IMG/VR virus record: IMGVR_UViG_3300022591_000005 | Location: 598 to 64,597 of that record | Strand: one strand, 5' to 3' | Length of the DNA stretch: 64,000 nucleotides | From: a virus | Lineage: Duplodnaviria; Caudoviricetes | Shown here: one piece after another, positions 1 to 64,000 of the stretch | Position numbering within the stretch: position 1 is the stretch's first letter | Layout of the letters: each line of letters opens with the position of its first letter | Notes under the pieces: generated by a model | What the model saw: only the letters and a program-made list of their open reading frames with translations | Told to the model about the DNA's origin: nothing | Databases searched by the model: none | Translations under genes and position numbers: made by a program

Positions 1-10
1 GTTTGTCAGC

Positions 11-1741
11 TTGACCAGTGGCGGACATATTACTGTAAATCAAACTACTGGCGCTATGACGCTGGGCAGCGATGCCACTCCTAACTCAACAGTCAGCACT
101 ATTGTTAGTCGAGATTCAAGTGGCAACTTTGCCGCAAACGTAATCACAGCTAACCTAAGTGGCAATGTGACTGGTACAGTAAGCGGCAATGCAGGCACAG
201 TAACTAATGGTGTTTACACCGTTGGTAATCAGAGCATTGACGGAACTAAGACATTCACTTCAACAATACAAGGTAGTATCACTGGTAATGCAGGCACAGT
301 GACTAATGGTGTTGTAACCACAGGCAGTTATAGTGATCCAAGTTGGTTAACTATTAGTAAATCTAAAGTTGGATTGAGTAATGTAGATAACACGGCAGAT
401 GCTAACAAGAACGTATTATACGCTACTACAGCAGGCGGCGCTCCGGCAACCGACGTTTATGCTTGGGCCAAGGCAGCAACTAAACCATCATATACAAAGA
501 GTGAAGTTGGATTAGGTAGTGTAGAAAATACAGCACTATCAACAAGTACATATTACATTGGTACTACACAAAATACCTATAACAGAGCCAGTGCTAGTCA
601 AACACTTACTGGAGTTAGCATTGATGGCAATGCAGGTACAGTAACCAACGGAGTCTACACCACTGGTAGTTATAGTGATCCAAGTTGGTTAACTATTTCT
701 GCAACAAAAGTTGGACTTGGTAATGTAACTAATGAATCCAAAGCCACAATGTTTACCAGTCCTACATTTACAGGCACTGTAGTAGGCGTTACTAAAGCAA
801 TGGTTGGACTTGGTAGTGTAGACAATACAGCTGATGCAAGTAAGAATGTATTGTATGCTACAACAGCAGGCGGTGCTCCAGCAACAGACGTTTATGCTTG
901 GGCCAAGGCCGCCACTAAACCAACATATACTAAGAGTGAAGTTGGACTAAGTGCTGTAGAAAACACAGCATTAAGCACCTGGGCTGGATCAACAAATATT
1001 ACAACTGTTGGAACACTTGGTTCATTATCAGTGACAGCAACTATCACAGGTAGTGTAAGTGGCAATGCTGGTACTGTTACTAATGGAGTTTATACAAGTG
1101 GAAGCTATAGTGATCCAAGTTGGTTAACTATTAGCAAATCTAAAGTTGGATTAAGTGCCGTTGAGAACACAGCATTATCTACTTGGGCTGGAACAAGTAA
1201 TATCACTACAGTCGGCACACTGACTAGTGGAACTATTGGATCGGGCTTTACAGCTATTGCCAACGCAAGATTAGCCAACAGCACAATCAGTGGTGTAGCG
1301 TTAGGCGGTACACTGGGCGCACTAACAGTTGGATACGGACTACAGTTAGAGTCTGGTACAACCTATGATGGTAGTGCCGCACATACTATCAGTAACGTTC
1401 ATGCTGTGACTGGTCCAGTCACAGTTACAGGCAATGCTTACAGTTTGGATCTTGGCACTTGTAATGGTGTTGTTATTCTAAACAACGTTAGTCAAGCTAA
1501 CTATACTGTCACTATCACAGGAACTCCTATAGCAGGTAAGGTAGTAAGATTACTATGTTTAAACTTAAAGACTGGCGCCGGTGCTACAACAGTTACAGTA
1601 AGTGGACTAACAGCCGCTAATAGCAGTAATGGTACAGCTAGCTTCCAGGGTAATGCTAACAACTCTGTTGCTATGGTAGAGTTTGTATGTACAACTGCTG
1701 CCTTAAGCGGTGTGTATATGAACACTGGCGGAGCTAAGTAA
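11..1741 (+). CDS. Tail fiber protein, 5'-truncated, with internal repeats
   Basis: T/G/S/N-rich; repeated GNAGTVTNGV and VGLxxVDNT motifs typical of phage fibers. Confidence 0.75.
   Translation: MTSGGHITVNQTTGAMTLGSDATPNSTVSTIVSRDSSGNFAANVITANLSGNVTGTVSGNAGTVTNGVYTVGNQSIDGTKTFTSTIQGSITGNAGTVTNGVVTTGSYSDPSWLTISKSKVGLSNVDNTADANKNVLYATTAGGAPATDVYAWAKAATKPSYTKSEVGLGSVENTALSTSTYYIGTTQNTYNRASASQTLTGVSIDGNAGTVTNGVYTTGSYSDPSWLTISATKVGLGNVTNESKATMFTSPTFTGTVVGVTKAMVGLGSVDNTADASKNVLYATTAGGAPATDVYAWAKAATKPTYTKSEVGLSAVENTALSTWAGSTNITTVGTLGSLSVTATITGSVSGNAGTVTNGVYTSGSYSDPSWLTISKSKVGLSAVENTALSTWAGTSNITTVGTLTSGTIGSGFTAIANARLANSTISGVALGGTLGALTVGYGLQLESGTTYDGSAAHTISNVHAVTGPVTVTGNAYSLDLGTCNGVVILNNVSQANYTVTITGTPIAGKVVRLLCLNLKTGAGATTVTVSGLTAANSSNGTASFQGNANNSVAMVEFVCTTAALSGVYMNTGGAK
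283..1185 (+). repeat. Intragenic repeat modules in the tail fiber gene
   Basis: Near-identical blocks, e.g. tatagtgatccaagttggttaactatt x3 and KNVLYATTAGGAPATDVYAWAKAATKP x2. Confidence 0.85.
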
Positions 1742-1745
1742 TAGT

Positions 1746-2156
1746 ATGAAAGTAAAAGAACTCCTAACTGAAAGCCTAGATAAAAAATCAACATATAAGA
1801 TTCTGTTGGAGTTTATCCGATTTGCTGCTGAAGATTTAGAACTAGACAAACTACCTAAGTTCAATTTTATGTTTGACACTGCTCGCAGTTTAGAACATAA
1901 GAGCTTTGGTGGCTATGCTCCTGGTGAAAAGCATATAGACATCACAGTTGTTAATCGTCACATCATGGATGTATGTCGCACACTTGCACACGAATTAGTG
2001 CATTACAGTCAAGACTTGAAGAATGAGCTAGATGATCCAGACGCTGGCGCAACTGGCAGTCCACAAGAAAACGAAGCTAATGCTCGTGCCGCAGTTATTA
2101 TGCGTAACTGGGGTAAGAAACATCCTAACTTGTTTGATCAAGAATCAATAGCGTAA
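1746..2156 (+). CDS. Zincin-like metallopeptidase-domain protein
   Basis: RTLAHELVH (HExxH) plus a downstream ENEANA glutamate. Confidence 0.7.
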   Translation: MKVKELLTESLDKKSTYKILLEFIRFAAEDLELDKLPKFNFMFDTARSLEHKSFGGYAPGEKHIDITVVNRHIMDVCRTLAHELVHYSQDLKNELDDPDAGATGSPQENEANARAAVIMRNWGKKHPNLFDQESIA

Positions 2157-2162
2157 AAGAGA

Positions 2163-2183
2163 ACGGACCCCGAAGGGTCCGTC
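2163..2183. terminator. Hairpin between convergent genes (likely bidirectional terminator)
   Basis: acggaccc-cgaa-gggtccgt. Confidence 0.6.
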
Positions 2184-2238
2184 CTAATATATAATAAAGG
2201 TTATACCTGTAATATAAAGCGTTTAGCTAATAATATAA

Positions 2239-2505
2239 TTACTTCTTAGCGCCAGCATTAACAAAGGCATACATCTTTTCAGCAGCTTCAAGAATCTTTT
2301 CAACTCCTGGAAACTCTGGCATAGCAACAGTAGTTACTACTTGATTAGTCTTTTCGTCACGCTGTGCGCTAAATTGCCAACCGGCAAACTTTGCGTTAAA
2401 CTCATTCTGTACTTGATCCTTTGCTAGTGCTAAGATGTCTGCACGAATTTCGTAACCGTTCTTATTAAATTTAACTTCTGGTAGTTTTGGTGTAAAATCT
2501 GACAT
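2239..2505 (-). CDS. Hypothetical phage protein
   Basis: ORF with AGGAG SD. Confidence 0.7.
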   Translation of the reverse strand: MSDFTPKLPEVKFNKNGYEIRADILALAKDQVQNEFNAKFAGWQFSAQRDEKTNQVVTTVAMPEFPGVEKILEAAEKMYAFVNAGAKK

Positions 2506-2531
2506 GTTATATTCTCCTGTGTGTATGTCTA

Positions 2532-2738
2532 TTATTTGCCGTAAACAGCGTTTGATGCATTTTTAACAAATGCTTCTGCGATTGCTAAAGTAGTCTTAAC
2601 TTGGCCTTTTGCAAATTCTGTTTGTGCATCAACTAACTTAGTTAGTTCTTTCTTAAATGACTCGTTAGTAATGAATGTAGTAACGAAAGTCTTTTTAGCG
2701 CCTTGAACGCTATCAATAATAAAGTCTGGTGTAAACAT
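2532..2738 (-). CDS. Small helical protein (possibly phasin-like)
   Basis: AGGAG SD; amphipathic helical composition; family call tentative. Confidence 0.55.
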   Translation of the reverse strand: MFTPDFIIDSVQGAKKTFVTTFITNESFKKELTKLVDAQTEFAKGQVKTTLAIAEAFVKNASNAVYGK

Positions 2739-2811
2739 AATATTCTCCTTGTGTGTATGTTTGTGTAATCAAGTACTTCAATTTCCCTGATGTGCTATTA
2801 TATATCTCTTT

Positions 2812-3366
2812 TTATTTAAAAGCAACGAATTTAGGCATTCTTTTTCCTAAATAATCCATCACTGCTAAATTGCTGTCAGTAGCTTCTGCTACGTAGGTAG
2901 TAATGTTGGGACTATCTAGTTCAATATCTGCTAGGGTTTCCCCATGCTCACTATGAATGTGAATACCGTGCTTTAGGCATAGATGCTTAATAGCCGCATT
3001 AGTGCTCAGACATACCATGCAACCTTTAAGTTTGCCATGTATTCGGCACCATTGGATAACACGTTTCATAAGCCTGGTGCCCATGCCCTGTCCTTGATAG
3101 CCTTTGAGTACGCTAAATGCTAACTCAAGTTCTTCTTGATCCGAAATGTGCCCAATTGCAATAAGATCTAAGTCATCGTTTTCGATGGCAAACAAAATAT
3201 TTTTTTCAGGCTCTGCTTCAAATTTGTCGCATAGATTGTCTATCATTTCATCTTTGATTTGATAGCCAAAACGTAGATACTTGCTAGCATCATCTAATGC
3301 TTTCAAGTGTTTACGGTACTTTGGGTATTCGTGCGGTAATACCCTGCGAACTGTACTGTATGGCAT
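2812..3366 (-). CDS. GNAT-family acetyltransferase
   Basis: LAFSVLKGYQGQGMGTRL acetyl-CoA motif A. Confidence 0.85.
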   Translation of the reverse strand: MPYSTVRRVLPHEYPKYRKHLKALDDASKYLRFGYQIKDEMIDNLCDKFEAEPEKNILFAIENDDLDLIAIGHISDQEELELAFSVLKGYQGQGMGTRLMKRVIQWCRIHGKLKGCMVCLSTNAAIKHLCLKHGIHIHSEHGETLADIELDSPNITTYVAEATDSNLAVMDYLGKRMPKFVAFK

Positions 3367-3546
3367 ATTACTGTGCTATAAACAAATAGATGACCATAGC
3401 TATTATTAGCCATAGTGCAACTTTTTCGCCCATATGTGCTGGGCGTCCCTCTTTAACTCCAGAGGCTGTGTTTTTTAAGGTACTCATATCTAGCTTCTCC
3501 ATATTCTACAAAAAAATCGTAAATTGCTTCTAATACTCGTTTCATG

Positions 3547-3735
3547 TTAAAATCCTCTTGCCCAGACATATGTGTCTGAATTGCGAGCATGAAATTCACG
3601 AGTTAAGCGATCGACGTCGCCTTCACTTTGTGGATTGTTGCTGATGATATAATACTCTAATTGTGACCCGTAAGTTTGTGGCTTACTAAATGATTCTGAT
3701 AGGCTTTTGGCCCAAGTTTTGATTAACTGTAACAT
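3547..3735 (-). CDS. Hypothetical protein
   Basis: GAGG SD; TAAATA late promoter on the minus strand near 3787. Confidence 0.6.
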   Translation of the reverse strand: MLQLIKTWAKSLSESFSKPQTYGSQLEYYIISNNPQSEGDVDRLTREFHARNSDTYVWARGF

Positions 3736-3887
3736 TTTGTTTTCCTCTGTGTATAAAATGTGTAGTACTCATGGTTTCTACTGAGTATTTATGTCATTAT
3801 ATGCGGCACTGCATGATTTGTCAATGGCTTGATTTTGCCAAATAGTTCTGTTACAATACAACTAAATACATTACGGAAATATTAAAC

Positions 3888-4148
3888 ATGCGTAAAAGTA
3901 CAAGATCAATTCTTCAAGAACTTAGTGATATTGGACTAAGCCGCGACACTGACCTAGTCATCGAGAATCGTGGCGCTAACCTAATTCAAAGTGCTATCAA
4001 CCTAATCAATTTGATTAGAGAAAACTATGACGTTGAAACAGCAGCAGAGTTAGAGCGCCGTTTTATTAACTCAATCAAGGGTTCTGATCCCACTAAATTT
4101 AAACGTGGTATAAAACGAATCCAGGAAAGTAAAGACAAGAATGTCTAA
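3888..4148 (+). CDS. Hypothetical phage protein
   Basis: ORF after the TAAATA promoter at about 3863. Confidence 0.7.
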   Translation: MRKSTRSILQELSDIGLSRDTDLVIENRGANLIQSAINLINLIRENYDVETAAELERRFINSIKGSDPTKFKRGIKRIQESKDKNV

Positions 4149-4824
4149 AAACACAATATTTCCAGACACTACATCATTTAACAAATCCACCGCAATTGAA
4201 CTTAAAAATATAGTAGATAGCCATCTGCTAAGTTTAGGCATCGATACTGTTAAAGTCGGTAGTAACAAAGAGATCCTTAACGACTTAGATTTGCAAGTAG
4301 AACTGCAAACAGTATCTACGGCACTTAAAGTAAGTGGTGAAAAGGAAACACGCATCGCTCTGCAAGAATACTTTACGGCGTTAGGATATCAAACTAAGCG
4401 CAACGGTATTAACGTGTTTGTACGTGTACCGCTTGCTAGTTCAGCACATCAAGTTGACTTAGAAGTTATTCACAACGTTACCGAAGTTAGCCATTATCAC
4501 ATGCACAACATTCCAGCAGGTAGTCCTTGGAAAGGAGTTAGCAAAATGATCTTAATTGGTACGTTGGCTAAGGATATGGGCTTTATGTTTTCAGCATGGG
4601 AGGGCTTATACATCCGCACTGCTGACAATAAAAAAGGCGCACTATATGCTATTAACTGGGACGATATTGCAGCTATCTTACTAGGTCCTAACGCTAGCGG
4701 CAAAGACCTAGAGTGTGTAGAAGCCGTACTAGCGGCGTTGCCTGAAGAACAAGGGCAAGAACTACTAGATCGCTGTCGTAAAGACAAGGTTTGGTATGAA
4801 GATATCTCTCAAATTTTGGCCTAA
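4141..4824 (+). CDS. Pol-beta-like nucleotidyltransferase-fold protein
   Basis: VGS..(N)DLDL motif and distal QVD. Confidence 0.5.
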   Translation: MSKNTIFPDTTSFNKSTAIELKNIVDSHLLSLGIDTVKVGSNKEILNDLDLQVELQTVSTALKVSGEKETRIALQEYFTALGYQTKRNGINVFVRVPLASSAHQVDLEVIHNVTEVSHYHMHNIPAGSPWKGVSKMILIGTLAKDMGFMFSAWEGLYIRTADNKKGALYAINWDDIAAILLGPNASGKDLECVEAVLAALPEEQGQELLDRCRKDKVWYEDISQILA

Positions 4825-4912
4825 TCTAGCCCATTTTTTGTCTCCGTACTAAATACATATACAAAGCTCACAGAGTAGTGAGCGTTGATAAGCATATTCA
4901 GAGGAGATTATT

Positions 4913-5350
4913 ATGCCATCACTATTAGGATCAACAGTAGCTCAAAACTACGGTCGCATGACAGCCCAACAAACTTACGGCGTTGGACAAATTTTTTCAC
5001 AATTCGGTACACGTCAGTATCGCTTCTTGAAAGTTGTAGCTACACAAGCTAACGGTTCTACACCAGTTGACTTTACAGATGCTAGCCACACAGCTTTAAG
5101 CAAGTTTGCAGTTGCAGTTCGTGCAATTCAAACAGTTGCTGAAGTTAACATGGTGTTTACACCTGGTACAGCTGGTTTCATTATCATTGTATCCGATGAC
5201 ACAGCTAACGACAGCAATGCTGACACAAACGTTCCTGGCGGATACGGCGATGCAGAAGCAGCAGTTCTTGCAGCTTTAGCATACGGTGGTTCTGCTACAG
5301 TTACTATCACTACAGTTGATATTGACTCAACAGGTATCGCAATTGCGTAA
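4913..5350 (+). CDS. Putative virion structural protein
   Basis: Late promoter TAAATA at about 4850, GAGGAG SD, A/T/V-rich, followed by a terminator. Confidence 0.55.
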   Translation: MPSLLGSTVAQNYGRMTAQQTYGVGQIFSQFGTRQYRFLKVVATQANGSTPVDFTDASHTALSKFAVAVRAIQTVAEVNMVFTPGTAGFIIIVSDDTANDSNADTNVPGGYGDAEAAVLAALAYGGSATVTITTVDIDSTGIAIA

Positions 5351-5379
5351 TTGTTAAATTTCTCAGGGATGGGAAGACT

Positions 5380-5408
5380 AAGCCTCACTTTTATAGTGGG
5401 GCTTTTTT
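5380..5408 (+). terminator. Rho-independent terminator
   Basis: aagcctcac-ttttata-gtggggcttttt. Confidence 0.7.
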
Positions 5409-5426
5409 ACGACTGTTAAATATGTC

Positions 5427-5831
5427 ATGCGTTATAAACTCTATACTACAGTTGACATTACCAATACTGGACAACATCGAGTAGAATCTGGAGCAGAAGC
5501 TGAACGATGGAAAGAGCAAAACTTTCAAACCGTTTTACAAACAATTGGTATTAGGGCTAATATTTCTAGTTTTAGTAAGCCGGAAATGATCGAAATGGCA
5601 GGCAATCTAGTAGGATTTAATACTGACAAGATTATACACGTTTGGCGTTTTGATTTTGAAACAGAACGAGAATTTTTGTTTGATGTTGATAACGATCCCG
5701 TTGAAGGACTGCGTGAAGATTTTGAAATGGTGCCTTATATAAGTGGATTAGATGAATCAATGGAGCAAAACTACAATGTTTTTGTAACATATGGTGACAC
5801 CAAGAATATTGTTTTTTATCAGAAGCAATAA
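5427..5831 (+). CDS. Hypothetical protein
   Basis: ORF track. Confidence 0.65.
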   Translation: MRYKLYTTVDITNTGQHRVESGAEAERWKEQNFQTVLQTIGIRANISSFSKPEMIEMAGNLVGFNTDKIIHVWRFDFETEREFLFDVDNDPVEGLREDFEMVPYISGLDESMEQNYNVFVTYGDTKNIVFYQKQ

Positions 5832-5868
5832 ATACATTTAAGCTATTTTATTGCGGAGCGCAACTATT

Positions 5869-6111
5869 ATGTCATCACTACCAAAACCAACAGATATCGA
5901 AAAAGAAAGTCTAGAAGCACATGTTGAGCTATGCGCAATGCGCTACGCACAACTGGAATCTCGTTTAGAAATTATTGAAACTAAAGTAAGTGGATTAGCT
6001 TCTAAAATTGAAGACAGCCAAAGTTCTATGGCTAAAGTAATCATTGGTGCAACAGCTACTATCGTAGGCGGTTTACTATCTGTGGTTATTGTTATTATGA
6101 TGAAGTTCTAA
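5869..6111 (+). CDS. Coiled-coil protein with C-terminal TM helix
   Basis: Heptad region then hydrophobic C-terminus; GGAG SD before ATG 5869. Confidence 0.65.
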   Translation: MSSLPKPTDIEKESLEAHVELCAMRYAQLESRLEIIETKVSGLASKIEDSQSSMAKVIIGATATIVGGLLSVVIVIMMKF

Positions 6112-6112
6112 A

Positions 6113-6808
6113 ATGCGTTTGAATGAGCTCTCTACAGTCTACTACCATGATGAGCTCAATCCGCTGTTATGGGAACATGGACAGTTAAAAACTGATATAC
6201 GTTATAAATTACTAGCAATCGCGCATCACTTTGCTAAATTCCTTAATGTACCTAAACTTAATCTAAGAGATATTACTATTAGTGGTAGCAATGCAGCTTA
6301 TGGTTACAGTGAGCAATCGGATATCGATCTACATCTTGTTGTAGATATGCCAGCAGATAAGCCAGAACTAGAAGAGCTTTACAATGCTAAAAAGAATCAA
6401 TTTAACTTTACATACAATATTAAAGTCAAAGATATTGATGTAGAGTTATACGTGCAGGATGTGCAACAACCACATCATTCTGCTGGAATTTACAGTATTC
6501 TAAACGACAAGTGGTTAAGCAAACCCAAGCACCAACCGCCAAACATTGATGACAAAGAAGTTAAGAGCAAGGCTCGTAACTACTCAGCTAAGATCAACGC
6601 AGCCATGCGCTCAAATGAGTTAAATACTGCTAAGGACACTATGGCTGATATACGCAGACTACGCCAAGCAGGACTCGAAAATGGCGGCGAGTACAGTATT
6701 GAAAACTTGGCTTTTAAATTACTACGTGCTCGTGGTAAAATTGACAAGTTTATGAGATTTATTAACAAATTACAGAGTGCTGAATTAAGCCTCGGAGAAA
6801 GACAATGA
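6113..6808 (+). CDS. Nucleotidyltransferase-superfamily protein
   Basis: ISGSNA..YSEQSDIDLH (GS..DxD) and VELYVQD. Confidence 0.7.
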   Translation: MRLNELSTVYYHDELNPLLWEHGQLKTDIRYKLLAIAHHFAKFLNVPKLNLRDITISGSNAAYGYSEQSDIDLHLVVDMPADKPELEELYNAKKNQFNFTYNIKVKDIDVELYVQDVQQPHHSAGIYSILNDKWLSKPKHQPPNIDDKEVKSKARNYSAKINAAMRSNELNTAKDTMADIRRLRQAGLENGGEYSIENLAFKLLRARGKIDKFMRFINKLQSAELSLGERQ

Positions 6809-7269
6809 AGATAAAAGAAATTACAGAAATGCAAATGGCAGGGCAGTACAAGATTGTTAAGACTGGCCCAGAAGGAACTACTCTTCAAAGTCCCGACATG
6901 CACACTATGCTTACATTAGACCCAGAAGCGGCTAAGGGCATTGTAGCAAATCCAGATAATCCAAACGAGTTTACACTAAGTCAGCAGGCTGCAATGGGTG
7001 TTAACCCACAACAAGCACAGCAACCTATGGGCCCTAAACAGGGTGCAACAGTTGAAGTTCCTGCAAATGAAACACAAAACGATGACGACAACGAAGACAG
7101 TGACGCTAAAGAAATCGGTGGCGATCCAACAGATGATTTTATTGATGATGTAACAGATAAAGAGTTTGAAAAAGTCAACAGACCCGGAGTAGGAAATCGC
7201 AGTCCAGTTGCAGAAGAAAGACTTAAAACTGAGTTAGATAAAATGCTAACCATAGCAGGATTAAGATGA
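6805..7269 (+). CDS. Hypothetical acidic protein (putative internal head protein)
   Basis: MKIKEITE N-terminus; acidic. Confidence 0.6.
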   Translation: MKIKEITEMQMAGQYKIVKTGPEGTTLQSPDMHTMLTLDPEAAKGIVANPDNPNEFTLSQQAAMGVNPQQAQQPMGPKQGATVEVPANETQNDDDNEDSDAKEIGGDPTDDFIDDVTDKEFEKVNRPGVGNRSPVAEERLKTELDKMLTIAGLR

Positions 7270-7469
7270 AAATCAACGAGTTAATCCAGAGTTTTGAAAT
7301 CTGGACTACTAACGAGGAAAAGAAGCTGTTAAAAAAGCTTCAAACTCCTATCAAGCTATCTAGTCTTAGAGAAGACGAGCAATTCAAAGTTCAGGCTATG
7401 ATACGCAAAAGTTTGGTAACTAAGATAGGACAGAAGGATCCTAAAGTAGTGGCCAATGAAAAAAAATAA
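7266..7469 (+). CDS. Hypothetical protein
   Basis: Overlapping ATGA start; MKINEL N-terminus. Confidence 0.65.
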   Translation: MKINELIQSFEIWTTNEEKKLLKKLQTPIKLSSLREDEQFKVQAMIRKSLVTKIGQKDPKVVANEKK

Positions 7470-7908
7470 TAAAAACAAAAAGAAACTTCCTATTAAGGAA
7501 TTGGCTGAACAATTTAGCCATGAACTAGATGCTAAGTTACCAGTACATGTCATGCCTAATGGCGATATAGTTTACAAGAACTACCTAGTTCGTAAGCTAG
7601 TTAGCGAAAACTGGGGTGTGTTCAGTTTGCAAAGCAAGGATTTAGTAGATCAGTTCTTCCTCAAAACCTGTGCATTGATGGCTGCAAAAGCGTACAATCA
7701 TTCAAGAGTAGAAAAATACTTTGAAATTAAGAGGCTTGATAACAAATATTGGGCTAATTACTGCGATAGTTTAGTATACAAAAAGAATATTAAAACAGCT
7801 AAGGACTTTGATCGCTATCTTGTGCTTCTAAATAAATTAGAAGAGAGCGAAACAAAGGTTAAATACTACAAAGAAGAAATCTCCAGAACGTTTAAATGGA
7901 GTTTCTGA
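7456..7908 (+). CDS. Hypothetical protein
   Basis: ORF track. Confidence 0.65.
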   Translation: MKKNNKNKKKLPIKELAEQFSHELDAKLPVHVMPNGDIVYKNYLVRKLVSENWGVFSLQSKDLVDQFFLKTCALMAAKAYNHSRVEKYFEIKRLDNKYWANYCDSLVYKKNIKTAKDFDRYLVLLNKLEESETKVKYYKEEISRTFKWSF

Positions 7909-7943
7909 CATAAATACACAATAAGATTTCTAGGATAGAGACC

Positions 7944-8963
7944 ATGCAAATTAACGAATTTAACACGCCAATTACAGCTAAGACACTAAATGAGAGTCTA
8001 GCTAAAAAGTTTGGATACAAAATTAACTTAGAGCAGTTTACAGAAGCTCAGTTAGAAGATGCACGTAATAAATTACGTACACGACTAAGCCAGTATGAGC
8101 TAGGTGAGAGTTTTGATACTGTGCTAGGTAGCCCAGAATATCAAAAGACTCGCATGTTCTTAGATGTTGTTAACCAAGCAATCTTAGAAAGAGAAATGAA
8201 TGAAGGTGCTAAACCTGATTTCTTAGACATGGACAAAGATGGCAACAAAAAAGAATCCATGAAAAAGGCTGTAGCTGACAAGAAGTCAAAAACAAAGAAA
8301 ACTGAAAGTAAGGATAGTTATTTTGCAGCAGTTCGTGAACGTGCAGCAGAAGAATCAATTCCGGAAGCATGGATTGACTCAGCTATTCAACGTATGCGTT
8401 TAGGCGAATCAGATATCCGCGAATTAAAAGCAGAATTAAAATTACGTTATGATCTAAGCGAAGCACAGGCAAGCTGGACATTATGCGAAGGCGAAGAAGA
8501 CAAAGCTGAATATATCCTAGCAACTAAGGACATGGTCGGTACCGTTACTAAGTGGCTAGAAGACTGCGCTGCTATGAAGGCAGAACAATTGTTAGAATTA
8601 ATGGACTCTATAAGAGAGAACCAAGGCAGCGATGTAGCAGCACAGTACGAACAGGCAGTTAAGCCAGCACTAGAGGCTATTTACGCAGCATTAGAATCAC
8701 AGCGTGCTAACCTTTCTAAAGGACTAGCAATTGTGTCAGGTAAAGAAATGGGCGACATGATGGGCGCAGAGCCAGCAGGCGGAGAAATCGGCGGTTTAGA
8801 TTTAGGTGCTGAACCTGAATTACCAGCAGGCGGACCAACAGGCGCAGAAGAACTACCACCAGAACCAGGCGCAGAAGCTGCTCCAGAAGCAGAACGTATG
8901 AAACGTGAAAGCGTTGAATACAGCCGCAGACTAGGCATGCTACTAAGTTCAAAAAAAAAATAA
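7944..8963 (+). CDS. Putative head scaffold/internal protein
   Basis: Late promoter cataaata at about 7909; E/A-rich helical; ends at an A10 slippery run. Confidence 0.6.
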   Translation: MQINEFNTPITAKTLNESLAKKFGYKINLEQFTEAQLEDARNKLRTRLSQYELGESFDTVLGSPEYQKTRMFLDVVNQAILEREMNEGAKPDFLDMDKDGNKKESMKKAVADKKSKTKKTESKDSYFAAVRERAAEESIPEAWIDSAIQRMRLGESDIRELKAELKLRYDLSEAQASWTLCEGEEDKAEYILATKDMVGTVTKWLEDCAAMKAEQLLELMDSIRENQGSDVAAQYEQAVKPALEAIYAALESQRANLSKGLAIVSGKEMGDMMGAEPAGGEIGGLDLGAEPELPAGGPTGAEELPPEPGAEAAPEAERMKRESVEYSRRLGMLLSSKKK

Positions 8964-9301
8964 TTGAAAGCGTAGACCCGTTAGTTGTATTACTAAGAAG
9001 TCTACAAGCAACAGCTAATAATCAGGGCACAGGGGCGCCGATGACTTGGAAGGCATTATCAAATGCTACTCAAGATTCAGGTGCCCCTACTATTGACTAC
9101 GCCGGATTTAATGCTCGTTGGCAGCAAGAAGAAACTCTTCCTCCAGAACAACAAATCCTACATAACTTAGTAGATCGTTTTGACAATCAAGGATTAGTCA
9201 TTAAAACTTCTACTAGCCAACCAAGTGTAGGCGGCGCTGAGCAAGAACAAGCAGCAAGTAAAATTAGCCAAATGGCTCATCACGCTAACGATTTAGCTTG
9301 A
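8960..9301 (+). CDS. -1 frame extension of the upstream gene (or standalone from ATG 9041)
   Basis: Frame is open from the A10 run through ATG 9041 to 9301. Confidence 0.55.
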   Translation: MIESVDPLVVLLRSLQATANNQGTGAPMTWKALSNATQDSGAPTIDYAGFNARWQQEETLPPEQQILHNLVDRFDNQGLVIKTSTSQPSVGGAEQEQAASKISQMAHHANDLA

Positions 9302-9331
9302 CCTATAAGGCTATAACCTATATACTAGAGT

Positions 9332-10018
9332 ATGGCCTTATTAATAGAAAAATATAACTACGTTCCCATTAACAGGGAAAGCGTAGCAGGTAAGCGTTTA
9401 TACGCTACCCCGGATGGTAGTAAAGTTCCTAGTGTTACTACTATACTAGATAAAACTAAACCCGAAGAAAGCCGCATTGCACTAGCAAACTGGCGTAAAG
9501 CTGTAGGCGAACACAAAGCACAGCAAATTACAACAGAAGCGGCTAATCGCGGCACTCGTATGCACAAGTACCTCGAAGACTATGTCAAAGGGGAAACGCT
9601 TAGAGAATCAGTAACAAACCCCTATGCGCAACAGAGCTTAGATATGGCTCGAATTGTAATTGAAAAAGGGTTTCCTAAAATTAATGAAGTATGGGGTGTA
9701 GAAGTTCCTTTATACTTCCCTGGTTTATATGCGGGAACTACTGATTGCTGTGGTGTACACGACGGTGACGAAGCAATTCTAGACTACAAACAAACTAACA
9801 AACCTAAAAAACGTGAGTATATTGATGATTACTTCATTCAGTTAACTGCTTATGCTACTGCACACAACGAAGTGCATGGTACTAACATACGGAAAGGTGT
9901 TATTCTAATGTGTTCAAAGGATTATGAATATCAGGAATTTATCCTGGAACCTAGGGATTTTGACTACTGGCAAAGCCGTTGGTTTGATCGAGTGGAACAA
10001 TACTACCGCGAAAACTGA
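9332..10018 (+). CDS. PD-(D/E)XK exonuclease (Cas4/MGME1-like phage exonuclease)
   Basis: PSVTTIL, RGTRMH, E...YAGTTD...ILDYK, QLTAYA motifs; TTGACC..TATACT promoter. Confidence 0.85.
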   Translation: MALLIEKYNYVPINRESVAGKRLYATPDGSKVPSVTTILDKTKPEESRIALANWRKAVGEHKAQQITTEAANRGTRMHKYLEDYVKGETLRESVTNPYAQQSLDMARIVIEKGFPKINEVWGVEVPLYFPGLYAGTTDCCGVHDGDEAILDYKQTNKPKKREYIDDYFIQLTAYATAHNEVHGTNIRKGVILMCSKDYEYQEFILEPRDFDYWQSRWFDRVEQYYREN

Positions 10019-10046
10019 TAAATATCCCATATAGAGGATATTCATT

Positions 10047-11792
10047 ATGGCAGTAGTCCAGATCAGTCGAATTCAAATACGCAGAGGCAAATCAAACAGT
10101 GGAACTGGTATTCCACAGTTAGCTTCTGGCGAAATGGCATGGGCGGTAGACACCCAAGAACTTTACATTGGTAGTGGTTCTGTTGCAGAAGGTGCCCCTG
10201 CTGTTGATAATATTAAAGTTATTACCGAGTTAGATCTTAACACAAACGGTAATATCTTAAATCTATTACAATACATTTATAAAGTATCAGATCCTGGTAT
10301 GCAAACAGGAGATACTGCTAACACGCCTACTACTCGTAGCTTGCAACAACGATTTGACGATCAAATATCTGCTGCTGATTTTGGTGCGAATGGTCTAGGT
10401 GGATCAACTGATGATACCGCTGCATTACAACGTGCAATTGATCAATTATTTTTAAACACTACTAGAACAAAAGCAAGCGATCCTAGTGTAGACGGAACTA
10501 GAAATCGTGTTACTTTAACGATCCCTGCAGGTGTTTACAATATTTCAAGCACATTATATATTCCTAGCTATTCCTCTTTAGTTGGCGACGGTGATAACAA
10601 GACTATACTTAACTTTACTGGAACCGGCCCTGCTATTCAATTTGTTAATGATAACTCAACTAGCGGCCATCCAAGTCCACTAGGTAATACTGGTAGTACA
10701 GAAAATCCTCGCCATATCTTAATCAAGGGATTACTAATTCAGACAACCGATGATACACAATCGGGATTACAGCTTGATGCAGTTTCTGATAGTGTGTTTG
10801 AAAACATTAGTGTCAACGGTGTAATTGCTAACCCTGGTACAATTGCAAACTCTGGAATTGTGTTAAATGCAAAGTCTAGTTTAATTACTTGCGAACGTAA
10901 CTTGTTTACTGATGTAACTATTACTAATTTTAGTCAAGCAGTATACTCTGACTCTGATATTATACGCAATACATTCAGAGATATCTACGTTGCTAATTGT
11001 CATAACGGGTACATACTCGGTGACACTTTAGCAGCTGGGCAATTATACGGTCCGAGAGAAACACTAATCGATTCTAATATTTTTGAATACGTTGACAACT
11101 ATGCAGTTTATATTGGCGGTGTTGTTAACGAAACAATCTACTTAGGTAACGTAGTTAAAAACTGTTCTTTAACTAACGTAGGTAATGATCAAGGAAGCAA
11201 CTCGTCTCCGCTAGTTCCACAGATTTATTTTAGATCGTCCGGTAACGTTGTTGAGAATTTAAGATCTGATAGAACTGAAGTACTTGCTGGCACTAGCTAT
11301 GTTAACGTACAGTACATGCCAGAAGTAGCAGGTAAAGTAGTTTACAAGTCACCTGCTGCTAGAGAAATTTCTTTAGTTACAACAAGTGGTTATGGCACTG
11401 CGTTCAGACTGCCAGTATCCACAGATGAAAATGCAAACCCAAATCGTAATATTTCATATGTTATTGATTATGTTTACAGAGTTGATACTCCGGGCGACTT
11501 TGGTAATCCGTCAGGTTGGCACTACAGTCGCAGAGGTACATTGAGAGTTGTTGCAGATTTAGACACTTCTATTTCTTTAAACAATCCGTATGTTCAATTA
11601 TCCGACGACTACGAGTTTACAGGTTATGATCCACAAGGTACATACGCCACTGACCTAGACTTTAGAGCAGTGTTGACAAACCTTGACGGTACACCTTTTA
11701 CAAGTGGCGGGTATCCATTGTCTCTAGAAATTAGATATGCTAGTACAGTAACTAGTGGTACTCTAATTTATTCATACGTAGCGACTTCTTAA
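10047..11792 (+). CDS. Virion structural / tail-spike-like protein with beta-helix region
   Basis: RIQIRRG..LASGEMAW N-terminus; DFGANG..DDTAALQRAID pectate-lyase-3-like motif; late promoter. Confidence 0.7.
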   Translation: MAVVQISRIQIRRGKSNSGTGIPQLASGEMAWAVDTQELYIGSGSVAEGAPAVDNIKVITELDLNTNGNILNLLQYIYKVSDPGMQTGDTANTPTTRSLQQRFDDQISAADFGANGLGGSTDDTAALQRAIDQLFLNTTRTKASDPSVDGTRNRVTLTIPAGVYNISSTLYIPSYSSLVGDGDNKTILNFTGTGPAIQFVNDNSTSGHPSPLGNTGSTENPRHILIKGLLIQTTDDTQSGLQLDAVSDSVFENISVNGVIANPGTIANSGIVLNAKSSLITCERNLFTDVTITNFSQAVYSDSDIIRNTFRDIYVANCHNGYILGDTLAAGQLYGPRETLIDSNIFEYVDNYAVYIGGVVNETIYLGNVVKNCSLTNVGNDQGSNSSPLVPQIYFRSSGNVVENLRSDRTEVLAGTSYVNVQYMPEVAGKVVYKSPAAREISLVTTSGYGTAFRLPVSTDENANPNRNISYVIDYVYRVDTPGDFGNPSGWHYSRRGTLRVVADLDTSISLNNPYVQLSDDYEFTGYDPQGTYATDLDFRAVLTNLDGTPFTSGGYPLSLEIRYASTVTSGTLIYSYVATS

Positions 11793-12009
11793 GTTTAAAT
11801 TATTAGCCATCTCTGTTGACTGGACCAATATCTACGTATATAATTCTTTTTACTCCTGTAATAAGATAAAAGGCGTTTAGATATAGGTGCAAACTCGCTT
11901 AGTTTGCGCTATAAACCGCTGAGTTTCAAGAAGATTTGTAAGAGTTAATCTCATCTATAAATACTTCCTAAACGGCATAAACATTATTCACAAGAGCGGA
12001 ACGGACAGA

Positions 12010-14355
12010 ATGACAAAAATTACAGTAATTAAAAGAAGCGGAAATAAAGAGCTACTAGCAGTTGAAAAGTGGCAAGCTCAGATAGCAAAAGTGTGTAGTG
12101 GGATAGCTGATGTAAGTCAGTCAATGATTGAAATTAAAAGCCAACCTCATTTTTATGATGGCATTACTACTAAAGAAATTGACGAGATTACATTGCGAGC
12201 GATTGTCGACTTAATCGACGTAGAGCATAATCCCGATGTCGGACACGTTAACTATCAGTATGTAGCAGGCAAACAACGTTTGTCAATGCTACGAAAAGAT
12301 GTGTATGGTGACTATCAAGTTCCTCACATTTATGAAATAGTAAAAAAGAATATAGCAGTTGGTTTATATACTCCAGAACTTCTTAATTGGTACACTGAAG
12401 AAGATTGGAACAAAATGAACGACATGCTTGATCATGAAAAAGACGAGCAATATTCGTATGCGGCCATCGAGCAGTTGATTGAGAAGTACTTGGTACGCAA
12501 TCGTGCTACAAAGGAAATATATGAAACTCCTCAAATTAGATACATGGTTGCTGCTGCTACTGTGTTTCATAAAGAAGAGACTAACACATATATTATGCGT
12601 TACATTAAAGAGTATTACAATTGTGCTTCAGACGGCTTGTTCACTTTGGCTACTCCTGTTCTTGCTGGTCTTGGCACACCTACCAAACAATTTAGTAGTT
12701 GTGTTCTTATTCGTAGTGATGATGATTTGGACTCCATTTTTGCTTCTGGCGAAATGATGGCCAAGTACGCTAGCAAACGTGCTGGTATTGGGTTAGAAAT
12801 TGGACGTTTACGTCCATTAGGTGCTCCCATCAGAGGCGGCGAGATTATGCACACTGGTATGATTCCATTCCTTAAGAAATGGTTTGGTGATTTACGCAGT
12901 TGCAGTCAGGGTGGCATTCGTAATGCCAGTGCTACAGTAACATACCCAATTTGGCATTATCAGTTTGATGATCTAATTGTCCTAAAGAACAATCAAGGTA
13001 CAGAAGAAACTCGTGTGCGCCATATGGACTACTCTGTTGTACTAAGCAAGTTTTTCTGGAAGCGTTTTAAGAACAAAGAAATGATTACATTCTTTGATCC
13101 TAACGAAGTACCAGACTTGTACGAAGCGTTCTACCGCGACATTGACTTGTTTGAAAAACTATACGTTAATTATGAAAAGCATCCTACCATCAGAAAGAAA
13201 GTAATGAGTGCTGAAGAAGTATTCAAAGGTGCTATTCTAAAAGAGCGTACAGACACCGGACGTATCTACTTAGTATTCATTGACAACGTACAAAAACAAG
13301 GCCCATTTGATACATCAGTTGATCCTATCTATCAAAGTAACTTGTGCCAAGAGATCCTATTACCAACTAAGACATTCAAGCGACTTGATGACGAAGAGGG
13401 ACGCATTGCGTTATGTACCCTAGGATCAATTAACTGGGGTGCATTCCGTAACCCAGAAGACATGCGCCGAGCTTGCCGCATTCTACAGCGTAGCTTATGC
13501 AACATACTTGATTATCAAGACTTCTTAAGTATTCAAAGTAAACTAAGCAATGATGAGATCCAACCACTAGGCATCGGTGTTACTAACTTAGCTTACTGGC
13601 ACGCCAAGCGCAGCTTTAAGTATGGCGACAAAGATGCCCTACAAGATGTTAAGAGCTGGATGGAACATCAAGCATACTACTTAACAGAAGCAACTGTTGA
13701 ACTTGCCAAAGAACGCGGTTCATGCACAAACTCTGCACAAACCCGTTATGGACAAGGAGTATTTCCTTGGGAACTACGTGCAGACGGTGTTAATGAGTTA
13801 GCAGATTTTACTCCAGAACTTGACTGGGAAACATTACGTGCTAACATGAAACAATATGGAGTTAGAAATGCTACACTTATGGCTATTGCTCCAGTGGAGT
13901 CTAGTTCTGTTGTTATTAATTCAACTAATGGAATAGAAATGCCGATGAGCCTTATTAGTACTAAGGAATCTAAAGCAGCAAGTTTAACGCAAGTTGTTCC
14001 AGACTATGCTAAGTTAAAGAACAAGTATCAGTTAATGTGGGAACAAACTGATTGTGAAGGTTACTTAAAGACTGCGGCTGTTCTTGCAGCTTATGTTGAT
14101 CAAAGTATCAGTACAAACACTTTCTACAATCCAGCACACTTTCCTGATCGTAAGATTCCAACTACATTGATTGCTAAGAATTTAATGCAAGCACATGCAT
14201 GGGGTATTAAGACTTTTTATTACAGCCTAATGAACAAAGCAGGCAGCAAGGCTCCTACAGAAGTTCCAACAGAAGTTAATGGTGTTCAAACTTCTGGCTT
14301 GAACGGTTATCATGAAATTGATTTAGAAGATGACTGCGAGGCATGTAAGCTATGA
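12010..14355 (+). CDS. nrdA: Ribonucleotide reductase class Ia alpha subunit
   Basis: ATP-cone N-terminus, SSC, SNLCQEI, KTFYY and C-terminal CEACKL. Confidence 0.97.
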   Translation: MTKITVIKRSGNKELLAVEKWQAQIAKVCSGIADVSQSMIEIKSQPHFYDGITTKEIDEITLRAIVDLIDVEHNPDVGHVNYQYVAGKQRLSMLRKDVYGDYQVPHIYEIVKKNIAVGLYTPELLNWYTEEDWNKMNDMLDHEKDEQYSYAAIEQLIEKYLVRNRATKEIYETPQIRYMVAAATVFHKEETNTYIMRYIKEYYNCASDGLFTLATPVLAGLGTPTKQFSSCVLIRSDDDLDSIFASGEMMAKYASKRAGIGLEIGRLRPLGAPIRGGEIMHTGMIPFLKKWFGDLRSCSQGGIRNASATVTYPIWHYQFDDLIVLKNNQGTEETRVRHMDYSVVLSKFFWKRFKNKEMITFFDPNEVPDLYEAFYRDIDLFEKLYVNYEKHPTIRKKVMSAEEVFKGAILKERTDTGRIYLVFIDNVQKQGPFDTSVDPIYQSNLCQEILLPTKTFKRLDDEEGRIALCTLGSINWGAFRNPEDMRRACRILQRSLCNILDYQDFLSIQSKLSNDEIQPLGIGVTNLAYWHAKRSFKYGDKDALQDVKSWMEHQAYYLTEATVELAKERGSCTNSAQTRYGQGVFPWELRADGVNELADFTPELDWETLRANMKQYGVRNATLMAIAPVESSSVVINSTNGIEMPMSLISTKESKAASLTQVVPDYAKLKNKYQLMWEQTDCEGYLKTAAVLAAYVDQSISTNTFYNPAHFPDRKIPTTLIAKNLMQAHAWGIKTFYYSLMNKAGSKAPTEVPTEVNGVQTSGLNGYHEIDLEDDCEACKL

Positions 14356-14897
14356 CATATGGCTTCATCAAAAATTTGTTATCAGAAGGTAGACCAACAT
14401 CGTTATCAATAGATGCTCTACCATATGATAAGAAAGACTTGAGCCCTGTGTTATCCAAAGAAGCACTCGAGTATCATTACGAGCACCTTGCTAAGACTTA
14501 TGCCAAGCGTTACAACGCAGGCGAAGGCGACCCTGTTTTTAATGAAGCTGGTGTATTCTTACACAACATCTTGTTTCAGCAATACCAAGAGTCTACTGCA
14601 AACAATGCACCATTGGGTGAAGCATCTGACTTAATTGTTAAACACTACAAAACATTTGCTAAATTCAAAGAAGAGTTTGAAAAGGTAGCAATGAGTGTGC
14701 AAGGTAGTGGTTGGGTCTATCTTTCTCGTGACGGAAAGATTAAAACAATAACTAATCATGCTATCAAGAAAGACATTGTAGTGCTAGTAGATTGGTGGGA
14801 ACACGCCTGGGCACTAGACTATCAACATGATAAGAAAAAATATCTAGAGAATCAATGGAAAATTATTAACTGGGAGACAGTAAATGGACGCATATGA
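14352..14897 (+). CDS. sod: Fe/Mn superoxide dismutase-like protein
   Basis: GSGW and DWWEHAWALDY motifs. Confidence 0.85.
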   Translation: MTYGFIKNLLSEGRPTSLSIDALPYDKKDLSPVLSKEALEYHYEHLAKTYAKRYNAGEGDPVFNEAGVFLHNILFQQYQESTANNAPLGEASDLIVKHYKTFAKFKEEFEKVAMSVQGSGWVYLSRDGKIKTITNHAIKKDIVVLVDWWEHAWALDYQHDKKKYLENQWKIINWETVNGRI

Positions 14898-15057
14898 TTT
14901 ACACCAGGAACTTTTTAAATTGTGGCAGCAATTGTCCTATAAACCAAATGCAGCATCTATTAAAAAACAGTACGATGATACGCCAGTTTACGTTGACGGC
15001 CGTAGGGTTACTGGTGTTAAAATAGAAGATAACAAAATTATATTAGAAACCAAATGA
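14884..15057 (+). CDS. Small hypothetical protein (57 aa, not in ORF track)
   Basis: MDAYDLHQELF...ETK fills the sod-nrdB gap with an ATGA overlap. Confidence 0.55.
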   Translation: MDAYDLHQELFKLWQQLSYKPNAASIKKQYDDTPVYVDGRRVTGVKIEDNKIILETK

Positions 15058-16154
15058 GCAAACAACAATACAACTTAACCGCACAAACAAATTATCTTCA
15101 ACGTAAGATGTTTTTGGACCCAGCTGGTCCCGTAACCATTCAACGATTTGAAGAAGTCAAATACAATAAGATTGCAGACTTTGAAAAGACAGCACGTGGT
15201 TTCTTTTGGATTCCCGAAGAAGTTACACTAAGCAAAGACGCAAATGATTTTAAAGAATCAAGTGATGCAGTTAAACACATCTTCACTAGCAACCTACTAC
15301 GTCAAACAGCATTAGATAGCTTGCAAGGACGCGGCCCAAGCCAAATCTTTACACCAGTTATTAGTTTGCCAGAATTAGAAGCTCTAGTTTACAACTGGAC
15401 ATTCTTTGAAACTAACATTCACAGTCGTAGTTATAGCCATATTATTCGCAACATCTACAATGTGCCTAAAGAAGTATTCAATACTATTCATGACACACAA
15501 GAGATTGTTAACATGGCTTCTAGCATTGGAAACTATTACGATAACCTACACCAAATCAATTGCAAAGTTGAAGCAGGTATCGAAGTTACAGAAGATGAAC
15601 ACATTAAAGCAATCTATCTAGCACTACACGCTAGTTATGCACTAGAAGCATTCCGCTTTATGGTTTCATTTGCAACAAGCCTTGCAATGGTTGAAAATAA
15701 AATCTTTATTGGTAATGGTAACATTATCAGTTTGATTCTACAAGATGAATTGTTACACAAAGGTTGGACAGCTTGGTTAATTAATCAAGTTGTTAAGGAA
15801 GATCCACGCTTTGCTCGAGTAGCACAAACATGCCAAGAAGAAGTCTTACAGATTTATAAAGACGTTATTCGTGAAGAAAAAGAATGGGCTGATTACCTAT
15901 TCATAAAAGGTCCAGTGATTGGACTTAATGCAAACATCTTACGTGAGTTTGTTGATTTTACTGCTGTTGGAGCATTAAAAGATATCGGTATTAAATATTG
16001 GAATCCTGCTCCAAAGTCAACTCCTATTCCTTGGTTTAACAAGCATAGCGATACAAGTAAAAAACAAACTGCACTACAAGAATCAGAATCAACAAGTTAT
16101 GTAATCGGTGTTATGTCAGATTCGATTGACTATACCGCATTACCAAGTTTATAA
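15054..16154 (+). CDS. nrdB: Ribonucleotide reductase class Ia beta subunit
   Basis: FWIPEEV, ETNIHSRSY and DELLH diiron/tyrosyl motifs. Confidence 0.96.
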   Translation: MSKQQYNLTAQTNYLQRKMFLDPAGPVTIQRFEEVKYNKIADFEKTARGFFWIPEEVTLSKDANDFKESSDAVKHIFTSNLLRQTALDSLQGRGPSQIFTPVISLPELEALVYNWTFFETNIHSRSYSHIIRNIYNVPKEVFNTIHDTQEIVNMASSIGNYYDNLHQINCKVEAGIEVTEDEHIKAIYLALHASYALEAFRFMVSFATSLAMVENKIFIGNGNIISLILQDELLHKGWTAWLINQVVKEDPRFARVAQTCQEEVLQIYKDVIREEKEWADYLFIKGPVIGLNANILREFVDFTAVGALKDIGIKYWNPAPKSTPIPWFNKHSDTSKKQTALQESESTSYVIGVMSDSIDYTALPSL

Positions 16155-16167
16155 TTAAGGAATTAAA

Positions 16168-16410
16168 ATGATTACAGTATACACAAAGCCTCAGTGCCCC
16201 TTTTGCGATCAAGCAAAGGCACTGTTAGAAAGTAAAGGCATTGAATATAAAGCAGTTGACGTATCGGTAGACATGTCAGCTAGAGAAAAGATTATGGACT
16301 TGGGACTACGTTCAGTTCCACAAGTCTTTAATGATGGGGTACTTCTACCTGGTGGGTTTCGAGGCCTAGCAGGACAACCAGAAGAATTTTGGACAACACT
16401 AAAGGGATAA
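16168..16410 (+). CDS. Glutaredoxin
   Basis: CPFC and SVPQV motifs; adjacent to nrdB. Confidence 0.92.
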   Translation: MITVYTKPQCPFCDQAKALLESKGIEYKAVDVSVDMSAREKIMDLGLRSVPQVFNDGVLLPGGFRGLAGQPEEFWTTLKG

Positions 16411-16411
16411 T

Positions 16412-16702
16412 ATGTTAATTGACAAAGGCGTAACACAGGGTGAAGTAATCACTTTAAAACTAACAAGTGGTGAAGAATTAGTTGGGAAACTAACAGAAGA
16501 AACAGATGCTTACTATAAGCTATCAAAGCCAATGGTTATTGGTATGGGTAAACAAGGGCCAGGACTAATGCCTTACTTGTTTACAGTTAATCCAGATAGA
16601 GAAGTTAAACTATCTAAAATTACTGTTACAGTTGCAGAACCAACTGATGCTGATTTTGCTAAACAATTCCTTGAAAGCACATCTGGCATTAAATTGGTGT
16701 AA
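16412..16702 (+). CDS. Conserved phage protein (Sm-like fold likely)
   Basis: LKLTSGEELVG motif. Confidence 0.6.
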   Translation: MLIDKGVTQGEVITLKLTSGEELVGKLTEETDAYYKLSKPMVIGMGKQGPGLMPYLFTVNPDREVKLSKITVTVAEPTDADFAKQFLESTSGIKLV

Positions 16703-16710
16703 ATAACAGT

Positions 16711-17082
16711 ATGCCAGCTATAGCTAAAAAGGGTGGGTCTAGTTCAGTAACTTGCACTGATGGTGCAAAGGGATCCCCTTGCGCTCCTGGTCGTTGGCAT
16801 TGGAACTCAGGAACTACCCAGCCTACCGCTGCTGGTAGTTCTAACGTGTTTGTTGAAAACATCGGAGTTGTTAGACAAGACGATGTAATGGGAAGTCATC
16901 CGGATGGCAACCCGTGTGTAGGCAGTCCTGTTAATCATGCACCTGCATTAAGCACGTTTAGTGGCAATGTATTTGTTAACAACAAGGCTGTTGGCAGGAT
17001 TGGTGACAAATTTGATTCCGACGGACACTACGATCATACTATTGCTACTGGAGCAGGAACTGTTTTCGCCAATGGTAGTTGA
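16711..17082 (+). CDS. PAAR-like spike tip protein (T4 gp5.4-like)
   Basis: GSSNVFVEN..VR.DD, VFVNNKAVGRIGD and GAGTVFAN repeats with His ligands. Confidence 0.85.
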   Translation: MPAIAKKGGSSSVTCTDGAKGSPCAPGRWHWNSGTTQPTAAGSSNVFVENIGVVRQDDVMGSHPDGNPCVGSPVNHAPALSTFSGNVFVNNKAVGRIGDKFDSDGHYDHTIATGAGTVFANGS

Positions 17083-17113
17083 CTTTTCAAAATATTTGTA
17101 GTAATATACAAGT

Positions 17114-17698
17114 ATGAAAAAACTCATACTTACAGACGCAGACGGTGTATTACTTGATTGGGAATGGGCATTCAGAGTATGGATGCTTGAACGAGGGTAT
17201 ACACTAACACCAGATAATAAAAACAGCTATTATCTGCATCACCACTTTAACGAACTAACACAACCAGAAGCCAAAAAGCAAGTTAAGATTTTTAACGAAT
17301 CAGCCGCCATTGGATTCTTGCCTGCATTGCGGGACAGTGTTTATTATGTAAAAAAATTACATGAGGAACATGGATATGTGTTTAGAGTTATTACAAGTCT
17401 AAGCCTGGACAAAAATGCACAACGATTGCGAGAAATGAATCTGCGTAAAATTTTTGGAAATGCAATAGACACTGTTATCTGTTTAGATACAGGTGCAGAT
17501 AAAGATGACGCACTAGCACCCTATGAAGGTTCCGGTTTATGGTGGATTGAAGACAAGCCACAAAATGCCGATACAGGTCATGAACTGGGATTAAATAGTC
17601 TGCTAGTAGAACACGGGCACAACATGCATCATGAATGTCCGTATCCAGTTGTTAAAAACTGGAAAGAAATCTATAACATAATTACACAGGAGATTTAA
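17114..17698 (+). CDS. HAD-family 5'(3')-deoxyribonucleotidase-like protein
   Basis: DADGVLLD motif I and IEDK motif. Confidence 0.8.
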   Translation: MKKLILTDADGVLLDWEWAFRVWMLERGYTLTPDNKNSYYLHHHFNELTQPEAKKQVKIFNESAAIGFLPALRDSVYYVKKLHEEHGYVFRVITSLSLDKNAQRLREMNLRKIFGNAIDTVICLDTGADKDDALAPYEGSGLWWIEDKPQNADTGHELGLNSLLVEHGHNMHHECPYPVVKNWKEIYNIITQEI

Positions 17699-17699
17699 T

Positions 17700-17900
17700 A
17701 TGGCTATTAATAGATACGCAGAATTTACGGCTTTAGTCGAGGCAATGGAAGGCGATTTTGAAAAGTTTTATGACAAGGAAGTTGGCGCAGCTGGCACCCG
17801 TGTTCGTAAGCACTTACAAGAGTTAGCCAAACTTTGCAAAGAAATCCGTAACGACGTAACTGCAACAAAGAACGCACGTAAAGAAGCGTCAGGTAAGTAA
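17700..17900 (+). CDS. Histone H1-like (Hc1-family) small protein
   Basis: DFEKFYDK..AAGTRVRKHLQEL motif. Confidence 0.7.
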   Translation: MAINRYAEFTALVEAMEGDFEKFYDKEVGAAGTRVRKHLQELAKLCKEIRNDVTATKNARKEASGK

Positions 17901-17901
17901 T

Positions 17902-18198
17902 ATGAAACGCCTATTAGCAATTGTTTTACTAGTTGCTAGTACTTCAGTGTTTGCACATGATTTTAGTAGACACGGATATTGGCGACACGACGGTAGAGGT
18001 AGCTGGGGTTGGGTAGCACCAGCAGTAATTGGCGGGGTAATTGTTTATGAAACAACTCGTCCTCCGGTTTATGTATCACCACCTCCACCTGTTGTAATTC
18101 AGCAACAACCTGTTGTTGTGCAAGGACAAAACTGTAGCCCGTGGACACAGGTTCAAAACCCTGATGGTACAGTAACTACGACAAGAACTTGCCAATAA
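17902..18198 (+). CDS. Secreted proline-rich protein
   Basis: Signal peptide and PPPPVV. Confidence 0.65.
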   Translation: MKRLLAIVLLVASTSVFAHDFSRHGYWRHDGRGSWGWVAPAVIGGVIVYETTRPPVYVSPPPPVVIQQQPVVVQGQNCSPWTQVQNPDGTVTTTRTCQ

Positions 18199-18260
18199 CA
18201 TTTGACTTAATCCAAAGTTGGTAGTATAATAGCTCTTATATTAACAATTTTGGATTTTTC

Positions 18261-18659
18261 ATGAGTATGCATTTGGAAGGTCCGTGGCTAAGTACTACGG
18301 GCAAAAAGAAGGGCAAGCAAAAGTTTAAAAGTGCAGAACATGCACGTAAGGCTAGAGAATTGGATGAATCTTGGAAAGAGCTCCAGAAGAAATGGGCAGT
18401 TGAAGCCGAGGACAAAAAACGCACCCGTGCTATGACTGCTCCAAGTTTGAGCAGTTCATATAGTTTAAAAATACCAGAAGGTCGCAACACTACTGCACAC
18501 ATCAAAAGCAGGGATACGGGTGGCGGAAATGCAACACTAGCACCTGCAAAGGTTTACACAGGAACCAAGGTAAAAGGCATTGCAACCATGCATAAAAGCA
18601 ACGCTGTGCCGGTTTTTAGTGATGAAGAAGCAGTTGACATTTCCAAAATGCGACGCTAA
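18261..18659 (+). CDS. Conserved basic phage protein
   Basis: GIATMHKSNAVPVF C-terminal motif; TTGACT..TATAAT promoter. Confidence 0.65.
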   Translation: MSMHLEGPWLSTTGKKKGKQKFKSAEHARKARELDESWKELQKKWAVEAEDKKRTRAMTAPSLSSSYSLKIPEGRNTTAHIKSRDTGGGNATLAPAKVYTGTKVKGIATMHKSNAVPVFSDEEAVDISKMRR

Positions 18660-18834
18660 ACTAGCATAAGTATAAACTAATAGTTTTTCGGGAGACTGAA
18701 ATGGCTAATTAAATATTGTACCGGAAGGGTTTCTGGTGCAAAGCAGTAAGGCTTTTAACGCATAGGAGATGTATCAGAGCCATTTGTAAATGACGGAACT
18801 AGCGATTCCTGATCCAGCGTAAAGGAGAAAGAAA

Positions 18835-19365
18835 ATGATACGCATTTTTAAATCAGTAGTACTACTGTTGGCATTGCTAGCAGTTACAGTAACAGGTGTA
18901 AAAGCAGTTAACTACAAACTAGACACCCTAAAGAAAGCTCAAGTAAAAGTGAGCGATGTTACAGCAGAGAAGAGACAGAAACAACTTGACTGTCTAGCTC
19001 GTAACATTTACCATGAAGCAGGCTACGAACCATTCGAAGGTAAAGTAGCAGTTGCACAAGTTACAATCAACAGAGCAGAAAGTGGCGCTTTCCCTAGCGA
19101 CATCTGCGGCGTTGTATATCAAAAAAACGTAGTGTACGAAAAAGTACTTTGCCAGTTTAGCTGGTACTGCGACTCAGCTTCGATGAAGAAGCCAATGAAC
19201 GGACCCGTTTACACAGAATCAATGGAAGTAGCTAAGAAAGTGCTATTGGAAGGATTCCGTATTGACAGCGTTAAGGGAGCATTGTATTATCATGCTGACT
19301 ACATTAACCCAGGATGGCACAGAGAAAAGATCGCAAAACTCGGCCACCACATTTTTTACAGATAA
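18835..19365 (+). CDS. Cell wall hydrolase (SleB/Hydrolase_2)
   Basis: CLARNIYHEA, AVAQVTINR, QFSW, ALYYHA and HIFY motifs. Confidence 0.9.
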   Translation: MIRIFKSVVLLLALLAVTVTGVKAVNYKLDTLKKAQVKVSDVTAEKRQKQLDCLARNIYHEAGYEPFEGKVAVAQVTINRAESGAFPSDICGVVYQKNVVYEKVLCQFSWYCDSASMKKPMNGPVYTESMEVAKKVLLEGFRIDSVKGALYYHADYINPGWHREKIAKLGHHIFYR

Positions 19366-19375
19366 GAGGAAAAAC

Positions 19376-19711
19376 ATGAACACTTCACAAGTTAAGCAGT
19401 TTACACAAGATTTGTTTAATTTAGATCTTTGGGTTAAAAACATTAAGGAACACGCACCTCACATTTCGGCAGAAACTGCTGGTTGGGTTGCAATTGTGCT
19501 AATGCATTTAGCAACTATTCCTACTATGGTTGCTATTTTAACAGGACTAACTGAAAAGATGCCTCCTGTAGATATGGTGCTTTTCAGTTGGTTAGGATTG
19601 TTTTTGTTCTTTATTAAAGCAACAATCCAGAAAGATTTGCTTAATATTGTAACAATTGGGCTCGGGTTTTTCGTTCAAGCAGGACTGTTGGCACTTATCG
19701 TTTTTAAATAA
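19376..19711 (+). CDS. Small multi-TM membrane protein
   Basis: Three hydrophobic segments; GAGG SD. Confidence 0.65.
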   Translation: MNTSQVKQFTQDLFNLDLWVKNIKEHAPHISAETAGWVAIVLMHLATIPTMVAILTGLTEKMPPVDMVLFSWLGLFLFFIKATIQKDLLNIVTIGLGFFVQAGLLALIVFK

Positions 19712-19738
19712 ATATTATATCATTATAAGGAGCATTTT

Positions 19739-20353
19739 ATGCCATCAGGATTTCAACAAGATAGCAATCAACTACAACCGAACTTTTACCGTGTTGCAAT
19801 TGATATGGCTAACGGGACATACTTCCCAACAACAGATACAGGCAATCACGCCGACGGTGGTGTAACACCAAATTCTTGGGATTCATTCTCAACTGCAAAT
19901 TCACCTACTACATTAGCACTAGCAACAAGTCGTGCTCGTGGTAATTTGCGTTTTAAAAATATCATAAGAGAATTAACCAATTTGGCTGATTGTCAAGTTT
20001 TAGATGTTACAATTACAGAAGCTAATGCAGATGCACAAGCAACAGCATTGTCTTTTACCGTAAAATATGAACGCGATGCATTTATTCCATTAACTGGACA
20101 AAAGCAAGGTACAGCTACAGTAGGCAATGATGCAGCAGGTAATGCAATGGATACTCCAGCTAAAGCAATTGCTAACGCTATTGCATTTGGTGTTTACACA
20201 GGTCGTACAGAAAGTATGCGTGTGTATAACCCATCAATTGGTGAAGGCACTCAAGTTGCAGTTACAGCTAACGCAGCAACAACATTAGCAAACATTCTTG
20301 GAAAAGTAACTGTTTCTTTAATCGACACAACAACAGTAATTAATACAAACTAA
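19739..20353 (+). CDS. Putative structural protein
   Basis: Late promoter TAAATA, AGGAG SD, A/T-rich. Confidence 0.55.
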   Translation: MPSGFQQDSNQLQPNFYRVAIDMANGTYFPTTDTGNHADGGVTPNSWDSFSTANSPTTLALATSRARGNLRFKNIIRELTNLADCQVLDVTITEANADAQATALSFTVKYERDAFIPLTGQKQGTATVGNDAAGNAMDTPAKAIANAIAFGVYTGRTESMRVYNPSIGEGTQVAVTANAATTLANILGKVTVSLIDTTTVINTN

Positions 20354-21579
20354 TGATACTAGCCTGGTTACTACTCCTTACTGGTTTAACAATCTCAGCA
20401 GTTGCGATCTACTACTCCGTAGTAGGTCTTGCTGCTATTTTCTCAGCAGCAGTAATTCCTATTATCGTAATGGGATCTGCTCTAGAAGTTGCTAAACTAG
20501 TTTGCGCCTCTTGGTTAAAAGCAAATTGGAGTCAAGCACCACGCTTGATGAAAATTTACATGACAGTCGCTGTGGCTGTTCTAATGCTTATTACATCGAT
20601 GGGTATTTTTGGTTTCTTGTCAAAAGCACATAGTGACCAAAGTTTAGTATCAGGCGACGTTGCAGCTAAGATTGCCGTATACGACGAAAAAATTAAAACT
20701 GCGAAAGACAACATTGATGCAAACCGCAAAGCTCTTAAACAAATGGATGAGGCAGTCGACCAGGTTATGGGTCGCAGTACTTCGGAAACGGGTGCCGACA
20801 AAGCAGTGGCAATCAGACGCAGTCAACAAAAAGAACGTAGTCGTCTTCAATCCGAGATTGCGGCCGAACAGAAAGTCATTGCTCAAATCAATGAAGAACG
20901 TGCTCCCATTGCGGCAGAAGTACGTAAAGTAGAAGCTGAAGTTGGTCCATTAAAGTATATTGCGGCATTTGTTTATGGCGCAACAGATGAGTCAGTATTA
21001 GAACGTGCTGTTACTTGGGTTATTATTACAATCATTGTAGTGTTTGATCCTTTAGCAGTTATTATGTTATTGGCTGCACAAATGACATTTGGTTGGCAGC
21101 GCAAACAGGATGAGTTAGAAGAAACACCGGATCCGTATGTAGCCGATGTAGGTGAAAAACCGACAGTTGAAGAATTACAGCCCGCGGTAGAACTTGCAGA
21201 ACCAACACCTGTTAAAGATACTGTTACAAAAGATTATGTTTCTCCTAAGGCATCATTGTTATCTGATTTCTTAGACGAGCCAATGAATCAGTTTGTTCAA
21301 CAACCTGCTGCCCCTGTAGTTGAACCAGTAGAGCCAGAAATTGATGCAGATTTAGATCGTTGGAACGCAATGATCGAAGAAGCTGAAAAAGCAATTCAAG
21401 AAGAACAATCTAAGCAAGAAGTTAAAGCAGAGCTTGACAGAGGCGAAGAACTAATTCAAGCCGAAGAAGCAACTGGCGATGTTTTAAGTGAAGCAACTGG
21501 TGACAGAGAAGATTCAAAAAAAAAGACATACATGACCAAGGACGAATCGGGCCATACACAGATCAAGGAAGTCAAGTAA
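20353..21579 (+). CDS. Membrane protein with periplasmic coiled coil and acidic tail
   Basis: 3 N-terminal TMs, coiled coil, VFDPLAV TM. Confidence 0.75.
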   Translation: MILAWLLLLTGLTISAVAIYYSVVGLAAIFSAAVIPIIVMGSALEVAKLVCASWLKANWSQAPRLMKIYMTVAVAVLMLITSMGIFGFLSKAHSDQSLVSGDVAAKIAVYDEKIKTAKDNIDANRKALKQMDEAVDQVMGRSTSETGADKAVAIRRSQQKERSRLQSEIAAEQKVIAQINEERAPIAAEVRKVEAEVGPLKYIAAFVYGATDESVLERAVTWVIITIIVVFDPLAVIMLLAAQMTFGWQRKQDELEETPDPYVADVGEKPTVEELQPAVELAEPTPVKDTVTKDYVSPKASLLSDFLDEPMNQFVQQPAAPVVEPVEPEIDADLDRWNAMIEEAEKAIQEEQSKQEVKAELDRGEELIQAEEATGDVLSEATGDREDSKKKTYMTKDESGHTQIKEVK

Positions 21580-21665
21580 CATACGTTCAAAATGGGGAAC
21601 AGCAAGAATCTACGTTATTCAAGCGCATCCTTAAAAAGAGAGACACAGACGACGTTTTTAAACCA

Positions 21666-21872
21666 ATGGACAGGATGTACATTGAGTTCAATAAAGATCA
21701 GTTCAACGGACTTCGATTTGATCAGAATGAAGAACCAGAATTAGCTAAATTTATTAGCGAGATTCAAAACGGTATTCATAAGTTTGATGACTATCCGCCT
21801 GAAGAGATCGAATATTACGCAAGCAGGATATATGAACTTAGGAAAGATAACAGTAATAACACCACCAGATAA
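21666..21872 (+). CDS. Hypothetical protein (possibly the -1 frameshift extension of the upstream gene)
   Basis: Frame is open back to the A-run at 21516-21524. Confidence 0.55.
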   Translation: MDRMYIEFNKDQFNGLRFDQNEEPELAKFISEIQNGIHKFDDYPPEEIEYYASRIYELRKDNSNNTTR

Positions 21873-22245
21873 ATTGTTCAATTTGAATTTAAGTTATCTG
21901 TTAGTTAAACCATCAGTTGTAGTAAAAGAGCAATTTCAAACTATTTTAAGCCAAAGCATTGATGATTTAAACGTATTCATTTATGACAGTGAAGAAAATG
22001 ATATAAGTTGGTTATTAAGTGTAGCTCATCAAGTTGATGTGGTTATTATTGACATTGATAGTTGTGACTATGTAACAAAACAGTTTGTCACATTTATGCT
22101 TGCACAAGGCAATGTACACTATATAACTAACGACGAAATTACTCCGTATGGGCTAATTTCTAAAAATAGAATTTATAGTTTAGAACAAATAGTCGAAAGA
22201 CTAAGTGACGAGGAAGATGACGACGATGATGAATCGAAAGAGTAA
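21832..22245 (+). CDS. Hypothetical protein
   Basis: AGGA SD before ATG 21832. Confidence 0.65.
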   Translation: MNLGKITVITPPDKLFNLNLSYLLVKPSVVVKEQFQTILSQSIDDLNVFIYDSEENDISWLLSVAHQVDVVIIDIDSCDYVTKQFVTFMLAQGNVHYITNDEITPYGLISKNRIYSLEQIVERLSDEEDDDDDESKE

Positions 22246-22459
22246 AGGAACTGGTGTTAGTGTACGCGAAGGCGAAAACATTAATGTAAGTATCCGCCGT
22301 TTTAAACGTAAAGTTGAAGAAGCTGGCACTTTGGACACATTACGTAAAAAAGAACATTACGAAAAACCAACTACAGAGCGTAAGCGTAAAAAAGGCGCTG
22401 CTAAAGCTCGTTGGCGTAAAAAACTTTCAAAAGACAGTTTACCACCAAAATTGTATTGA
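22226..22459 (+). CDS. rpsU: 30S ribosomal protein bS21 (phage-encoded)
   Basis: VREGENINVSIRRFKRKVEEAG..HYEKPTTERKRKK matches the S21 signature; start approximate. Confidence 0.92.
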   Translation: MMNRKSKGTGVSVREGENINVSIRRFKRKVEEAGTLDTLRKKEHYEKPTTERKRKKGAAKARWRKKLSKDSLPPKLY

Positions 22460-22513
22460 CATAGTATTAGTATTCTGTTATAATTGTATTTCTTACTATT
22501 AGAAAGAACAATA

Positions 22514-23098
22514 ATGGCAAATACCGATATTATGATTGACTTAGAAACATTGGCGACATCTACGGATGCCGCCATTCTTACCATAGGCGCAGTAAAATTT
22601 GATCCTTTTGGAAAAGATTTGCAAGAGCCGAGTATGGACAGTTTTTATGTTAAAGTTGATCTTGACAGTTGTGATGAAATTGGATTAGTTACTAGTGATG
22701 ATACAATTGCTTGGTGGGCTAATCAAGAACAAGCAGCACAAGACGAAGCATTTAGTCCAGAAGGACGCATTCATATCCGCGACGCATTTAATCAATTATA
22801 CAAATTCTGTTGGGGTGCTCAACGTGTTTGGTCCAACGGTGCAGGCTTTGACGTTGTAATTTGTGAAACCGTATTCAAGCGTATCGAAAAAGCAGTACCG
22901 TGGAATTTTTGGCAAGTACGTGATGTGCGCACAGCATTTGACTTAGGTATTAATCCTAACCGTCCGCCTGTTTTAAAGCATCATGCTTTAGAAGATGCGT
23001 GGAACCAAGCAGTAGGTATTCAAAACGTCTATGGTACACTTAGAACAAGTACTACAACAGACGGAGCATACATTGCACCATTTGCAAAGATGAAATAA
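22514..23098 (+). CDS. DEDDh 3'-5' exonuclease (RNase AS-like)
   Basis: MIDLET, WSNGAGFD and HHALEDA motifs; TTGACA..TATAAT promoter. Confidence 0.85.
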   Translation: MANTDIMIDLETLATSTDAAILTIGAVKFDPFGKDLQEPSMDSFYVKVDLDSCDEIGLVTSDDTIAWWANQEQAAQDEAFSPEGRIHIRDAFNQLYKFCWGAQRVWSNGAGFDVVICETVFKRIEKAVPWNFWQVRDVRTAFDLGINPNRPPVLKHHALEDAWNQAVGIQNVYGTLRTSTTTDGAYIAPFAKMK

Positions 23099-23679
23099 TG
23101 AATACATTAGAAACAGTATCGGGTAGAAAAGTCGATATTAACAATCCAGATCCAAGCACTATTGCCATTACTGATATTGCTTGGGCTCTTAGCCGTATGC
23201 CTAGATTTAGCGGGCATAGTATTCCTTACATCCCGTATTCAGTAGCACAGCATTGCATTCAAGTAATGAAAGAGCTTGCTCCACACGGGTATAAGATTCA
23301 GCTATACGGATTGCTACATGATGCTGCTGAAGCATATATCAATGACTTACCTAGTCCCGTAAAACACATTCCAGAAATACATGCCGTAATTAGCAAGCTG
23401 GAAGGCAAACTAATGCTAACTATCTATGAAGCATTAGAACTTGATCCTCCTACAGAGGAAGAAGAACAAATTGTTAAAATTGCTGACAAACATCAGCAGG
23501 CTGTAGAAGCATACAATTTTATGTATAGTCGTGGGCACGACTGGAACTTGCCCAAAGTTAGTTTTAAAAAATTACAGGAATTTGAAGAACCGCTTACAAG
23601 CATACGGGCATACGATTTATACTTAGAATTTTTTGAAATTTTACTCGAAAACGTAAAGAAAAATAATAATCAGGTATAA
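23098..23679 (+). CDS. HD-domain 5'-deoxynucleotidase-like protein (YfbR/YfdR family)
   Basis: DIAWALS..RFSGH..YSVAQH, LLHDAAEAY..D..SP.K. Confidence 0.85.
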   Translation: MNTLETVSGRKVDINNPDPSTIAITDIAWALSRMPRFSGHSIPYIPYSVAQHCIQVMKELAPHGYKIQLYGLLHDAAEAYINDLPSPVKHIPEIHAVISKLEGKLMLTIYEALELDPPTEEEEQIVKIADKHQQAVEAYNFMYSRGHDWNLPKVSFKKLQEFEEPLTSIRAYDLYLEFFEILLENVKKNNNQV

Positions 23680-23687
23680 ATAATATT

Positions 23688-23741
23688 GTAGAGCGCCGTT
23701 AGGGCCTACATTATTCTTGCTTAACAAAGGAGAAAATTATG
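23688..23741 (+). promoter_or_regulatory. ROSE-like RNA thermometer leader of dnaK
   Basis: Hairpin followed by TTCTTGCT..AAGGAG; paralogous to the hsp20 leader. Confidence 0.55.
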
Positions 23742-25640
23742 AGCAAAATCATCGGTATCGACTTAGGTACAACAAACAGTTGCGTAGCTATCCTAGAAAA
23801 CGGAGTAGCAAAAGTTATTGAAAATAGCGAAGGCGCAAGAACAACACCCTCAATCATTGCATATACTAAAGACGAAGTCCTAGTAGGTGCAACAGCAAAA
23901 CGACAAGCAGTCACAAATCCAAAGAGTACAATTTACGCAGCCAAGCGTTTGATTGGTCGTAAGTTTGAGGAAAAAGAAGTCCAGAAGGACATTGACTTAA
24001 TGCCATACTCTATTATCAAGGCAGATAATGGTGATGCATGGATCGAAGCAAACGATCAAAAACTAGCACCTCCACAAGTAAGTGCAGAAGTGCTACGTAA
24101 AATGAAAAAGACAGCTGAGGATTATTTAGGTGAAACAGTTACTCAAGCGGTTATCACAGTTCCTGCATACTTTAATGATAGCCAAAGACAAGCGACTAAG
24201 GATGCTGGAAAAATCGCCGGCTTGGAAGTACTCCGTATTATTAACGAGCCTACTGCTGCTGCTCTTGCGTATGGTGTTGATAAAGCTGATAAAAGAGATC
24301 GCAAAGTTGCTGTTTACGACCTTGGTGGTGGTACATTCGACGTATCAATCATTGAAATCGCAAACATTGAAGGCGATAAGCAAATTGAAGTTCTAAGCAC
24401 AAATGGAGATACATTCCTAGGCGGTGAAGACTTCGACCAACGTATTATGGATTACTTGGTAGACGAGTTTAAGAAAGATAATGCGATTGATCTTAAGAAA
24501 GACATGTTAGCATTACAACGTCTAAAAGAAGCTGCTGAAAAAGCAAAGATTGAATTATCTTCAGCACAAAGCACAAGCGTTAACTTGCCATACATCACTG
24601 CTGATGCAAATGGTCCTAAACATATGAACGTAACTATTAGCCGTGCTAAGTTTGAAGCAATGGTTGAAGACTTAATTCAACGCTCAATTGAGCCATGCAA
24701 AATTGCTATGAAAGATGCTAAGGTTACTGCTGCTGACATCGACGAAGTTATCCTTGTTGGCGGACAAACACGTATGCCTAAAGTACAAGAAGCTGTTGAA
24801 GCATTGTTTGGCAAGGCTCCACGTAAAGACGTTAACCCAGACGAAGCAGTTGCCGCAGGTGCTGCTATCCAAGGTGCTGTTCTAGGTGGCGATAAGACAG
24901 ACGTTCTATTGTTAGACGTTACTCCATTGAGCCTAGGTATTGAAACAATGGGTGGTGTGTTTACCAAGCTAATTGCTAAGAACACAACAATCCCAACTAA
25001 ACACTCACAAGTGTTCTCAACAGCAGACGACAACCAACCAGCAGTTACTATTAAGGTAGCACAAGGTGAACGTGAGTTGTTTAAGTACAACAAACTACTA
25101 GGCGAGTTTAACTTAGAAGGTATTGACCCAGCACCACGCGGCATGCCACAAATTGAAGTTACGCTAGATATTGACGCAAACGGTATTATGCACGTAAGCG
25201 CCAAGAACAAAGCAACTGGTAAAGAAAACAAGATCACTATCAAATCAGATAGTGGATTAACTGATGCTGAAATCCAACGCATGGTTCGTGAAGCTGAAGA
25301 AAATGCCGAAGCTGATAAAAAAGCTAAGGAACTAATTGAAGCACGTAACTCAGCAGAGGCACAAAAGCATTCAGTTAACAAAGAGTATGACAAGTATAAA
25401 GATCAACTAACTGAAGAAGAACGTACAAAGTTTGACGATGCAGTTAAGGCAGTAGATACTGCTAGCGCCGGTGAAGATGTAGAAGCAATCACTAAATCAA
25501 TTAGTGACTTGTTTGAAGCAGCAAGCCCTGTGTTCACTAAGAAGCAGGCAGCTGAATCAGCAGACGCACAGGCAGCACAAACTGGTGAACAAACGGTTGA
25601 TGCGAGCTTCACAGAAGTTGACAAAAAGGATTCACAATAA
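23739..25640 (+). CDS. dnaK: Chaperone DnaK (Hsp70)
   Basis: [25 protein letters not shown]; full length. Confidence 0.98.
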
Positions 25641-25653
25641 TATAATGTGAATA

Positions 25654-25714
25654 TGTAGGGTGCCTATGGTAGGGCCCTACAAAGTTCTTGCTTAATAAAG
25701 GAGATACTAAAATG
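25654..25714 (+). promoter_or_regulatory. ROSE-like RNA thermometer leader of hsp20
   Basis: gtaggg..ccctac hairpin, then TTCTTGCT pairing with AAGGAG. Confidence 0.6.
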
Positions 25715-26143
25715 AGTACACAATTAAGAACTATTGATGCGGCAGCACTAGCCGCAATGAGTAAAGCACTAGTAGGATTTGATCGTTATTTTAACATACC
25801 GATTCCACAAAATGGTAATTACCCTCCACACAACATTGTAAAGTATAGTGATGACACTTACGCTATTGAAGTTGCTGTTGCAGGCTTTACCAAGGATGAA
25901 GTCACTGTAGAAGTGGATCAGGATCAACTAACAATTCGTGGTATTAAAAACCGTCCAAACGAAAGTACTGGACAGATTGAATACTTGCATCGTGGATTAG
26001 CAGCTCGTGATTTTGAACAAACATTTACACTTGCTGAATACATGGAAGTTGTAGGTGCAAAGGTTGATAACGGTATGCTACAAATCGATATCAAGCGTGT
26101 AGTTCCAGAGGCGCTCAAACCTCGCACAATTGAAGTTAAGTAA
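25712..26143 (+). CDS. Small heat-shock protein (Hsp20/IbpA-like)
   Basis: NYPPHNI, EVAVAGF, YLHRGLAARDF and NGML motifs. Confidence 0.93.
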   Translation: MSTQLRTIDAAALAAMSKALVGFDRYFNIPIPQNGNYPPHNIVKYSDDTYAIEVAVAGFTKDEVTVEVDQDQLTIRGIKNRPNESTGQIEYLHRGLAARDFEQTFTLAEYMEVVGAKVDNGMLQIDIKRVVPEALKPRTIEVK

Positions 26144-26192
26144 AATTAAATAACACACGGGGGAGGAAACTCCCCCAACACTGGAGAAATAA

Positions 26193-26495
26193 ATGCCTAG
26201 CACTGATATTCAACTAGACGAGAAAGTCAAAGTAACAGTCCAAGAACCTAAACGTTGGAAAGTTATCATTCTTAATGATGATTCAACTCCAATGGACTTT
26301 GTCATCTCTGTACTAATGGGAATTTTTAAACATAATGCAGATGCAGCAAAAGACATTATGTTGCAGGTTCACGAAACTGGTTCAGGCATTGCAGGCCTTT
26401 ATAGTTTTGAAATTGCAGAAATTAAAGCAACCGAAGCTACTAATGAAGCTAGAGATAATAACTTTCCTCTCCAGATTAAATTGGAGGAAGAATGA
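26193..26495 (+). CDS. clpS: ATP-dependent Clp protease adaptor ClpS
   Basis: KVIILNDDSTPMDFV..MLQVH..G...EIAEIK..FPL. Confidence 0.93.
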   Translation: MPSTDIQLDEKVKVTVQEPKRWKVIILNDDSTPMDFVISVLMGIFKHNADAAKDIMLQVHETGSGIAGLYSFEIAEIKATEATNEARDNNFPLQIKLEEE

Positions 26496-27046
26496 GTTTA
26501 AAAGATCTTACACACGATGCACACAGAGATGCAGAAACATCTCCGTTTGTTAAAATCCTGTTTTCAGGTAAAATTGATCCGTCATTGTATGCTACATACT
26601 TAAAAAATCAGCATCCAATGTATGAAGTTCTAGAAGTATGTGCTATGCCACATGGCTTGTTTACTGATGTTCCCGACACACGTAGAGCTCCTGCTATCCT
26701 AGCAGACTTTTCTGAACTGTGGACTAGTGAAGAACAGCAGCCAGTGATGTTGCCAGTTGTACACGATTACATTCAGCATATTCTTAGTATCAAAGATGAT
26801 CCTAAAAAATTAATGGCGCATATCTATGTTAGACATTTTGGCGACTTGTCCGGCGGACAGATGATTGCTAAACGTGTTCCTGGTTCTGGTAAGATGTACC
26901 AGTTTACAGGTAACCCCGACGACATTAAACAAGCATTTAGAGCAAAGCTAAGTGATGATATGGCCGACGAAGCAAAAGTTTGCTTTGGATTCGCTCGTCA
27001 ACTGTTTGACGAAATGATGACACAAGTGGTTGAAGTTGCTGAATAA
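26492..27046 (+). CDS. Heme oxygenase
   Basis: LKDLTHDAHRDAE proximal His; AHIYVRHFGDLSGGQMI. Confidence 0.92.
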   Translation: MSLKDLTHDAHRDAETSPFVKILFSGKIDPSLYATYLKNQHPMYEVLEVCAMPHGLFTDVPDTRRAPAILADFSELWTSEEQQPVMLPVVHDYIQHILSIKDDPKKLMAHIYVRHFGDLSGGQMIAKRVPGSGKMYQFTGNPDDIKQAFRAKLSDDMADEAKVCFGFARQLFDEMMTQVVEVAE

Positions 27047-28577
27047 AGAAATCAAACATATCTGTATTGTAGGCGGTGGTAGTTCCGGATGGATTACTGC
27101 CGCTTATGCTTTAGCACAGTTACCTTGGGCAAAGATTACACTAATCGAAAGTCCTAACATTCCTACAGTAGGTGTCGGCGAAGCAACATTACTAAACTTT
27201 GATCATTTTTTAAATAATGACTGCGCTATTCCACCTTTGCTATGGCAAGAAGCATCAGATGCCGTAGTTAAAGCAGGTATACTTTTTCCAAACTGGGTTG
27301 ACGGTGATCGGACAGTTTGGCACCCTTTTACATTTAGTGGTTCTTGGTTTGAAGAAGAGCAAACAAGCTATCAACGTGCTACATTAGGTATACAGGCAAA
27401 TTTAGAACATAACGAATTTGTTGAGTTTGGAACAGACTGGTATCATACATGTGTTGAAAAGAATCAATTACCAGACTTACGCAAGCATCCTGTGGGTTAC
27501 CATGTTGATGCTGTTAAATTAGCAAACTTTTTATCAGACTATCTTCGTAATAAACATCCTGATAGATTAACACACGTACTAGGCACAGTTTCTAATATTA
27601 TTGTCGAAGAAGACAATATTAAAACATTTGACGTAAACGATAAAGCATTTCAAGCCGACGTATATATTGATTGTACAGGATTTAGACGTTTGTTGTCGTC
27701 TAGTATTCCGGGCAGCGATTTTGAATTAGCAGATAAAATGCTATTCACAAATGCTGCGGTTGCCGGGCCTGTTAGGTACTTAACCGAAGACGAAGTTATC
27801 CCACCTTACACAATTTGCGAAGCATGTGAACACGGGTGGATATGGAAAACATCTATTGCTGGCAGAATTGGTAGCGGATTAGTATATAACGATACACTAA
27901 TAACAAAAGAACAAGCAGAAGAGTTCTTTGTTAACCATTGGGGCAAAGAACGTATGCTTACTGAAAAGTTTAATCATATTAAATTCAAACCAGAGTACAA
28001 TAAACGCAATTGGCGTGGTAATTGTTTTAGTGTAGGGCTCGCAAGCGGCTTTTTAGAGCCGTTAGAGAGTACAGGACTACAACTTCTAATTCGTGGTGCT
28101 AAGACTGGATTAGACATGTTGCGTAAACGTTTTTATACAGATAACGATCGTAATTTCTTTAATAGTGAAATAAATTTGTTGTATGGTGATTCAATAGATT
28201 TTGTATCGTTACATTATATGAACAACAATCGACCCGGCGCCTTCTGGGACAAAGTTAGAAAAGAGTTTACAGTTAGTCCAAGCCTGCAAGCACATATTGA
28301 TATTTTTAAAAATAACTATATAAATGAAGCTGATCAACAAGTAACTAGAATGTTCAGTGTTGACAGTTTTAGAATTTGGCTACAAGGGACTAAAAACAAA
28401 ATACAAGTTCCTAATAACCCACATGCTATGGATGCATTAGTACAATTAGCAAGATTAGAATTTACTAAAGATAACATCACAAATAGAGATTTTATTTTAC
28501 AGCGTAAACAACAGAGAGAATTAAATGAGCAAAGTTTGGGACACATTAATAGAAGTACAACACCTATTGGAGAGTGA
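27030..28577 (+). CDS. Flavin-dependent tryptophan halogenase-family protein
   Basis: GGGSSG, GVGEAT, K-G, WIWKT (WxWxI-like) and FLEPLEST motifs. Confidence 0.88.
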   Translation: MKLLNKEIKHICIVGGGSSGWITAAYALAQLPWAKITLIESPNIPTVGVGEATLLNFDHFLNNDCAIPPLLWQEASDAVVKAGILFPNWVDGDRTVWHPFTFSGSWFEEEQTSYQRATLGIQANLEHNEFVEFGTDWYHTCVEKNQLPDLRKHPVGYHVDAVKLANFLSDYLRNKHPDRLTHVLGTVSNIIVEEDNIKTFDVNDKAFQADVYIDCTGFRRLLSSSIPGSDFELADKMLFTNAAVAGPVRYLTEDEVIPPYTICEACEHGWIWKTSIAGRIGSGLVYNDTLITKEQAEEFFVNHWGKERMLTEKFNHIKFKPEYNKRNWRGNCFSVGLASGFLEPLESTGLQLLIRGAKTGLDMLRKRFYTDNDRNFFNSEINLLYGDSIDFVSLHYMNNNRPGAFWDKVRKEFTVSPSLQAHIDIFKNNYINEADQQVTRMFSVDSFRIWLQGTKNKIQVPNNPHAMDALVQLARLEFTKDNITNRDFILQRKQQRELNEQSLGHINRSTTPIGE

Positions 28578-29205
28578 ATTTGATCGCACAGGCACTGAGC
28601 AATTTGAACCTGGGATGGATCGTTTTAACCAACCTGGTTGGGTTAATAGGGTATGGTCTAGTGATAAGTATCGCCGTGCTCACGTTGATGTGGTTGATGC
28701 GAGAGATACTAAAGGATTATGGATGATGCATTGTTGCATCTTTCCGCATACACACAATCCAGCACCAATATACGGTTTTGACGTTGTAGCAGGTAAAAAC
28801 AAGATTACTGGTTGTTTCCACGATTATAGTAAAGCAGGTGATCCTAATCATCCTATGATGGAATGGTTTGCAGGCGAAGTAGCTAAATTAGAATGGCGCC
28901 GCGAACGTGCTTTACCCGAGTGGGCTACTAACATATTCAGCAAGAGTATGGTAGCCGCGGGTAATGTACAAAGCGACGAAGAATTGGATCAAATCATTGC
29001 TATGGCTAAAACTACTTTAGCACACTACTTAGAAACTGTAGATGAAACTAACAATACAGCGTTAGATACAACAGAAGCACAAAACTACTACGCATACAAT
29101 CAGAAACAAAACCCACATACTCCTCGAGTAATGGTTAGCTTAGGCTTATCAGAAGAGGATGTACAAGTATTCATTCAAGACTGCTTATTTCCAGAAATCA
29201 AGTGA
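28525..29205 (+). CDS. Ferredoxin-dependent bilin reductase (PcyA/PcyX-like)
   Basis: RRAH, MHCCIFP..PIYGFD, RALPEWA.IFS and QKQNPHT motifs; next to heme oxygenase. Confidence 0.85.
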   Translation: MSKVWDTLIEVQHLLESEFDRTGTEQFEPGMDRFNQPGWVNRVWSSDKYRRAHVDVVDARDTKGLWMMHCCIFPHTHNPAPIYGFDVVAGKNKITGCFHDYSKAGDPNHPMMEWFAGEVAKLEWRRERALPEWATNIFSKSMVAAGNVQSDEELDQIIAMAKTTLAHYLETVDETNNTALDTTEAQNYYAYNQKQNPHTPRVMVSLGLSEEDVQVFIQDCLFPEIK

Positions 29206-29293
29206 TTTCTTAATCTAGATTAAGAGATATCTGCTAACTTAATCATTCGCTCCCCTGGCGTAAATATTATACGGATAGCCGGGAGCGAATCGA

Positions 29294-29740
29294 ATGTCCA
29301 AAACAAAATTATTACTATTAGTATGTCTCACGCCATCTCTGGTGTTTGCAGCGCCTCTTAGCGACTATAACTTTAAAAGCCCTGCTTTTAATGGTGTAGG
29401 TTACAGTTCTCACGTTTTAACTATTGAAAATCAAGAATTTACACGCCAAAAAGCAAGAGCAGATGCTATTCAAGCAGCGTTAGAAAAAGCAAAGGCAGAT
29501 GCTGCCAACACAAACTTATCTAAATTCCTAAACAACTTAGAATCACGTATCTACGCACAAATTAGTCAAAACTTAGCTGCTGCTATGTTTGCTCAAGGAG
29601 GTAGTAACAGTGGAACTATGAACTTTGAAGGTAACACTATATTTTGGACTAAAGACAGTTCAAACGTGTATCTACAAGTTACTGATACAGTAGGTAACAC
29701 TACCAACGTAACAGTGCCATTAGGCCAATTTCAATTTTAA
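29294..29740 (+). CDS. csgF: Curli assembly CsgF-like protein
   Basis: Signal peptide, FKSPAFNG..L.IENQ, adjacent to csgG. Confidence 0.75.
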   Translation: MSKTKLLLLVCLTPSLVFAAPLSDYNFKSPAFNGVGYSSHVLTIENQEFTRQKARADAIQAALEKAKADAANTNLSKFLNNLESRIYAQISQNLAAAMFAQGGSNSGTMNFEGNTIFWTKDSSNVYLQVTDTVGNTTNVTVPLGQFQF

Positions 29741-29749
29741 GGATAGGAC

Positions 29750-30580
29750 ATGAAAAAGACATTATTAGCCCTATCAATAGTAGCAATGCTAAGTGGATGT
29801 GCCGTAATTCAAAGCACTGGATTAAGCGAAACAGATCCAACATCTACTACACAGATGAAGGGCATCAAAAAAGAGTTTGATACAATTCCTGCACCAGCGG
29901 CAGGAAAACCAGTTAGTGTAGCAGTTTATAGTTTTTCTGATAAAACAGGACAACGTAGACCGCAAGCTAACGTGGCAAGTTTAAGCACCGCAGTTACACA
30001 GGGTGCTGAAACATTCTTAATTAAAGCATTAAGTGATGTAGGACAAGGGCAATGGTTTGAAGTTGTTGAACGTGTGGGGATTGACAACTTGACTAAAGAG
30101 CGTTTAATTATACGTCAAATGCGAGAAGCGTACGAAGGTCCAAAGGCGCAACCGTTAATGCCAATGCAGTTTGCTGGAATGATCATTGAAGGCGGTATTG
30201 TTGGATATGATGCTAGCACAACAAGTGGCGGAGCAGGTGTGCGTATATTTGGAATAGGTAAACAAACACAGTGGTCAACAGACACAGTAACAGTAAGTTT
30301 GCGAGCAGTTAGCGTAAACACTGGAAAAGTAATTGCATCAGTAACAGTACAAAAGACAATCTTAAGTACTGGAGATAGTGCAACTGCATTAAAATTCTTC
30401 GATCAAGGAACGCAGAGTTTTGAAGCAGAATTGGGCTTAACAATTAACGAACCAGGAACATACGCTGTGAAAGCAGCTACAGAAATGGCAGTCGTTGAAT
30501 TGATTAAGGAAGGGCAACGTAAGGGTGTGTGGGATTTTAAACAAGCATTACCAGTTGTAGTTCCTGATACTAACCAATAA
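29750..30580 (+). CDS. csgG: Curli secretion channel CsgG-like lipoprotein
   Basis: Lipobox LSGC; AVYSFSDKTGQ, STAVTQGA, WFEVVER and EGGIVGYD motifs. Confidence 0.92.
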   Translation: MKKTLLALSIVAMLSGCAVIQSTGLSETDPTSTTQMKGIKKEFDTIPAPAAGKPVSVAVYSFSDKTGQRRPQANVASLSTAVTQGAETFLIKALSDVGQGQWFEVVERVGIDNLTKERLIIRQMREAYEGPKAQPLMPMQFAGMIIEGGIVGYDASTTSGGAGVRIFGIGKQTQWSTDTVTVSLRAVSVNTGKVIASVTVQKTILSTGDSATALKFFDQGTQSFEAELGLTINEPGTYAVKAATEMAVVELIKEGQRKGVWDFKQALPVVVPDTNQ

Positions 30581-30674
30581 TGGTAATGAAATAAAAGGTG
30601 GTAATAGAAATACTTTAACAACGGCTACGGCCAAGGAGCAACATCGAAGAATAATAATTCGATGTTAAACAAAG

Positions 30675-31520
30675 ATGGATAAAAGAATAACAGGCGCTGG
30701 TAAGTTGTCGAGAAAATTACTTACAATTCTGGTGTTGTCTGCGATGGCAACATTGGGCTATGCTGCTGATAACAGCATTTACATTGACCAGTCTGGAGAT
30801 TTTGCTACTGTTACAATTAATCAAGACGGTGCAGGCAACCAAGTTAGAGGATTGTCAGCTGTTCAAAGTAACGATCCAACTGCACCTGCTCTTATTAGAG
30901 GTGACGGAGTCAACATCAACATCAATCAGACTGGTAGTTCTAATAAAATGAACTTAGGTATTGATGCTGTGATGGGAACTCTTAAAAGTGTTGACTTTAA
31001 CTATAGCACAATTAACTCGGGCAACCTAAGCGGTAGCAATAACACTGCAATTTTCCAACTAGGAACAAGTAGTGCTAGAGCAAGCGATACTATCGTAAGC
31101 GTAACACAGTTAAACGGTGGCAACACTGCAACTGTAAGCATGTCTGGAAGTGATAACCAATTAAATGCTATACAAAGTGGTGGTAGTGCTACTTTAGTAT
31201 CAACTGTTAATGCTAGTGGAACAAGACAAGACATTACGACAGCCGGTGGTACAGGTAACAGTGTTACTACAAACTTAACTGGTAATAACGGTAATGTATA
31301 TGTTAATGTAATGGGTGCAACTAACACAATTAATATTGCACAAGACGGCACAGGCGGTTCAACTGGTCACCAAGCATGGATGGATATCAATGGAACCGGT
31401 AATAATGTTACATTAGCACAATCGGGATCCGCTAATGCAAACGTGTTTAACCTAAGACTTGGTTCTGCTGGAACTGCTGCAAACAGCAACACTTACAACA
31501 TAACACAGACTGCACGTTAA
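30675..31520 (+). CDS. Curlin-like secreted repeat protein
   Basis: Signal peptide; IxQxGxxN repeats. Confidence 0.75.
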   Translation: MDKRITGAGKLSRKLLTILVLSAMATLGYAADNSIYIDQSGDFATVTINQDGAGNQVRGLSAVQSNDPTAPALIRGDGVNININQTGSSNKMNLGIDAVMGTLKSVDFNYSTINSGNLSGSNNTAIFQLGTSSARASDTIVSVTQLNGGNTATVSMSGSDNQLNAIQSGGSATLVSTVNASGTRQDITTAGGTGNSVTTNLTGNNGNVYVNVMGATNTINIAQDGTGGSTGHQAWMDINGTGNNVTLAQSGSANANVFNLRLGSAGTAANSNTYNITQTAR

Positions 31521-31521
31521 A

Positions 31522-31692
31522 ATGTTTAACTCAGAGCTACAAAGGATGTACCAAGCGTGGCAACAAGGTAATGATAACTATGTTCGCGACTGGTACGCTT
31601 TTGTAGAATATGCTGCTCAATGGAACAAAACAACAGTAGAGCAAACATTAGAGCAGTTGAGTAAATGCAAATGGTTTAAAAAAGGTGACTAA
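31522..31692 (+). CDS. Small hypothetical protein (not in ORF track)
   Basis: MFNSELQRMYQAW...KKGD fills the gap. Confidence 0.5.
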   Translation: MFNSELQRMYQAWQQGNDNYVRDWYAFVEYAAQWNKTTVEQTLEQLSKCKWFKKGD

Positions 31693-32798
31693 TGAAATTC
31701 CGAAGTATTCTGATAGCAACATTCATGTCTATATCGCAGACATCGTTCGCTGCAATCGGAACAGTCACAGAACAAGTGAACACACCTCCGAGCATTCAGA
31801 GGGAAAAACAAACACTAACGGGCTCAAAGGGCACGGGAGTAGAAATGAACGATGCTATCAAAACCCAACAGGGAAAGGTGGGCATAACATTCGAGGATCA
31901 AACAAAAGTTCAGGTAAACGAAAATAGCAAACTTGTTATTGACGACTTCGTTTACGACCCTAAATCAAAAGCTGGCAAACTAGGAGCTAAGATTGCTCTT
32001 GGAACTGTGCGCTATGCTAGCGGACAAATTGCTAAAAACAGTCCACAGAACGTAGCACTAAGTACACCAACTGCTACTATCGCAGTACGCGGTACAGACT
32101 TTACTGCCTCAGTTGATGAAGTGGGAGCAAGTACCATTATCTTACTACCTAGCTGTCCCGACGATCGTAAGACTCGTACAGTTAAGGATATAGAAACAAA
32201 CTGTAAGACAGGTTCTATTGAAGTATCTACGCTAATGGGTACAGTATTACTAAACCAACCTTTCCAAGCAACCAAAGTTACATCACGCATGGTGACGCCT
32301 AGTAAACCTGTTACACTGAACCTTAGCGAACAAGCTATTGAAAACATCTTAATATCTACTCCTGCTGAAATTGACAGAGGTAAACAATCAGATCGACGTG
32401 AAATGAAAGGACCGCTGGATGTAGACTTCTTAAAAGCAGAAGGACTTACTAACGCACTAGATGACAGTGCTCGACAATTTTACCAAGATAAGTTGAGTAG
32501 AAATTTCTTAGATCAAAATTTCTTAGCAAACATGTTTGATATGGTAGGTAATGCACTTAACGAAAAATTCTTAGAGCCAGTAGATGGCATGTTACCTGAC
32601 TATAAAAAGTCTAGCGGCATTGTAGTCTTTAAAGATGATCCAAGCGTTACACTATGTCGTGATAACGGTGCTGACCGTCAATGTGTAACAACACCGCAAA
32701 CACAAAACAGTACAATCTATCAATCACAGAGCAACGTTGAATTTAAAAACCGCGTTAATCAAGGCGGCAACACTATTATCAGTCTGACACAAAAATGA
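31692..32798 (+). CDS. FecR-domain periplasmic protein
   Basis: Signal peptide; ITFEDQT.V.VNENSKL, TPTATIAVRGTDF. Confidence 0.85.
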   Translation: MKFRSILIATFMSISQTSFAAIGTVTEQVNTPPSIQREKQTLTGSKGTGVEMNDAIKTQQGKVGITFEDQTKVQVNENSKLVIDDFVYDPKSKAGKLGAKIALGTVRYASGQIAKNSPQNVALSTPTATIAVRGTDFTASVDEVGASTIILLPSCPDDRKTRTVKDIETNCKTGSIEVSTLMGTVLLNQPFQATKVTSRMVTPSKPVTLNLSEQAIENILISTPAEIDRGKQSDRREMKGPLDVDFLKAEGLTNALDDSARQFYQDKLSRNFLDQNFLANMFDMVGNALNEKFLEPVDGMLPDYKKSSGIVVFKDDPSVTLCRDNGADRQCVTTPQTQNSTIYQSQSNVEFKNRVNQGGNTIISLTQK

Positions 32799-34672
32799 TA
32801 AAACGCATACTACAGTTCTTGTTATTTTTAACTGTGTGTATTAGCGCACATAGCCAAGCTGTGACTTACAATGCAATTGCCACTGCCTATGTTACCACTA
32901 CTATCACTCAAGCAGTTGTATTTGATAGCATAATGCAGCAAGGCGGAACATTCACCTTCAGCGTATTGGCACACAACGGAGGAGGACGTGCTGGACAAAG
33001 CGATACAGCCAACGTTAAGATACAATTCTATACATCGTCAAATGCGTTAGTAGCTACAATTAATTCAAGTTATAATGCTAACCTACCAAATCCAAATGCT
33101 GTGTGTGGTAATCCTTGTATTGATACTGCGGTACCTTGGACAACACTAACTACCAGTACAACATTATCTGCTGCCCAAGCAGCAACAGTAGCCTATGCTA
33201 AGGTTAGTATGTATGGTATTGACGGAAGCTATTGGGCAGGTGATTACGGGCCTTGGTATCGTGCGCCAACACTACAACTTAACGGTGGTGGTAACTTATT
33301 GTATAATCCAGAGTTTGGTCCTTACAACAACATAACAGCACAAGGTTGGACAAGCAGTCCGGGATTCGGTGCTTGCCAAGGTGCATGGGGTGGTAGTAAT
33401 GCTTGTATTGTAAACAGTGACGGTGTGCCTGGTTCTAGTACCGCAGGATTAGTTGCTAACGCTAATGGTGGCGGCCCAAGTGCAACTGGTGGTACTACAA
33501 GTGGACAGCCTGGCGGATACAATAGTACAATGAGCGTAACTAACGCTGGAACAGGTGCAACAGCCGGTGCAGCACCTGCTCCTACAGCACCTACTGTAAC
33601 AAGTACTGTGGTAACTTATACTTGGAGACAAGTAGTTACAGGAAATGTAGTAAGACTGTATCGTACAAAAGTCACAACAACAAATTACAGTGATAATACT
33701 AGTACTTCTACGTCGGATCCAGAAATACTTTATAGTACTGCTACAACAACAGAAACTGGTTCGAGCTCTTCAAATACACAAGCTGGTACCGTTATTACAA
33801 CTACTAAGTTAACTGTCACAGATTATTTTGACGGAACCCAAACGTCATCATACAGTACTTCTAGCAGCACAACTCCTTGGCCAAGTTATGTAACTATTGG
33901 AAATGGATCAGTGAGCAATGACATTACTATTAATACCACTAGTACAATTATACCTACCAATCAGATTAAAGTAGACACTTGGACTAACAGAATAGCACCA
34001 GACGGTAATAAAATCTACATCCAGCAAATAGGCGGTGATAATAATACAGTTACTATGGATCAAGATGGTAATAAGAACCTGATTAGATTACAGTTAAATG
34101 GTACTAACAATAATATCACAGCCCGACAGGGTGTGCAGGGTATTGGACAGAACGAAATGAAACTTAATTTCGAGGGTAACAATAATGTTGTCAATTTAAA
34201 TCAAGGTCGAGATACACAGGGTAATACTGTTGGAGGTAACGGACATTACTTAGATGCTACTATTGCCGGTTGGGGAACTAGCTTAACTGTACAGCAGACT
34301 AATAATGGCGGTGTTGGCGGACATTACAATGAAACTACAATTACTGGAAACGGTAATAGTGTGCTTGCTAAACAAACTGACAACGGCAACAAGATTATGT
34401 TTGTTAAAGTAGATGGTGCTCTGAATACATTAGATGTTACACAAAAAGGAACTGGACAGCATAAACTAGATGCTACATTAACTGGTGATCGCAATAGTGC
34501 TACGATATTGCAAGAAGGAACAACTGCTAATAATGCTACTTTAAATCTAACTAATGCAGGCGGCCCTGCTAGCGTTATTGTTAATCAAGCCGGTGGACAG
34601 AATGTTAGCGTAACAACAACATGCGCAAATGCTGGCGGCTGTGCTCCTATTACAGTAAGACAAGGATACTAA
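32795..34672 (+). CDS. Secreted protein with C-terminal curlin-like repeats
   Basis: Signal peptide; N-terminal beta domain with Cys pairs, T-rich linker, QxGxxN repeats. Confidence 0.7.
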   Translation: MIKRILQFLLFLTVCISAHSQAVTYNAIATAYVTTTITQAVVFDSIMQQGGTFTFSVLAHNGGGRAGQSDTANVKIQFYTSSNALVATINSSYNANLPNPNAVCGNPCIDTAVPWTTLTTSTTLSAAQAATVAYAKVSMYGIDGSYWAGDYGPWYRAPTLQLNGGGNLLYNPEFGPYNNITAQGWTSSPGFGACQGAWGGSNACIVNSDGVPGSSTAGLVANANGGGPSATGGTTSGQPGGYNSTMSVTNAGTGATAGAAPAPTAPTVTSTVVTYTWRQVVTGNVVRLYRTKVTTTNYSDNTSTSTSDPEILYSTATTTETGSSSSNTQAGTVITTTKLTVTDYFDGTQTSSYSTSSSTTPWPSYVTIGNGSVSNDITINTTSTIIPTNQIKVDTWTNRIAPDGNKIYIQQIGGDNNTVTMDQDGNKNLIRLQLNGTNNNITARQGVQGIGQNEMKLNFEGNNNVVNLNQGRDTQGNTVGGNGHYLDATIAGWGTSLTVQQTNNGGVGGHYNETTITGNGNSVLAKQTDNGNKIMFVKVDGALNTLDVTQKGTGQHKLDATLTGDRNSATILQEGTTANNATLNLTNAGGPASVIVNQAGGQNVSVTTTCANAGGCAPITVRQGY

Positions 34673-34673
34673 T

Positions 34674-34841
34674 ATGATTACACTAGCACAAATTTTAGGT
34701 GGTTTATTTGGGCTAGCAGTTGCCTACGGAATGTATCGTTTTGTTGAAGCAGTTGATGCAAGAAAACAAGAACAAGATGCTGCACGTCACGCTGAAGAGC
34801 TAAAACTTTACAAAGAACAGCTCAAGAAATCAGTTAAATAA
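34674..34841 (+). CDS. Small membrane-anchored protein (not in ORF track)
   Basis: AGGA SD; N-terminal TM then charged helix. Confidence 0.5.
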   Translation: MITLAQILGGLFGLAVAYGMYRFVEAVDARKQEQDAARHAEELKLYKEQLKKSVK

Positions 34842-34844
34842 CTG

Positions 34845-36887
34845 ATGCTGAAAAAAATCTTAACAAGCCCGTGGACTGCCCTACTAACTCTCGCATTAGT
34901 AGCGGGCATACGTATTGCAGATCCTACATTTGTTGAAAGCGTAAGATTACGTTATTTTGACACACTAATTACTTCCAAAGAAATTACTGTTAACAACATT
35001 GTAACAGTAAATATTGATGAAGCCACGCTTGACAAATATGGGCAGTGGCCATTACCGAGGGCAAAGTATGCCGAAATTATACGAGATTTATATTCAAGGG
35101 GAGCAGGCCTTGTCGTACTTAATATTCTCATGCCAGAATCAGACCGTACTGGTGGCGACAACGTCCTGGGTCAAACTTTAAAAGAATTTCCAGTTGTACT
35201 AGGAAGTGTTCCGGCACAAAAAACTAAGAACACTCCTCGAGTTCCTGGCAGTGCTGTATTAGGTCCAGAGTTTATGGATCAGATTGTGCAGTATCCCGGA
35301 CTTATTGCTAACATCCCTCAATTAGAAAATAATGCCACTGGTGTTGGTATTGTAAACACTTTACCTGAAGTGGACGGTGTTAATCGCCGTATGCCGCTTA
35401 TTGTCACTGTCGACGGAAAACTGTATCCTAGCATAGCTATGGAGACTCTGCGAGTAGCCGCTGGCGACACTACATTTCAGGTAAAACTATTTGAAGGCGG
35501 TGTTGAGAAAATGCGTATTCCAAAGTTTGGTCCTATAACAACAGACAGCTTAGGCAGAATTTGGATTGACTGGAGTCAAGATTCGCATAGTGTAAGTGCA
35601 GTTAACTTACCGAAAGATTTAGGCGGTGCTATTGTTATTGTAGGACCTACTGCTGCTGGTATTAGCAATCCGTTGCCAACAAGTAAAGGCGCAGTATTTC
35701 CACATGAAGTACAAGCCGCAGTTATCGGCACTATGGTTAATGGTGTCACTATACAGCGTCCGGATTGGGCCGATGGCGCTGAAATCTTAGCCTTGGTAGT
35801 ATTGGGCATAGCATTACTATTTTTAACAAGGTGGACTTATGTTGGACTTTCTTCTGGCGTTATCGCTCTCGCTATTCTGTATCCTATATCTCAGTATTTT
35901 TACAAGACTGATCTTTGGCTTGTTGACATTACTGCCATTGCTGTTGGTACTACTCTTGTTCTCCTACATGCTTACGGTGTTAAGTTTGTAAGTGAGTTCT
36001 TACAGAAACAAGCAATCAAGAAACAGTTTGCTGGTTACTGCTCTAAGGAAGTAGTTGAACTACTACAAAAAGATCCAGACTTGATCAAGCGTGGTGTACG
36101 TAAAGACGTATCAGTTATGTTCTCTGACTTGCGTGGCTTCACACCTATCGGTGAACACTACGGCGATGACGTTGCTGGCTTAGGCAAGTACATGAACGGC
36201 TACATGGATGCTATTAGTCAACCAATGTTAGATAACAAAGGTATGGTTATCAAGTATGTAGGCGATGCGAGTATGCACATACACGGTGCTCCAATTGAAG
36301 ATCCTAATCATGCTCGTACTATCGTTAAGGTAGGCTTAGAGATGTTAGACAAGGTAGACGAGTACACTAAGCTAATGGAAGCACAAGGATTACCGCCAGC
36401 CGCAATGGGTTGGGGTTGTAATTCAGGTATCGGCTTCATCGGTGAAATGGGTTCAACAGAACGACACAGCTATGATATCTTAGGTGACATGGTTTCAACA
36501 GCCGCTCGTTTAGAAGCACGTTGTAAAGCGTATGGCGTATTGTGTATCATTGGTGCTGAAACTTACAACCGTACTAAGGATGACTTCTTCTATCTAATGC
36601 TAGACAACTTACAGCCAAAAGGCAAAACTGTAGCGGACTTAATCTACACAGCATTACGAACCAAAGGTGCAGACTATACTAAAGATAAAGTACAGCACGA
36701 ATTGATGCATGCCTTGTACAAACAGAAAAAGTTTGACGAGGCCGCCGCTATGTGTAAGAAGCTAAAGGGCAACTTTGGCGGACAAATGGACAAGTATTAC
36801 AAGATGTGGATTGAACGTTGCGAGTTTATGAAACAGCAAGACCTACCGGAGAATTGGAATGGTGAATTTGTGGCTCATGAGAAGTAA
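34845..36887 (+). CDS. CHASE2-domain class III adenylate/guanylate cyclase
   Basis: GQWPLPR CHASE2 motif, 3 TMs, FSDLRGFT, KYVGDA, GDMVSTAARLE. Confidence 0.93.
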   Translation: MLKKILTSPWTALLTLALVAGIRIADPTFVESVRLRYFDTLITSKEITVNNIVTVNIDEATLDKYGQWPLPRAKYAEIIRDLYSRGAGLVVLNILMPESDRTGGDNVLGQTLKEFPVVLGSVPAQKTKNTPRVPGSAVLGPEFMDQIVQYPGLIANIPQLENNATGVGIVNTLPEVDGVNRRMPLIVTVDGKLYPSIAMETLRVAAGDTTFQVKLFEGGVEKMRIPKFGPITTDSLGRIWIDWSQDSHSVSAVNLPKDLGGAIVIVGPTAAGISNPLPTSKGAVFPHEVQAAVIGTMVNGVTIQRPDWADGAEILALVVLGIALLFLTRWTYVGLSSGVIALAILYPISQYFYKTDLWLVDITAIAVGTTLVLLHAYGVKFVSEFLQKQAIKKQFAGYCSKEVVELLQKDPDLIKRGVRKDVSVMFSDLRGFTPIGEHYGDDVAGLGKYMNGYMDAISQPMLDNKGMVIKYVGDASMHIHGAPIEDPNHARTIVKVGLEMLDKVDEYTKLMEAQGLPPAAMGWGCNSGIGFIGEMGSTERHSYDILGDMVSTAARLEARCKAYGVLCIIGAETYNRTKDDFFYLMLDNLQPKGKTVADLIYTALRTKGADYTKDKVQHELMHALYKQKKFDEAAAMCKKLKGNFGGQMDKYYKMWIERCEFMKQQDLPENWNGEFVAHEK

Positions 36888-36923
36888 TTTGACAAATTTA
36901 TTAGCCGAGTATACAATAGACAA

Positions 36924-37670
36924 ATGCATAGAATCTTATCTTTATTGGTATTTCTTACCATACTATATAATGGGCAATCATTCGCTGCCACTACCAAACC
37001 TCTGCCTATCACCGCGACAAGCTGGCTAGTAGCAGACGGCGAAGGTAATATCATAGAAAGTAAAAACTCTACTGAGAAGCGTAGTATTGCTAGCATTACC
37101 AAACTAATGACAGCAATGGTTGTTCTTGATGCACACCAAGACTTAGATGAAAAAATTAACGGTGTTACTAGAAACGAGTTATTAACATTAATGTTAGTAA
37201 AATCAGATAACCGTGCAGCAGAAACATTGTGTGACAATTATCCATCTGGTCGCAGTTCATGTATTAATGCTATGAATTGGAAAGCCTGGAATTTAGGATT
37301 ACAAAATACACATTATGCAGACCCAAGCGGATTAAATGTTATGAATGTTAGTACCGCAGAAGAACTAGTTAAAATTGTGTTAGAATCTAGCAAGTATTCC
37401 ACAATCATTAAAGCATCAAATACATCAGAAGGCAAAATAGAAACGCAAAATAAAAAGAAGAAGAAACATTATTTTGCGTTTCGAAATACTAATCCTTTAG
37501 TTGCTACTAAAGATTTTATCGTAAGCAAAACTGGATACATTCGAGCAAGTGGAGGGTGTATTGTTATGATGTTAGATACAAAAATAGGACGCCGTATCGT
37601 TGTCCTATTAAATTCAAAAAATACTCATACACGTATTCCAGAAGCAAACTTTATTTCTCAAAGTTTTTAA
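36924..37670 (+). CDS. Peptidase S11 (PBP7/PbpG-like D-alanyl peptidase)
   Basis: SITK, SDN and KTG catalytic motifs; signal peptide. Confidence 0.9.
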   Translation: MHRILSLLVFLTILYNGQSFAATTKPLPITATSWLVADGEGNIIESKNSTEKRSIASITKLMTAMVVLDAHQDLDEKINGVTRNELLTLMLVKSDNRAAETLCDNYPSGRSSCINAMNWKAWNLGLQNTHYADPSGLNVMNVSTAEELVKIVLESSKYSTIIKASNTSEGKIETQNKKKKKHYFAFRNTNPLVATKDFIVSKTGYIRASGGCIVMMLDTKIGRRIVVLLNSKNTHTRIPEANFISQSF

Positions 37671-37673
37671 TCG

Positions 37674-37776
37674 TAAAAAAAGCTCACTTTAGGAAGTCAC
37701 GGTAGCGAATCGCTTCTTCCAGGGCAGCAGCCGCCCCACACTTACGGTAACTTAATACCGGTCCTAAGGTGTGTTC
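37674..37776 (-). ncRNA. Putative structured RNA of unknown family
   Basis: GC-rich multi-hairpin ending in a U-tract on the minus strand. Confidence 0.4.
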
Positions 37777-37778
37777 TT

Positions 37779-38165
37779 TTAAGAGCTACCTCCAGCAGCC
37801 TCTTTGTCATCAGGAGTCTTGTCCTTAGACTTATTCTTTGTTCCAATAGCATCTGCTTCGTCCATTGCATCGTGGAATTTGGCATTAGCCTTAGCTTCTA
37901 CAATAGCAGTTTCCATAACACGATCAGATTCAATCATCTTGCCGCGGATAGTTAATACAGTGTTAACTTTTTGATTTAAACGAATCAAGTCATTGTCTAG
38001 CATACGAATACGATCAATTAGTGCAATAAGCACAGTGTTGGCATCTGAAATAACAGGTTTAACTTCTTCAGTAGCCCATTTCCAAACATAATTAATAATG
38101 AATCCCATTCCAACTGCCATAACAATTGGGAATCCATACTTATTGACTAACTCAACTACATCCAT
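37779..38165 (-). CDS. Small membrane protein
   Basis: N-terminal TM; ALIDRIRMLDNDLIR motif; paralogue of 38511-38792. Confidence 0.75.
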   Translation of the reverse strand: MDVVELVNKYGFPIVMAVGMGFIINYVWKWATEEVKPVISDANTVLIALIDRIRMLDNDLIRLNQKVNTVLTIRGKMIESDRVMETAIVEAKANAKFHDAMDEADAIGTKNKSKDKTPDDKEAAGGSS

Positions 38166-38361
38166 CTTGTTCTCCAAAATTTACTCTGTATCCTTTAGCA
38201 AAAGAACGTACAGGATCCATTTTACGTAGCATAGCTCTACCATTGATATTAACGACTTCAAATAAATCTCCGCCCTTCCAACCTAGTTTGTCTATGTCTA
38301 GCTCTTCATCTAAAATAATTCCATTTGGGCTTAGGTCCCAATTGTAATCGTAATAAAACAT
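38152..38361 (-). CDS. Hypothetical protein (AbrB-like motif)
   Basis: KLGWKGGD motif. Confidence 0.55.
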   Translation of the reverse strand: MFYYDYNWDLSPNGIILDEELDIDKLGWKGGDLFEVVNINGRAMLRKMDPVRSFAKGYRVNFGEQDGCS

Positions 38362-38510
38362 ATCAGTATCCCTTTAAAATTTCGTTTAGTCGATCTGCTG
38401 CTTTACGTATATCTTCGCTTAGTGTACCGACACCAATAGTTTGTTCTAAATGTCTGGCTATGTTATGAAGCTGGATAACATCGTCATCTAGCATAGCTAG
38501 TTCAATTTCA

Positions 38511-38792
38511 TTAATCGCGTCTTGCATCATTCTTTCCATCTGCACGAGCAATACGATCAACGTCTGGGCGTAATCCTAACGCATTGGACACAATAGTGTC
38601 AATACGTACTACATCGTGATTCATTGTTTTTACACGATTGTCTAGGGCTGTAATAATTCCGGCCATACCTTTAATACTGCCTAAAACACCTTGTAATAAT
38701 AGTCTAATTGTTAGGTAAACAAAGTACCCGCCTGCTAGTGCAGCAGCTACTGGCATACCTAAATCACCAATAATTTTAAAAATATCACCCAT
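38511..38792 (-). CDS. Small membrane protein
   Basis: N-terminal TM; ALDNRVKTMNHDVVR; GGGAG SD. Confidence 0.75.
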   Translation of the reverse strand: MGDIFKIIGDLGMPVAAALAGGYFVYLTIRLLLQGVLGSIKGMAGIITALDNRVKTMNHDVVRIDTIVSNALGLRPDVDRIARADGKNDARRD

Positions 38793-38860
38793 TGATTCGC
38801 TCCCGATATGTTTGACATAGTATTTAGTTGTTGCCAGGAACTTATAGTAGCAGTTAATCT

Positions 38861-39511
38861 ATGCTTAAATACTTCATGAACTTTTTACCTTTATTTGCAA
38901 GCCCAATAGGCTGGGATTATATAGATGTTGATAACCAAGAAATAGAAGAATGGTGTTATCAGCAAGAACACACCTCTTTAGACCCTAAAACGGGTGCAGG
39001 ATGGCAAAGCGGTTTGGTTGATTTATCAGCAGCGTGTTTACAACCATTATTACAGGAAATTGAAACTAAATTTGTAGATGCTTCAAATTTAATACCATTC
39101 TTACCAGAGCACCAACCAAAGATTGTTAATGCTTGGATTAATGTAAACAAACCGGAAGGCATTTCTTTACAGAATAACATAGCACACGTACATCCTGGAC
39201 GTTATTGGACATTTGTCTATTATGTAAGAGCTGAGGAAGGTTGCGGTGATTTAGAGCTAACATCGCCACTTAAAAATATGCTAGGCTATGCAATACCACA
39301 GCAGGTTTATAGTAATCTAACACCATTTAATTCCCTACAATGGAGCATTACTCCAGCAGCAGGAAAATTAGTTATGTTTCCGGGTTGGATTGAACATAGA
39401 GCTCATGCTAATCGTAGTACCGCCGATAGGATTAGTATTGCGTTCAATGCAGACTTGCAAAATCTTGAAAAAATACAGTATCCAAATATGGTTGACAACC
39501 TATTGCGATAA
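38861..39511 (+). CDS. 2OG-Fe(II) oxygenase-like protein (TIGR02466-type)
   Basis: WIN..HVH..VYY, FPGWIEH, RISIAFN; start probably ATG 38876. Confidence 0.8.
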   Translation: MLKYFMNFLPLFASPIGWDYIDVDNQEIEEWCYQQEHTSLDPKTGAGWQSGLVDLSAACLQPLLQEIETKFVDASNLIPFLPEHQPKIVNAWINVNKPEGISLQNNIAHVHPGRYWTFVYYVRAEEGCGDLELTSPLKNMLGYAIPQQVYSNLTPFNSLQWSITPAAGKLVMFPGWIEHRAHANRSTADRISIAFNADLQNLEKIQYPNMVDNLLR

Positions 39512-39526
39512 ATATATAATATAGAT

Positions 39527-39855
39527 ATTGTTGTAATTCCTTTGGAGAGAAGGATTTCTGGACGTGGGTTCGACTCCCACCAGGTCCACCATAAGTGTTT
39601 TGACACAGAATGTTTATGATGGGCCTGCCATGGTTTCGACAGGGATAGATATTGAAGACGGCAACACAGTAGGCGATGACTGTAAATCAAGCAAAATTAG
39701 TAAATGCAAAAACATCTACTTTCAAGTTCATGCAAGTGAACGTTGACGTTGCTAGCAACGACAGCGCATTTGCACTAGCTGCCTAAGAAACAGCACTTGC
39801 GAGGCAACTATGCCTTGTCACCCAAAATAGTAGAAAGCACCTTCGGGTGCTTTTC
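39527..39855 (+). ncRNA. ssrA: Circularly permuted (two-piece) tmRNA
   Basis: T-arm + CAGGTCC-ACCA (ends 39591) precedes the 5' end GGGCCTG (39621), G3:U70 pair; tag ORF 39706-39786 ends in ALAA; promoter 39492-39520; terminator about 39833-39855. Confidence 0.9.
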
Positions 39856-39897
39856 TTTCGATCTTGACAACCCCTTTCTTTTTTGTTATAATGCGCT

Positions 39898-40257
39898 ATG
39901 GGTACACAAACTGATTATTTTGAAAAAATTGGCTACAAGCCAAAATACTTTCTTGGAGATAGAGTGCATGGCAAGTTCGCTGGTATTCCGTTTGTCGGTA
40001 CTGTTGGTAATGATCGTGTTATTGATAACACAGGCCCGCAAATAATTGTTCACTTAGATTTGCCAATGAAGGTTGACAAAATCTACAAAACACTTATAAT
40101 AGTAAAACACAAAGATATAAAGCGTTTGTCGTCTTGGGAAGACACTGAGCCTCTAAAACTCAAGGAAGCGGGTTCGAGTCCCGCCAAACGCACCAAACAA
40201 CAAAAGGTGGATGATGGAAAATCCAAGGAGAAACGCAATGAGAAGCGTAAAAGTTAA
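39898..40257 (+). CDS. Hypothetical phage protein (3' part overlaps a tRNA)
   Basis: TTGACA..TATAAT directly upstream, likely leaderless. Confidence 0.6.
   Translation: MGTQTDYFEKIGYKPKYFLGDRVHGKFAGIPFVGTVGNDRVIDNTGPQIIVHLDLPMKVDKIYKTLIIVKHKDIKRLSSWEDTEPLKLKEAGSSPAKRTKQQKVDDGKSKEKRNEKRKS
40122..40195 (+). tRNA. tRNA with CUA anticodon (putative amber suppressor)
   Basis: GCGTTTG/CAAACGC-ACCA, T-arm GCGGG-TTCGAGT-CCCGC, anticodon loop CTCTAAA. Confidence 0.75.
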
Positions 40258-40597
40258 TAAAACAGAATTAATGGAGATTCTTCAAACTAACAAGAAGAAG
40301 CACATTAAAGAATTCGACGAGTCTGTAAAGGACTATAAAAAGGCTGCACTTAAGGTTGCTAAAGAGCACGTTGAGTTGGCTAAGACTGGCGACTTGGATA
40401 AGATTGCAAAAATTCGTGCAATGCCACAACGTCCATCTAGCTACGAAGACAGTTATAATCGTGCAATCCGCATGATGGAACTTAGTGTTGACGAAATCAT
40501 TGAACTTGAAGAACAAATCTTCAATCAGCTAGTACTCGACGAGTGGTCATGGAAAACTGCATTTACAGCAAGTGGTGCATTGTACAAATCAATTTAA
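40238..40597 (+). CDS. Hypothetical protein
   Basis: AAGGAG SD before ATG 40238. Confidence 0.75.
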   Translation: MRSVKVNKTELMEILQTNKKKHIKEFDESVKDYKKAALKVAKEHVELAKTGDLDKIAKIRAMPQRPSSYEDSYNRAIRMMELSVDEIIELEEQIFNQLVLDEWSWKTAFTASGALYKSI

Positions 40598-40605
40598 GAG
40601 TAACG

Positions 40606-40867
40606 CAGTAAAGGACAGCGCGGTAAGGTTGGCGCCCGTGGCAAATGGTAACTTGGATTCCATAGGATGAGCTAAGGATTAAATTCCGCCCAAGGTAGAG
40701 TATGCCTAAGTTTCGATCAACCCTTCCAACAGTCGGGAAAAAGCGCAAACGCGAAAGCGGTCAGTAAAGGTTGGCACGTTAGTCGGCGATCAATGATACC
40801 AAAGACTAGCAACCGTTGTAAAACTGGCAAATCAGGAAATGATAGTAAAACCCAAGACTGTTACTGC
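40606..40867 (+). ncRNA. Putative ~260-nt structured RNA of unknown family
   Basis: Noncoding, GC-elevated, ends pair (GCAGTAA/TTACTGC), U-tract follows. Confidence 0.45.
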
Positions 40868-40898
40868 AATTTTTTTAACAAAGTAAGAAAGAAGTAAA

Positions 40899-41150
40899 AT
40901 GGACGTAGATGTAGCATCAGAAATATTAGCAGGCAGTATTTTAACAGGCTTGGCATTTGTTGTATTTGTTATTACGATAGTAGTAATCAATAACATTATT
41001 CATAAGTATTGGAAACCTGTGCGTATCTTTACTGCTGATAGTTGGCACTTCAATCCCCCAATTCGTTATGCTTCTGAAGAAGAGCTAAGAAAAATTGCTC
41101 CAACATTGGAGGAAGAACATGGCAAAAAAGAAACAAGCCAAAAAGTTTAA
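40899..41150 (+). CDS. Small membrane protein
   Basis: One TM segment. Confidence 0.6.
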   Translation: MDVDVASEILAGSILTGLAFVVFVITIVVINNIIHKYWKPVRIFTADSWHFNPPIRYASEEELRKIAPTLEEEHGKKETSQKV

Positions 41151-41346
41151 CTATGCTGTAGGACACTACTGGGAAGGCGAAAGCGGATCAGTAGGAACCT
41201 ATGCATACGGCAGTGATCTATTCTTTGGCACAATGGAACAGGCAAAGAGTTTTCTAGCCTATGTTCAAGAGCAAGATAAGAAAGAGAAAAAAGTAGCTGA
41301 TCGCAGAGATTGGCGCATCTTTCAATTGATCGAAGTTCCAGTATGA
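41119..41346 (+). CDS. Hypothetical protein
   Basis: GGAGG SD. Confidence 0.6.
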   Translation: MAKKKQAKKFNYAVGHYWEGESGSVGTYAYGSDLFFGTMEQAKSFLAYVQEQDKKEKKVADRRDWRIFQLIEVPV

Positions 41347-41504
41347 CATTAGAAGAAGCGATTAAAGTTAAAGAGAGCCTAGAAGAGCTAGAAGCTACGG
41401 CTGAAAAGTTTGATTGGGGTCCTAGCCAAGCATTTGCACAACAGCGTCAGGCTGAAGCAATTCGGATTATCAAAAGAGAAATCAAGCAGTTAAAATCAGA
41501 ATAA
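41343..41504 (+). CDS. Hypothetical protein
   Basis: ATGA overlap. Confidence 0.5.
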   Translation: MTLEEAIKVKESLEELEATAEKFDWGPSQAFAQQRQAEAIRIIKREIKQLKSE

Positions 41505-41582
41505 ATAAATTTGTGGATGGTCCACAACTAACACTCTTTAATAACTAGGTACTTAGAGTGTGTACCGTAAAAAGGAAAAACC

Positions 41583-42431
41583 ATGATGTATAATCAAAAA
41601 TTAGTCGCCTCTATCAAATCAAAAGGCAAAGTGCTCCGTGAATTCAAGGACACAGTCTATATTCCATTTGCAAGCGAATATAGCATCTTACTCAAAAACC
41701 TCAATACAACTCGTGCTGTCGTAAATGTGTTTATCGACGGAGAGAATGCTGTTCCTGGCGGACTGGTCATTGACCCGGGTCGGACTGTCGACTTAGAGCG
41801 TTGGATTAAAAACGGCAATCTCTCCGAAGGTAACAAGTTCAAGTTCATTGAACGCACACAGGCAATTGAAGATGGTCCACGTGGTATCAAACTAGAAGAT
41901 GGACTTGTTCGTATCGAGTATCAGTTTGAAATTCCACGTCCAGTAATCAATATTCCAACTTGGACAACTACTACAACTACTTGGAACTCAACACCCTACT
42001 ACGGTGCTAGTGGTAGCCTTGGTTCATTTAATGTAAATGGTGTAATGCGTAGCGTTGATACTAGTAAAGGAGAAACAGTACGTGCTATGGCTAGCGCAGC
42101 AACTGCGGCTACACTAAACAGTATGAATATTACTGCTAGTGGTGCAACTCATGACGGTATGGCTACTATGGACAGCTACGTTAGTGATGTAGGTATTACT
42201 GTACCGGGCAGCAAGAGCGAACAAAAGTTTACTGAAACAACAGTTGGCGCACTAGATCCTACAATACACAACATTGTGTTGAAACTAGTCGGCGACTTGG
42301 GCGATAACAAGCCAGTTACTAAACCAGTAACAGTACAGCACAAACCAAAGTGTGTAACTTGTGGCAAGCAGAATAAGTCTCATGCTAAGTTCTGTGTCGA
42401 GTGTGGGACAGCATTGGAAATATTTGCATAA
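41583..42431 (+). CDS. Hypothetical protein with C-terminal zinc ribbon
   Basis: CxxC..CxxC at the C-terminus. Confidence 0.75.
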   Translation: MMYNQKLVASIKSKGKVLREFKDTVYIPFASEYSILLKNLNTTRAVVNVFIDGENAVPGGLVIDPGRTVDLERWIKNGNLSEGNKFKFIERTQAIEDGPRGIKLEDGLVRIEYQFEIPRPVINIPTWTTTTTTWNSTPYYGASGSLGSFNVNGVMRSVDTSKGETVRAMASAATAATLNSMNITASGATHDGMATMDSYVSDVGITVPGSKSEQKFTETTVGALDPTIHNIVLKLVGDLGDNKPVTKPVTVQHKPKCVTCGKQNKSHAKFCVECGTALEIFA

Positions 42432-42455
42432 ATATTTGTCAAGGAGGAACTTGCC

Positions 42456-42614
42456 ATGAAACAAGCGAAATTAGTTCGTAAGTTGTACAAGGCCTGCTTC
42501 CGACACGATGAAGATGCAATTATGGAACTTCGTAAAGAAGAATTCCGTAAGATACTAAAGCACCGCGCCGAAGGTAAGCCATTTGATACTAAATGGACGG
42601 TGGTTAGGATTTAA
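42456..42614 (+). CDS. Small basic protein (not in ORF track)
   Basis: AGGAGG SD; [14 protein letters not shown]... Confidence 0.6.
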
Positions 42615-42658
42615 CAAATCTGTAATCTTAGCAACATGATACTGCGATAAATATTGGT

Positions 42659-43435
42659 ATGACAGCCAAAACTTATCGCAGTATTTTTATTTCCGATGTA
42701 CATTTAGGCACACGTGATTCACAAGCTGCCAAGCTCAACAATTTTCTCAAACACAATACATGCGAAACATTATATCTTGTAGGAGATATTATCGATGCGT
42801 GGAAAATCCAACAAAACAAATGGCGATGGAAACAAGCACACACTAATGTTGTCCGTCGAGTTCTGGGTCACGCTAAACGTGGCACTAGGGTTGTATACGT
42901 GGCTGGAAATCATGACGAATTCCTGCGCCCGATGATACCATATGGATTTAGTTTTGGACTTGTTGAAATACATAATCAAACAGAACACATCGGAGCCGAT
43001 GGCCGACATTATTTGGTTACACATGGTGATTTATTTGATGGTATTACTCGTCTTGCTCCTTGGCTTGCATTTTTGGGCGACAAGCTATACGACCTAGTAT
43101 TAGATTGGAATAGTCGGTTTAATTGGGTGCGTCATAAACTAGGATTTGGTTACTGGAGTCTTAGTAAATATCTCAAACATAGAGTTAAGAAAGCAAGTGA
43201 CTTTATGTTCCAATTCGAAAAGAATCTTGCCGGATACTGTAAAAAGCGTGGATTTGACGGCGTAATATGTGGACACATACATCATGCCGAAATTAAAGAG
43301 ATAGACGGTGTCATTTATATGAATGACGGTGACTGGGTTGAAAGTTGTACAGCACTTGTAGAGCATCACGACGGTCGATGGGAAGTAGTTACATGGACAC
43401 GAGAGAATGACAAAGACGATACTGATAATAACTGA
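42659..43435 (+). CDS. Metallophosphoesterase, LpxH2/PlcP-like (phospholipase C)
   Basis: SDVHLG, GDIID, GNHD, HGD, GHIH and NDGDWVES motifs. Confidence 0.85.
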   Translation: MTAKTYRSIFISDVHLGTRDSQAAKLNNFLKHNTCETLYLVGDIIDAWKIQQNKWRWKQAHTNVVRRVLGHAKRGTRVVYVAGNHDEFLRPMIPYGFSFGLVEIHNQTEHIGADGRHYLVTHGDLFDGITRLAPWLAFLGDKLYDLVLDWNSRFNWVRHKLGFGYWSLSKYLKHRVKKASDFMFQFEKNLAGYCKKRGFDGVICGHIHHAEIKEIDGVIYMNDGDWVESCTALVEHHDGRWEVVTWTRENDKDDTDNN

Positions 43436-44414
43436 TAATCTTAAGGATCAAATAAACGGTGTTGTTACGACCTACAAAAATATTGAGATTTGTGCTGTTC
43501 GTGACGGTTATAACATTGTGGTGTTGGATCCCGGGTGGTTCCGCTACATTGATTGTCCTGGCTACAACGAAGTCAAGATTGCCTATCCAAGGAACTTGGG
43601 CAAGAAGATTGAGGAGATATCTCCGGATTATATCCATATCGCCACAGAGGGTCCTCTTGGTTTGTGGGCTAGAGCATATCTTTCATTGGCTGGTATTTCT
43701 CACAATACCGCTTATCACACTAAGTTTCCTGAAGGGCTCCGAAAGCTATTTGGAATTCCTGAGTCACTTACCTGGCGATTTGTACGTTGGTTTCATAAGC
43801 ATAGTGGCAAAGTTTTAACTACAACTGACTCGATGGTTGCTGAACTTAAAGCTCATGGGTTCAGTGGAGAAGTCATCCCGTGGACACGTGGTGTTGATCG
43901 TGAAATATTTTATCCGGGCAAACATAAAAAAAATAAAAATCCTATTTTAGTATGTGTTGCTCGTGTGAGTAAAGAAAAGAATTTAGAAGATTTCTTTGAA
44001 TTAGATTATCCTAATGCACGTAAGATCATGGTAGGCGATGGTCCTATGTTAGAAAAATATAAAACACAATATCCTAGCATTGAATTTGTTGGATTTAAAA
44101 CTGGACATGAACTTGCTGCATATTACCAATTAGCAGATGTATTCGTATTTCCTAGTCGATGGGAAACATTCGGTATTGTTATGATTGAAGCAATGGCATG
44201 CGGTACTCCAGTTGCAGCTTACCCATGCCAAGGCCCAGAAGACGTAATAGACGAAGGCATTACAGGCTGCATGAATGAAGACTTAAAACAAGCAGTCAAA
44301 GATGCGCTCATGTTAAATCGTACACAAGTTTGGGAAGGTAGTCACCGTTGGACTTGGGAAAATGCCTGGGAAATATTTAGAGACAATTTAATAGAAAAAT
44401 CGGATACAAGATAA
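43407..44414 (+). CDS. GT4 glycosyltransferase (Agt-like glycolipid synthase)
   Basis: QINGVV, HIATEGPLG, YHTKFPE and ETFGIVMIEAMACGTPV motifs. Confidence 0.88.
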   Translation: MTKTILIITDNLKDQINGVVTTYKNIEICAVRDGYNIVVLDPGWFRYIDCPGYNEVKIAYPRNLGKKIEEISPDYIHIATEGPLGLWARAYLSLAGISHNTAYHTKFPEGLRKLFGIPESLTWRFVRWFHKHSGKVLTTTDSMVAELKAHGFSGEVIPWTRGVDREIFYPGKHKKNKNPILVCVARVSKEKNLEDFFELDYPNARKIMVGDGPMLEKYKTQYPSIEFVGFKTGHELAAYYQLADVFVFPSRWETFGIVMIEAMACGTPVAAYPCQGPEDVIDEGITGCMNEDLKQAVKDALMLNRTQVWEGSHRWTWENAWEIFRDNLIEKSDTR

Positions 44415-44448
44415 GGTATCACCGGAATCCGTAACCGGTAAATACAAA

Positions 44449-45090
44449 ATGAAGGGCCGTATAGCATTATTTTTACATCAACCCTACTGTTCAGTCCAAA
44501 GCGTCAACGGTATTATTAGAGCATTGACTCCACATTATTCTTTTAAGATTTTTACCCGCCATGATTTAGAGGCGGATTTTTTTGACGATGTTGATATAGT
44601 TTGCTTTCCAGGCGGACTCGGTGATGCTAGTAATTTTGATTTTCTTACTATCGATCATTATGAAAGAATACAAACATTTGTTCGGCAAGGTGGTGCCTAC
44701 TTAGGAATATGCATGGGCGCATATTGGGCAGGCAGTGAGTATTTTAATATATTAGACGGAGTCGATGCAGTGCAGTATATTACTCGCCCAAATACCGATA
44801 CAAGGAGACCTCATGCTAAGGATATTAAAATCAATTGGAATGGAGTTGATACAACGATGTTTTTTTACGACGGTTGTGCTTTGGTTGGTAACGGCAAGTA
44901 TGATACAATCGCTACGTATGCAAATGGCGACCCAATGGCCATTATCCAAGGCCGAATAGGCTTAATAGGTTGCCATCTAGAAAGCGAACCGCACTGGTAT
45001 GAAAGTTATAGCTGGATGCAAGGAAAGTATCACAAAGGTAGCCATTATTCCTTGCTCTTAAATTTTGTTGACACTATAATGAACAAATAA
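44449..45090 (+). CDS. Class I glutamine-amidotransferase-like (BPL_N) protein
   Basis: FPGG, GGAYLGICMGAY and HLE motifs. Confidence 0.8.
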   Translation: MKGRIALFLHQPYCSVQSVNGIIRALTPHYSFKIFTRHDLEADFFDDVDIVCFPGGLGDASNFDFLTIDHYERIQTFVRQGGAYLGICMGAYWAGSEYFNILDGVDAVQYITRPNTDTRRPHAKDIKINWNGVDTTMFFYDGCALVGNGKYDTIATYANGDPMAIIQGRIGLIGCHLESEPHWYESYSWMQGKYHKGSHYSLLLNFVDTIMNK

Positions 45091-45115
45091 ATACTTTTTT
45101 AAGGAGATTTCAGAA

Positions 45116-45688
45116 ATGAAATAGATTGAATATGCTTGTAAGGACGTAGTGTTCCATTTTAACAAAAAACACTTAGAAGATCAGACCATTCCTATGTGGG
45201 TCTTAAAATTTCATGGGGAGACATTATATGTCAATCATGTAGACTGTCAGCTACCTTGGAGTACTAAGGAAACGCCAAACAATCCGTCTACTAAAGGTAG
45301 CATCAAAGTTAAGAACGCACTATTGCGTATTAGCGATGATAACGAAGCTACACTCTCAGAACTCACACTAATAGATAAATTCCGACTTCGTAATCAGAAG
45401 CTAGGCATTACTCGTATCATGGCTCCGTATGGATGTGCCACGCACAAGGCACTATTGGCTAATGAGTACAAACACTCTCCTATTAAAACAATAATTGGAC
45501 GTTGCTCTAGTTCGTTTATTGTATGTGATTTACTCAGTAAGAAGGAAGTATTATTAGCTCAAATCAAATATGATGATTGGCGTGAATTAAAACCTAATGA
45601 GTCATATTACACAGAGTACGATAATGTCAAGGAAGAAAACATTAAGGTAGATTATGGACATCCAAGTACCCCATTTGAATACAGTTAA
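45116..45688 (+). CDS. Hypothetical protein with in-frame TAG at codon 3
   Basis: AAGGAG SD + ATG 45116 AAA TAG, continuing in frame into ORF 45149-45688. Confidence 0.6.
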
Positions 45689-45949
45689 GATTTTAATTCC
45701 GCATGGCAAAATTCGTGATGCAATAAAGGATGTGAGAAGATGGCGCATAAGGCATCTTCCACATCGCAGAGTCTACGGAGGGTTAGAAATGGAGCTGTAT
45801 CCTAGTCCAAAGATTTCATTGCTGCAAATCAAGTACGCTTATTGATTTTTTTAATAAGCGTTATTAAAATAATTATTGAAAAAATCAATTAAACCGCTTG
45901 ATTTTATTATTAAATACTATTACAATAAACTTTACAAAGGAGACACACT

Positions 45950-46399
45950 ATGTCAATTACATTGAAAAATTTGGAGTCAGCATTTGCTGGGGAAAGCCAA
46001 GCATTTACTAAGTACATGTACTTTGCTAAACTAGCTCGTGCAGAAGGCTTCGAGGATGTGGCAAAACATTTTGAACACACTGCCAGCCAAGAACTATTAC
46101 ATGCTCACGGGCACTTGGAGTTGCTAATCGGCAAACCAAGTGTTAAAAAGAGCTTGGAACTAGCTATCGAAGGTGAAACAGAAGAGTACACTCACATGTA
46201 CCCAACAATGAAAGCTGAAGCTATTGAAGAAGGCAATCAACAAGCTGCCATCGAAGCACAAAGCCAAATTGATGAATCTAAAGAACACGCAGAGCAATTT
46301 GCCGCAGTTCTAGCAAAAGCAGAAAAGCGTTTTGCAGCACTAGCAAAAGTAGAACAGCGTCATGCTGAAGCATACACACAAATTTGGGAGACAGTATAA
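45950..46399 (+). CDS. Rubrerythrin
   Basis: NLESAFAGESQA..Y, ExxH pairs, MYP motif. Confidence 0.9.
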   Translation: MSITLKNLESAFAGESQAFTKYMYFAKLARAEGFEDVAKHFEHTASQELLHAHGHLELLIGKPSVKKSLELAIEGETEEYTHMYPTMKAEAIEEGNQQAAIEAQSQIDESKEHAEQFAAVLAKAEKRFAALAKVEQRHAEAYTQIWETV

Positions 46400-46530
46400 T
46401 GGATAAGGTATGTATTGTATGTGGACATGTCCACGATGAAGAATTAGAAGGTAAATGGGACGAACTACCTGATACATTTACATGTCCAGAATGCGGAGTT
46501 GGTAAAGAAGACTACGTTGACATGGACTAA
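46399..46530 (+). CDS. Rubredoxin (not in ORF track)
   Basis: CIVCG...WDELPDTFTCPECGVGK. Confidence 0.85.
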   Translation: MDKVCIVCGHVHDEELEGKWDELPDTFTCPECGVGKEDYVDMD

Positions 46531-46913
46531 TGAAAGTAGTTGTCAACGGAACTTTTGACATCTTACACCCCGGGCATCTAGCGTTACTAAATTACGCTAA
46601 ATCGCTCGGGGATTTTCTTTTGGTTGCAATTGATACTGATGCTAGGGTAAGGCAATTAAAAGGTAATGATCGTCCAATTCACTCAGAAGAAGAGCGCAAA
46701 CTAATTTTAGAAAATATTAAGGCAGTTGACAAAGTTTGTTTGTTCAATTCAGACGAAGAGCTATTGCATTTGATATCGCAATGTGATATAATGGTTAAAG
46801 GATCTGACTATAAAGGTAAACCAGTAATTGGATCAGACGTTATTAAAATCATATACTATGAACGAACAGATCATTCAACAACAAAAACAATTCAACGTAT
46901 TACTAATAGGTGA
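46530..46913 (+). CDS. Cytidylyltransferase-family heptose-1-P adenylyltransferase (HldC/RfaE domain II)
   Basis: GTFDILHPGH, LKG..RP and VKGSDY motifs. Confidence 0.88.
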   Translation: MKVVVNGTFDILHPGHLALLNYAKSLGDFLLVAIDTDARVRQLKGNDRPIHSEEERKLILENIKAVDKVCLFNSDEELLHLISQCDIMVKGSDYKGKPVIGSDVIKIIYYERTDHSTTKTIQRITNR

Positions 46914-47622
46914 TACGTGTATTGATACATATATCTACGGAAAAGTAGATCGTATTAGCCCAGAAGCACCAGTTCCAATTTTTGTTCCTCACAGCCAAAT
47001 TGTTAAGGACGGCATGGCTGGAAATGTAGCAAAGAATTTAGAAGCACTTGGGTGTAATGTAAATTTTCTAAAAGGCAAAGTTAGTAACAAACAGCGTCTA
47101 ATTGACGAGCGCAGTAAGCAACAGCTACTTCGCATTGATCACGACGAAATTAGCGACCCTATTGATATAGTAAGCGAATTGCCTAATGTTTACGATGCTA
47201 TCGTTATTAGCGACTACAATAAAGGCACTGTAAGTTACGATTTAATCACGCACCTAGTAAAAACTACAAATGTGCCAATCTTTGTCGATACAAAGAAAAC
47301 AGACTTGTCTAAATTGGGTGGATGCTATATTAAAATAAATGCACTCGAATATAGTCGTGCTACCAATTTACCAATGCGCAAACATCTCATTGTCACACAC
47401 GGCGACAAAGGTGCAGAATGGAATGGTATAGTGTTTGCAGCAGAATCAGCAGGTGACGTCGTAGACGTTACAGGTGCAGGCGATACGTTCCTTGCTGCGT
47501 TAACTTATAAGTTTTTAGAAACAAATGATATGGCTGAAGCAATTAAGTTTGCTAATAAATCTGCAAGCATTACAGTACAACATGTGGGTGTATATGCGCC
47601 GAGATTAGAGGAAATTAAATGA
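46858..47622 (+). CDS. PfkB-family heptose-7-P kinase (HldA/RfaE domain I)
   Basis: RISPEAPVP, ISDYNKG and DVTGAGDT motifs. Confidence 0.88.
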   Translation: MNEQIIQQQKQFNVLLIGDTCIDTYIYGKVDRISPEAPVPIFVPHSQIVKDGMAGNVAKNLEALGCNVNFLKGKVSNKQRLIDERSKQQLLRIDHDEISDPIDIVSELPNVYDAIVISDYNKGTVSYDLITHLVKTTNVPIFVDTKKTDLSKLGGCYIKINALEYSRATNLPMRKHLIVTHGDKGAEWNGIVFAAESAGDVVDVTGAGDTFLAALTYKFLETNDMAEAIKFANKSASITVQHVGVYAPRLEEIK

Positions 47623-47978
47623 CACGACAAACAGGACATGTTAACAAAGGTTGGGGAAGTGAAGAAATTTGGGTAACTAACGACAAGTATTGTAGCAAGT
47701 TCATGCACTTCAACGAAGGCGCAAGATTTAGTATGCACTTTCATCGTGAAAAAGAAGAAACCTGGCGTGTAATGAGTGGCAAGTTTATGATCAAATATAT
47801 CCAAACTAGCAATGCTCAGATGTTTGAAATAATTGGCGAAGAAGGTACAATCTTTCATAATGCTCCTCTACAACCACATCAAGTCATTTGCTTAGAAGCA
47901 GGAACTATATTGGAAGTTAGTACACCCGATAGCGTGGAAGATAACTATAGAATCTTACCCGGAGATAGCCAACAGTGA
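47619..47978 (+). CDS. Cupin-fold sugar isomerase-like protein
   Basis: KGWGSE, SMHFH..KEET, H, EVSTP motifs. Confidence 0.75.
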   Translation: MTRQTGHVNKGWGSEEIWVTNDKYCSKFMHFNEGARFSMHFHREKEETWRVMSGKFMIKYIQTSNAQMFEIIGEEGTIFHNAPLQPHQVICLEAGTILEVSTPDSVEDNYRILPGDSQQ

Positions 47979-48739
47979 AAATTTTAGTTACAGGACATAA
48001 GGGATTTATCGGCGGCCACATAGTCAAAGCTCTTGAAGAGCATGACGTTAGAACCTTTGAATGGGGTGAAACTTGGCCAGATGTTAAAGGTTTGGATTGG
48101 GTTATACACATCGGTGCTGTCAGCAGCACTACTGAGCAAGACATAACAAAAATTATGAAACAAAACTTTGAATTTAGCATATGGCTGTTCGAAGAATGTA
48201 AGCATCATAAGGTTAATATGCAGTACTCTAGCTCTGCAAGTGTTTACGGACTAGTAAGTACATTTCGTGAAGATGCTCCTTTAGATCCTAGAAATTACTA
48301 TGCTAAAAGCAAAGCAGCTTTTGAAAATTATGCTAACAAGTACACCTTTGGAAACATTGTTCAAGGGTTTCGTTACTTTAATGTGTATGGTCCTGGAGAA
48401 GAACATAAAGGAACTCAAGCAAGCCCTTTTACTCAGTTTCGTAAACAAGCAGAGGAAACAGGTAGTATAAAAGTGTTTGAAGGCAGTAACAATTACTTAA
48501 GAGATTTTGTGCCTGTAGAAAAAGTTGTAGAAATCCACAAGAAATTTCTTGACATACCTGAATCAGGCATATATAATGTGGGAACAGGAAAGGCAATTAG
48601 CTTTTTAGACGTAGCAAAAATGTATTCGTCCAAAATAGTTGAAGTGCCTATGCCAGAGGTGTTAAAATCTAATTATCAAGAGTACACTTGTGCTGATATG
48701 TCGAAAACAAATCAAATGTTGCAAAAATACCACATTTGA
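47975..48739 (+). CDS. ADP-L-glycero-D-manno-heptose 6-epimerase-like SDR (HldD/RfaD)
   Basis: TGHKGFIG, SSTTE, YxxxK and RYFNVYGP.E.HKG motifs. Confidence 0.85.
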   Translation: MKILVTGHKGFIGGHIVKALEEHDVRTFEWGETWPDVKGLDWVIHIGAVSSTTEQDITKIMKQNFEFSIWLFEECKHHKVNMQYSSSASVYGLVSTFREDAPLDPRNYYAKSKAAFENYANKYTFGNIVQGFRYFNVYGPGEEHKGTQASPFTQFRKQAEETGSIKVFEGSNNYLRDFVPVEKVVEIHKKFLDIPESGIYNVGTGKAISFLDVAKMYSSKIVEVPMPEVLKSNYQEYTCADMSKTNQMLQKYHI

Positions 48740-48748
48740 TAGGGGTTA

Positions 48749-48855
48749 TTGACAAGAAGTATAAATACTCTTATAATAAAGGCAATTGCAAGAGATAAAT
48801 ATTTTTTGCAGTTAGCCAAAAGTGGTTGACAGTAGAGTCGAAAGACAATACAATA
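48749..48855 (+). promoter_or_regulatory. Tandem promoters of the tRNA island
   Basis: TTGACA..TATAAT with embedded TATAAATA; second TTGACA..TACAAT. Confidence 0.75.
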
Positions 48856-48915
48856 AGGACATGTTAGCAGCAATGGTGCAGTTAACATTTTTGAAAGAGA
48901 TTAAAGAGAAACAAA

Positions 48916-49071
48916 ATGCAATCAACATTTAGACAACAATTTAATACGATAGCCAAACAGGCAGTGCAGATGCACGGCTCATGGTTATGCGCGATTAATA
49001 GTCTATCTAATGATCGCACACCGGAGGGCTATATTAGCTCAGGGTTCTTGGAGGGAAGTGGTTACGCATAA
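48916..49071 (+). CDS. Putative attenuator leader peptide (51 aa)
   Basis: MQSTFRQQ...SGYA; 3' end overlaps the antiterminator arm. Confidence 0.65.
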   Translation: MQSTFRQQFNTIAKQAVQMHGSWLCAINSLSNDRTPEGYISSGFLEGSGYA

Positions 49072-49128
49072 AACGTAAAACTACTTAAACTTTAGGAACC
49101 CTAGGATTAAAAACCCTGGGGTTTTTTG
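49041..49128 (+). terminator. Mutually exclusive antiterminator/terminator (attenuator)
   Basis: Terminator aaccctagg/cctggggtt+T-run; 49041-49053 pairs with 49090-49102. Confidence 0.75.
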
Positions 49129-49144
49129 TTTTGTGGAAGGAAAA

Positions 49145-49309
49145 ATGGATACGATAGATTATACAAAATTAAACGAACGTATTGTTGAGCAGGCTTATGA
49201 AGCTGTTCTTACAAAAGAGCAACTTCAAAAACTTATTCAAAATAAGTTGGAACGTGCTAAACAATACCGCGAAGCGTTAGTGAACTCACCGACGTTTAGC
49301 GTAAATTAG
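49145..49309 (+). CDS. Small hypothetical protein (not in ORF track)
   Basis: AAGGA SD; 54 aa; TAG stop. Confidence 0.55.
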   Translation: MDTIDYTKLNERIVEQAYEAVLTKEQLQKLIQNKLERAKQYREALVNSPTFSVN

Positions 49310-49532
49310 TACAAAGTGTGAAGATACAGGAAACGAGGTCCTGGCAGCGCACTCTAAACATGCTGCAAACGGGCGGCCTAGTCGATGGATAAAGCGAGAG
49401 ATCGTGCTCCTAATGTGGAGTGAAAAACACTAGCGTATAAAGTAAGTTGGGAAATCGTATAGCGTTCTCACTTTGAATGAGTCTAACCAGCTTATTTTAT
49501 ACGACACATTCGAAAGAGTGTGTGATAATTAT

Positions 49533-49619
49533 GGATGCTCGGTCGGAGTTGGAGAGCCACGGCGAGCTGTAACCTCGTTTCCTTCGGGATAGTAAGTTCG
49601 AATCTTACAGCATCCACCA
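49533..49619 (+). tRNA. tRNA-Tyr(GTA)
   Basis: Cloverleaf, loop CTGTAAC, long variable arm, CCA. Confidence 0.85.
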
Positions 49620-49623
49620 ATAT

Positions 49624-49698
49624 AGCCTATTAGCTCAGTGGTAGAGCACCGTCTTGATAAGGCGTAGGTCCTTGGATCGTTCCCAAGATAGGCTACCA
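49624..49698 (+). tRNA. tRNA-Ile(GAT)
   Basis: Loop TTGATAA, CCA. Confidence 0.88.
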
Positions 49699-49702
49699 AG
49701 TT

Positions 49703-49767
49703 AAGGATGAGTTCTGCAAATTTCAAAGCTAAACTTTTTGGTTGTCTAGCGACAAAAATCATCCTGT
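49703..49767 (+). ncRNA. CAGCAA-module RNA E1
   Basis: aggatga..ctgcaa...tcatcctg. Confidence 0.6.
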
Positions 49768-49776
49768 TTTTTCTAT

Positions 49777-49855
49777 TCCGCGAAATCCAAGCAAGGTGCA
49801 GGGACCTGACTGTTAATCAGTGGTTAGGTGAGTTCGATCCTCACACGCGGAGCCA
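49777..49855 (+). tRNA. tRNA-Asn(GTT)
   Basis: Loop CTGTTAA, CCA. Confidence 0.8.
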
Positions 49856-49864
49856 GTTATCTGT

Positions 49865-49938
49865 TGGCGCATTATGTAATGGTAGCATATCAGACTTTGA
49901 CTCTGAGAGTGTAGGTTCGATCCCTACTGCGCCTGCCA
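49865..49938 (+). tRNA. tRNA-Gln(TTG)
   Basis: Loop CTTTGAC, CCA. Confidence 0.85.
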
Positions 49939-49943
49939 AGTTT

Positions 49944-50000
49944 TAGGATTCATTCAGCAATTAAAAATTTTATATTGAAAATAAAAAAAGCGAATCCTGT
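49944..50000 (+). ncRNA. CAGCAA-module RNA E2 (Ser-UGA-like anticodon hairpin)
   Basis: taggattc..cagcaa..ttttat-attgaaa-ataaaa..gaatcctg. Confidence 0.7.
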
Positions 50001-50008
50001 TTTAATAT

Positions 50009-50083
50009 ATCGCGTTGGACTTCTGGGTAGGTCCTTGGCCCTTCAAGCCAAAGAGACGGGTTCGATTCCCGTACGCGATACCA
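50009..50083 (+). tRNA. tRNA-Glu(TTC), C33 variant
   Basis: Loop CCTTCAA, CCA. Confidence 0.8.
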
Positions 50084-50089
50084 ATCTAT

Positions 50090-50165
50090 GGTGTTAGTAG
50101 TGTAGTGGTCTGCACCTCGCTCTGTGAAAGCGATAGTATGGGATCGTTCCCCATCTAGCACCCCA
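50090..50165 (+). tRNA. tRNA-His(GTG)
   Basis: G-1, loop CTGTGAA, C73-CCA. Confidence 0.85.
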
Positions 50166-50167
50166 AT

Positions 50168-50243
50168 GCAACTTTAGCTGATGTGGTCATAGCGGCGGTT
50201 TGAAGCACCGTTGAAGTAGGTTCGATTCCTACAGGTTGCACCA
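50168..50243 (+). tRNA. tRNA-Phe(GAA)
   Basis: Loop TTGAAGC, CCA. Confidence 0.82.
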
Positions 50244-50249
50244 AGTTTT

Positions 50250-50324
50250 GCCTCCGTAGTATAATGGATAATATACTGGTCTACGAAGCCGGGGATTGTG
50301 GTTCGATTCCATACGGAGGCGCCA
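50250..50324 (+). tRNA. tRNA-Arg(ACG)
   Basis: Loop CTACGAA, CCA. Confidence 0.88.
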
Positions 50325-50331
50325 AGTTAAT

Positions 50332-50407
50332 GGGGCATGGGCATGGGCACCCGGATTTGCTTTGCAAGCAGATAGCCTGATCGGTTCGAGTCCGATATGT
50401 TCCACCA
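50332..50407 (+). tRNA. tRNA-Ala(TGC), atypical D-arm
   Basis: G3:U70, loop TTTGCAA, CCA. Confidence 0.75.
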
Positions 50408-50412
50408 ATTAT

Positions 50413-50486
50413 GTATCCCTAGTGTAATGGCAGCATTACAGTCTCCAAAACTGTCGGTCGGGGTTCGAGTCCCTGGGGGTACGCCA
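50413..50486 (+). tRNA. tRNA-Trp(CCA)
   Basis: Loop CTCCAAA, CCA. Confidence 0.88.
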
Positions 50487-50491
50487 ACAAT

Positions 50492-50580
50492 GGAAGGTTA
50501 ACTGGACTGGGTCCAGCTCTGTCTTGAAAACAGAAGGTGTGCGAAAGCGCATAGAGTTCGATTCTACTATCCTTCCTCCA
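50492..50580 (+). tRNA. tRNA-Ser(TGA)
   Basis: Loop CTTGAAA, long variable arm, CCA. Confidence 0.8.
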
Positions 50581-50585
50581 TATTA

Positions 50586-50661
50586 TAGGCTTGACATGAA
50601 ATGTTTTTCATATCGTTATGACATGACGACTTAGGCAGTTAGATTCTGCACTAGCCCACCA
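50586..50661 (+). pseudogene. Degenerate tRNA-like element (GAC loop)
   Basis: Cloverleaf-like, tcgtt-atgacat-gacga, ends ACCA, non-canonical loops. Confidence 0.4.
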
Positions 50662-50666
50662 ATTAT

Positions 50667-50744
50667 CTCTGTGTAATGTCAATCTGGTAGACGGCCTGAT
50701 CTGGAGTCAGGAGGCTGTAGGTTCGAATCCTACCATGGAGACCA
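50667..50744 (+). tRNA. tRNA-Pro(TGG), C33 variant
   Basis: Loop TCTGGAG, CCA. Confidence 0.8.
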
Positions 50745-50749
50745 AATTT

Positions 50750-50848
50750 GCCGCTATAGCTTAATGGTAAAGACGAGAGCTTATACCTCTCCAAAGCAGT
50801 GGCCAGATAAGCCACCGTGTGCAGGTTCGAGTCCTGCTAGCGGCACCA
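50750..50848 (+). tRNA. tRNA-Ile(TAT) with large extra arm
   Basis: gagag-CTTATAC-ctctc; ~29-nt variable region; CCA. Confidence 0.7.
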
Positions 50849-50852
50849 AGTT

Positions 50853-50910
50853 TAGGATGCGTCCAGCAACTTACAAAATTCAACTTTTAATTGAAAAATA
50901 AGCATCCTGT
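50853..50910 (+). ncRNA. CAGCAA-module RNA E3 (Lys-UUU anticodon hairpin)
   Basis: taggatgc..cagcaa..ttcaa-CTTTTAA-ttgaa..gcatcctg. Confidence 0.75.
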
Positions 50911-51021
50911 TTTTAAAATGTTCAAAAGGAGAACGACAATGAAACGTGCTAAACGTTAGTGTCGCTCTAGATCCCGTATTGGTCTAGGGTTGGCACATTA
51001 AATCAAATTTAATACAACTAA

Positions 51022-51097
51022 CCCTATCTAGCGTTAACGGTAGCGCACTTGACTCTTAATCAATGAGGTGTCGGTTCGAATCCGACGGTAGGGACCA
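51022..51097 (+). tRNA. tRNA-Lys(CTT)
   Basis: Loop CTCTTAA, CCA. Confidence 0.88.
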
Positions 51098-51101
51098 ATA
51101 C

Positions 51102-51179
51102 GGGATCGTAGTGTCAACGGTTTAGCACAGCGGACTTTTAATCCGCCAGGTGAGGGTTCGAATCCCTCCGGTCCTACCA
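51102..51179 (+). tRNA. tRNA-Lys(TTT)
   Basis: Loop CTTTTAA, CCA. Confidence 0.9.
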
Positions 51180-51686
51180 TTAAATGTAATTGAAATTAAT
51201 TACTGCTCTATATGCGTTGTCGGTACATGAAGTGCCAGTATGCAAGTCTGTTGTATCAAAAATAGCAAGTCTGTTTTCAACACTGTTAATTCGTTCACCG
51301 TCTTTAAACAAGGTGTATCCATTATTAGTGTTAAGATAAAATACAGCAGTTTTACATACTTGTTCTAATTTGCCTGGCAAGTCAGTATGAAACCCATGTT
51401 CAACGATTTCATTTGTGCATGGAACAATATTTGCTTTAATCTTTATTATTGCCTCCGGCTGCAGGATGTGCAATATAGGAGAAAGCAAATCTAAATACTG
51501 ACTTTCTACAAATGGACTCATGTAAAAAGAATGAACAAATTGATTATTATATTTTGGATCGCATGATAATTTTTCAGATGCAACAATGTCATGCATCATC
51601 CAAGGAAAATTAGGTCCAAGGATAGTATTTTTAATCATATCTAAGTCTTCTTGTTGAAGACAGTTGTCTGTTATTGTAAGTTTCAT
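51180..51686 (-). CDS. 2OG-Fe(II) oxygenase-like protein
   Basis: HTD..TAVFYLNTNNGYT..H..R.VINFNY. Confidence 0.8.
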   Translation of the reverse strand: MKLTITDNCLQQEDLDMIKNTILGPNFPWMMHDIVASEKLSCDPKYNNQFVHSFYMSPFVESQYLDLLSPILHILQPEAIIKIKANIVPCTNEIVEHGFHTDLPGKLEQVCKTAVFYLNTNNGYTLFKDGERINSVENRLAIFDTTDLHTGTSCTDNAYRAVINFNYI

Positions 51687-51713
51687 AGTACAGTATATAT
51701 CGTAAAAAATTAT

Positions 51714-51788
51714 GGTAACGTAGCATAATGGTTGTGCACCTCCTTCATACGGAGCCAGGTGTGAGTTCGAATCTCACCGTTACCACCA
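51714..51788 (+). tRNA. tRNA with CAT anticodon (Met or Ile2)
   Basis: Loop TTCATAC, CCA. Confidence 0.82.
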
Positions 51789-51794
51789 AGTTAT

Positions 51795-51886
51795 GGCGGA
51801 TACTTTCCACATGGTTGTGGAGAGCATTCAGATCGGAATGTTTACAGCAAACTTTTTAACAGGTTCGACTCCTGTATCCGCCGCCT
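51795..51886 (+). ncRNA. tRNA-like RNA E4 with CAGCAA module replacing the anticodon arm
   Basis: ggcggat/atccgcc acceptor, T-arm, gcattc/gaatgt-ttacagcaa. Confidence 0.6.
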
Positions 51887-51894
51887 AACAAATT

Positions 51895-51968
51895 GCTCTA
51901 TTAGTATAATGGCAATACTCCGGTTTTGTAGTCCGGCAATCGTGGTTCGATTCCTCGATGGAGCACCA
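51895..51968 (+). tRNA. tRNA-Thr(TGT)
   Basis: Loop TTTGTAG, CCA. Confidence 0.8.
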
Positions 51969-52079
51969 AGAGCCTCACCCTTGCATATGGTGTATAATAG
52001 GATAAGTTGTATGCAGCAAACAGACCCCCGCTTTTCTAGATTGTGCGGTGAACAATCTAGAACAAATAAGTAAGTTTAT

Positions 52080-52153
52080 GCGGGTATGATGTAATGGTAA
52101 CCTGAAACCTTGCCAAGGTTTATTCGCGAGTTCGATTCTCGCTACCCGCTCCA
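52080..52153 (+). tRNA. tRNA-Gly(GCC)
   Basis: Loop TTGCCAA, U73-CCA. Confidence 0.9.
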
Positions 52154-52203
52154 TACATCCTTCCAGAGTTGTTCGTATAGCGTCCCCTGGAAGTTCTCAG
52201 TTT

Positions 52204-52310
52204 TAGGATCAGTTCAGCAATCTTAAATCCAAGCAGAATGTCGTGGGTTCGAATCCCACCTTAATTGTAGCTCAGTTGGTAGAGCGTCCGCCATAAAAAG
52301 ATGATCCTGT
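52204..52310 (+). ncRNA. CAGCAA-module RNA E5 enclosing a circularly permuted tRNA-Val-like domain (YrlA-like)
   Basis: T-arm precedes D-arm; closed by taggatc/gatcctg. Confidence 0.78.
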
Positions 52311-52323
52311 TAGTTTGACCATT

Positions 52324-52443
52324 TAGGTTCTTTTCAGCAAATTTAAATAATCTTTCTGCAAAAAAGAGAGGCTGGGTTCGAATCCCAGGCACAGCTTGGT
52401 CAGTTGTGTTAGTGTAGTGGTAGCACGAAAAAAGAGAACCTGT
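52324..52443 (+). ncRNA. CAGCAA-module RNA E6 enclosing a circularly permuted tRNA (GCA anticodon)
   Basis: Order: anticodon arm, T-arm, capped acceptor stem, D-arm; closed by taggttc/gaacctg. Confidence 0.8.
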
Positions 52444-52461
52444 TATAATAAGGAGACTACT

Positions 52462-52629
52462 GTGAAAGCAATTACATTTAAAAACAGATTTAATGGCGAA
52501 AAGGTAGTGTGCAAGGATGTTAAAGAAGTCCAAGTAATTGACGGTGTCGAGTACTTGCTTGTTAGCAAAACTGTACAAGATAGAAAATTCCTAATGCGTA
52601 AAGATGCATTAGAAAAAGTCAAAGGATAA
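52462..52629 (+). CDS. Hypothetical protein
   Basis: AAGGAG SD + GTG. Confidence 0.6.
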   Translation: MKAITFKNRFNGEKVVCKDVKEVQVIDGVEYLLVSKTVQDRKFLMRKDALEKVKG

Positions 52630-52633
52630 AATC

Positions 52634-53125
52634 ATGCAATGGATTCAAAACGTAGCAATGGTGGATGTAGCAAAAGGGCACCACTTTGATGCTGGTGTGA
52701 ATTCTATGCTTATCCAAATTGTAGACCCAGGAATGGAATTTCCTATTCCATTTAATAAGTTTGCAGAAGTGCATCAATTTCAATTCTTAGATTTGGAAAA
52801 AGATGACAAGGCTCCAGAAGAGTTAAAAATTCAGGACGAACAAGCAGAGCAACTTGTGGCTCTATTACAACATGCACTTGACAAACATATGCAAGTTGTA
52901 GTACACTGTGTTGCTGGAGTTTGTAGAAGTGGTGCAGTTTGTGAAGTTGGAGTAATGATGGGATTTAACGACACTGAAGTGTTTCGCAGCCCAAATTTAC
53001 TAGTCAAACACAAGATGATGAAAGTCTTAGGTTGGACATACGATGAAAACGAACCACACACTATAAACGGTATAACATTAGACTCGGGATTTATTGTCCC
53101 AAAGAATTACGAAGGTGATATATGA
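52634..53125 (+). CDS. Cys-dependent (tyrosine/dual-specificity-type) phosphatase
   Basis: HCVAGVCRS (CX5R). Confidence 0.85.
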   Translation: MQWIQNVAMVDVAKGHHFDAGVNSMLIQIVDPGMEFPIPFNKFAEVHQFQFLDLEKDDKAPEELKIQDEQAEQLVALLQHALDKHMQVVVHCVAGVCRSGAVCEVGVMMGFNDTEVFRSPNLLVKHKMMKVLGWTYDENEPHTINGITLDSGFIVPKNYEGDI

Positions 53126-53490
53126 GTATGTACAATATGCTGTTTGGTGTAAATCCTGACACTGATCAATTGATGGAAATCTTAGGAAAGACCCAAGGTG
53201 ATTTTGGTCGTTTCCGCAATGTCTATATGGAAGATGGTTACATTATTGTGCATACACGTAATGGTGGTGGCAACCGTGAAGACTATGAAGACGTATTCGA
53301 TGAAATGTCAGAGCACCCTTGGTATAGCCACGATGAAGATGATAGTTTTGACTGCACATACGCTAACATATACTTCAAGGTTCCCGAGAATCACGAAGAT
53401 TTTATGGCAATTCGTAACCTCAACGCAGGTAAGAGTCCAAGTAAGCAATGGGGTGAATTGCTTGCTACAATGGAAGCATTGAAAAAGTAA
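53122..53490 (+). CDS. Hypothetical protein
   Basis: HTRNGGGNR motif. Confidence 0.7.
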   Translation: MSMYNMLFGVNPDTDQLMEILGKTQGDFGRFRNVYMEDGYIIVHTRNGGGNREDYEDVFDEMSEHPWYSHDEDDSFDCTYANIYFKVPENHEDFMAIRNLNAGKSPSKQWGELLATMEALKK

Positions 53491-53500
53491 AGGAAAAGAA

Positions 53501-54049
53501 ATGAGAACATGGGTTACAAGTGACTTGCATTTTGGTCACAAGAATATCATGAAGTTCTGCCCTGTGACCCGTGCTCGTTTCCGCGATGACGTAGCATACA
53601 TGAATAACGCAATGGTTGAAGAATGGAACAACAAAGTTGCTCCGGAAGATACTGTTTACATCTTAGGTGATGTAGCGTTTATGTCGGGCAGTGATGCAGG
53701 ACGGATGATGCAACGTTTAAATGGTACAAAGATTTTGGTTGAAGGCAACCATGACCGTAAGACATTGATGGATGCAACATTCCGCAGTGCGTTTGCAGAA
53801 GTACACAAGTACTTGGATATTACATATGATGGTCACAAGATTGTCATGTTTCACTATCCAATTGCTGAATGGGATCAAATGCACAGAGGAGCATTGCACT
53901 TGTACGGTCACTTGCATGGCGGTACAAGCGGATTAGAAAAGTATCGTGCGTTTGATGTAGGAATGGACTCAACAGGTGAAATTTGTGTATCAATGGAATA
54001 CGTAATCAATCGTATTAAGGATAACGAAATTAAAGGACATCACGTATAA
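53501..54049 (+). CDS. Calcineurin-like metallophosphoesterase
   Basis: SDLHFGH, LGD, GNHD, HYP and GHLH motifs. Confidence 0.9.
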   Translation: MRTWVTSDLHFGHKNIMKFCPVTRARFRDDVAYMNNAMVEEWNNKVAPEDTVYILGDVAFMSGSDAGRMMQRLNGTKILVEGNHDRKTLMDATFRSAFAEVHKYLDITYDGHKIVMFHYPIAEWDQMHRGALHLYGHLHGGTSGLEKYRAFDVGMDSTGEICVSMEYVINRIKDNEIKGHHV

Positions 54050-54555
54050 TGGATACAATCGAAAAGGCTAGAGTTTTTGCAACTGCGGCACATGCAGCGG
54101 CGGCTCAACTTCGTAAGTATACGAATGAGCCTTATATTGTCCATCCTGCTGAAGTTGCTAGTATTATTGACAATCTTGAAGGTGCTTCTGTAGCTATGGT
54201 TGCAGCAGCATGGTTACATGATGTAGTCGAAGATACAGGAGTTACAATTGAAATCATCAAATCGGAGTTCGGTGAAGAAGTCGCAGACTTGGTGGGATGG
54301 CTTACCGACGTTAGCCGTCCGGAACAAGGTAACAGAGCAACACGCAAAGCAATTGACAGAGCGCACACTGCAATGGCACCCGCAGAAGCGCAAACAATCA
54401 AGTTGGCAGATTTAATTTCTAACTGCACAAGTATTGTTGAGCATGACGCAACATTTGCAAAAACATACTTAGAAGAAAAGAGATTACTGCTTGAAGTTTT
54501 AACAAAAGGCGATCGTTCTCTCTGGGAACACGCTAACAAGATTGTGAGCAAATAA
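54049..54555 (+). CDS. HD-domain hydrolase, small alarmone hydrolase/Mesh1-like
   Basis: AH..Q.RK...PYIVHP, LHDVVEDT and IKLAD..SN motifs. Confidence 0.85.
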   Translation: MDTIEKARVFATAAHAAAAQLRKYTNEPYIVHPAEVASIIDNLEGASVAMVAAAWLHDVVEDTGVTIEIIKSEFGEEVADLVGWLTDVSRPEQGNRATRKAIDRAHTAMAPAEAQTIKLADLISNCTSIVEHDATFAKTYLEEKRLLLEVLTKGDRSLWEHANKIVSK

Positions 54556-55460
54556 TGTTTAAAGACAAGTTGAAGGAGTACGTAGAGACTAGCGGCTTGG
54601 TTAACATGAAAGAAGCTGGCGACGGCATCTACGTACTCAAGTACAAGAAAAAAGTGTTCTACGATAACTTGTGGAACGAATACATTGCTGAATGCCGTGG
54701 ATCTGTTGTAGATAAGGATTTCAACCTAGTTGCATACCCATTTACAAAGATCTACAACTATGGAATTGAAAAGGAAGCACCTGTCCTATCTGATGATACT
54801 AAGGTAACTGCTTTTCGTAAAGTAAACGGTTTCATGGTAGCTTGTACTTGGTACAACGATGACGTTTTAGTGTCTACTACAGGTAGTACTGACAGCCCAT
54901 ACGTTGATATGGCCAAGGAAATGATGATGGAACACATGTGCTGGGCAGACTGGCAAATGGCATTGTGCAACACTGAGACCCAAGGCATGACATTTATGTT
55001 TGAGTGTGTGCATCCAAGTGATCCACATATCATCCCTGAAGAAGAAGGTATGTACCTCCTAGGATATCGTGAAAACGAATTTGGCAGCAATGTGGGTCAC
55101 GACCCATTCGTGTTGCAAGACTTAGGTCGCATGTTTAATTGTTTCGTGCCAGAAAGTGTAACAACTAACATGGCTCGACTAAAGCAATTAGCTAAGGAAT
55201 GCAAGCACGAAGGTTATGTATTCTATACAGATGATGGTGTAAGTGCTAAGATCAAGTCGCCATACTACTTAACTTCAAAGTGGGTTGCTCGCAATCCACG
55301 TACAGATAAGTTAGTAGACTTGAACAAGGACATTAAGCACAACATTGACGAAGAGTATTACGGATTGATTGATCATATCCGTGCTAACATTGTTGAGTAT
55401 ACTGCTATGGACGAGCAAGCTCGTTTATCGTGGGTGCGTAACTATATGGAGGCGGCCTAA
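54555..55460 (+). CDS. RNA ligase (T4 Rnl1-like)
   Basis: ECRG, PFTKIYN, KVNG (motif I), FE, EGYV and KIKS motifs. Confidence 0.82.
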   Translation: MFKDKLKEYVETSGLVNMKEAGDGIYVLKYKKKVFYDNLWNEYIAECRGSVVDKDFNLVAYPFTKIYNYGIEKEAPVLSDDTKVTAFRKVNGFMVACTWYNDDVLVSTTGSTDSPYVDMAKEMMMEHMCWADWQMALCNTETQGMTFMFECVHPSDPHIIPEEEGMYLLGYRENEFGSNVGHDPFVLQDLGRMFNCFVPESVTTNMARLKQLAKECKHEGYVFYTDDGVSAKIKSPYYLTSKWVARNPRTDKLVDLNKDIKHNIDEEYYGLIDHIRANIVEYTAMDEQARLSWVRNYMEAA

Positions 55461-55467
55461 GGATGAA

Positions 55468-55677
55468 ATGTTTGACAGCTATCAAACATCGACTCCTGAA
55501 AAGGTAACATATAACTGGGAACAGGTATTTGCCTGGCTCCCAGTTGCTGTTCATGGCAAACGTAAATGGTTTACTAAAGTGTGGCGTAGGAAAGTTGCTG
55601 TCTATGGTGATGAAAGAAACATGCCGCTGCGATACCAGTACGGTAATATATTTGATGTAATCAAGGACGAAGAATGA
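55468..55677 (+). CDS. Hypothetical protein
   Basis: FAWLPV motif. Confidence 0.55.
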   Translation: MFDSYQTSTPEKVTYNWEQVFAWLPVAVHGKRKWFTKVWRRKVAVYGDERNMPLRYQYGNIFDVIKDEE

Positions 55678-55886
55678 ATGATGAAAGTCACTTGCCTGTA
55701 GCAGAACAAAGCCTACTGTTCCGTTTACGCAAAAGAGCAGAAATACGTAGGTCTATTCCAGGTAGGCTAGCAGTTGTAGAAGGGAAACCAGATAAGATTG
55801 CTAACTTGTTAGATGAAGCAGCAGACGAAATTGAACATTTACAAGAAACTGTAGCAGCACTTGTTGCTCAGAGGCTTGGGGGATAG
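55674..55886 (+). CDS. Hypothetical protein
   Basis: RLRKRAEIRR..LLDEAADEIE. Confidence 0.65.
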   Translation: MNDESHLPVAEQSLLFRLRKRAEIRRSIPGRLAVVEGKPDKIANLLDEAADEIEHLQETVAALVAQRLGG

Positions 55887-55888
55887 TT

Positions 55889-56476
55889 ATGTTAGTAGAA
55901 CCGTTATTTCCAGTACCGATTTATGTATGTCAAGTAGCAGATAAACTTAACATTCAAAAAGAGTGTTTAGACTCAGTAAATAAGTTTGGAGCAAGTTTCT
56001 TTTCTAAGTCACCTGTTGTCGATCCTATTAGTCATAGTTTGTCTGATCCTACGTTTACATCTAATTTGATTGCAGACATTGGGCTTGTACACATCGAAAA
56101 AGAAATTCATCAGCAAGTAACCAATTATTTGTTGCAGCTCGGACATAGATCTATTCAAAGTTTTAAAATTGTTGCTAGTTGGATGACTCATACAGCACCA
56201 AAAGAGTATACTCCTGTACACGATCATGCATCAGCAGATCTATCAGGTGTGTATTATATAAAAACTAATGGGCAAGATGGTGAAATATTTTTCATGGATC
56301 CAAATCCAGCAATGAATGCAACTTATTGTTTTTCTACTCTGCCTAAAAGATATGCACATGCACCCGAAGAAGGAAAAATGGTTATTTTTCCCGGTTGGTT
56401 ATTGCATGGTGTAAATTCAAATCAAACCGATGATGTACGCATTAGTATATCATTCAATATTTTGTTTGATAGATAA
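55889..56476 (+). CDS. 2OG-Fe(II) oxygenase-like protein (TIGR02466-type)
   Basis: HDH..SGVYY, FPGWLLH and RISISFN motifs. Confidence 0.82.
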   Translation: MLVEPLFPVPIYVCQVADKLNIQKECLDSVNKFGASFFSKSPVVDPISHSLSDPTFTSNLIADIGLVHIEKEIHQQVTNYLLQLGHRSIQSFKIVASWMTHTAPKEYTPVHDHASADLSGVYYIKTNGQDGEIFFMDPNPAMNATYCFSTLPKRYAHAPEEGKMVIFPGWLLHGVNSNQTDDVRISISFNILFDR

Positions 56477-56479
56477 TTT

Positions 56480-56557
56480 GCCCCTCTGGACAAATTGGTA
56501 AAGTCGTCTCTCTCAAAAGGAGAAGTTCTCACAGTTCGAATCTGTGGAGGGGTACCA
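56480..56557 (+). tRNA. tRNA-Leu(CAA), short variable arm
   Basis: Loop CTCAAAA, CCA. Confidence 0.8.
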
Positions 56558-56566
56558 AAGTTTAAT

Positions 56567-56682
56567 GCCGCTGTCGTCTAATGGTAGGACACTTAAAAAG
56601 GTGACTCTGTTTAGAGTACGTTCAGCATAAATTTTTCCATGTCAAGGAAGAGACGGGGGTTCGAATCCCTCCGGCGGCGCCA
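56567..56682 (+). tRNA. tRNA-Asp(GTC)-like gene with ~40-nt CAGCA-module insert (E7)
   Basis: gccgctg/cggcggc-GCCA; ttcc-ATGTCAA-ggaa; insert between D-arm and anticodon arm. Confidence 0.72.
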
Positions 56683-56689
56683 AGTTAAT

Positions 56690-56811
56690 GTGTGAATGCT
56701 GAAACGGTAGACAGCTGGACGGCAGTTCGGGTAAAGGGTTCGAGTCCCTTGGAAGTCCGCAAGACTTTTAGTATGGTACTATTGGAGGTTCGAATCCTTC
56801 TTCACACACCA
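56690..56811 (+). ncRNA. tRNA-like RNA with two T-arms and no clear anticodon arm
   Basis: gtgtgaa/ttcacac-ACCA; two GGTTCGA loops. Confidence 0.6.
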
Positions 56812-56814
56812 GTT

Positions 56815-56925
56815 TAGGATAGTTACTGCAAACACTTTTCTCGCTCCACAACTCGCGAGGGTGGCCCGCTGGGGGTTAAAGTTCCAATTAAGGGTTCGAG
56901 TCCCGCCCTGGAACACCTATCCTGT
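56815..56925 (+). ncRNA. CAGCAA-module RNA E8
   Basis: taggatag..ctgcaa...T-loop hairpin...ctatcctg. Confidence 0.65.
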
Positions 56926-56928
56926 TTT

Positions 56929-57002
56929 GCTCCTATAGTTAAATGGAAGAACACTACTTTGGTAAAGTAGAAATACAAGTTCGATTCTTGTTAGGAGCAC
57001 CA
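56929..57002 (+). tRNA. tRNA-Thr(GGT)
   Basis: Loop TTGGTAA, CCA. Confidence 0.85.
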
Positions 57003-57006
57003 ATTT

Positions 57007-57081
57007 GCGGCGGTAGTCTAATGGAAAGGCAACGCTCTTCTAAAGCGTCCTATGTAGGTTCGAGTCCTATTCGCCGCACCA
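57007..57081 (+). tRNA. tRNA-Arg(TCT)
   Basis: Loop CTTCTAA, CCA. Confidence 0.85.
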
Positions 57082-57086
57082 ATAAT

Positions 57087-57161
57087 GGGCCATTAGCTCA
57101 ATGGAAGAGTTCCGGTCTTCGAAACCGGTTGTTGCAGGTTCGAGTCCTGTGTGGCCCACCA
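57087..57161 (+). tRNA. tRNA-Arg(TCG)
   Basis: Loop CTTCGAA, CCA. Confidence 0.85.
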
Positions 57162-57191
57162 AAAATATTTTAAAAATATTTCAAAAAGATG

Positions 57192-57220
57192 TTGACATAC
57201 AGCACTTTAGACTATATAAT
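57192..57220 (+). promoter_or_regulatory. Sigma70 promoter for the second tRNA block
   Basis: TTGACA-17-TATAAT. Confidence 0.8.
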
Positions 57221-57280
57221 AGATACTTAGACAGTTAGGAAAGACTAACAAACGTTCATTAAAAATCTAAGAGATAATAT

Positions 57281-57356
57281 GCTGGGTTCGTCTAGAGGCC
57301 TAGGACATCGCCCTTTCACGGCGAGAACACGGATTCGAATTCCGTACCCAGTACCA
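57281..57356 (+). tRNA. tRNA-Glu(TTC)
   Basis: Loop CTTTCAC, CCA. Confidence 0.9.
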
Positions 57357-57474
57357 TTATTGAAACGCACAAATGCGTAGGCCACGCAGATGTTGCGGAA
57401 ACAGCTTTGCCCTGTATAGAGCAAGGTTCGCAGGTTCAACTCCTGTAAGTGTATTTCAATAATGGTAAAGTTTC

Positions 57475-57551
57475 GCCCAGGTGATGGAATTGGTATACGT
57501 GTTGGTCTTAGAAGCCAAATTTTGTGGGTTCGAGTCCCACCCTGGGCACCA
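57475..57551 (+). tRNA. tRNA-Leu(TAG), short variable arm
   Basis: Loop CTTAGAA, CCA. Confidence 0.85.
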
Positions 57552-57555
57552 AATT

Positions 57556-57639
57556 GGAGTAGAAGCATCAATGGTGATGCAGTGGACTGTAAATCCGCCG
57601 CCTTTGGCACGCCTGGTTCGATCCCAGGATACTCCACCA
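57556..57639 (+). tRNA. tRNA-Tyr(GTA)
   Basis: Loop CTGTAAA, CCA. Confidence 0.85.
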
Positions 57640-57644
57640 AATTA

Positions 57645-57735
57645 TGGAAATGTGGCAGAGTCCGGTTTATTGCAGCAGTCTTGAAAACTGCCGAGTAGAA
57701 ATGCTCCGTGAGTTCAAATCTCACCGTTTCCGCCA
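57645..57735 (+). tRNA. tRNA-Ser(TGA)
   Basis: Loop CTTGAAA, long variable arm, CCA. Confidence 0.9.
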
Positions 57736-57966
57736 AATTAGGAAATAGTAAATCTCACCGTTTCCGACAATTATGCAGTTTGTGTATGGAGTAATATTCC
57801 TGTATGCGAATAAAAACAGCAATGTTCTGCGCCAATTTATGCTTGCTGAAGTTTAACTACACTGGAGCACATCGAGTAACCTTGAAGTCGACTATATGGG
57901 TAAAAGTTGCCAGGAAGATCCGGAGTTAAACAGTTTGGTTCGAATCCAACAGCGAGCTCCTTTTAT

Positions 57967-58042
57967 GCGGCATTAGCTCAATCGGGAGAGCACAGCACTG
58001 TCACTGCTGAGGTAAGGGGATCGAAACCCCTATGTCGCGCCA
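57967..58042 (+). tRNA. tRNA-Asp(GTC)
   Basis: Loop CTGTCAC, CCA. Confidence 0.88.
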
Positions 58043-58047
58043 ATCAT

Positions 58048-58117
58048 GCCCTGGACTGTGTTGCGAGTCGGATTTGAAGCCGAACGTAGACAGGTTCGAT
58101 TCCTGTTAGGGGCGCCA
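58048..58117 (+). pseudogene. Short, D-arm-deficient tRNA-like element
   Basis: T-arm acagg-TTCGATT-cctgt and GCCA end; reduced D-arm. Confidence 0.45.
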
Positions 58118-58168
58118 AATTAATGTAATCATTGTTGTGATGAGAGAAAAAAGAGAGTATAATTAACA

Positions 58169-58372
58169 ATGTATAAAGTAAACGATAAAATAAATGAAAC
58201 AGAATTTCCTAGCTTAGACTTAGCTATGGAATTTGCAAAAGGTTTAAACCGTTACGTTACTATAACAGGTGGTGGAATGGAGATTGTTGGTATCTTTGGT
58301 GCTGACAGTATTAAGGACGGTAAGTGCCCAGACGGTGTAGACTACACTTGGATGAAGCGCCGTAATCAATAA
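58169..58372 (+). CDS. Hypothetical phage protein
   Basis: EIVGIFGAD..G.CPDG..Y.W.KRR; TATAAT just upstream. Confidence 0.7.
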   Translation: MYKVNDKINETEFPSLDLAMEFAKGLNRYVTITGGGMEIVGIFGADSIKDGKCPDGVDYTWMKRRNQ

Positions 58373-58438
58373 TGCGACTGTGGTGAAATAGGTAGACACA
58401 AAAATGTCTTATTTGTTTGTGTTTAGTATAAATACAAT

Positions 58439-58879
58439 ATGAAAGAAATTACCGATTTTATCAAACTTCCTAGAGAAGACCGCAGGGCGCATTTGAACTT
58501 AGAAGAGCTATGTTGTGAGCGTGGAGGTAACTCCACTAATCATAAAGGTGTGTTAGCACAGTATTTGGATACAACTATTCCTAGCGGACGCATACTATTG
58601 TGCCATGCTTGTAATAATAGTAAGTGCAGTAACCCTAAACATTTGTATTGGGGCACTGACTACGATAATATTATTATAGACGGAACTAATTTTCAAACTC
58701 ATAAAAGTCCTTGGGACAGAAGGGTTGAAAAATACGGTTACGAAAAAGCATCTGCTATGAATAGCAGAGTAAGCAATACTAATGGTGCTGGCAACAAAGG
58801 TAAACCTAAGACAGAAGAACACAAAAGAAAGATTGCGGAAGCTATTAAAAGAAAGTATAATAGCAATGTAGAGAAATAA
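58439..58879 (+). CDS. HNH (His-Me finger) homing endonuclease with NUMOD3-like tail
   Basis: LCHACNNSKCSNPKHLYWGT..DN; TEEHKRKIAEA; TATAAATA late promoter. Confidence 0.85.
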   Translation: MKEITDFIKLPREDRRAHLNLEELCCERGGNSTNHKGVLAQYLDTTIPSGRILLCHACNNSKCSNPKHLYWGTDYDNIIIDGTNFQTHKSPWDRRVEKYGYEKASAMNSRVSNTNGAGNKGKPKTEEHKRKIAEAIKRKYNSNVEK

Positions 58880-58880
58880 T

Positions 58881-58965
58881 GCTCCGATGATGAAATAGGT
58901 AAACATAGCAGACTTAAAATCTGCCGCTTAACGGCTTCCCGGTTCGATTCCGGGTCGGAGCACCA
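58881..58965 (+). tRNA. tRNA-Leu(TAA)
   Basis: Loop CTTAAAA, long variable arm, CCA. Confidence 0.9.
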
Positions 58966-59021
58966 AGTATTTTGCGAACAGTTCGATTCTGGTCAGTCGC
59001 ACCAATTTAAGGAGAAGCTGT

Positions 59022-59165
59022 ATGTCAAGTAAAGAAACGTTAGACAAGGCATACGGCAATATGCCTAAAGAAGTTGGATATACTACAGAAATGTTTGAAT
59101 GGATGCCAACATTTCGTGGTATCAAGTACTACTGGTATAAACTAGTACGTAAGGTAACAAGATAA
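59022..59165 (+). CDS. Small hypothetical protein (not in ORF track)
   Basis: AAGGAG SD; MSSKETLDKAYG... Confidence 0.55.
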   Translation: MSSKETLDKAYGNMPKEVGYTTEMFEWMPTFRGIKYYWYKLVRKVTR

Positions 59166-59170
59166 TATTC

Positions 59171-59264
59171 GGAGAGTTGGGTGAGCGGCTGAAACCACCT
59201 TCCTGCTAAGAAGACATACGGGCCAAAACCTGTATCGAGGGTTCGAATCCCTCACTCTCCGCCA
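59171..59264 (+). tRNA. tRNA-Ser(GCT)
   Basis: Loop CTGCTAA, long variable arm, CCA. Confidence 0.9.
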
Positions 59265-59284
59265 AGATAACAAAAAGGAAAAAC

Positions 59285-59479
59285 ATGGCTAAAACTAACG
59301 CAAACTTTAAATTGAGCAAGACAGCAAAACGCATGGTAGCTTTAATGGGAGGTCCTGCAGAAGGTCGTAATCAATTTAAGCGTATGATGATTGATGCAGA
59401 ATACGCTGCTAGTATTGTTCCAAAGTCCACTAAGAAAGAACGTGGAAATAATTTTGCTGCACCAGCAGCAACTGAATAA
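59285..59479 (+). CDS. Hypothetical protein
   Basis: AAGGA SD; FKLSK..KRM motif. Confidence 0.65.
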   Translation: MAKTNANFKLSKTAKRMVALMGGPAEGRNQFKRMMIDAEYAASIVPKSTKKERGNNFAAPAATE

Positions 59480-59492
59480 GTAAGTATACTGT

Positions 59493-59569
59493 TCCCTGAT
59501 AGCTCAGTTGGTAGAAGCACTTGACTGTTAATCAAGGTGTCGCTGGTTCGAGCCCAGCTCGGGGAGCCA
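59493..59569 (+). tRNA. tRNA-Asn(GTT)
   Basis: Loop CTGTTAA, CCA. Confidence 0.9.
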
Positions 59570-59579
59570 AAGTTTACGT

Positions 59580-59655
59580 GGGGGTATAGCTCATCTGGTA
59601 GAGCAGGTGCTTTGCAAGCATCAGGTGGCGGGTTCGAGTCCTGTTGCCTCCACCA
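59580..59655 (+). tRNA. tRNA-Ala(TGC)
   Basis: G3:U70, loop TTTGCAA, CCA. Confidence 0.9.
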
Positions 59656-59671
59656 ATAGTTAGGAGAAATT

Positions 59672-59938
59672 ATGGTAGCAAGAAATGATATTACAGGTGA
59701 CACAATTCAAACAAAAGGTGTTACTGATTCTTATCGTAGCAACTATGATAACATTTTTAGGAAAGATAAAATGCAAGTTCGAGTTAAAGAAAACGCAGAA
59801 GAATTTGGCAAGTGCGGATGTGGTCGTAGCCCAACTGGTAAATGTATCGGTTGGCATGGGCTAACTGAAGATCAGTTTAAAGAAGCACAAGAAAAATATT
59901 TTACCAATCAGGAAGACACATCAGGTAATCCTGTGTAA
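59672..59938 (+). CDS. Small protein with CDGSH-like Fe-S motif
   Basis: CGCGRSPTGKCIGWH. Confidence 0.6.
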   Translation: MVARNDITGDTIQTKGVTDSYRSNYDNIFRKDKMQVRVKENAEEFGKCGCGRSPTGKCIGWHGLTEDQFKEAQEKYFTNQEDTSGNPV

Positions 59939-59953
59939 AATAAATAATTCATT

Positions 59954-60029
59954 GCCCGTTTAGCTCATTTGGTAGAGCAACGCACTTGTAATGCGTAGGT
60001 GGTCAGTTCGAATCCGACAACGGGCACCA
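59954..60029 (+). tRNA. tRNA-Thr(TGT)
   Basis: Loop CTTGTAA, CCA. Confidence 0.9.
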
Positions 60030-60034
60030 GGTTT

Positions 60035-60154
60035 TAGGATAGGTTCAGCAAACAACTAGCGGCTAATACCCGCATCGTATGACGGGCAGAGATAACTTCA
60101 CAGCCTATCAAAATGTTTTTGCTGTTTCATTAAAAAATGGCAGAAACTATCCTG
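60035..60154 (+). ncRNA. CAGCAA-module RNA E9
   Basis: taggatag..ttcagcaa...ctatcctg. Confidence 0.68.
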
Positions 60155-60465
60155 CTTATAACACCCGGTTTACACTTTTACGTTATTAAAGTGCGTTATT
60201 GCTAGAGACGAGAGTAGCACGGTGCATTGGATCTACCGCAAGGCTCACAGAGAGCGACTTGAGAAATCACAAAGGCAGGACGCTAACCTGTCTAAATAGA
60301 AAAAGACGTGGACGGGGTAACGACCCAGTCTTGGGCGCATGTGGTGTGTGTGGCAAGACATCTTTATCAAATACATTTAACCTAACCATAGGCTTAGGTA
60401 GTAAGGACGGGGCACCGGGTCATAGAAGAGCCAAAAGCCATAAGTGTGTTTGATAAAGATTTTAT

Positions 60466-60540
60466 GGACGGGTGGCAGAGCGTTTATGCACTGGATTGCA
60501 AACCCGGATTAGGTAGGTTAAACTCCTACCCCGTCCTCCA
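60466..60540 (+). tRNA. tRNA-Cys(GCA), atypical T-loop
   Basis: Loop TTGCAAA, U73-CCA. Confidence 0.78.
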
Positions 60541-60547
60541 AGTTTTT

Positions 60548-60621
60548 GCGGGGTTCGTATAGTGGTAATACCTTAGCCTTCCAAGCTAATGCTGAGAGTT
60601 CGATTCTCTTACCCCGCTCCA
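60548..60621 (+). tRNA. tRNA-Gly(TCC)
   Basis: Loop CTTCCAA, CCA. Confidence 0.9.
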
Positions 60622-60627
60622 CAGTTT

Positions 60628-60683
60628 TAGGTTCCATTCAGCAAATAAAAATTTTACTCATAGTGAAAAAAAGCGGAACCTGT
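60628..60683 (+). ncRNA. CAGCAA-module RNA E10 (CAU anticodon hairpin)
   Basis: taggttcc..cagcaa..tttta-CTCATAG-tgaaa..ggaacctg. Confidence 0.75.
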
Positions 60684-60691
60684 CGTATTTT

Positions 60692-60768
<77 letters not shown>

Positions 60769-60774
60769 ATTTAT

Positions 60775-60848
60775 AGCGGGTAGGGTGGTCACCACTCCAG
60801 TCTCATAAGCTCGGAGCATCGGCAGTTCGAATCTGTCACCCGCATCCA
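60775..60848 (+). tRNA. tRNA(CAT), initiator-like and atypical
   Basis: 1:72 mismatch, loop CTCATAA, short D-arm. Confidence 0.65.
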
Positions 60849-60852
60849 ACAT

Positions 60853-60928
60853 AGGACTTTAGCTCAGTTGGTAGAGCGTCTGCCTTACACGCAGAATGTC
60901 GTCAGTTCGAACCTGGCAAGTCCTACCA
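60853..60928 (+). tRNA. tRNA-Val(TAC)
   Basis: Loop CTTACAC, CCA. Confidence 0.9.
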
Positions 60929-61030
60929 TAACAACGAGAAAACATGTATCTCAGCGTTGAGTCCGTTAGTGGCAAGTAATACGCAACACTTCATGTTGGC
61001 ACTCCGGAATAGACGTGAGCATAGATTTAT

Positions 61031-61108
61031 GCACAGGTGGCAGAGTGGCCCAATGCAACGGATTGCAAATCCGTAAAGTCGTGAGTTCAAATCTCACCCT
61101 GTGCTCCA
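61031..61108 (+). tRNA. tRNA-Cys(GCA)
   Basis: Loop TTGCAAA, U73-CCA. Confidence 0.88.
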
Positions 61109-61169
61109 ATTTTGTTAGTTTTGCTAAAACTAGCTGGTGGAGTGGAAATCATATTTTCCCCAAAATAGG

Positions 61170-61198
61170 TTGACAATACCTACAAATAATTGTATAAT
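61170..61198 (+). promoter_or_regulatory. Sigma70 promoter of the E11-E12-TROVE-like unit
   Basis: TTGACA-17-TATAAT. Confidence 0.85.
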
Positions 61199-61224
61199 AA
61201 AGACATGTTAAGCAATTAGCATGT

Positions 61225-61436
61225 TAGGATGATTACAGCAACTTCAACTATACTATGAACTGCCATAATAATCGTCGAAAGACGTTAAAAGGCTAGTGCT
61301 TGTAGAATACAAGATAGTGTCCGTAGAAACGGAATAGTAGTCGGTATTGAATAATCCGAATAGACTGATGGAACTTGAACCGATGTACTGGGGATGGGGA
61401 TTAGTCGATAAACTCCTACCGTTCCGCTCATCCTGT
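61225..61436 (+). ncRNA. Long CAGCAA-module RNA E11 (~210 nt)
   Basis: taggatga..acagcaa...several hairpins...tcatcctg. Confidence 0.7.
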
Positions 61437-61439
61437 TAA

Positions 61440-61476
61440 TAGGTTATTAACAGCAAACATTTTTAATCGTAACCTG
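61440..61476 (+). promoter_or_regulatory. Minimal CAGCAA module E12 abutting the RBS (putative autoregulatory site)
   Basis: taggtta-ttaacagcaa...taacctg directly before AAGGA and ATG 61490. Confidence 0.7.
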
Positions 61477-61489
61477 AAAGGAAAGACAC

Positions 61490-62902
61490 ATGAACACTTT
61501 TGTTAATGCAGTAGTAAATCAAGAAGCCACTACCACAAATGGTATGAAGGCACGTAAGTCAACAGCTAAGTCTACAGTTGACTTGTTCTACGGAATCGGT
61601 GCAAGCCGTGGTAAGAACATTGTACCAGCGTTTACCGCTGCGTATGTAGAAGACAAGGATCTAGCATTGCGTATTGCCCTTTGGGCACGTGATGCGCGAG
61701 GTGGTGCGGGTGAACGTCAGTTGTTCCGCGACATTTTGAAGCACTTGGAAAAGACTGATAAAGCAGCAGCTTCTGCTCTTTTGAAGAAGATTCCAGAGTT
61801 GGGTCGTTGGGACGATATTTTCGTCTTTACTGACAAGGACTTGAAGGCACAAGCATACACAATGCTTGGTGATGCCCTTCGTGCTAGTAACGGACTAGCA
61901 GCAAAGTGGACTCCTCGTAAGGGTGAGGTCGCTCGCGAAATCCGTGAATTCTTTGGTATGACACCAAAGCAATATCGTAAGAGTCTTGTGGCTCTTACAA
62001 AGGTTGTTGAAACCCAAATGTGCTCAGGCGACTGGGATAACATTAACTTCAGTCACGTTCCTAGCGTTGCTAGTGCTCGTTACAAGAAGGCATTCAACCG
62101 TCACACTACAAAGTTCGCTGAGTACGTGCAAAAGTTGGTCGATAAGACTGACCCAACTGTTAAGGTTAACGCCGCAGCAGTTTACCCATATGACGTGTTG
62201 AAGGGTATCAACAGCTATAGCAACAACTATAGCAAGACTGAATTGGACCACATTGTGGCTCAATGGGCAGCTCTTCCAAACTTTGTTGGCGATGCTAACA
62301 TTCTACCTTTGGTAGACGTTAGTGGTTCCATGTGCTGCCCAGCAGGTGGATCAGGTACAACAACCTGTATGGATGTTGCAGTTTCACTAGGTTTGTACCT
62401 AGCTGAAAAGAACCAAGGTAAGTTCAAGGATACGTTCTTGACTTTCAGTTCAAACCCACAACTATTGCACCTTAAGGGTAACGTAGTTGAAAAGATGAAC
62501 CAAATGGTTAAGTCCGATTGGGGCATGGGTACTGACTTGCACAAGGCATTTGAAAAGATCCTTGATGTTGCAGTTAAAGGCGGAGTACCTCAAGCAGAAA
62601 TGCCAGAGATGCTTTTGATCTTGAGTGATATGCAATTTAACGGTTGCGTTACACACAATGACAGCGCCATGGAAATGATCGAACGCAAGTATGAGGCTGC
62701 AGGTTACACTCTGCCACAAGTTGTGTTCTGGAACTTGAACAGTAAGGATAATGTGCCTGTGAAAGCAGACAAGTCCGGCGCTGCTCTAGTATCTGGCTTC
62801 AGTCCAGCTATCATGAAGGCTTTGCTTTCCGCTGATATGAGTGAATTCACTCCTGAAGGGATCATGCGTAAGACTGTAATGGTCGATCGCTACAACTACT
62901 AA
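61490..62902 (+). CDS. TROVE/Ro60-like (DUF2828-type) protein with C-terminal vWA domain
   Basis: RDARGGAGER, GRWDD, AAKWTPR helical region; MIDAS DVSGS, GTD, SDMQF, FWNL, SGFS. Confidence 0.8.
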   Translation: MNTFVNAVVNQEATTTNGMKARKSTAKSTVDLFYGIGASRGKNIVPAFTAAYVEDKDLALRIALWARDARGGAGERQLFRDILKHLEKTDKAAASALLKKIPELGRWDDIFVFTDKDLKAQAYTMLGDALRASNGLAAKWTPRKGEVAREIREFFGMTPKQYRKSLVALTKVVETQMCSGDWDNINFSHVPSVASARYKKAFNRHTTKFAEYVQKLVDKTDPTVKVNAAAVYPYDVLKGINSYSNNYSKTELDHIVAQWAALPNFVGDANILPLVDVSGSMCCPAGGSGTTTCMDVAVSLGLYLAEKNQGKFKDTFLTFSSNPQLLHLKGNVVEKMNQMVKSDWGMGTDLHKAFEKILDVAVKGGVPQAEMPEMLLILSDMQFNGCVTHNDSAMEMIERKYEAAGYTLPQVVFWNLNSKDNVPVKADKSGAALVSGFSPAIMKALLSADMSEFTPEGIMRKTVMVDRYNY

Positions 62903-62931
62903 ACTGTTGTAGAAATACAACTATGTTTGTG

Positions 62932-62968
62932 AATCCTGTCTTCCGCAAGGTTGACAGGATTTTTTTTT
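62932..62968 (+). terminator. Terminator overlapping the next promoter
   Basis: aatcctgtc..gacaggatt + T-run; TTGACA..TATAAT overlaps. Confidence 0.75.
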
Positions 62969-63002
62969 GGCAGTATAATAGGAAAAAACAGTAAGGCAAC
63001 TA

Positions 63003-63269
63003 ATGATCAAACTATACTTAACTCAAAAAGAATGGGATCGATATCTAGCAGAGTTTAACTTTGCTAGTATTCGTAATCCTAAAATACGATTGGGTAGTTG
63101 GTTTGTCAGTGACTATCCAGACATTGCTGACGACTTACGTGAGCATAGTCACTTGGGTGGCAATCCTGGACATCATCCCAGCATGGATGAAATGCTTGCT
63201 CGCATGGAAAGTAATTTGGAAGCAAAGTTGTTTATACAGGAATTTGTAGAAATAAGGGAAGACGAATGA
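63003..63269 (+). CDS. Hypothetical protein
   Basis: ORF track. Confidence 0.6.
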   Translation: MIKLYLTQKEWDRYLAEFNFASIRNPKIRLGSWFVSDYPDIADDLREHSHLGGNPGHHPSMDEMLARMESNLEAKLFIQEFVEIREDE

Positions 63270-63640
63270 AAGTAATTATTGCCGGTAGTCGTGATTGCGA
63301 AGATTACAACTTATTACTTACAGCAATAGCTAATGCTGGATTTGATGTCACGGCAGTAGTTTCTGGAGGTGCTAAAGGTGCTGATTCATTAGGCGAACGT
63401 TTTGCAGAAGAATGTGCTCTGCCCGTTTTTAAGTTTCCTGCACATTGGGAACAATACGGGCGGGCAGCTGGCCCTATTCGTAACGAATTAATGGCAGAGT
63501 TTGGCGATGCACTTATTGCTCTCTGGGACGGAAAAAGCCGTGGTACAAAGAATATGATTGATCGTGCAACTGCGCATGGGCTTAAAATTCATGTTGAACT
63601 TTATGAGCCAAAAAAGGTTGCTCTAATTTGGAAAAGATGA
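63266..63640 (+). CDS. SLOG/YspA-like (DUF2493) protein
   Basis: IAGSR, SGGAKGAD, AGPIRN and WDGKSRGT motifs. Confidence 0.85.
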   Translation: MKVIIAGSRDCEDYNLLLTAIANAGFDVTAVVSGGAKGADSLGERFAEECALPVFKFPAHWEQYGRAAGPIRNELMAEFGDALIALWDGKSRGTKNMIDRATAHGLKIHVELYEPKKVALIWKR

Positions 63641-63712
63641 TATAATAAACACATAAATAAAAACATAGCAAAACGATAGACGTGGCGCTGACATTATTGA
63701 AAGGATTTTTCA

Positions 63713-64000
63713 ATGTCTAAAAAATACGATACCCTAGTCCTCATTGGACGCTTTCAACCCATTCACAATGCTCACTTAGAGATTATCAAACGTGCTACTG
63801 CACTTTGTGATCAGTTAGTGATTGTTACAGGTAGTGCTAATCAACCACGCACTTATAAAAACCCATTTACTTCTGAAGAACGCAAATATATGATCAAGAT
63901 CGCAACAGGCGGATTGAGTATGCGTATTGCTATCGAATCTAACCCAGATACCATTTACAACGATCAAGCATGGGCAGTTCGTGTGCAAGCTCTTGTAGCC
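63713..64000 (+). CDS. NMN adenylyltransferase (NadM/NadM-Nudix-like), 3'-truncated
   Basis: MSKKYDTLVLIGRFQPIHNAH..GSAN..KNPFT..ER..YNDQAW. Confidence 0.88.
   Translation, partial: MSKKYDTLVLIGRFQPIHNAHLEIIKRATALCDQLVIVTGSANQPRTYKNPFTSEERKYMIKIATGGLSMRIAIESNPDTIYNDQAWAVRVQALVA

What the first reader, a model, noticed from the sequence alone, without database searches (positions are those of the whole stretch)
48916..49128. Translation-sensing attenuator gating the tRNA island; leader peptide contains all 20 amino acids
Seen: a 51-codon leader, MQSTFRQQFNTIAKQAVQMHGSWLCAINSLSNDRTPEGYISSGFLEGSGYA, has all 20 residues within its first 39 codons and uses diverse codons (ACG, ATA, GCG, CCG, CGC, AGA). 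Its 3' end forms a long hairpin (49041-53 with 49090-102; 49056-63 with 49079-86; stop codon in the apical loop) that sequesters the 5' arm of a downstream intrinsic terminator (49097-49128). Inference: unimpeded translation melts the antiterminator and terminates transcription. Stalling on any missing or cleaved tRNA allows read-through into the tRNA, decoy and repair cluster. This would be a general tRNA-damage sensor rather than a single-amino-acid attenuator.
Basis: partly seen in the sequence, partly recalled or inferred. Interest (0 to 1): 0.88.

Follow-up and report, generated by a model that had tools for sequence, protein, structure and literature searches.

The report
All-amino-acid leader switch before phage tRNAs
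An uncultured giant freshwater phage and many relatives place a tiny translated gene, kept stocked with nearly every one of the 20 amino acids and wired to a stop/go transcription hairpin, in front of their tRNA genes, so they probably make more tRNA when ribosomes decode any codon slowly.

Summary
The 51-codon ORF (48916-49071) holds all 20 amino acids by codon 39. Its last codons and stop lie in a long hairpin (49041-49102) whose 3' arm shares four bases with the 5' arm of an intrinsic terminator (49099-49127).

Relatives make this much more than chance:
- Among 61 distinct units from viral contigs, 54 peptides of 36-53 residues hold all 20 amino acids and 7 hold 19.
- Among 132 representatives of 50%-identity clusters, 94 hold all 20. 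About 1-3% is expected by chance.
- Cys and His mostly occur exactly once, at 16-18 different alignment positions, so presence is selected rather than position.
- Hairpin and terminator both covary, and one shared base pairs with both partners. The two states differ by about 2 kcal/mol.
- In 52 of 53 units a same-strand tRNA array starts within 1.5 kb.

Best reading: a ribosome-mediated attenuator. Smooth translation melts the antiterminator and transcription stops. Slow decoding of any codon lets transcription run on. Translation, termination and the natural trigger are inferred, not shown.

It works like the trp/his leaders and most like the whiB7 uORF, but is homologous to neither. Four literature searches found no description. 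This scan has noted the same element before on other genomes.

The parts
48549..48577 (+). Upstream consensus sigma-70-type promoter (TTGACA-17-TATAAT, 12 of 12), inside the end of the epimerase gene
48749..48777 (+). Second tandem consensus promoter (12 of 12)
48826..48854 (+). Leader promoter (TTGACA-17-TACAAT, 11 of 12). A TTGAC -35 element with a TAnAAT-like -10 is found at this place in all 36 units of the first set.
48862..48887 (+). 5'-terminal hairpin of the leader transcript. It is absent in the 8 leaderless variants, where the distance from the -35 to the ATG is 38-44 nt.
   Evidence: centroid fold; alignment; distances
48903..48908 (+). Weak Shine-Dalgarno-like AAAGAG, 8 nt before the ATG
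48916..49071 (+). Sensor ORF of 51 codons plus TAA. All 20 amino acids are present by codon 39, and 36 distinct codons are used.
   Evidence: frame kept in 61 of 61 distinct relatives, while the other two frames average 2.8 and 4.8 stops
48964..48975 (+). Small hairpin inside the ORF (GUGC-AGAU-GCAC). It covaries in relatives (GGAC..GUCC, GGCU..AGCC). It may be a pause or structural element.
48991..49017 (+). Hairpin GCGAU...AUCGC inside the ORF. It is flanked by the conserved UUGGU (Trp codon region), which can pair either with ACCGG downstream or with AGCCAA upstream.
49026..49040 (+). Small hairpin GGGCUA-UAU-UAGCUC (GGGG..CCCC in relatives), just before the antiterminator
49041..49102 (+). 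Antiterminator: a long hairpin with the stop codon (49069-49071) in its apical loop. The base of its 3' arm (49099-49102) is also the start of the terminator 5' arm.
49099..49127 (+). Intrinsic terminator: CCCUAGG / CCUGGGG stem, 9-nt loop, U6 tract
49145..49309 (+). Conserved 54-codon ORF with a good SD (GGAAGGA), starting 17 nt after the terminator. It has no family, is present in a subset of relatives, and is the first read-through product in the window.
49318..49530 (+). Second conserved structured RNA between the terminator region and the first tRNA. It has no Rfam match.
49533..52153 (+). First block of the same-strand tRNA array (15 ARAGORN tRNAs plus extra Rfam tRNA hits). This is the presumed regulated output.

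Best explanation
This is a ribosome-mediated (leader-peptide) transcription attenuator at the head of the phage's tRNA array. Its leader ORF is kept as a one-of-each sampler of the 20 amino acids.

Proposed mechanism:
1. Strong sigma-70-type promoters start a transcript that is translated almost at once.
2. If the ribosome decodes all of roughly the first 38 codons without delay, it follows RNA polymerase into the last 7-11 codons. These codons form the 5' arm of a long hairpin.
3. Unwinding that arm frees the 3' arm. The first bases of the 3' arm then pair with the downstream G-rich arm, the terminator forms, and transcription stops at 49122-49127.
4. If the ribosome is delayed at any sensor codon, or never loads, the long hairpin forms first and holds 3-7 bases of the terminator's 5' arm. 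Polymerase then runs on into the 54-codon ORF, a second structured RNA and the tRNA array, which also carries RNA-repair genes.

The net effect would be a homeostat that raises phage tRNA output when decoding capacity for any amino acid falls.

Shown by sequence and comparison: the conserved ORF, the selection for amino-acid completeness, the two covarying and mutually exclusive helices, the fixed geometry, and the position before tRNA arrays.

Inferred: that the ORF is translated, that the terminator works, the direction of the switch, and the natural trigger.
For: ORF kept and selected for completeness:
- 54 of 61 distinct peptides from viral contigs hold all 20 amino acids, and 7 hold 19.
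- In the subset found only through the downstream ORF, and so not ascertained on the peptide, 25 of 26 hold all 20. This includes a very divergent 43-residue member.
- 58 of 77 clusters at 90% identity hold all 20.
- Of 132 of the 150 listed representatives of 50%-identity clusters with a clear start, 94 hold 20, 35 hold 19, 2 hold 18 and 1 holds 17.
- Chance expectation is 1.3-3.2% for 44-51 residues.
- Column shuffles give a mean of 12.6 all-20 peptides out of 61 (maximum 22 in 2000 shuffles). Shuffles within clusters of at least 70% identity give 37.6 (maximum 44 in 1000). The observed number is 54.
- Cys occurs exactly once in 55 of 61 peptides, spread over 18 alignment columns. His occurs exactly once in 52 of 61, over 16 columns.
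- Peptides use 27-40 distinct codons in 36-53 codons (32-40 without the shortest, 36-codon member and one 48-codon member with 29), against null means of 28.7-30.4 for 46 and 51 codons.
- Both Arg codon boxes are used in 33 of 36 units, both Ser boxes in 36 of 36, both Leu boxes in 29 of 36, and ATA plus ATY in 32 of 36.

The frame is real:
- 61 of 61 distinct coding sequences are open with lengths of 36-53 codons. The other two frames average 2.8 and 4.8 stops.
- An ATG starts the frame in all 36 units of the first set, and the ORFs of the second set were picked from an ATG. 8 of the first 36 units are leaderless.

The switch:
- In all 58 distinct 3' regions, the fold of the transcript up to the terminator loop sequesters 3-7 bases of the 6-8 base terminator 5' arm.
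- The terminator state is on average only 2.3 kcal/mol better (range -6.1 to +2.4).
- The hairpin's 5' arm starts 11-34 nt (mostly 21-28) before the stop. The terminator arm starts 20-34 nt after the stop.
- Antiterminator base: 96.4% of cells pair, and 5 of 7 pairs show changes on both sides. Slid controls give 24-70% paired.
- Terminator: 98.6-99.1% of cells pair, with compensatory changes.
- The shared base (49102) pairs with both partners in 55 of 58 units: G-C-G in 21, A-U-G in 18, A-U-A in 10.
- In 50 of 61 units, at least 19 amino acids are encoded 9 nt or more upstream of the hairpin arm.

Output:
- 52 of 53 units with at least 1 kb of flank have a same-strand tRNA within 196-1046 nt, and none has a tRNA on the opposite strand.
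- 42 of those 52 have no promoter matching 11 of 12 or better in between.

Precedent for the logic:
- Its response to starvation follows the uORF's composition.
- Loss of the start codon raises read-through (PMC10274678; I read the abstract and section 7).
Against: - There is no direct evidence that the ORF is translated, that the terminator stops polymerase, or that read-through changes with translation.
- Metatranscriptome data here are assembled contigs only. They cover the leader and their summed depth falls after 49141, but some contigs bridge the terminator, and such libraries can contain DNA.
- The overlap of the two helices is only 4 bases in the window.
- Completeness is not absolute. 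In the 50%-identity set, 38 of 132 lack one to three amino acids, mostly Cys.
- Much of the ORF is also conserved at synonymous sites and forms covarying hairpins. The RNA may therefore have a further role.
- Part of that invariance comes by construction from my motif search.
- In 10 of 52 relatives a near-consensus promoter sits about 40 nt before the first tRNA. In the window there is a weak one at 49501-49529. The array is therefore not fed by read-through alone.
- The island's own tRNAs can read 56 of 61 sense codons. The leader's codons therefore do not tell whether host or phage tRNAs are being sensed.
- The host is unknown.
Confidence: 0.68

Rival explanations
1. It is an ordinary small phage protein gene with its own strong promoter and terminator. 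The peptide itself is the functional product, and the hairpin only stabilises the 3' end of the mRNA.
For: - The ORF, ATG and frame are kept in all relatives.
- Some positions are nearly invariant: W23, D33, R34 and P36.
- Gene callers predict it as a hypothetical protein in many metagenomes.
Against: - The conserved peptide stretches coincide with RNA stems. Where a stem covaries, the peptide changes non-conservatively (VQMH, GHMS, GFIA, GVMP).
- The C-terminal third keeps the hairpin, not the residues.
- Rare residues wander between 16-18 columns while staying at one copy.
- AlphaFold2 with a 26-sequence alignment gives pLDDT 57.6, pTM 0.12 and no secondary structure.
- There is no Pfam or PHROG family.
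- A plain protein gene does not explain the base shared between two covarying helices.
Confidence: 0.07
2. The terminated leader of about 270 nt is itself the product. It would be a structured small RNA, possibly dual-function as with rnTrpL/peTrpL, that acts in trans or binds a protein. Control of the tRNA array would then be secondary or absent.
For: - The whole leader folds far better than shuffles (z = -5.6).
- Internal hairpins covary and synonymous sites are conserved.
- The 5'-terminal hairpin and the strong terminator are typical of stable small RNAs.
- Summed depth of RNA-library contigs is highest over 48938-49141 (weak).
- Attenuator-derived trans-acting RNAs are known (PMC6614838; I saw only the listing and the start of the abstract).
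Against: - This does not explain the selection for one of each amino acid.
- It does not explain the fixed spacing of stop codon, hairpin and terminator.
- It does not explain the near-isoenergetic alternative pairing through a shared base.
- No Rfam family matches. The best hit is SpF11 at E = 4.
- This rival is compatible with, rather than exclusive of, attenuation.
Confidence: 0.1
3. Translation of the ORF is sensed, but the output or the logic differs from the main reading. One option is that stalling exposes a C-rich stretch (AUCGCACACC) to Rho or to a nuclease and lowers downstream expression. Another is that the switch mainly controls the 54-codon ORF and the second structured RNA rather than the tRNAs.
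For: - The stretch GAUCGCACACCRGAGGG is C-rich and very conserved.
- The first things after the terminator are the 54-codon ORF, or in its absence the second RNA, not a tRNA.
- Some relatives have their own promoter before the first tRNA.
- A Rho-linked uORF that senses many ribosome inhibitors is listed for E. coli (PMC12121999; I saw only the listing and the start of the abstract).
Against: - The conserved overlap between intrinsic terminator and antiterminator, and its covariation, point to intrinsic-termination control.
- 42 of 52 relatives have no strong promoter between the terminator and the first tRNA.
- The 54-codon ORF is absent from many relatives that still keep the unit directly before the second RNA and the tRNAs.
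Confidence: 0.12

Closest known systems
whiB7 / wblC uORF transcription attenuator of mycobacteria and other actinobacteria (PMC10274678; abstract and section 7 read)
   Same: - A short upstream ORF precedes an antiterminator/terminator pair, and stalled translation of the uORF gives read-through.
- The range of amino acids sensed is set by the uORF's composition. The M. smegmatis uORF has 19 of 20 amino acids.
- Genes or tRNA/synthetase pairs for 18 of 20 amino acids were hits.
- Loss of the start codon raises read-through. This is the same default that I infer here.
   Different: - There is no sequence relationship. Pfam gives nothing and Rfam gives nothing.
- The whiB7 uORF is enriched in alanine and varies in which amino acids it holds. 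Here completeness itself is kept, in 71-89% of members depending on the set.
- The output here is a phage tRNA array with RNA-repair genes, not a transcription factor.
- This element belongs to a phage, and some members are leaderless.
Leader-peptide attenuators of enterobacterial amino-acid operons (trpL, hisL, leuL, thrL, pheL; from my own textbook knowledge)
   Same: - A short translated leader ORF is followed by an intrinsic terminator whose 5' arm can instead pair upstream.
- The position of the ribosome decides which hairpin forms.
   Different: - Those leaders carry runs of codons for the one or few amino acids made by the operon. They also have a 1:2 hairpin, so that a lack of translation gives termination.
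- Here there are no codon runs. Each amino acid occurs about once, no 1:2-type competitor for the 5' arm was seen, and the untranslated default is predicted to be read-through.
- The output here is tRNA genes.
T-box riboswitch leaders (from my own knowledge)
   Same: A leader that reports on tRNA charging and switches between terminator and antiterminator.
   Different: - A T-box binds one specific uncharged tRNA directly and needs no translation.
- No T-box match was found in an Rfam scan at E <= 10.
- Here the ribosome is the sensor and all amino acids are sampled.
E. coli topAI-yjhQ regulatory uORF (toiL), a sensor of several classes of ribosome-targeting antibiotics (PMC12121999; only the listing and the start of the abstract seen)
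   Same: A uORF acts as a general sensor of translation stress.
   Different: From what I saw, it responds to stalling at specific codons under antibiotics and regulates a toxin-antitoxin transcript. I did not read its mechanism. No relationship to tRNA genes or to amino-acid completeness was stated in the text I saw.

Membership tests
Leader-peptide (ribosome-mediated) transcription attenuators | Short ORF in the 5' leader that is translated | tested here: inconclusive
   Comparative signs of translation are strong. The frame is open in 61 of 61 distinct units with varied lengths, an ATG starts the frame in the units examined, and there is selection on amino-acid content. There are no ribosome or peptide data.
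Leader-peptide (ribosome-mediated) transcription attenuators | Intrinsic terminator between the leader ORF and the regulated genes | tested here: met
   A 7-bp G+C-rich stem plus a U6 tract at 49099-49127. It is present in 58 of 58 distinct 3' regions, with compensatory changes.
Leader-peptide (ribosome-mediated) transcription attenuators | Antiterminator helix that is mutually exclusive with the terminator and whose 5' strand lies in the path of the ribosome | tested here: met
   3-7 shared bases in 58 of 58 units. Both helices covary. The shared base pairs with both partners in 55 of 58. The 5' arm lies in the last 4-11 codons.
Leader-peptide (ribosome-mediated) transcription attenuators | Regulatory codons: a run of codons for the amino acid(s) that the operon supplies | tested here: not met
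   There are no runs. Instead about one codon for each amino acid is kept. Cys and His occur exactly once in 55 and 52 of 61 peptides. This is the point of difference that makes it a variant.
Leader-peptide (ribosome-mediated) transcription attenuators | Termination frequency depends on translation of the leader | not testable with these tools
   This needs reporter, Term-seq or coupled in vitro assays. The contigs of RNA libraries cannot show 3' ends.
whiB7/wblC uORF attenuator | Homologous leader upstream of a WhiB-like transcription factor in actinobacteria | tested here: not met
   The downstream genes are tRNAs and a 54-codon ORF with no family. There is no Rfam or Pfam match. The promoters are sigma-70 type and the element is in a phage contig. 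The resemblance is in logic only.
Any Rfam family (T-box, known leaders, small RNAs) | Covariance-model match | tested here: not met
   cmscan of 47500-53000 at E <= 10 gives only SpF11_sRNA over the element, at 23 bits (gathering score 54) and E = 4.

The most novel reading that the evidence does not exclude
The ORF is a molecular dipstick with which the phage measures the whole pool of charged tRNA, host plus its own, one codon of each amino acid at a time. It uses the reading to set transcription of its own near-complete tRNA set and of the embedded tRNA-repair genes (Rnl1-type ligase, phosphoesterases).

This would be both a homeostat for phage translation capacity and an alarm that answers host tRNA-cleaving defences or host tRNA decay for any isoacceptor. 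It would be the first leader-peptide control of tRNA genes and the first leader selected for amino-acid completeness.
Probability: 0.4. Interest if true: 0.9.

Novelty: new variant of a known kind. Interest (0 to 1): 0.85.

Why it matters
Phage tRNA arrays are usually discussed as codon-usage helpers or as replacements for host tRNAs that are lost or cleaved during infection. How their expression is controlled is essentially unknown.

A conserved leader whose only evident constraint on the peptide is to contain every amino acid would show three things:
- Selection can act on amino-acid completeness of a peptide.
- Ribosome-mediated attenuation can serve as a general gauge of decoding capacity rather than a single-amino-acid gauge.
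- Giant phages regulate their translation toolkit by feedback.

The hypothesis is easy to test. The promoters are sigma-70 type, and the element of about 300 nt is self-contained. Removing one amino acid's codons should blind the switch to that amino acid alone, as was shown for whiB7. The element would also be a compact, portable sensor of translation stress for synthetic biology.

Tried and rejected
Cultured relatives. blastn (distant mode) of 48700-49400 against the phage collection found nothing. tblastn with the peptide gave only chance hits at E >= 2. A locus found through the neighbouring epimerase (L001) has a different gene order and no unit.

Known families. There is no Rfam match and no Pfam or PHROG match.

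RNAalifold on the plain MAFFT alignment recovered only the terminator and a UUGGU/ACCAG stem. The long hairpin is too variable in length to align this way. I therefore folded each sequence on its own and tested only the alignable base of the hairpin.

The 4-bp register I gave for the small internal hairpin at 48964-48975 fits only 78.6% of cells, so its exact pairs remain unsettled.

Host versus phage tRNAs. I asked whether the leader's codons single out phage-encoded or host tRNAs. Under simple wobble rules the island's tRNAs read 56 of 61 sense codons, 98% of leader codons and 97.9% of codons in long ORFs. This does not discriminate.

A second copy. I looked for another copy before the second tRNA block. 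nhmmer finds only the one unit in the window.

Metatranscriptomes. Four RNA libraries hold contigs over the leader. Contigs cannot show 3' ends or strand, depth sums over relatives, and some contigs bridge the terminator. I treat this as no more than presence in RNA libraries.

Structure prediction of the peptide gave a low-confidence model. This is weak evidence only.

Anchor-distance test. In 4 of 59 cases my regex picked an out-of-frame TGG. I rely instead on the open frame in 61 of 61.

Rows dropped before the count (dropped):
- L085, L092 and L066, which are chance matches to the 17-nt motif with no unit.
- L051, L067 and L083, which are cut by contig ends.
- Exact duplicates.

In one search, L035 and L048 had no nhmmer hit and L047 had no ORF with the required geometry. 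In one search, 18 of the 150 listed representatives were set aside because their start could not be placed, and 10 of the 160 hits were not listed.

Supplementary files of PMC10274678 were not seen.
Full report
**What the window is.** The window is nearly all of a 64.6-kb linear viral contig, judged about 17% complete, so it is a fragment of a giant phage. DNA runs that hold the stretch come from pond and freshwater metagenomes. The window carries 34 tRNA genes, a tRNA(CUA) that ARAGORN calls tRNA-Pyl and a permuted tmRNA. Nothing similar at the DNA level is in the collection of cultured phages.

**The observation.**
- The region 48916-49071 is an ATG ORF of 51 codons.
- It contains all 20 amino acids by residue 39 and 36 distinct codons.
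- It is preceded by three near-consensus sigma-70-type promoters at 48549, 48749 and 48826 and by a weak AAAGAG eight bases before the ATG.
- The stretch 49030-49135 folds into a long hairpin, 49041-49102, with the TAA in its apical loop. MFE is -34.9 kcal/mol, z = -3.9, and 0 of 200 shuffles fold as well.
- An intrinsic terminator follows: CCCUAGG at 49099-49105, CCUGGGG at 49115-49121, then U6. Its first four bases are the last four of the hairpin.
- The whole leader from the likely start (48861) to 49129 folds at z = -5.6.

**Is one such ORF more than chance?** Not by itself.
- 3.2% of 51-residue windows in the window's own long ORFs hold all 20 amino acids (385 of 12,092), and 0.5% of 39-residue windows do.
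- Of 85 ATG ORFs of 40-60 codons in the six frames of the window, two hold all 20. One of them is this ORF.

The case rests on relatives.

**Relatives.** Three independent routes led to the same unit.
- Back-translated peptide words found 11 viral contigs.
- The 54-codon ORF just downstream found 36.
- A 17-base motif found 48 stretches.

An nhmmer profile of the first 36 units then found the unit directly upstream of the 54-codon ORF in 31 of the 36 loci. It found partial matches in 3 more and none in 2.

The alignment shows one conserved transcription unit:
- a TTGAC(A)-17-TAnAAT promoter;
- either a 5' hairpin plus an A-rich weak SD, or, in 8 of 36 units, an ATG only 38-44 nt from the -35 element, that is, a leaderless message;
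- an ORF of 36-53 codons;
- the long hairpin;
- the terminator.

**The frame is kept.** All 61 distinct coding sequences are open although their lengths differ. The other two frames carry on average 2.8 and 4.8 stops.

**Amino-acid completeness is kept.**
- 30 of the first 36 distinct peptides hold all 20 amino acids, and the other 6 hold 19.
- In the set reached only through the downstream ORF, 25 of 26 hold all 20. This includes a 43-residue peptide with no recognisable central motif.
- Together, 54 of 61 hold all 20 and 7 hold 19.
- In the 5.8-billion-protein collection, 58 of 77 clusters hold 20 and 19 hold 19.
- A profile search of 1.84 billion representatives found 160 clusters at 50% identity. 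Of the 150 listed, 132 have a placeable start. Of these, 94 hold 20, 35 hold 19, 2 hold 18 and 1 holds 17, at a median length of 47 residues.
- The amino acid missing most often is Cys (19 cases), then Val (7) and Phe (5).

**Inheritance from a lucky ancestor does not explain this.**
- Shuffling residues within alignment columns leaves on average 12.6 of 61 complete peptides (maximum 22 in 2000 shuffles).
- Shuffling only within clusters of at least 70% identity leaves 37.6 (maximum 44 in 1000). The observed number is 54.
- Cys occurs exactly once in 55 of 61 peptides but in 18 different columns. His occurs exactly once in 52 of 61, in 16 columns.
- In the window, the sole Cys comes from a three-base insertion that relatives lack.

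Selection therefore acts on presence, not on position.

**Codon diversity is raised too.** Most units use 32-40 distinct codons, against null means of 28.7-30.4. Most units use both codon boxes of Arg (33 of 36), Ser (36 of 36) and Leu (29 of 36), and both ATA and ATY for Ile (32 of 36).

**The peptide does not look like a folded protein.**
- Its conserved stretches coincide with RNA stems. Where a stem covaries, the residues change freely.
- The C-terminal third keeps the hairpin rather than the sequence.
- AlphaFold2 gives pLDDT 57.6 and pTM 0.12.
- No family matches.

**The switch.** I folded each of 58 distinct 3' regions.
- In every one, the transcript up to the terminator loop forms the long hairpin, and this holds 3-7 bases of the 6-8-base terminator 5' arm.
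- Once the 3' arm of the terminator is available, the terminator state is better by only 2.3 kcal/mol on average (range -6.1 to +2.4). A hairpin already formed is therefore a real kinetic block.
- In the full-length minimum-energy fold, some members show the hairpin and others the terminator.
- Spacing is fixed. The hairpin's 5' arm begins 11-34 nt (mostly 21-28) before the stop, the terminator arm begins 20-34 nt after it, and the U tract ends 48-63 nt after it.

Both helices covary.
- For the seven base pairs at the foot of the hairpin, 96.4% of cells pair and five pairs change on both sides. Slid controls give 24-70%.
- The terminator pairs in 98.6-99.1% of cells, with compensatory changes.
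- The base at 49102 is shared. Across the 58 regions it forms G-C-G (21), A-U-G (18), A-U-A (10) and G-U-G (4) triples with its two partners, so both pairings are possible in 55 of 58.

A base that covaries with two alternative partners is what a two-state switch predicts.

**Geometry against the ribosome.** From established knowledge, a ribosome unwinds mRNA about 11-13 nt downstream of the first base of its P-site codon.
- A ribosome stalled on any codon up to about codon 38 leaves the hairpin arm (from 49041) free to pair.
- A ribosome on the last codons or on the stop has the 5' arm inside it, while the terminator (from 49099) lies clear of it.
- In 50 of 61 units, at least 19 amino acids are encoded 9 nt or more upstream of the arm. 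With a 15-nt margin the figure is 43 of 61.

The sensor codons thus sit where stalling preserves the antiterminator. The direction is inferred.

**What is controlled.**
- Of 53 distinct units with at least 1 kb of downstream flank, 52 have a same-strand tRNA within 196-1046 nt, and none has a tRNA on the other strand.
- In 42 of those 52, no promoter matching 11 of 12 or better lies in between.
- In 10 there is one, typically about 40 nt before the first tRNA, overlapping a conserved hairpin.
- The window has only a 9-of-12 match there.

In the window, read-through first meets a conserved 54-codon ORF with no family. It then meets a structured RNA of about 210 nt, conserved with covariation and absent from Rfam, and then tRNA-Tyr at 49533.

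Genes embedded further along the island include a T4 Rnl1-type RNA ligase, a calcineurin-like phosphoesterase, an HD_4 domain protein and a dual-specificity phosphatase. T4 Rnl1 with Pnkp is the textbook repair system for cleaved tRNA-Lys, which I recall from my own knowledge. The context therefore fits a response to tRNA loss, but it does not prove one.

**Expression data.** Four metatranscriptome runs hold contigs over the leader. Summed depth is highest from 48938 to 49141 and drops after that, but some contigs cross the terminator. Contigs cannot show ends, and DNA may be present. I count this only as presence in RNA libraries.

**Comparison with what is known.** The architecture is that of leader-peptide attenuation.
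- The element differs from the trp, his, leu and phe leaders (textbook knowledge) in having no codon runs and no 1:2-type hairpin, and in controlling tRNA genes.
- The closest in logic is the whiB7 uORF attenuator.
- There, stalling in the uORF gives antitermination. [quoted passage not shown]
- Removing Trp or His codons blinds the response to that amino acid, and loss of the start codon raises expression (PMC10274678, abstract and section 7).
- That uORF varies among species in which amino acids it holds and is enriched in Ala. Here completeness itself is conserved.
- There is no homology to either system.
- Four full-text searches found no paper describing a leader-peptide attenuator before phage tRNA genes or a leader selected to hold all amino acids. 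The library lacks many subscription papers, and I saw no supplements.

**Earlier notes of this scan.** The same element has been reported on at least eight other stretches from other genomes. My counts were made independently on this window's relatives. They agree with those notes and are not independent biological evidence.

**Verdict.**
- The element is a new variant of a known kind of regulator. It is conserved across at least 160 clusters at 50% identity and is unusually easy to test.
- My confidence in the attenuator mechanism with the stated logic is about 0.68.
- My confidence that the ORF is under selection to contain (nearly) all amino acids is above 0.9.
- My confidence that host tRNA damage is the natural trigger is about 0.3-0.4.

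Noticed in passing
window 49318-49530: A second conserved structured RNA of about 210 nt lies between the attenuator region and the first tRNA. It has covarying hairpins (CAGGA..UCCUG against GUGGU..ACCAC; GCAGC..GCUGC against GCCGC..GCGGC), an invariant AAACGGGCGGCC..GGAUG, and a closing hairpin ACACAUUC-GAAA-GAGUGUGU just before tRNA-Tyr. A motif search found it in 37 of 61 downstream flanks. There is no Rfam hit at E <= 10. Function unknown.
   Followed up: partly
window 49145-49309: A 54-codon ORF with a good SD starts 17 nt after the terminator. It is conserved at 55-87% identity in 36 viral contigs and has no Pfam or PHROG family. One predicted metagenome protein (P0139, 127 residues) reads from the leader ORF through the terminator into this ORF.
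   Followed up: partly
L055, L058, L061, L065, L073, L086, L091, L096 (relatives): In 8 of 36 units the ATG lies only 38-44 nt from the -35 hexamer. The sensor ORF would then be on a leaderless or nearly leaderless message, while the others have a 5'-terminal hairpin and a weak SD.
   Followed up: partly
window 48944-48949, 48981-48986, 49020-49024: The conserved UUGGU(U) at the Trp codon can pair either with AGCCAA upstream (minimum-energy fold) or with ACCGG/ACCAG downstream (RNAalifold). This could be an extra switch or a polymerase pause hairpin inside the ORF. All three stretches are nearly invariant, so covariation cannot decide.
   Followed up: partly
window 52634-55460: Genes inside the tRNA island: a dual-specificity phosphatase-like protein (52634-53125), a calcineurin-like phosphoesterase (53501-54049), an HD_4 domain protein of the RelA/SpoT hydrolase type (54049-54555) and a T4 Rnl1-type RNA ligase (54555-55460). 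Together they look like an RNA-repair and possibly alarmone-hydrolysis module.
   Followed up: partly
window 50492-50576 and 50750-50845: Rfam finds a tRNA-Sec-like match (47.8 bits, gathering score 47) and a 96-nt tRNA match (57 bits). ARAGORN did not call either. The second may be an intron-bearing or long-arm tRNA, such as the 90-95-nt tRNA-Ile(TAT) that ARAGORN calls in relatives.
   Followed up: no
window 46530-48739: Just upstream of the promoters lies a heptose-nucleotide sugar gene set: a cytidylyltransferase-like gene, a kinase-like gene, a cupin and an epimerase. The epimerase is 41-46% identical to those of marine cyanophages. The gene order differs in the one related viral contig found through it (L001).
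   Followed up: no
window 48549-48854: Three promoters matching the sigma-70 consensus at 12, 12 and 11 of 12 positions stand in tandem within 300 nt. The first is inside the end of the epimerase gene. All would feed the leader.
   Followed up: no

What the first reader, a model, noticed from the sequence alone, without database searches (positions are those of the whole stretch)
49944..60683. Minimal ~57-nt RNAs displaying isolated anticodon stem-loops (Lys-UUU, CAU, Ser-UGA)
Seen: E3 carries ttcaa-CTTTTAA-ttgaa, whose loop is identical to the phage tRNA-Lys(TTT) loop. E10 carries tttta-CTCATAG-tgaaa (CAU), and E2 carries ttttat-ATTGAAA-ataaaa (cf. Ser loop CTTGAAA). All have 5-6 bp stems with 7-nt loops and U at position 33, at the same place in the module. 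Known: tRNA-Lys(UUU) is the target of PrrC and PARIS AriB, and tRNA-fMet(CAU) of enterobacterial VapC. Inference: these are decoy substrates or tripwires for host anticodon nucleases.
Basis: partly seen in the sequence, partly recalled or inferred. Interest (0 to 1): 0.88.

Follow-up and report, generated by a model that had tools for sequence, protein, structure and literature searches.

The report
Anticodon-arm mimics on Ro60-partner RNAs
Three ~55-nt RNAs in a phage tRNA cluster each carry a hairpin built like a tRNA anticodon arm on a conserved "handle" that travels with a Ro60-like phage protein, which suggests the phage displays tRNA parts on a protein-bound RNA, perhaps to bait enzymes that attack tRNAs.

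Summary
E2, E3 and E10 are the smallest members of a family of at least 11 same-strand RNAs in this window. All share a handle: a covarying 7-bp closing stem, then N-YW-CAGCAA, with a 3' CUG(UU). The handle recurs beside the DUF2828 gene (61490-62902), whose model folds like Ro60, and one copy abuts that gene's ribosome-binding site.

In 80 related phage contigs, 39 of 46 unique minimal RNAs from tRNA arrays have a stem of at least 5 bp with a 7-nt loop (shuffles: 9.2). Thirty-two fit Y-U-NNN-R-N (shuffles: 1.0). Twenty-eight carry a loop identical to a real tRNA anticodon loop of these phages (shuffles: 0.2). The stem covaries and the central triplet differs between copies. Larger members place the same hairpin inside a full tRNA-like body. 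Distant DUF2828 loci (33-70% identity) show the same pattern.

So the anticodon-arm mimicry is real. That these RNAs are decoys for PrrC, AriB or VapC is untested. The anticodon repertoire is broad, and copies in the gene's leader often lack U33. I found the family in neither Rfam nor the papers searched. This scan has already noted it on about 50 other genomes.

The parts
49945..49999 (+). E2, a minimal handle RNA. Handle stem 49945-49951/49992-49998, motif A-UU-CAGCAA, apical hairpin 49968-49986 with loop AUUGAAA (UGA triplet, A32).
   Evidence: Sequence. CM R1 56.1 bits, E 2e-9. Rfam RF01414 36.5 bits, below its gathering score of 41.5. Lies 7 nt after tRNA-Gln and 10 nt before tRNA-Glu.
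50854..50909 (+). E3, a minimal handle RNA. Apical hairpin 50879-50895 with loop CUUUUAA, identical to the tRNA-Lys(UUU) loop.
   Evidence: Sequence. CM R1 63.1 bits. The loop occurs in 26 real tRNA-Lys(UUU) genes of these contigs. Orthologues carry CUUUUAA or CUUGUAA on covarying stems.
60629..60682 (+). E10, a minimal handle RNA. Apical hairpin 60652-60668 with loop CUCAUAG (CAU triplet, G38).
   Evidence: Sequence. CM R1 55.4 bits. The MFE extends the stem to 7 bp with a CAU triloop. Lies 8 nt after tRNA-Gly and 10 nt before tRNA-Pro.
49704..49766 (+). E1, a handle RNA (CUGCAA variant) whose interior is two small hairpins and is not clearly anticodon-like.
   Evidence: CM R1 42.4 bits.
52205..52309 (+). 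E5. The handle carries a tRNA elbow (T arm and D arm) in place of an anticodon loop, as in YrlA.
   Evidence: Rfam YrlA 30.9 bits over model positions 24-84 only, gathering score 69.
52325..52442 (+). E6. The handle carries a whole tRNA-like body: an anticodon arm that in the 5-bp/7-nt register reads CUGCAAA (the Cys GCA loop), a T arm, a capped acceptor and a D arm.
   Evidence: MFE -36.2 kcal/mol, z -3.67, cloverleaf-like; the MFE itself draws this arm as 7 bp with loop GCAAAAA. Relatives.
56567..56682 (+). A tRNA-like gene with the handle inserted in circularly permuted order (3' arm, then 5' arm plus CAGCAU) between the D arm and the anticodon arm.
   Evidence: Sequence. Pattern hit at 56613. 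A like case, L111:796-904, is called tRNA by Rfam at 42.5 bits.
56816..56924 (+). A handle RNA (CUGCAA variant) with a T-arm-bearing interior.
60036..60154 (+). A handle RNA with a non-tRNA interior that is conserved in relatives.
61226..61435 (+). E11, a long handle RNA (210 nt) behind a 12-of-12 consensus promoter (61170-61198).
   Evidence: RNA-library contig depth up to 956 in bin 61216-61600 (weak evidence).
61441..61476 (+). E12, a handle with no cargo. Its 3' arm ends just before the AAGGA ribosome-binding site of the Ro60-like gene.
   Evidence: In 64 of 81 sources a handle module ends 0-45 nt before the gene.
61490..62902 (+). DUF2828 + DUF7788 protein (470 aa) with a Ro60/TROVE + vWA fold. 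It is the presumed binder of the handle.
   Evidence: Pfam. AF2 pLDDT 93.1. The 13 Foldseek matches with E<=0.001 are all Ro60/TROVE chains, E 6e-8 to 1e-5, TMq 0.37-0.63. The DxSxS residues D276, S278 and S280 are invariant.
52634..55460 (+). RNA end-healing and sealing context: a Cys-phosphatase-like protein (all four Pfam hits at or below their cut-offs), a metallophosphoesterase, an HD_4 protein and a T4 Rnl1-family RNA ligase.
   Evidence: Pfam.

Best explanation
E2, E3 and E10 are the minimal members of a family of small 'handle' RNAs that partner the phage's Ro60-fold protein (DUF2828, 61490-62902) much as Y RNAs partner Ro60.

Shown:
- a constant handle: a 7-bp covarying stem joining the 5' and 3' ends, a single-stranded N-YW-CAGCAA next to the 5' arm, and a 3' G-UU;
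- a variable cargo, which in the minimal RNAs is a hairpin built like a tRNA anticodon arm: a 5-bp covarying stem and a 7-nt loop reading C/U32-U33-NNN-A37-A38, with the central triplet differing between copies and lineages;
- genes that sit in tRNA slots of the tRNA operons, typically 5-9 nt after one tRNA and 5-13 nt before the next;
- co-occurrence of handle and protein across distant lineages, with one copy lying on the protein's own ribosome-binding site.

Inferred: the RNAs are co-transcribed with tRNAs and released by tRNA-processing nucleases. The Ro60-like ring binds the handle, stabilises the RNA and represses its own mRNA through the leader copy. The anticodon arm sticks out as bait or pseudo-substrate for proteins that read anticodon loops. 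My first guess for those proteins is host anticodon nucleases. The RNAs would soak them up or capture them while the adjacent phosphoesterases and Rnl1-type ligase repair real tRNAs.
For: Family and strand bias: 273 modules on the + strand and 1 on the - strand; 184 CM hits, all +.

Covariation: the handle is 99.9% paired with 5 of 7 pairs compensatory; the apical helix is 83.8% paired with 5 of 5 compensatory; slid controls give 30-48%.

Anticodon likeness, in 46 unique array minis:
- 39 have a stem of >=5 bp with a 7-nt loop (shuffle mean 9.2, max 17);
- 32 fit YUNNNRN (shuffle mean 0.99, max 5);
- 28 have a loop identical to one of the 93 real anticodon loops of 1128 tRNAs in the same DNA (shuffle mean 0.23, max 3).

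Loop positions, in 30 distinct array stem-loops: position 32 is C in 21 and U in 7; position 33 is U in 28; position 37 is A in 23 and G in 3; position 38 is A in 20. Background is A .46, C .15, G .08, T .31.

The same hairpin is an anticodon arm inside full tRNA-like cargos: E6 (Cys), L068:3105 (Ile, CTGATAA), L076:1508 (Arg, CTTCTAA), L061:2543 (Ser).

Distant loci at 33-70% protein identity: 41 handle modules on the + strand and 1 on the - strand, mostly just upstream of the gene. Of 26 CM rows with 7-nt loops, 10 have real anticodon loops.

Protein: the 13 fold matches with E<=0.001 are all Ro60/TROVE chains. Leader copies occur in 64 of 81 sources, with the 3' arm abutting the SD.

tRNA slots: 35 of 43 listed contexts lie 5-9 nt after a tRNA. 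RNA-repair genes lie within the island. Central triplets are not repeated in 26 of 31 loci that hold two or more such RNAs.
Against: Binding of handle to protein, processing, and any contact with a nuclease are all inferred; nothing was measured.

The hairpins are AU-only and weak. The MFE omits the E3 hairpin altogether.

U33 and A37, and E10's C32 and G38, could pair to give triloops, so a U-turn loop is not proven.

The central triplets are U-rich at all three positions. Once A34 is excluded, 'a real anticodon' therefore adds little beyond the C-U...A-A frame.

Leader copies often have G33 or C33.

A mini's triplet is not linked to neighbouring cognate tRNAs: 7 observed against 6.4 expected, P 0.46.

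Real anticodon nucleases often need modified bases and GC-rich stems (recalled); these mimics may lack both.

The RNA evidence is only uneven contig depth in RNA libraries, which cannot prove transcription or ends.
Confidence: 0.5

Rival explanations
1. Repair or quality-control adaptor rather than decoy. As with Y RNAs, the cargo (anticodon arm, tRNA elbow or whole tRNA body) gates the Ro60-like ring, or tethers it to tRNA-handling enzymes or an exonuclease such as PNPase. The particle would then find, protect, repair or degrade damaged tRNAs.
For: Ro60 fold. Y RNAs tether Ro60 to PNPase and mimic tRNA (PMC4201824, passages read). Phage phiLo Ro60 with Yrl1/2 binds host PNPase (PMC12135203, passages read). 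An RNA ligase and phosphoesterases lie in the island. Cargos include tRNA elbows and whole bodies, not only anticodon arms.
Against: It is unclear why an isolated anticodon arm with a diversifying triplet would be needed to tether a general exonuclease or ligase. No PNPase or RtcB gene was seen among the ORFs scanned (one search covered 9 ORFs only).
Confidence: 0.25
2. Structural cap only. The hairpin merely closes and stabilises the variable region. A 7-nt C-U...A-A loop is a stable, nuclease-resistant fold, and its likeness to anticodon loops has no tRNA-related function.
For: AU-rich composition. Triplets are U-rich at all three positions. Some modules have no hairpin (E12) or other interiors (E1, 60036-60154). 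Leader copies tolerate G33 or C33.
Against: The frame is conserved while only the centre varies, across 33-88% protein identity. C32 is enriched fourfold over background. The same hairpin is the anticodon arm of complete tRNA-like cargos. Letter-for-letter anticodon loops occur in 28 of 46 array minis against 0.23 expected.
Confidence: 0.12
3. Degenerate or 'armless' tRNAs. The minis would be decayed remnants of handle-tagged tRNA genes, or tiny tRNAs lacking D and T arms that still act in translation.
For: They occupy tRNA slots. They have a 7-bp terminal stem like an acceptor stem. Handle-tagged full tRNAs exist at 56567-56682 and L111:796-904.
Against: There is no CCA: G-UU follows the stem in 188 of 272 tallied copies. 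The CAGCAA strand is conserved, not decaying. The apical stem covaries, which shows purifying selection. In 47 of 63 cases a normal tRNA with the same anticodon is in the same locus. That bacterial translation needs the T arm is recalled.
Confidence: 0.05
4. A DNA-level element or terminator: a miniature inverted-repeat mobile element (7-bp terminal inverted repeats, GTTTT on both sides) or an intrinsic terminator (stem followed by U-run).
For: GTTTT precedes 74 of the copies tallied and GTT follows 188 of 272. A U-run follows several copies.
Against: The terminal repeats covary instead of keeping one sequence. All copies are on the tRNA strand. Leader copies lack the 5' GTTTT. None of the 15 terminator-like sites in 48800-61600 is a module. 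tRNAs follow within about 10 nt.
Confidence: 0.03

Closest known systems
Ro60/Rsr with Y RNAs (bacterial and mycobacteriophage YrlA/YrlB, Deinococcus Yrn1, Thermus phage phiLo Yrl1/Yrl2)
   Same: A ring-shaped TROVE + vWA protein (fold match). [quoted passage not shown] Some partners mimic tRNA (E5, E6). Several different partner RNAs occur per genome (PMC4201824 and PMC12135203, passages read).
   Different: The protein is Pfam DUF2828/DUF7788 with no sequence hit to solved Ro60. The motif is CAGCAA, not GNCGAA/CGAA: 0 of 190 unique modules have GNCGAA in the first 30 nt. Rfam YrlA scores 30.9 against a gathering score of 69, and only on the tRNA-like part. There are 11-12 copies per genome, spread through tRNA operons. 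The minimal forms carry only an anticodon arm, which the passages I read do not describe; Yrn1's 'anticodon arm' has a 6-nt loop.
Dictyostelium Class I RNAs (Rfam RF01414)
   Same: About 55-60 nt, with a short covarying stem joining the ends, a conserved motif ending in ACAGCAA next to the 5' arm, an AU-rich variable interior and a 3' CUGU (PMC7919456, passages read). The Rfam model hits E2 at 36.5, E10 at 35.7 and E3 at 24.8 bits.
   Different: All hits are below the gathering score of 41.5. There is no hit at E<=0.01 in 13 further phage loci. The known protein partner is an RRM protein (Rnp1A/CIBP), not a Ro60-like protein. These RNAs are eukaryotic and nuclear-encoded with a DUSE promoter. 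Anticodon-like loops are not reported in the passages I read.
Phage-encoded tRNAs that neutralise anticodon nucleases (for example T5 tRNA-Lys against PARIS AriB)
   Same: A phage RNA carrying a Lys(UUU)-type anticodon loop in a tRNA cluster, with a role in tRNA-directed defence and counter-defence (PMC11464382; search listing and start of abstract only).
   Different: Those are complete, functional tRNAs that replace the cleaved host tRNA. Here only the anticodon arm is present, it cannot be charged, and it sits on a protein-binding handle.
Anticodon-arm mimicry in the E. coli thrS mRNA operator (recalled, not checked here)
   Same: A hairpin shaped like an anticodon arm, placed next to a ribosome-binding site and used for autoregulation. 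Compare the leader copies, which carry CUCAUAA, CUUAUAA and similar loops.
   Different: In thrS the regulator (ThrRS) reads the anticodon mimic itself. Here the constant handle, not the loop, is the element that abuts the SD and co-varies with the protein family.

Membership tests
Y RNA / YrlA (RF02553) | Encoded close to, and on the same strand as, a Ro60 (TROVE + vWA) gene | tested here: met
   The modules lie 14 nt to 11.8 kb upstream of a Ro60-fold gene, all on its strand. The same holds in 80 related and 80 distant loci.
Y RNA / YrlA (RF02553) | Stem formed by the 5' and 3' ends | tested here: met
   A 7-bp stem, 99.9% paired, with 5 of 7 pairs showing compensatory changes.
Y RNA / YrlA (RF02553) | GNCGAA(N0-1)G / CGAA Ro60-binding motif near the 5' end | tested here: not met
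   0 of 190 unique modules have GNCGAA in the first 30 nt; CAGCAA stands there instead.
Y RNA / YrlA (RF02553) | Reaches the Rfam gathering score | tested here: not met
   The best score is 30.9 bits against 69, at 52236-52288 (E5), covering model positions 24-84 only. The minis give no hit.
Y RNA / YrlA (RF02553) | Physically bound by the Ro60 orthologue | not testable with these tools
   Needs co-immunoprecipitation or EMSA.
Dictyostelium Class I RNA (RF01414) | Reaches the Rfam gathering score (41.5 bits) | tested here: not met
   E2 36.5, E10 35.7, E3 24.8 bits. No hit at E<=0.01 in 13 other loci totalling 66 kb.
Dictyostelium Class I RNA (RF01414) | Short terminal stem, a conserved motif ending in CAGCAA beside the 5' arm, and a 3' CUGU | tested here: met
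   Alignment to the model consensus. G-UU follows the stem in 188 of 272 tallied copies. Features as described in PMC7919456.
Dictyostelium Class I RNA (RF01414) | Dictyostelid nuclear gene with a DUSE promoter about 60 nt upstream | tested here: not met
   The window is a virus record with bacterial-type tRNAs, a tmRNA and sigma-70-like promoters.
tRNA (RF00005) | Cloverleaf with D and T arms and an acceptor end (CCA) | tested here: not met
   Neither ARAGORN nor Rfam calls a tRNA on E2, E3 or E10. There is no T-arm motif, and the 3' end is G-UU.
tRNA anticodon arm (as a mimic) | 5-bp stem and 7-nt loop with Y32, U33 and R37 | tested here: met
   E2, E3 and E10 by inspection. 32 of 46 unique array minis against 0.99 in shuffles. 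U33 in 28 of 30 distinct array stem-loops.
Ro60 / TROVE protein family (for 61490-62902) | HEAT-repeat ring plus a vWA domain with a MIDAS DxSxS motif | tested here: met
   AF2 pLDDT 93.1, pTM 0.92. Foldseek gives 2i91, 1yvp, 1yvr, 9l5y and 9kop at E 6e-8 to 6e-7 with TMq 0.52-0.63, within 13 Ro60/TROVE matches at E<=0.001 whose TMq runs from 0.37 to 0.63. D276, S278 and S280 are invariant in 91 sequences.
Ro60 / TROVE protein family (for 61490-62902) | Sequence-level match to the TROVE domain or to solved Ro60 | tested here: not met
   Pfam gives only DUF2828 and DUF7788. phmmer against PDB sequences finds nothing below E 0.9.

The most novel reading that the evidence does not exclude
The CAGCAA handle and the DUF2828 Ro60-like ring form an ancient, modular 'tRNA-part display' particle. 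Phages would plug anticodon arms of chosen identity, tRNA elbows or whole tRNAs into one protein-bound handle, so as to bait, capture or redirect the enzymes that cells use against tRNAs. The anticodon triplet would then be a fast-evolving specificity module. Dictyostelium Class I RNAs, whose function and origin are open, would be the eukaryotic branch of the same handle family.
Probability: 0.15. Interest if true: 0.92.

Novelty: new variant of a known kind. Interest (0 to 1): 0.78.

Why it matters
Ro60 and Y RNAs are conserved from bacteria to humans, yet what the variable part of a Y RNA does is largely unknown. Here the variable part is legible: it is a tRNA anticodon arm, a tRNA elbow or a whole tRNA, mounted on one handle.

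That gives a direct, testable hypothesis, namely that the particle deals with proteins that read tRNAs. It sits in phages that also carry full tRNA sets and tRNA-repair enzymes, which places it in the arms race around tRNA-cleaving defences.

If the anticodon arms act as baits, they would be a new class of RNA anti-defence factor and a simple, programmable one. The handle also defines an RNA family that I found neither in Rfam nor in the papers I searched, attached to a large protein family (6254 representatives at 50% identity). It may also give a first lead on the unexplained Class I RNAs of social amoebae.

Tried and rejected
Self-cleaving ribozyme, intron or CRISPR-like repeat for the module. 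This was considered from the sequence alone. No Rfam family of that kind matched at E<=10, so I dropped it.

Terminator reading. None of the 15 terminator-like sites in 48800-61600 coincides with a module.

Loop-to-start-codon pseudoknot for the leader copies. The CAUAU loop is complementary to AUAUG in only some loci, so it is not conserved and I rejected it.

Link between a mini's triplet and the neighbouring tRNAs. There is none: 7 observed against 6.4 expected, P 0.46.

Nearest named phage. blastn of 52400-56480 against 50,697 phage records gave one 62-nt match only.

DUF2828 in the literature. Five papers hold the word, and none concerns RNA binding by title or abstract start. Searches for TROVE with RNA repair and phage and for anticodon stem-loop mimics or decoys listed no description of these RNAs.

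Whether Dictyostelium has a DUF2828 protein, or whether the DdR-21 pull-down protein DDB_G0281243 is one, could not be tested. Only one preprint names it and calls its function unknown.

The ESM Atlas gave only DUF2828 clusters, mostly viral.

RNA libraries. Contigs of X13, X16, X17 and X20 cover the island unevenly (bin depths 0 to 1161). One X16 contig spans E3 with 8 differences, and one X20 contig spans 61374-61477. Contigs cannot show ends, strand or true transcription, so I give this no weight for or against.

MFE folding alone does not recover the hairpins of E2 or E3 reliably. The case rests on covariation.

Full report
WHAT IS THERE. The window is 64 kb of a 64.6-kb virus record judged 17% complete, from freshwater or pond samples. 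Positions 49.5-61.1 kb are a tRNA island; ARAGORN RNA genes in the whole window. The three elements of the finding are at the stated places:
- E2, 49945-49999, hairpin UUUUAU-AUUGAAA-AUAAAA;
- E3, 50854-50909, hairpin UUCAA-CUUUUAA-UUGAA;
- E10, 60629-60682, hairpin UUUUA-CUCAUAG-UGAAA.
E3's loop equals that of the phage's own tRNA-Lys(UUU).

THE CONSTANT PART. All three share a frame with eight more elements on the same strand. The frame is a 7-bp stem joining the two ends (AGGAUnn...nnAUCCU), one free base, YW-CAGCAA (CUGCAA in two copies), a variable interior, and G-UU after the stem. The pattern gives 10 + strand hits against 0.67 expected on both strands.

The interiors differ:
- small hairpins in E1, E2, E3 and E10;
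- a tRNA elbow in E5;
- a whole capped tRNA-like body in E6 (MFE -36.2 kcal/mol, z -3.67);
- other folds at 56816, 60036 and in E11;
- nothing in E12.
At 56567-56682 the handle sits in permuted order inside a tRNA-like gene.

THE PROTEIN. E11 and E12 lie between a 12-of-12 consensus promoter (61170-61198) and the ORF 61490-62902, and E12's 3' arm ends at the AAGGA ribosome-binding site. The ORF is Pfam DUF2828 + DUF7788 and has no sequence match in the PDB. With 91 aligned relatives, AlphaFold gives pLDDT 93.1 and pTM 0.92. The 13 Foldseek matches with E<=0.001 are all Ro60/TROVE chains, including Xenopus Ro60 with RNA and Thermus phage phiLo Ro60 (E 6e-8 to 1e-5, TMq 0.37-0.63; 0.52-0.63 for the first ten). 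The vWA DxSxS residues are invariant. The protein therefore has the Ro60 fold. The family is large, with 6254 representatives at E<=0.001.

RELATIVES. 170 viral contigs encode close relatives, and 80 of them (73-88% identity) were fetched.
- A strict scan finds 273 modules on the gene's strand and 1 on the other (190 unique).
- A covariance model built from 82 minimal modules finds 184 hits at E<=0.01, all on the + strand, in 1.03 Mb searched on both strands.
- On the model's alignment the handle is 99.9% paired, with compensatory changes in 5 of 7 pairs. The apical helix is 83.8% paired with compensatory changes in 5 of 5 pairs. Sliding the partners drops pairing to 30-48%. That alignment is fitted to the model, which favours the structure; the slid controls and the many pair types argue the signal is real.
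- In 64 of 81 sources (75 of which have at least 80 nt upstream) a module ends 0-45 nt before the protein's start, with its 3' arm next to the SD. This is the usual layout of translational autoregulation and is the best in-sequence link between handle and protein.
- In 80 distant loci (33-70% identity; MAG contigs labelled from many phyla) the handle again appears: 41 on the + strand and 1 on the - strand, mostly within 400 nt upstream of the gene.

IS THE HAIRPIN AN ANTICODON-ARM MIMIC? They are not.
- In 84 unique minimal modules the best hairpin has a 7-nt loop in 33 and a 9-nt loop in 33, against 7.3 and 6.2 in dinucleotide shuffles.
- I split them by place: 46 in tRNA arrays and 38 in the protein's leader. 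Of the array copies, 39 have a stem of at least 5 bp with a 7-nt loop (shuffles: mean 9.2, max 17). Thirty-two fit Y-U-NNN-R-N (mean 0.99, max 5). Twenty-eight have a loop identical to one of 93 real anticodon loops from 1128 tRNAs in the same DNA (mean 0.23, max 3).
- In 30 distinct array stem-loops, position 32 is C in 21 and U in 7, position 33 is U in 28, position 37 is A in 23 and G in 3, and position 38 is A in 20. Background is only 15% C.
- Real loops found include Lys CUUUUAA on six different covarying stems, Thr CUUGUAA on four, Asn CUGUUAA, Ser CUGCUAA, Tyr CUGUAAA, Cys CUGCAAA and Glu UUUUCAU.
- Distant loci add Gly CUUCCAA, Leu CUUAAAA (twice, on different stems), Phe CUGAAAA, Lys CUCUUAA, Glu CUUUCAA and Ser CUUGAAA. 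That is 10 of the 26 rows with a 7-nt loop, out of 43 rows in all.
- Mid-size modules show the same hairpin, right after the CAGCAA linker, as the anticodon arm of a cloverleaf with a T arm, D arm and capped acceptor. Of 37 unique mid-size modules, 23 have a T-arm motif. Their loops include Ile CUGAUAA, Arg CUUCUAA, Cys CUGCAAA and Ser CUUGAAA.
The minis are therefore the tRNA-like members stripped down to handle plus anticodon arm.

AGAINST, OR LIMITING.
- The hairpins are AU-only and weak. The MFE does not draw E3's hairpin, and z-scores are -1.5 to -2.5.
- U33 and A37 could pair. E10's G38 pairs with C32 in the MFE, giving a triloop.
- E2's loop (A32) equals no real loop.
- The central triplets are U-rich at all three positions. 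The signal therefore lies mainly in the frame, the loop length and the stem, not in which triplet is present.
- Leader copies deviate: U33 in 17, G33 in 6 and C33 in 3 of 27, with a frequent A.C mismatch at the loop-closing pair.
- Unique sequences share descent, so the shuffle figures overstate independence. The distant loci are the better replicate.

PLACE IN THE OPERON. Array minis sit in tRNA slots. In 35 of 43 listed contexts they start 5-9 nt after a tRNA, and in 26 of 43 the next tRNA starts 5-13 nt later. E3 likewise follows a tRNA that Rfam calls at 50750-50845. They are therefore most likely cut out of tRNA precursors by the tRNA-processing enzymes; this is inferred. Their triplet is not tied to neighbouring tRNAs (7 observed, 6.4 expected). 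In 47 of 63 cases the locus also has a normal tRNA with that anticodon, so the minis do not stand in for missing tRNAs. Within a locus the triplets seldom repeat (5 of 31 loci). CUUUUAA (Lys) is the commonest loop.

MECHANISM.
- Shown: the handle, the covariation, the anticodon-arm design, the tRNA-slot position, the Ro60 fold, the co-occurrence of handle and gene, and the leader copy.
- Inferred from what is known of Ro60 and Y RNAs (PMC4201824 and PMC12135203, passages read): the ring binds the handle, and the cargo faces outward to meet another protein.
- Why tRNA-directed conflict: every readable cargo is a tRNA part, and the island holds an Rnl1-type RNA ligase, a metallophosphoesterase, an HD protein and a weakly matched Cys-phosphatase-like protein. 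I therefore place the particle in that arms race.
- My first choice is bait or pseudo-substrate for anticodon-loop-reading enzymes, above all host anticodon nucleases. Second choice is an adaptor that guides the ring to damaged tRNAs or to tRNA-handling enzymes.

COMPARISON WITH WHAT IS KNOWN. The system works like Ro60 with Y RNAs but fails two defining tests for YrlA. The GNCGAA motif is absent (0 of 190 unique modules), and the Rfam score is far below threshold.

It resembles Dictyostelium Class I RNAs to a surprising degree: stem...ACAGCAA motif, AU-rich interior and 3' CUGU (PMC7919456, passages read). The Rfam model hits three window elements at 24.8-36.5 bits. All three are below the gathering score of 41.5, and 13 other loci give no hit at E<=0.01. 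That is a resemblance, not membership.

No paper in the searches describes this RNA family. A jumbo-phage review notes only that some phages have a 'ROT/TROVE' protein with a tRNA-like partner (PMC7824862, passages read).

This scan has noted the same family before on other DNA: 55 notes in at least 50 genomes, plus sister notes on this window. I reached my reading before seeing them, and they agree with it.

VERDICT. I file it as a new variant of the Ro60/Y-RNA kind, of high interest.

Noticed in passing
L111:1007-1068: An Rfam freshwater-1 RNA (RF02979; 82.7 bits, gathering score 72) lies between two handle RNAs and the DUF2828 gene of a distant locus. The function of that motif is unknown to me.
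   Followed up: no
window 60160-60460: The stretch after the handle RNA at 60036-60154 has no Rfam match. It has the highest RNA-library contig depth of the island in one run (bin 60004-60407 reaches 1161). It may be an unannotated structured RNA.
   Followed up: no
window 39478-39877 and 40122-40195: A phage tmRNA scores as both beta-proteobacterial tmRNA (134.9 bits) and permuted tmRNA (135.7 bits). It is followed by a tRNA with a CUA anticodon, that is, an amber-reading tRNA.
   Followed up: no
window 56567-56682; L111:796-904: Full tRNA-like genes carry the handle as an extra arm in permuted order (3' arm, then 5' arm plus CAGCAA) between the D arm and the anticodon arm. Rfam still calls the L111 copy a tRNA (42.5 bits). 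These may be handle-tagged tRNAs that can still be charged.
   Followed up: partly
window 50492-50576, 50750-50845, 51795-51882, 57556-57636: Rfam calls tRNA or tRNA-Sec-like genes here that ARAGORN missed. Some carry long inserts; 50750-50845, for example, is 96 nt.
   Followed up: no
window 48826-48854, 57192-57220, 61170-61198: Three near-perfect sigma-70-type promoters on the + strand (11, 12 and 12 of 12) appear to head the tRNA island, its second half, and the E11-E12-DUF2828 unit.
   Followed up: no
window 58374-59004: An ORF at 58439-58879, with no Pfam hit at E<=0.01, sits between pieces that look like halves of a tRNA and lies next to an intact tRNA-Leu(UAA).
   Followed up: no

What the first reader, a model, noticed from the sequence alone, without database searches (positions are those of the whole stretch)
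56567..56682. tRNA-Asp carrying the CAGCA module as an insert, the circular permutant of E6
Seen: an otherwise complete tRNA (GUC loop, GCCA end) has ~40 nt inserted between the D-arm and anticodon arm: aaaaaggtgactctgt-ttagagt-acgttcagcataa. This is the module's 3' strand followed by its 5' strand. It sits at the same junction where E6 is opened, and a canonical Asp tRNA exists separately at 57967. The element at 51795-51886 has the same inverted module in place of the anticodon arm. Inference: the module is a topology-independent protein tag that can be attached to tRNA bodies with normal ends, or an unusual intron removed with the phage ligase.
Basis: partly seen in the sequence, partly recalled or inferred. 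Interest (0 to 1): 0.8.

Follow-up and report, generated by a model that had tools for sequence, protein, structure and literature searches.

The report
Phage tRNA with Ro-docking arm
A giant phage encodes a complete transfer-RNA look-alike whose anticodon stem sprouts an extra hairpin that matches the shared module of the phage's Y-like small RNAs, a design kept in distant phages and apparently not described before.

Summary
Window 56567-56682 is a full cloverleaf (7-bp acceptor, D arm, T arm, GUC loop, G73-CCA) carrying a 42-nt insert. The insert is a capped hairpin followed by CAGCA. It is the closed form of a module that flanks ten linear Y-RNA-like elements in this window (10 matches, 0.19 expected by chance).

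One refinement: covariation puts the insert inside the anticodon stem, after its first three pairs, not at the D-arm/anticodon-arm border.

A covariance model finds 24 distinct members. They come from uncultured freshwater jumbo phages and from cultured Synechococcus phage BUCT-ZZ01, Vibrio phage nt-1 and Xanthomonas phage XbC2. Of 574 pair cells, 97.7% pair, and the module stem itself covaries.

The neighbouring 470-aa DUF2828 protein folds as a Ro60/TROVE ring. Its mRNA leader carries the same module.

In all three phages checked, a canonical tRNA with the same anticodon is also present. This argues for a retained docking arm on a tRNA mimic rather than an intron.

Binding, processing and charging are untested. 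I rate it a new variant of the Y RNA/YrlA kind. Earlier notes of this scan on other genomes describe only linear YrlA-type RNAs.

The parts
56567..56573 (+). acceptor stem, 5' strand (GCCGCUG)
   Evidence: Pairs with 56672-56678. All 7 pairs are kept in 24 of 24 relatives, with compensatory changes.
56576..56590 (+). D arm (GUCU-AAUGGUA-GGAC), with G18 and G19
   Evidence: 4 pairs, 100% paired in 24 sequences. U8, A14 and the GG are invariant or nearly so.
56592..56594 (+). proximal anticodon stem, 5' strand (CUU, nt 27-29)
   Evidence: Pairs with 56648-56650. In A5 the first two pairs hold in 17 of 17 sequences, with 4 and 7 compensatory changes; 0 of 500 shuffles reach the score. In A6 they hold in 23 of 24 and 22 of 24. 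This helix was not part of the search model.
56595..56603 (+). A-rich joiner (AAAAAGGUG), the module's 3'-side loop strand
   Evidence: An A-rich stretch precedes the 3' stem strand in both the linear and the closed copies.
56604..56617 (+). module hairpin ACUCU-GUUU-AGAGU (closed form of the Y-like stem)
   Evidence: Relatives have AUCCU/AGGAU, AUUCU/AGAAU, AUACU/AGUAU, AUUCC/GGAAU and UAAUCA/UGAUUA. 99.2% of cells pair and 4 of 5 pairs show compensatory change.
56618..56627 (+). bulge strand ACGUU-CAGCA (CAGCA at 56623-56627)
   Evidence: CAGCA in 20 of 24 closed members; CUGCA in 2; CGGCA in 2. The same motif occurs in 10 linear copies in the window.
56628..56636 (+). AU-rich linker
   Evidence: Variable in length and sequence. 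Constrained folds show no conserved pairing with the A-rich joiner.
56637..56647 (+). distal anticodon hairpin CC-AUGUCAA-GG; anticodon GUC at 56641-56643
   Evidence: Read from the sequence. After in-silico removal of the insert, ARAGORN calls tRNA-Asp(gtc) in 53 of 60 called deletion variants.
56648..56650 (+). proximal anticodon stem, 3' strand (AAG, nt 41-43)
   Evidence: Partner of 56592-56594.
56651..56671 (+). 4-nt variable loop and T arm (GGGGG-UUCGAAU-CCCUC)
   Evidence: T stem 100% paired in 24 sequences; GGTTC...A...TCC is invariant in the 17-sequence alignment.
56672..56682 (+). acceptor stem 3' strand, discriminator G, encoded CCA
   Evidence: NCCA is encoded in 19 of 24 members (my count on the alignment).
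61490..62902 (+). Ro60-like protein gene (Pfam DUF2828 + DUF7788; PHROG 850 'RNA-binding protein')
   Evidence: Pfam and PHROGs. AlphaFold2 model with pLDDT 93.5. The top 13 Foldseek PDB matches are all Ro60/TROVE, TM 0.42-0.64. The MIDAS residues D276, S278 and S280 are invariant.
61441..61475 (+). small linear module in the 5' leader of the Ro60-like gene, abutting its ribosome-binding site
   Evidence: The same arrangement is found in 24 of 68 related loci.
52322..52446 (+). linear, circularly permuted counterpart (probably 'E6'): module ends open, acceptor closed by a 7-nt loop, GCA loop
   Evidence: The minimum-energy fold gives exactly this structure, z = -3.73. Segment map.
51795..51886 (+). 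second closed-module element, with the module in place of the anticodon arm; ends GCCU
   Evidence: Fold z = -4.88. Found by the stem-agnostic scan. No homologue in the 80 loci.
57967..58042 (+). canonical tRNA-Asp(GTC), redundant with the element's anticodon
   Evidence: ARAGORN; Rfam tRNA 60.5 bits.
54555..55460 (+). T4 Rnl1-type RNA ligase, preceded by HD and metallo-phosphoesterase genes (53501-54555)
   Evidence: Pfam RNA_lig_T4_1; PHROG 562.

Best explanation
**What it is.** The element is a non-decoding, tRNA-shaped member of the phage's Y-RNA-like family.

**How it is made (inferred).** It is transcribed within the tRNA array and trimmed like a tRNA: RNase P at the 5' end, with the CCA already encoded.

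**How it folds.** It forms an L-shaped tRNA body. The 5' strand of the anticodon stem is interrupted between nt 29 and 30 by a third arm. That arm is a 5-7 bp hairpin with a tetraloop cap. Its base carries the A-rich and YNCAGCAA strands that all of the phage's linear Y-like RNAs share.

**What it does (inferred).** The arm is kept in the mature RNA. It is the docking site for the phage's Ro60-like ring protein (DUF2828 family). The tRNA body, with a free CCA end and an exposed anticodon loop, serves as the effector or bait part. It would bring the Ro-like protein to a tRNA-recognising partner. Candidates are host anticodon-loop nucleases (as decoy or sensor) or the phage's own Rnl1-type tRNA repair enzymes.

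**Shown here.**
- The structure and its conservation.
- The identity of the module in the closed and the linear forms.
- The Ro60 fold of the protein (a prediction).
- Co-occurrence of RNA and gene.

**Inferred only.** Binding, retention of the arm, and the partner.
For: 1. **Same module, rotated.** Stem, capped end, A-rich strand and CAGCA strand keep the same order relative to the body as in 10 linear copies.
2. **Conservation.**
   - The covariance model R1 scores 7 copies at 117.5-127.1 bits, in the window and 6 loci of 51 sources; the next best hit, an ordinary tRNA, scores 44.3.
   - With the pattern-found loci, the uncultured phages give 17 distinct sequences. R1 also finds copies in BUCT-ZZ01 (2), nt-1 (3) and XbC2 (4) at E <= 1e-8. 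Seven of those 9 pass E <= 1e-9 in the loci I held, which gives the 24-sequence alignment.
   - On those 24 sequences, 97.7% of 574 cells pair, 20 of 24 pairs have compensatory changes, and 0 of 500 shuffles reach the score.
3. **A helix the model did not contain.** The proximal anticodon helix covaries, so the RNA is selected to fold as a three-way junction with the arm in place.
4. **The protein.** Predicted fold is Ro60/TROVE plus a vWA domain with a MIDAS site.
5. **Co-occurrence.** 7 of 10 pattern-found contigs hold the gene, including all 4 genomes that are at least 99% complete. The 3 without it are fragments, 2-14% complete.
6. **Leader module.** The same module lies next to the ribosome-binding site of the Ro-like gene in the window and in 24 of 68 loci. 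This is the usual sign of a protein that binds its own mRNA through a copy of its ligand.
7. **A lineage-wide motif.** ACAGCAA modules with lineage-specific stems flank YrlA-like RNAs beside DUF2828 genes in mycobacteriophage Krypton555 and in Felixounavirus REP7.
8. **Redundant anticodon.** A canonical tRNA with the same anticodon exists in 3 of 3 phages checked.
9. **Precedent.** M. smegmatis YrlA is cut by RNase P and receives CCA in vivo (PMC4201824, passages read).
Against: - No experiment shows binding, processing or retention of the arm.
- The motif C(A/U/G)GCAA is not the GNCGAAN0-1G or GGUCCGA motif of known Ro60 sites (PMC4201824). The protein matches DUF2828, not Pfam TROVE.
- Notional removal of the insert leaves a perfect 5-bp anticodon stem. 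By my reading, 10 of the 17 uncultured members have a regular 7-nt loop. That is also what a spliced tRNA would need.
- Loop sequences recur across distant phages, for example AUUCAUAA and AUAGGGA. The loop is therefore under a selection that this model does not explain.
- 11 of the first 17 sequences were found with a pattern that fixes ATCCTG..AGGAT..CAGCA, which biases that subset.
- The four model helices were counted on an alignment fitted to the model.
- The element is missing after the same tRNA-Leu in closer relatives such as L065.
- The Ro-like gene lies 4.8 kb away.
Confidence: 0.6

Rival explanations
1. **Intron-bearing tRNA-Asp gene.** The 42-nt arm is cut out by an unidentified endonuclease. 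The halves are healed and sealed by the phage phosphoesterases and the Rnl1-type ligase. The product is a normal decoding tRNA, and the module is the splicing signal.
For: - Removal of 56595-56636 restores a perfect CUUCC/GGAAG stem and a 7-nt AUGUCAA loop. ARAGORN then calls Asp(gtc) in 53 of 60 called variants.
- The proximal stem covaries.
- An Rnl1-type ligase with HD and metallo-phosphoesterase genes lies 1-3 kb upstream.
- In BUCT-ZZ01, copy 2 would become a regular tRNA-Asn(GUU).
Against: - No splicing endonuclease was found among the 67 window ORFs scanned. The contig is only about 17% of the genome, so this is weak.
- No helix joins the two borders in constrained folds, so there is no bulge-helix-bulge shape.
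- The insert is far too short for a group I intron, and Rfam finds none.
- The same module flanks small hairpins and replaces the anticodon arm in RNAs where nothing could be restored: 49945, 50854, 51795, L148, L185.
- 7 of 17 relatives would yield 8-nt loops. Three would be GCU 'Ser' tRNAs without a long extra arm.
- The anticodon is redundant in 3 of 3 phages checked.
- No joint across the insert appears among the 15 joints listed for three RNA runs; 52 further joints were not shown.
Confidence: 0.12
2. **Working tRNA-Asp with the arm kept.** The RNA is charged and used on the ribosome while it carries the docking arm.
For: - The window copy has G73, G10, GUC, U33 and an encoded CCA.
- These are elements that AspRS is known to use (recalled knowledge, not tested here).
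Against: - The arm leaves the anticodon stem at nt 29/30.
- From known ribosome structures (recalled), that part of the stem is closely packed against 16S rRNA in the A and P sites. A 42-nt branch there should clash.
- Many relatives have irregular loops.
- A canonical tRNA-Asp is present.
Confidence: 0.05
3. **Processing substrate.** The module marks a site where a host or phage RNase cuts, and the element yields two tRNA halves or fragments that act on their own.
For: - Linear modules lie right behind tRNA 3' ends (CCA-AGTTT-AGGAT), so they sit at processing sites of the array transcript.
Against: - The stable tetraloop cap (GNNA in 19 of 24, my count) points to a folded unit.
- So does the covarying three-way junction.
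- Nothing in the data shows cleavage.
Confidence: 0.05
4. **Decaying tRNA gene.** The gene was hit by chance by a copy of the module and has no function of its own.
For: - It is absent from some closer relatives.
- It is redundant with a canonical tRNA-Asp.
Against: - 24 distinct members at 72% mean column identity (for the 17-sequence alignment) keep every helix through compensatory changes.
- This holds across hosts as far apart as cyanobacteria, Vibrio and Xanthomonas.
Confidence: 0.03

Closest known systems
YrlA-type bacterial and phage Y RNAs (Rfam RF02553; Chen et al. 2014, PMC4201824, abstract and passages read)
   Same: - A small RNA encoded with a Ro60-type gene.
- It combines a protein-binding helix with a tRNA-like domain that has D and T arms.
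- The window's linear copy at 52205-52308 gives a partial YrlA match of 30.9 bits. So does the RNA beside the DUF2828 gene of mycobacteriophage Krypton555, at 38.3 bits.
   Different: - In YrlA the binding helix is formed by the RNA's own 5' and 3' ends, and the acceptor stem is sealed by a loop. Here the helix is an internal capped hairpin, and the acceptor is open with an encoded CCA.
- A full anticodon stem-loop is kept.
- The motif is C(A/U/G)GCAA, not GNCGAAN0-1G.
- The Rfam YrlA model does not match 56567-56682, even at E <= 10.
[quoted passage not shown]
   Same: It ends up as a Ro60-bound RNA whose tRNA-like domain has a free 5' end at +1 and a 3' CCA.
   Different: - That state is reached by cutting a sealed acceptor loop, which leaves a two-piece RNA.
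- Here the open topology is written in the gene, and the RNA is one piece.
tmRNA, including the permuted two-piece form that this phage also encodes (39499-39877)
   Same: A tRNA-like acceptor and T-arm domain with a CCA end. A large functional insert stands where the anticodon arm would be.
   Different: - tmRNA has no anticodon loop and carries a reading frame.
- Its partner is SmpB, not a Ro60-type ring.
tRNA genes with introns at non-canonical sites in archaea, and permuted tRNA genes of Cyanidioschyzon merolae (recalled knowledge; only a search listing seen)
   Same: - An extra segment interrupts a cloverleaf outside the anticodon loop.
- Linear and permuted versions of the same parts exist side by side.
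   Different: - Those inserts are flanked by a bulge-helix-bulge fold and are removed by a splicing endonuclease.
- No such fold or enzyme was found here.
- Here the insert has a conserved sequence of its own.
Bas63 gp130, a Ro60-like protein next to a tRNA array in a Felixounavirus (preprint PMC11482910, passage read)
   Same: - A phage protein with Ro60-like structure beside tRNA genes. The authors suggest that some of those 'tRNAs' are Y RNAs, and they report that gp130 counters the ppl defence.
- The related phage REP7 has linear ACAGCAA modules beside its DUF2828 gene.
   Different: - No RNA was defined there.
- In REP7 the model found no closed form at E <= 1e-8.

Membership tests
Y RNA (Ro60-associated small RNA) | Encoded together with a Ro60/TROVE-type protein gene | tested here: met
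   - A gene with predicted Ro60 fold lies 4.8 kb downstream on the same strand.
- 7 of 10 pattern-found contigs hold the gene, including all 4 complete genomes.
- The three cultured phages with closed forms were themselves found through that gene.
Y RNA (Ro60-associated small RNA) | Physically bound by the Ro60 protein | not testable with these tools
   Only indirect support: the same module lies in the gene's own mRNA leader, in the window and in 24 of 68 loci.
Y RNA (Ro60-associated small RNA) | Binding helix formed by the RNA's 5' and 3' ends, carrying the GGUCCGA / GNCGAAN0-1G motif | tested here: not met
   - The helix is an internal capped hairpin, and the motif is CAGCA(A).
- The known motif is taken from PMC4201824.
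YrlA (Rfam RF02553) | Match to the family covariance model at its gathering score (69 bits) | tested here: not met
   No YrlA match at 56567-56682, even at E <= 10. This is expected, because the order of the parts is rotated.
YrlA (Rfam RF02553) | tRNA-like domain with D and T arms able to form the elbow | tested here: met
   - D and T helices are 100% paired in 24 sequences.
- U8, A14, the D-loop GG and T-loop UUC..A are invariant or nearly so.
tRNA (Rfam RF00005) | Full-length match at the gathering score / call by a tRNA finder | tested here: not met
   - Partial match of 24.1 bits against a cut-off of 29.
- ARAGORN makes no call.
tRNA (Rfam RF00005) | Four cloverleaf helices supported by covariation, and a CCA end | tested here: met
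   -.
- The anticodon stem exists but its 5' strand is interrupted.
- NCCA is encoded in 19 of 24 members.
tRNA (Rfam RF00005) | Aminoacylation and decoding | not testable with these tools
   - The window copy has a regular 7-nt GUC loop.
- 7 of the 17 uncultured members have 8-nt loops.
Intron-containing tRNA gene | Recognisable splice signal: a bulge-helix-bulge fold at both borders, or a group I/II intron core | tested here: not met
   - Constrained folds of 17 members show no helix joining the two borders.
- No intron family is found in Rfam.
- The insert is 42 nt.
Intron-containing tRNA gene | A splicing endonuclease is available | tested here: inconclusive
   None among the 67 window ORFs scanned with Pfam. 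The contig is about 17% of the genome, and host enzymes are unknown.
Intron-containing tRNA gene | Spliced product seen in RNA | tested here: inconclusive
   Only assembled contigs of RNA runs could be laid. No joint over the insert is among the 15 listed, and 52 were not shown.

The most novel reading that the evidence does not exclude
Phages with Ro60-like proteins keep a set of 'shadow tRNAs'. These are faithful copies of particular tRNAs (Asp, Asn, CAU-type and others), each with a Ro-docking arm built into the anticodon stem.

The copies would act as bait for host nucleases that cut anticodon loops. The bound Ro-like ring would sense or capture the cut RNA and couple it to the phage's Rnl1-type repair, or block the nuclease.

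This would be a new counter-defence principle. It would also be the first case in which a Y-type RNA presents a complete tRNA with an open acceptor end and an encoded CCA that might be charged.
Probability: 0.2. Interest if true: 0.85.

Novelty: new variant of a known kind. Interest (0 to 1): 0.7.

Why it matters
**An open question about Y RNAs.** Y RNAs are thought to tether Ro60 rings to other machines, but what the tRNA-like part of bacterial Y RNAs engages is unknown.

**What this class adds.** The tRNA part is complete, with an open acceptor, CCA and an anticodon loop of defined type. The protein handle is a separable hairpin. This gives a clean way to ask what the tRNA mimic is for.

**It can be tested now.** The class occurs, unannotated, in phages that can be grown: Synechococcus phage BUCT-ZZ01, Vibrio phage nt-1 and Xanthomonas phage XbC2.

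**A shared motif.** The large DUF2828 'RNA-binding protein' family of phages has homologues in 705 phage records. In the four phage lineages looked at here, the C(A/U/G)GCAA module lies beside or near its gene. That gives annotators a simple mark for Y-like RNAs that tRNA finders now miss or mislabel.

Tried and rejected
**RNA evidence**
- RNA-library contigs of runs X13, X17 and X18, plus DNA run X5, were laid on 49400-61500. Only assembled contigs were available, and tRNA-like pieces of other organisms add to them. Nothing can be said about expression, ends or splicing of 56567-56682.

**Protein searches**
- The single-sequence AlphaFold model of the 470-aa protein was useless, pLDDT 38.7. 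It was replaced by the alignment-based model.
- phmmer of the protein against PDB sequences gave no meaningful hit.
- Pfam TROVE does not match at E <= 0.01.

**Searches for further copies**
None has a tRNA context.
- No homologue of the 51795-51886 element was found in the 80 related loci. Those loci reach at most 10 kb upstream of the Ro-like gene.
- The giant-virus contigs with tandem module-like repeats could not be searched for the Ro-like gene, because the records are not held.

**Structure ideas that failed**
- A small hairpin between N26 and the module (A5 columns 27-30 with 37-40) is only 80.6% paired and has no significant covariation. It also competes with the better-supported long-range helix.
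- Pairing between the A-rich joiner and the AU-rich linker is not conserved in constrained folds.
- ARAGORN in intron mode on the intact sequences gives inconsistent, spurious calls.

**Literature and earlier notes**
- The search for 'DUF2828' gave 5 papers, none on phage RNA.
- Searches for closed or permuted Y RNA/tRNA in phages found no description of this architecture.
- Two reviews by Sim, Wolin and colleagues were not held. The supplements of Chen et al. 2014 were not read. Any of these might list such RNAs.
- Look-ups in this scan's earlier notes returned nothing on this genome, and only linear YrlA-type findings elsewhere.
Full report
**Context**

The window is almost all of a 64.6-kb IMG/VR viral contig. 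It is estimated at about 17% of a genome, so it comes from a jumbo phage.

It carries:
- two tRNA arrays, at 49.5-52.2 kb and 56.4-61.1 kb;
- a permuted tmRNA;
- a CTA suppressor tRNA.

The genes around them include cyanophage-like auxiliary genes (heme oxygenase, bilin reductase), DnaK and ribonucleotide reductase. Between the arrays lie a dual-specificity-phosphatase-like gene, metallo-phosphoesterase and HD phosphohydrolase genes, and a T4 Rnl1-type RNA ligase.

Positions 56567-56682 read as follows:
- a 7-bp acceptor stem;
- a D arm, GUCU-AAUGGUA-GGAC;
- a T arm with UUCGAAU;
- a 7-nt loop, AUGUCAA, with anticodon GUC;
- discriminator G and an encoded CCA.

Within this body sit about 42 extra nucleotides holding the hairpin ACUCU-GUUU-AGAGU followed by ACGUU-CAGCA.

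ARAGORN misses the element. Rfam gives only a partial tRNA match of 24.1 bits. A canonical tRNA-Asp(GTC) lies at 57967-58042.

**The module**

The motif AGGWTN5CWGCAA occurs 10 times in the window. All copies are on the + strand and inside or beside the tRNA arrays. Chance expectation is 0.19.

Each copy has a downstream partner strand of 7-8 bp, NNNATCCT or NNAACCT, followed by G. An A-rich stretch precedes that strand.

These are linear Y-RNA-like elements whose middle parts vary:
- small hairpins (49945, 50854, 60629);
- a T-arm/D-arm domain that gives a partial Rfam YrlA match of 30.9 bits (52205-52308);
- a complete, circularly permuted tRNA with its acceptor sealed by a 7-nt loop (52322-52446; fold z = -3.73);
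- larger bodies (56816, 60036, 61226).

In the element under study the same parts appear with the module's ends joined by a 4-nt cap and the acceptor open. A segment-by-segment map shows the same circular order and equal lengths of the D arm (15), anticodon arm (17), variable loop (4), T arm (17) and acceptor (7).

The element at 51795-51886 is a second closed form. Its module stands in place of the anticodon arm.

**Relatives**

The 470-aa protein at 61490-62902 was used to fetch 80 related loci. nhmmer with the element found full-length homologues, insert included, in 9 of them. These collapse to 5 distinct sequences.

A pattern scan of viral contigs added more. Many matches of that scan are chance hits in coding DNA. 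Its hits also fix the stem and CAGCA by construction, so they cannot show conservation of those letters.

From 17 distinct sequences I built covariance model R1.
- Over 51 sources (806 kb) it scored the 7 true copies at 117.5-127.1 bits. The next best hit, an ordinary tRNA, scored 44.3.
- Run over whole records of five cultured phages that encode the protein, it found closed forms at E <= 1e-8 in three:
  - Synechococcus phage BUCT-ZZ01: 2 copies, directly behind the protein gene, 92.6 and 60.9 bits;
  - Vibrio phage nt-1: 3 copies, 83.9, 71.3 and 62.4 bits, in a stretch with no annotated feature;
  - Xanthomonas phage XbC2: 4 hits, 67.7 to 47.7 bits.
- It found none in Klebsiella phage fENko-Kae01 or E. 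coli phage REP7.

**Structure and covariation**

On the 17 uncultured sequences, all 357 pair cells of the acceptor, D, module and T helices form standard pairs. 14 of 21 pairs show compensatory change, and 0 of 500 shuffles reach the score.

On 24 sequences that include 7 copies from the cultured phages:
- 97.7% of 574 cells pair;
- 20 of 24 pairs show compensatory change;
- the module hairpin is 99.2% paired, with compensatory change at 4 of its 5 pairs.

The module stems seen are AUCCU/AGGAU, ACUCU/AGAGU, AUUCU/AGAAU, AUACU/AGUAU, AUUCC/GGAAU and UAAUCA/UGAUUA. These alignments are fitted to the model, which favours the four modelled helices.

One helix was not in the model. The 2-3 nt right after N26 pair with the last nt of the anticodon-stem 3' strand. 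In the window that is CUU 56592-94 with AAG 56648-50.
- In the 17-sequence alignment the first two pairs hold in 17 of 17, as CG/UA/AU and as UA/GC/CG/UG. 0 of 500 shuffles reach the score, and slid controls fall to 40-70% paired.
- In the 24-sequence alignment they hold in 23 of 24 and 22 of 24.

The strand next to the loop does not covary in this way; that is my reading.

The insert (56595-56636) therefore interrupts the 5' strand of the anticodon stem between nt 29 and 30, and the RNA is a three-way junction. It also means that E6, which is opened at 26/27, is a near but not an exact rotation.

My counts on the alignment:
- the cap is GNNA in 19 of 24;
- the motif is CAGCA in 20, CUGCA in 2 and CGGCA in 2;
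- NCCA is encoded in 19 of 24.

**The anticodon-like loop**

Among the 17 uncultured members, 10 have 7-nt loops:
- GUC in 4;
- GCU in 3;
- GAU, UCU and UCC in 1 each.

The other 7 have 8-nt loops.

The cultured phages add GUU (2 copies), CAU, AUUCAUAA and AUAGGGA. AUUCAUAA recurs in freshwater, Vibrio and Xanthomonas phages. AUAGGGA recurs in nt-1 and XbC2. So the loops are not drifting freely, but many are not decoding loops either.

In each of the three phages checked, a canonical tRNA with the same anticodon is present:
- Asp in the window;
- Asn, and three Met(CAT), in BUCT-ZZ01;
- two Asn in nt-1.

**The protein**

The 470-aa product matches Pfam DUF2828 and DUF7788 and PHROG 850, 'RNA-binding protein'.

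With an alignment of 102 sequences, AlphaFold2 gives pLDDT 93.5 and pTM 0.92. The 13 best Foldseek matches in the PDB are all Ro60/TROVE proteins, from Xenopus, human, Deinococcus Rsr and Thermus phage phiLo. E-values run from 5e-8 to 2e-5 and TM-scores from 0.42 to 0.64, over the full length. Plain vWA domains follow from rank 14. A DxSxS MIDAS motif is invariant.

Homologues occur in 705 phage records, some of them annotated 'Ro-like RNA binding protein' in mycobacteriophages.

Link between RNA and gene:
- All 5 contigs first tested that hold a closed form also hold the gene; 4 of these are genomes at least 99% complete.
- 2 of 5 further contigs hold it. The 3 without it are fragments, 2-14% complete.
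- A small linear module (61441-61475) lies in the gene's 5' leader, next to the ribosome-binding site. The same is true in 24 of 68 related loci with my strict search, and it appears to be so in genome G002.

The same ACAGCAA motif, with lineage-specific stems, flanks YrlA-like RNAs elsewhere:
- beside the DUF2828 gene of mycobacteriophage Krypton555, with stem GGACnn/nnGUCC;
- in Felixounavirus REP7, with stem AGACCnn/nnGGUCU. There a permuted tRNA-like copy is annotated as a 131-nt 'tRNA-Thr'.

**Reading**

The best-supported account is a tRNA-shaped Y-like RNA in which the Ro-docking module is retained as a side arm of the anticodon stem. The body is an effector or bait for a tRNA-recognising partner.

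What is known for canonical systems fits this:
- Y RNAs tether Ro60 to partners.
- YrlA mimics tRNA.
- M. smegmatis YrlA is cut by RNase P and receives CCA (PMC4201824, passages).
- A phage Ro60 binds phage Y-like RNAs and host PNPase (PMC12135203, abstract and passages).
- Jumbo phages combine ROT/TROVE proteins with RNA ligases (PMC7824862, passage).
- A Felixounavirus Ro60-like protein counters a defence system (PMC11482910, passage).

The intron reading is kept as a rival, for two reasons. Notional excision restores a perfect stem, and a healing-and-sealing enzyme set is nearby. Against it stand:
- the lack of any splice signal or endonuclease;
- the use of the same module in RNAs where nothing could be restored;
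- the irregular loops;
- the redundancy with canonical tRNAs.

Decoding with the arm in place is unlikely. The arm leaves the stem where the ribosome packs against it (recalled structural knowledge).

**Novelty**

Searches of the paper library found linear Y RNAs only. Passages of five papers were read. Nothing described a closed, internal docking arm on an open-ended tRNA body.

Two reviews were not held and the supplements of Chen et al. 2014 were not read, so earlier mention cannot be fully excluded.

Earlier notes of this scan hold only linear YrlA-type cases on other genomes.

I class the element as a new variant of a known kind.

Noticed in passing
window 61441-61475 (and L001, L004-L009, L016, L017, L020-L022, L052, L065-L071, L073-L075): A minimal linear module, AGGTTAnnnnCAGCAA...TAACCTG, sits in the 5' leader of the Ro60-like gene and directly abuts the Shine-Dalgarno sequence. 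It is found in 24 of 68 related loci. This looks like autoregulation of the protein through a copy of its RNA ligand.
   Followed up: partly
window 56690-56811: The neighbour of the element is another odd tRNA-like RNA. It has a 7-bp acceptor with ACCA and two T-arm-like hairpins (GGGTTCGAGTCCC and GGAGGTTCGAATCCTTC), but no CAGCA module. Fold z is only -1.82, and model R1 gives 26.5 bits.
   Followed up: partly
window 50750-50848 and 50492-50576: Two long tRNA-like genes that ARAGORN does not call. The first is a 96-nt tRNA (Rfam 57 bits) with a long extra arm. The second matches Rfam tRNA-Sec exactly at threshold (47.8 against 47).
   Followed up: no
window 39499-39877 and 40122-40195; L207 7749-8167 and 6627-6702: A permuted tmRNA and a CTA (amber-reading) tRNA lie side by side, both here and in Synechococcus phage BUCT-ZZ01. 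This may point to TAG recoding or to a ribosome-rescue function of the phage.
   Followed up: no
L096, L105, L130, L131, L138, L145, L150 (giant-virus MAG contigs): Tandem repeats, 64-76 nt apart and often at contig ends, each hold AGTATCCTGTATAGGATACATCCAGCAA. That is a 7-bp capped hairpin followed by CAGCAA, the same design as the closed module. The records could not be searched for a Ro-like gene.
   Followed up: no
G004:C1:31094-33431 and G010:C1:38419-40741: In two related phages the Ro60-like gene is in two pieces (residues 1-135 and 117-469; 1-134 and 133-469), about 0.9 kb apart. This suggests an intervening element.
   Followed up: no
L211 8321-8451 (E. coli phage REP7, OQ174506): The feature annotated as a 131-nt 'tRNA-Thr_GGT' is a linear, circularly permuted tRNA-like Y RNA flanked by the module variant AGACCGTT-TACAGCAA ... 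AACGGTCTGG. Three more such modules lie at 7710-8360.
   Followed up: partly
L330 3480-3745 (mycobacteriophage Krypton555): Three linear modules with stems GGACnn/nnGTCC and the motif ACAGCAA follow the 'RNA-binding protein' gene. The middle one holds the YrlA-like tRNA domain (Rfam 38.3 bits). So CAGCAA, not GNCGAA, seems to be the mark of the DUF2828 branch.
   Followed up: partly
window 60000-60244 and 61290-61389: Contigs from RNA libraries cover parts of the large linear Y-like elements 60036-60153 and 61226-61434 (X13 record 8; X17 record 16). The tool warns that contig depth cannot rank expression.
   Followed up: no
L148 84-198, L185 119-215, L144 about 100-200: Reduced closed-form RNAs. 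One has acceptor, T arm and module with no D or anticodon arm. One has acceptor, a D-like hairpin, module and T arm. One is a bare GGGGC/GCCCC mini-helix with GCCA that carries the module.
   Followed up: partly
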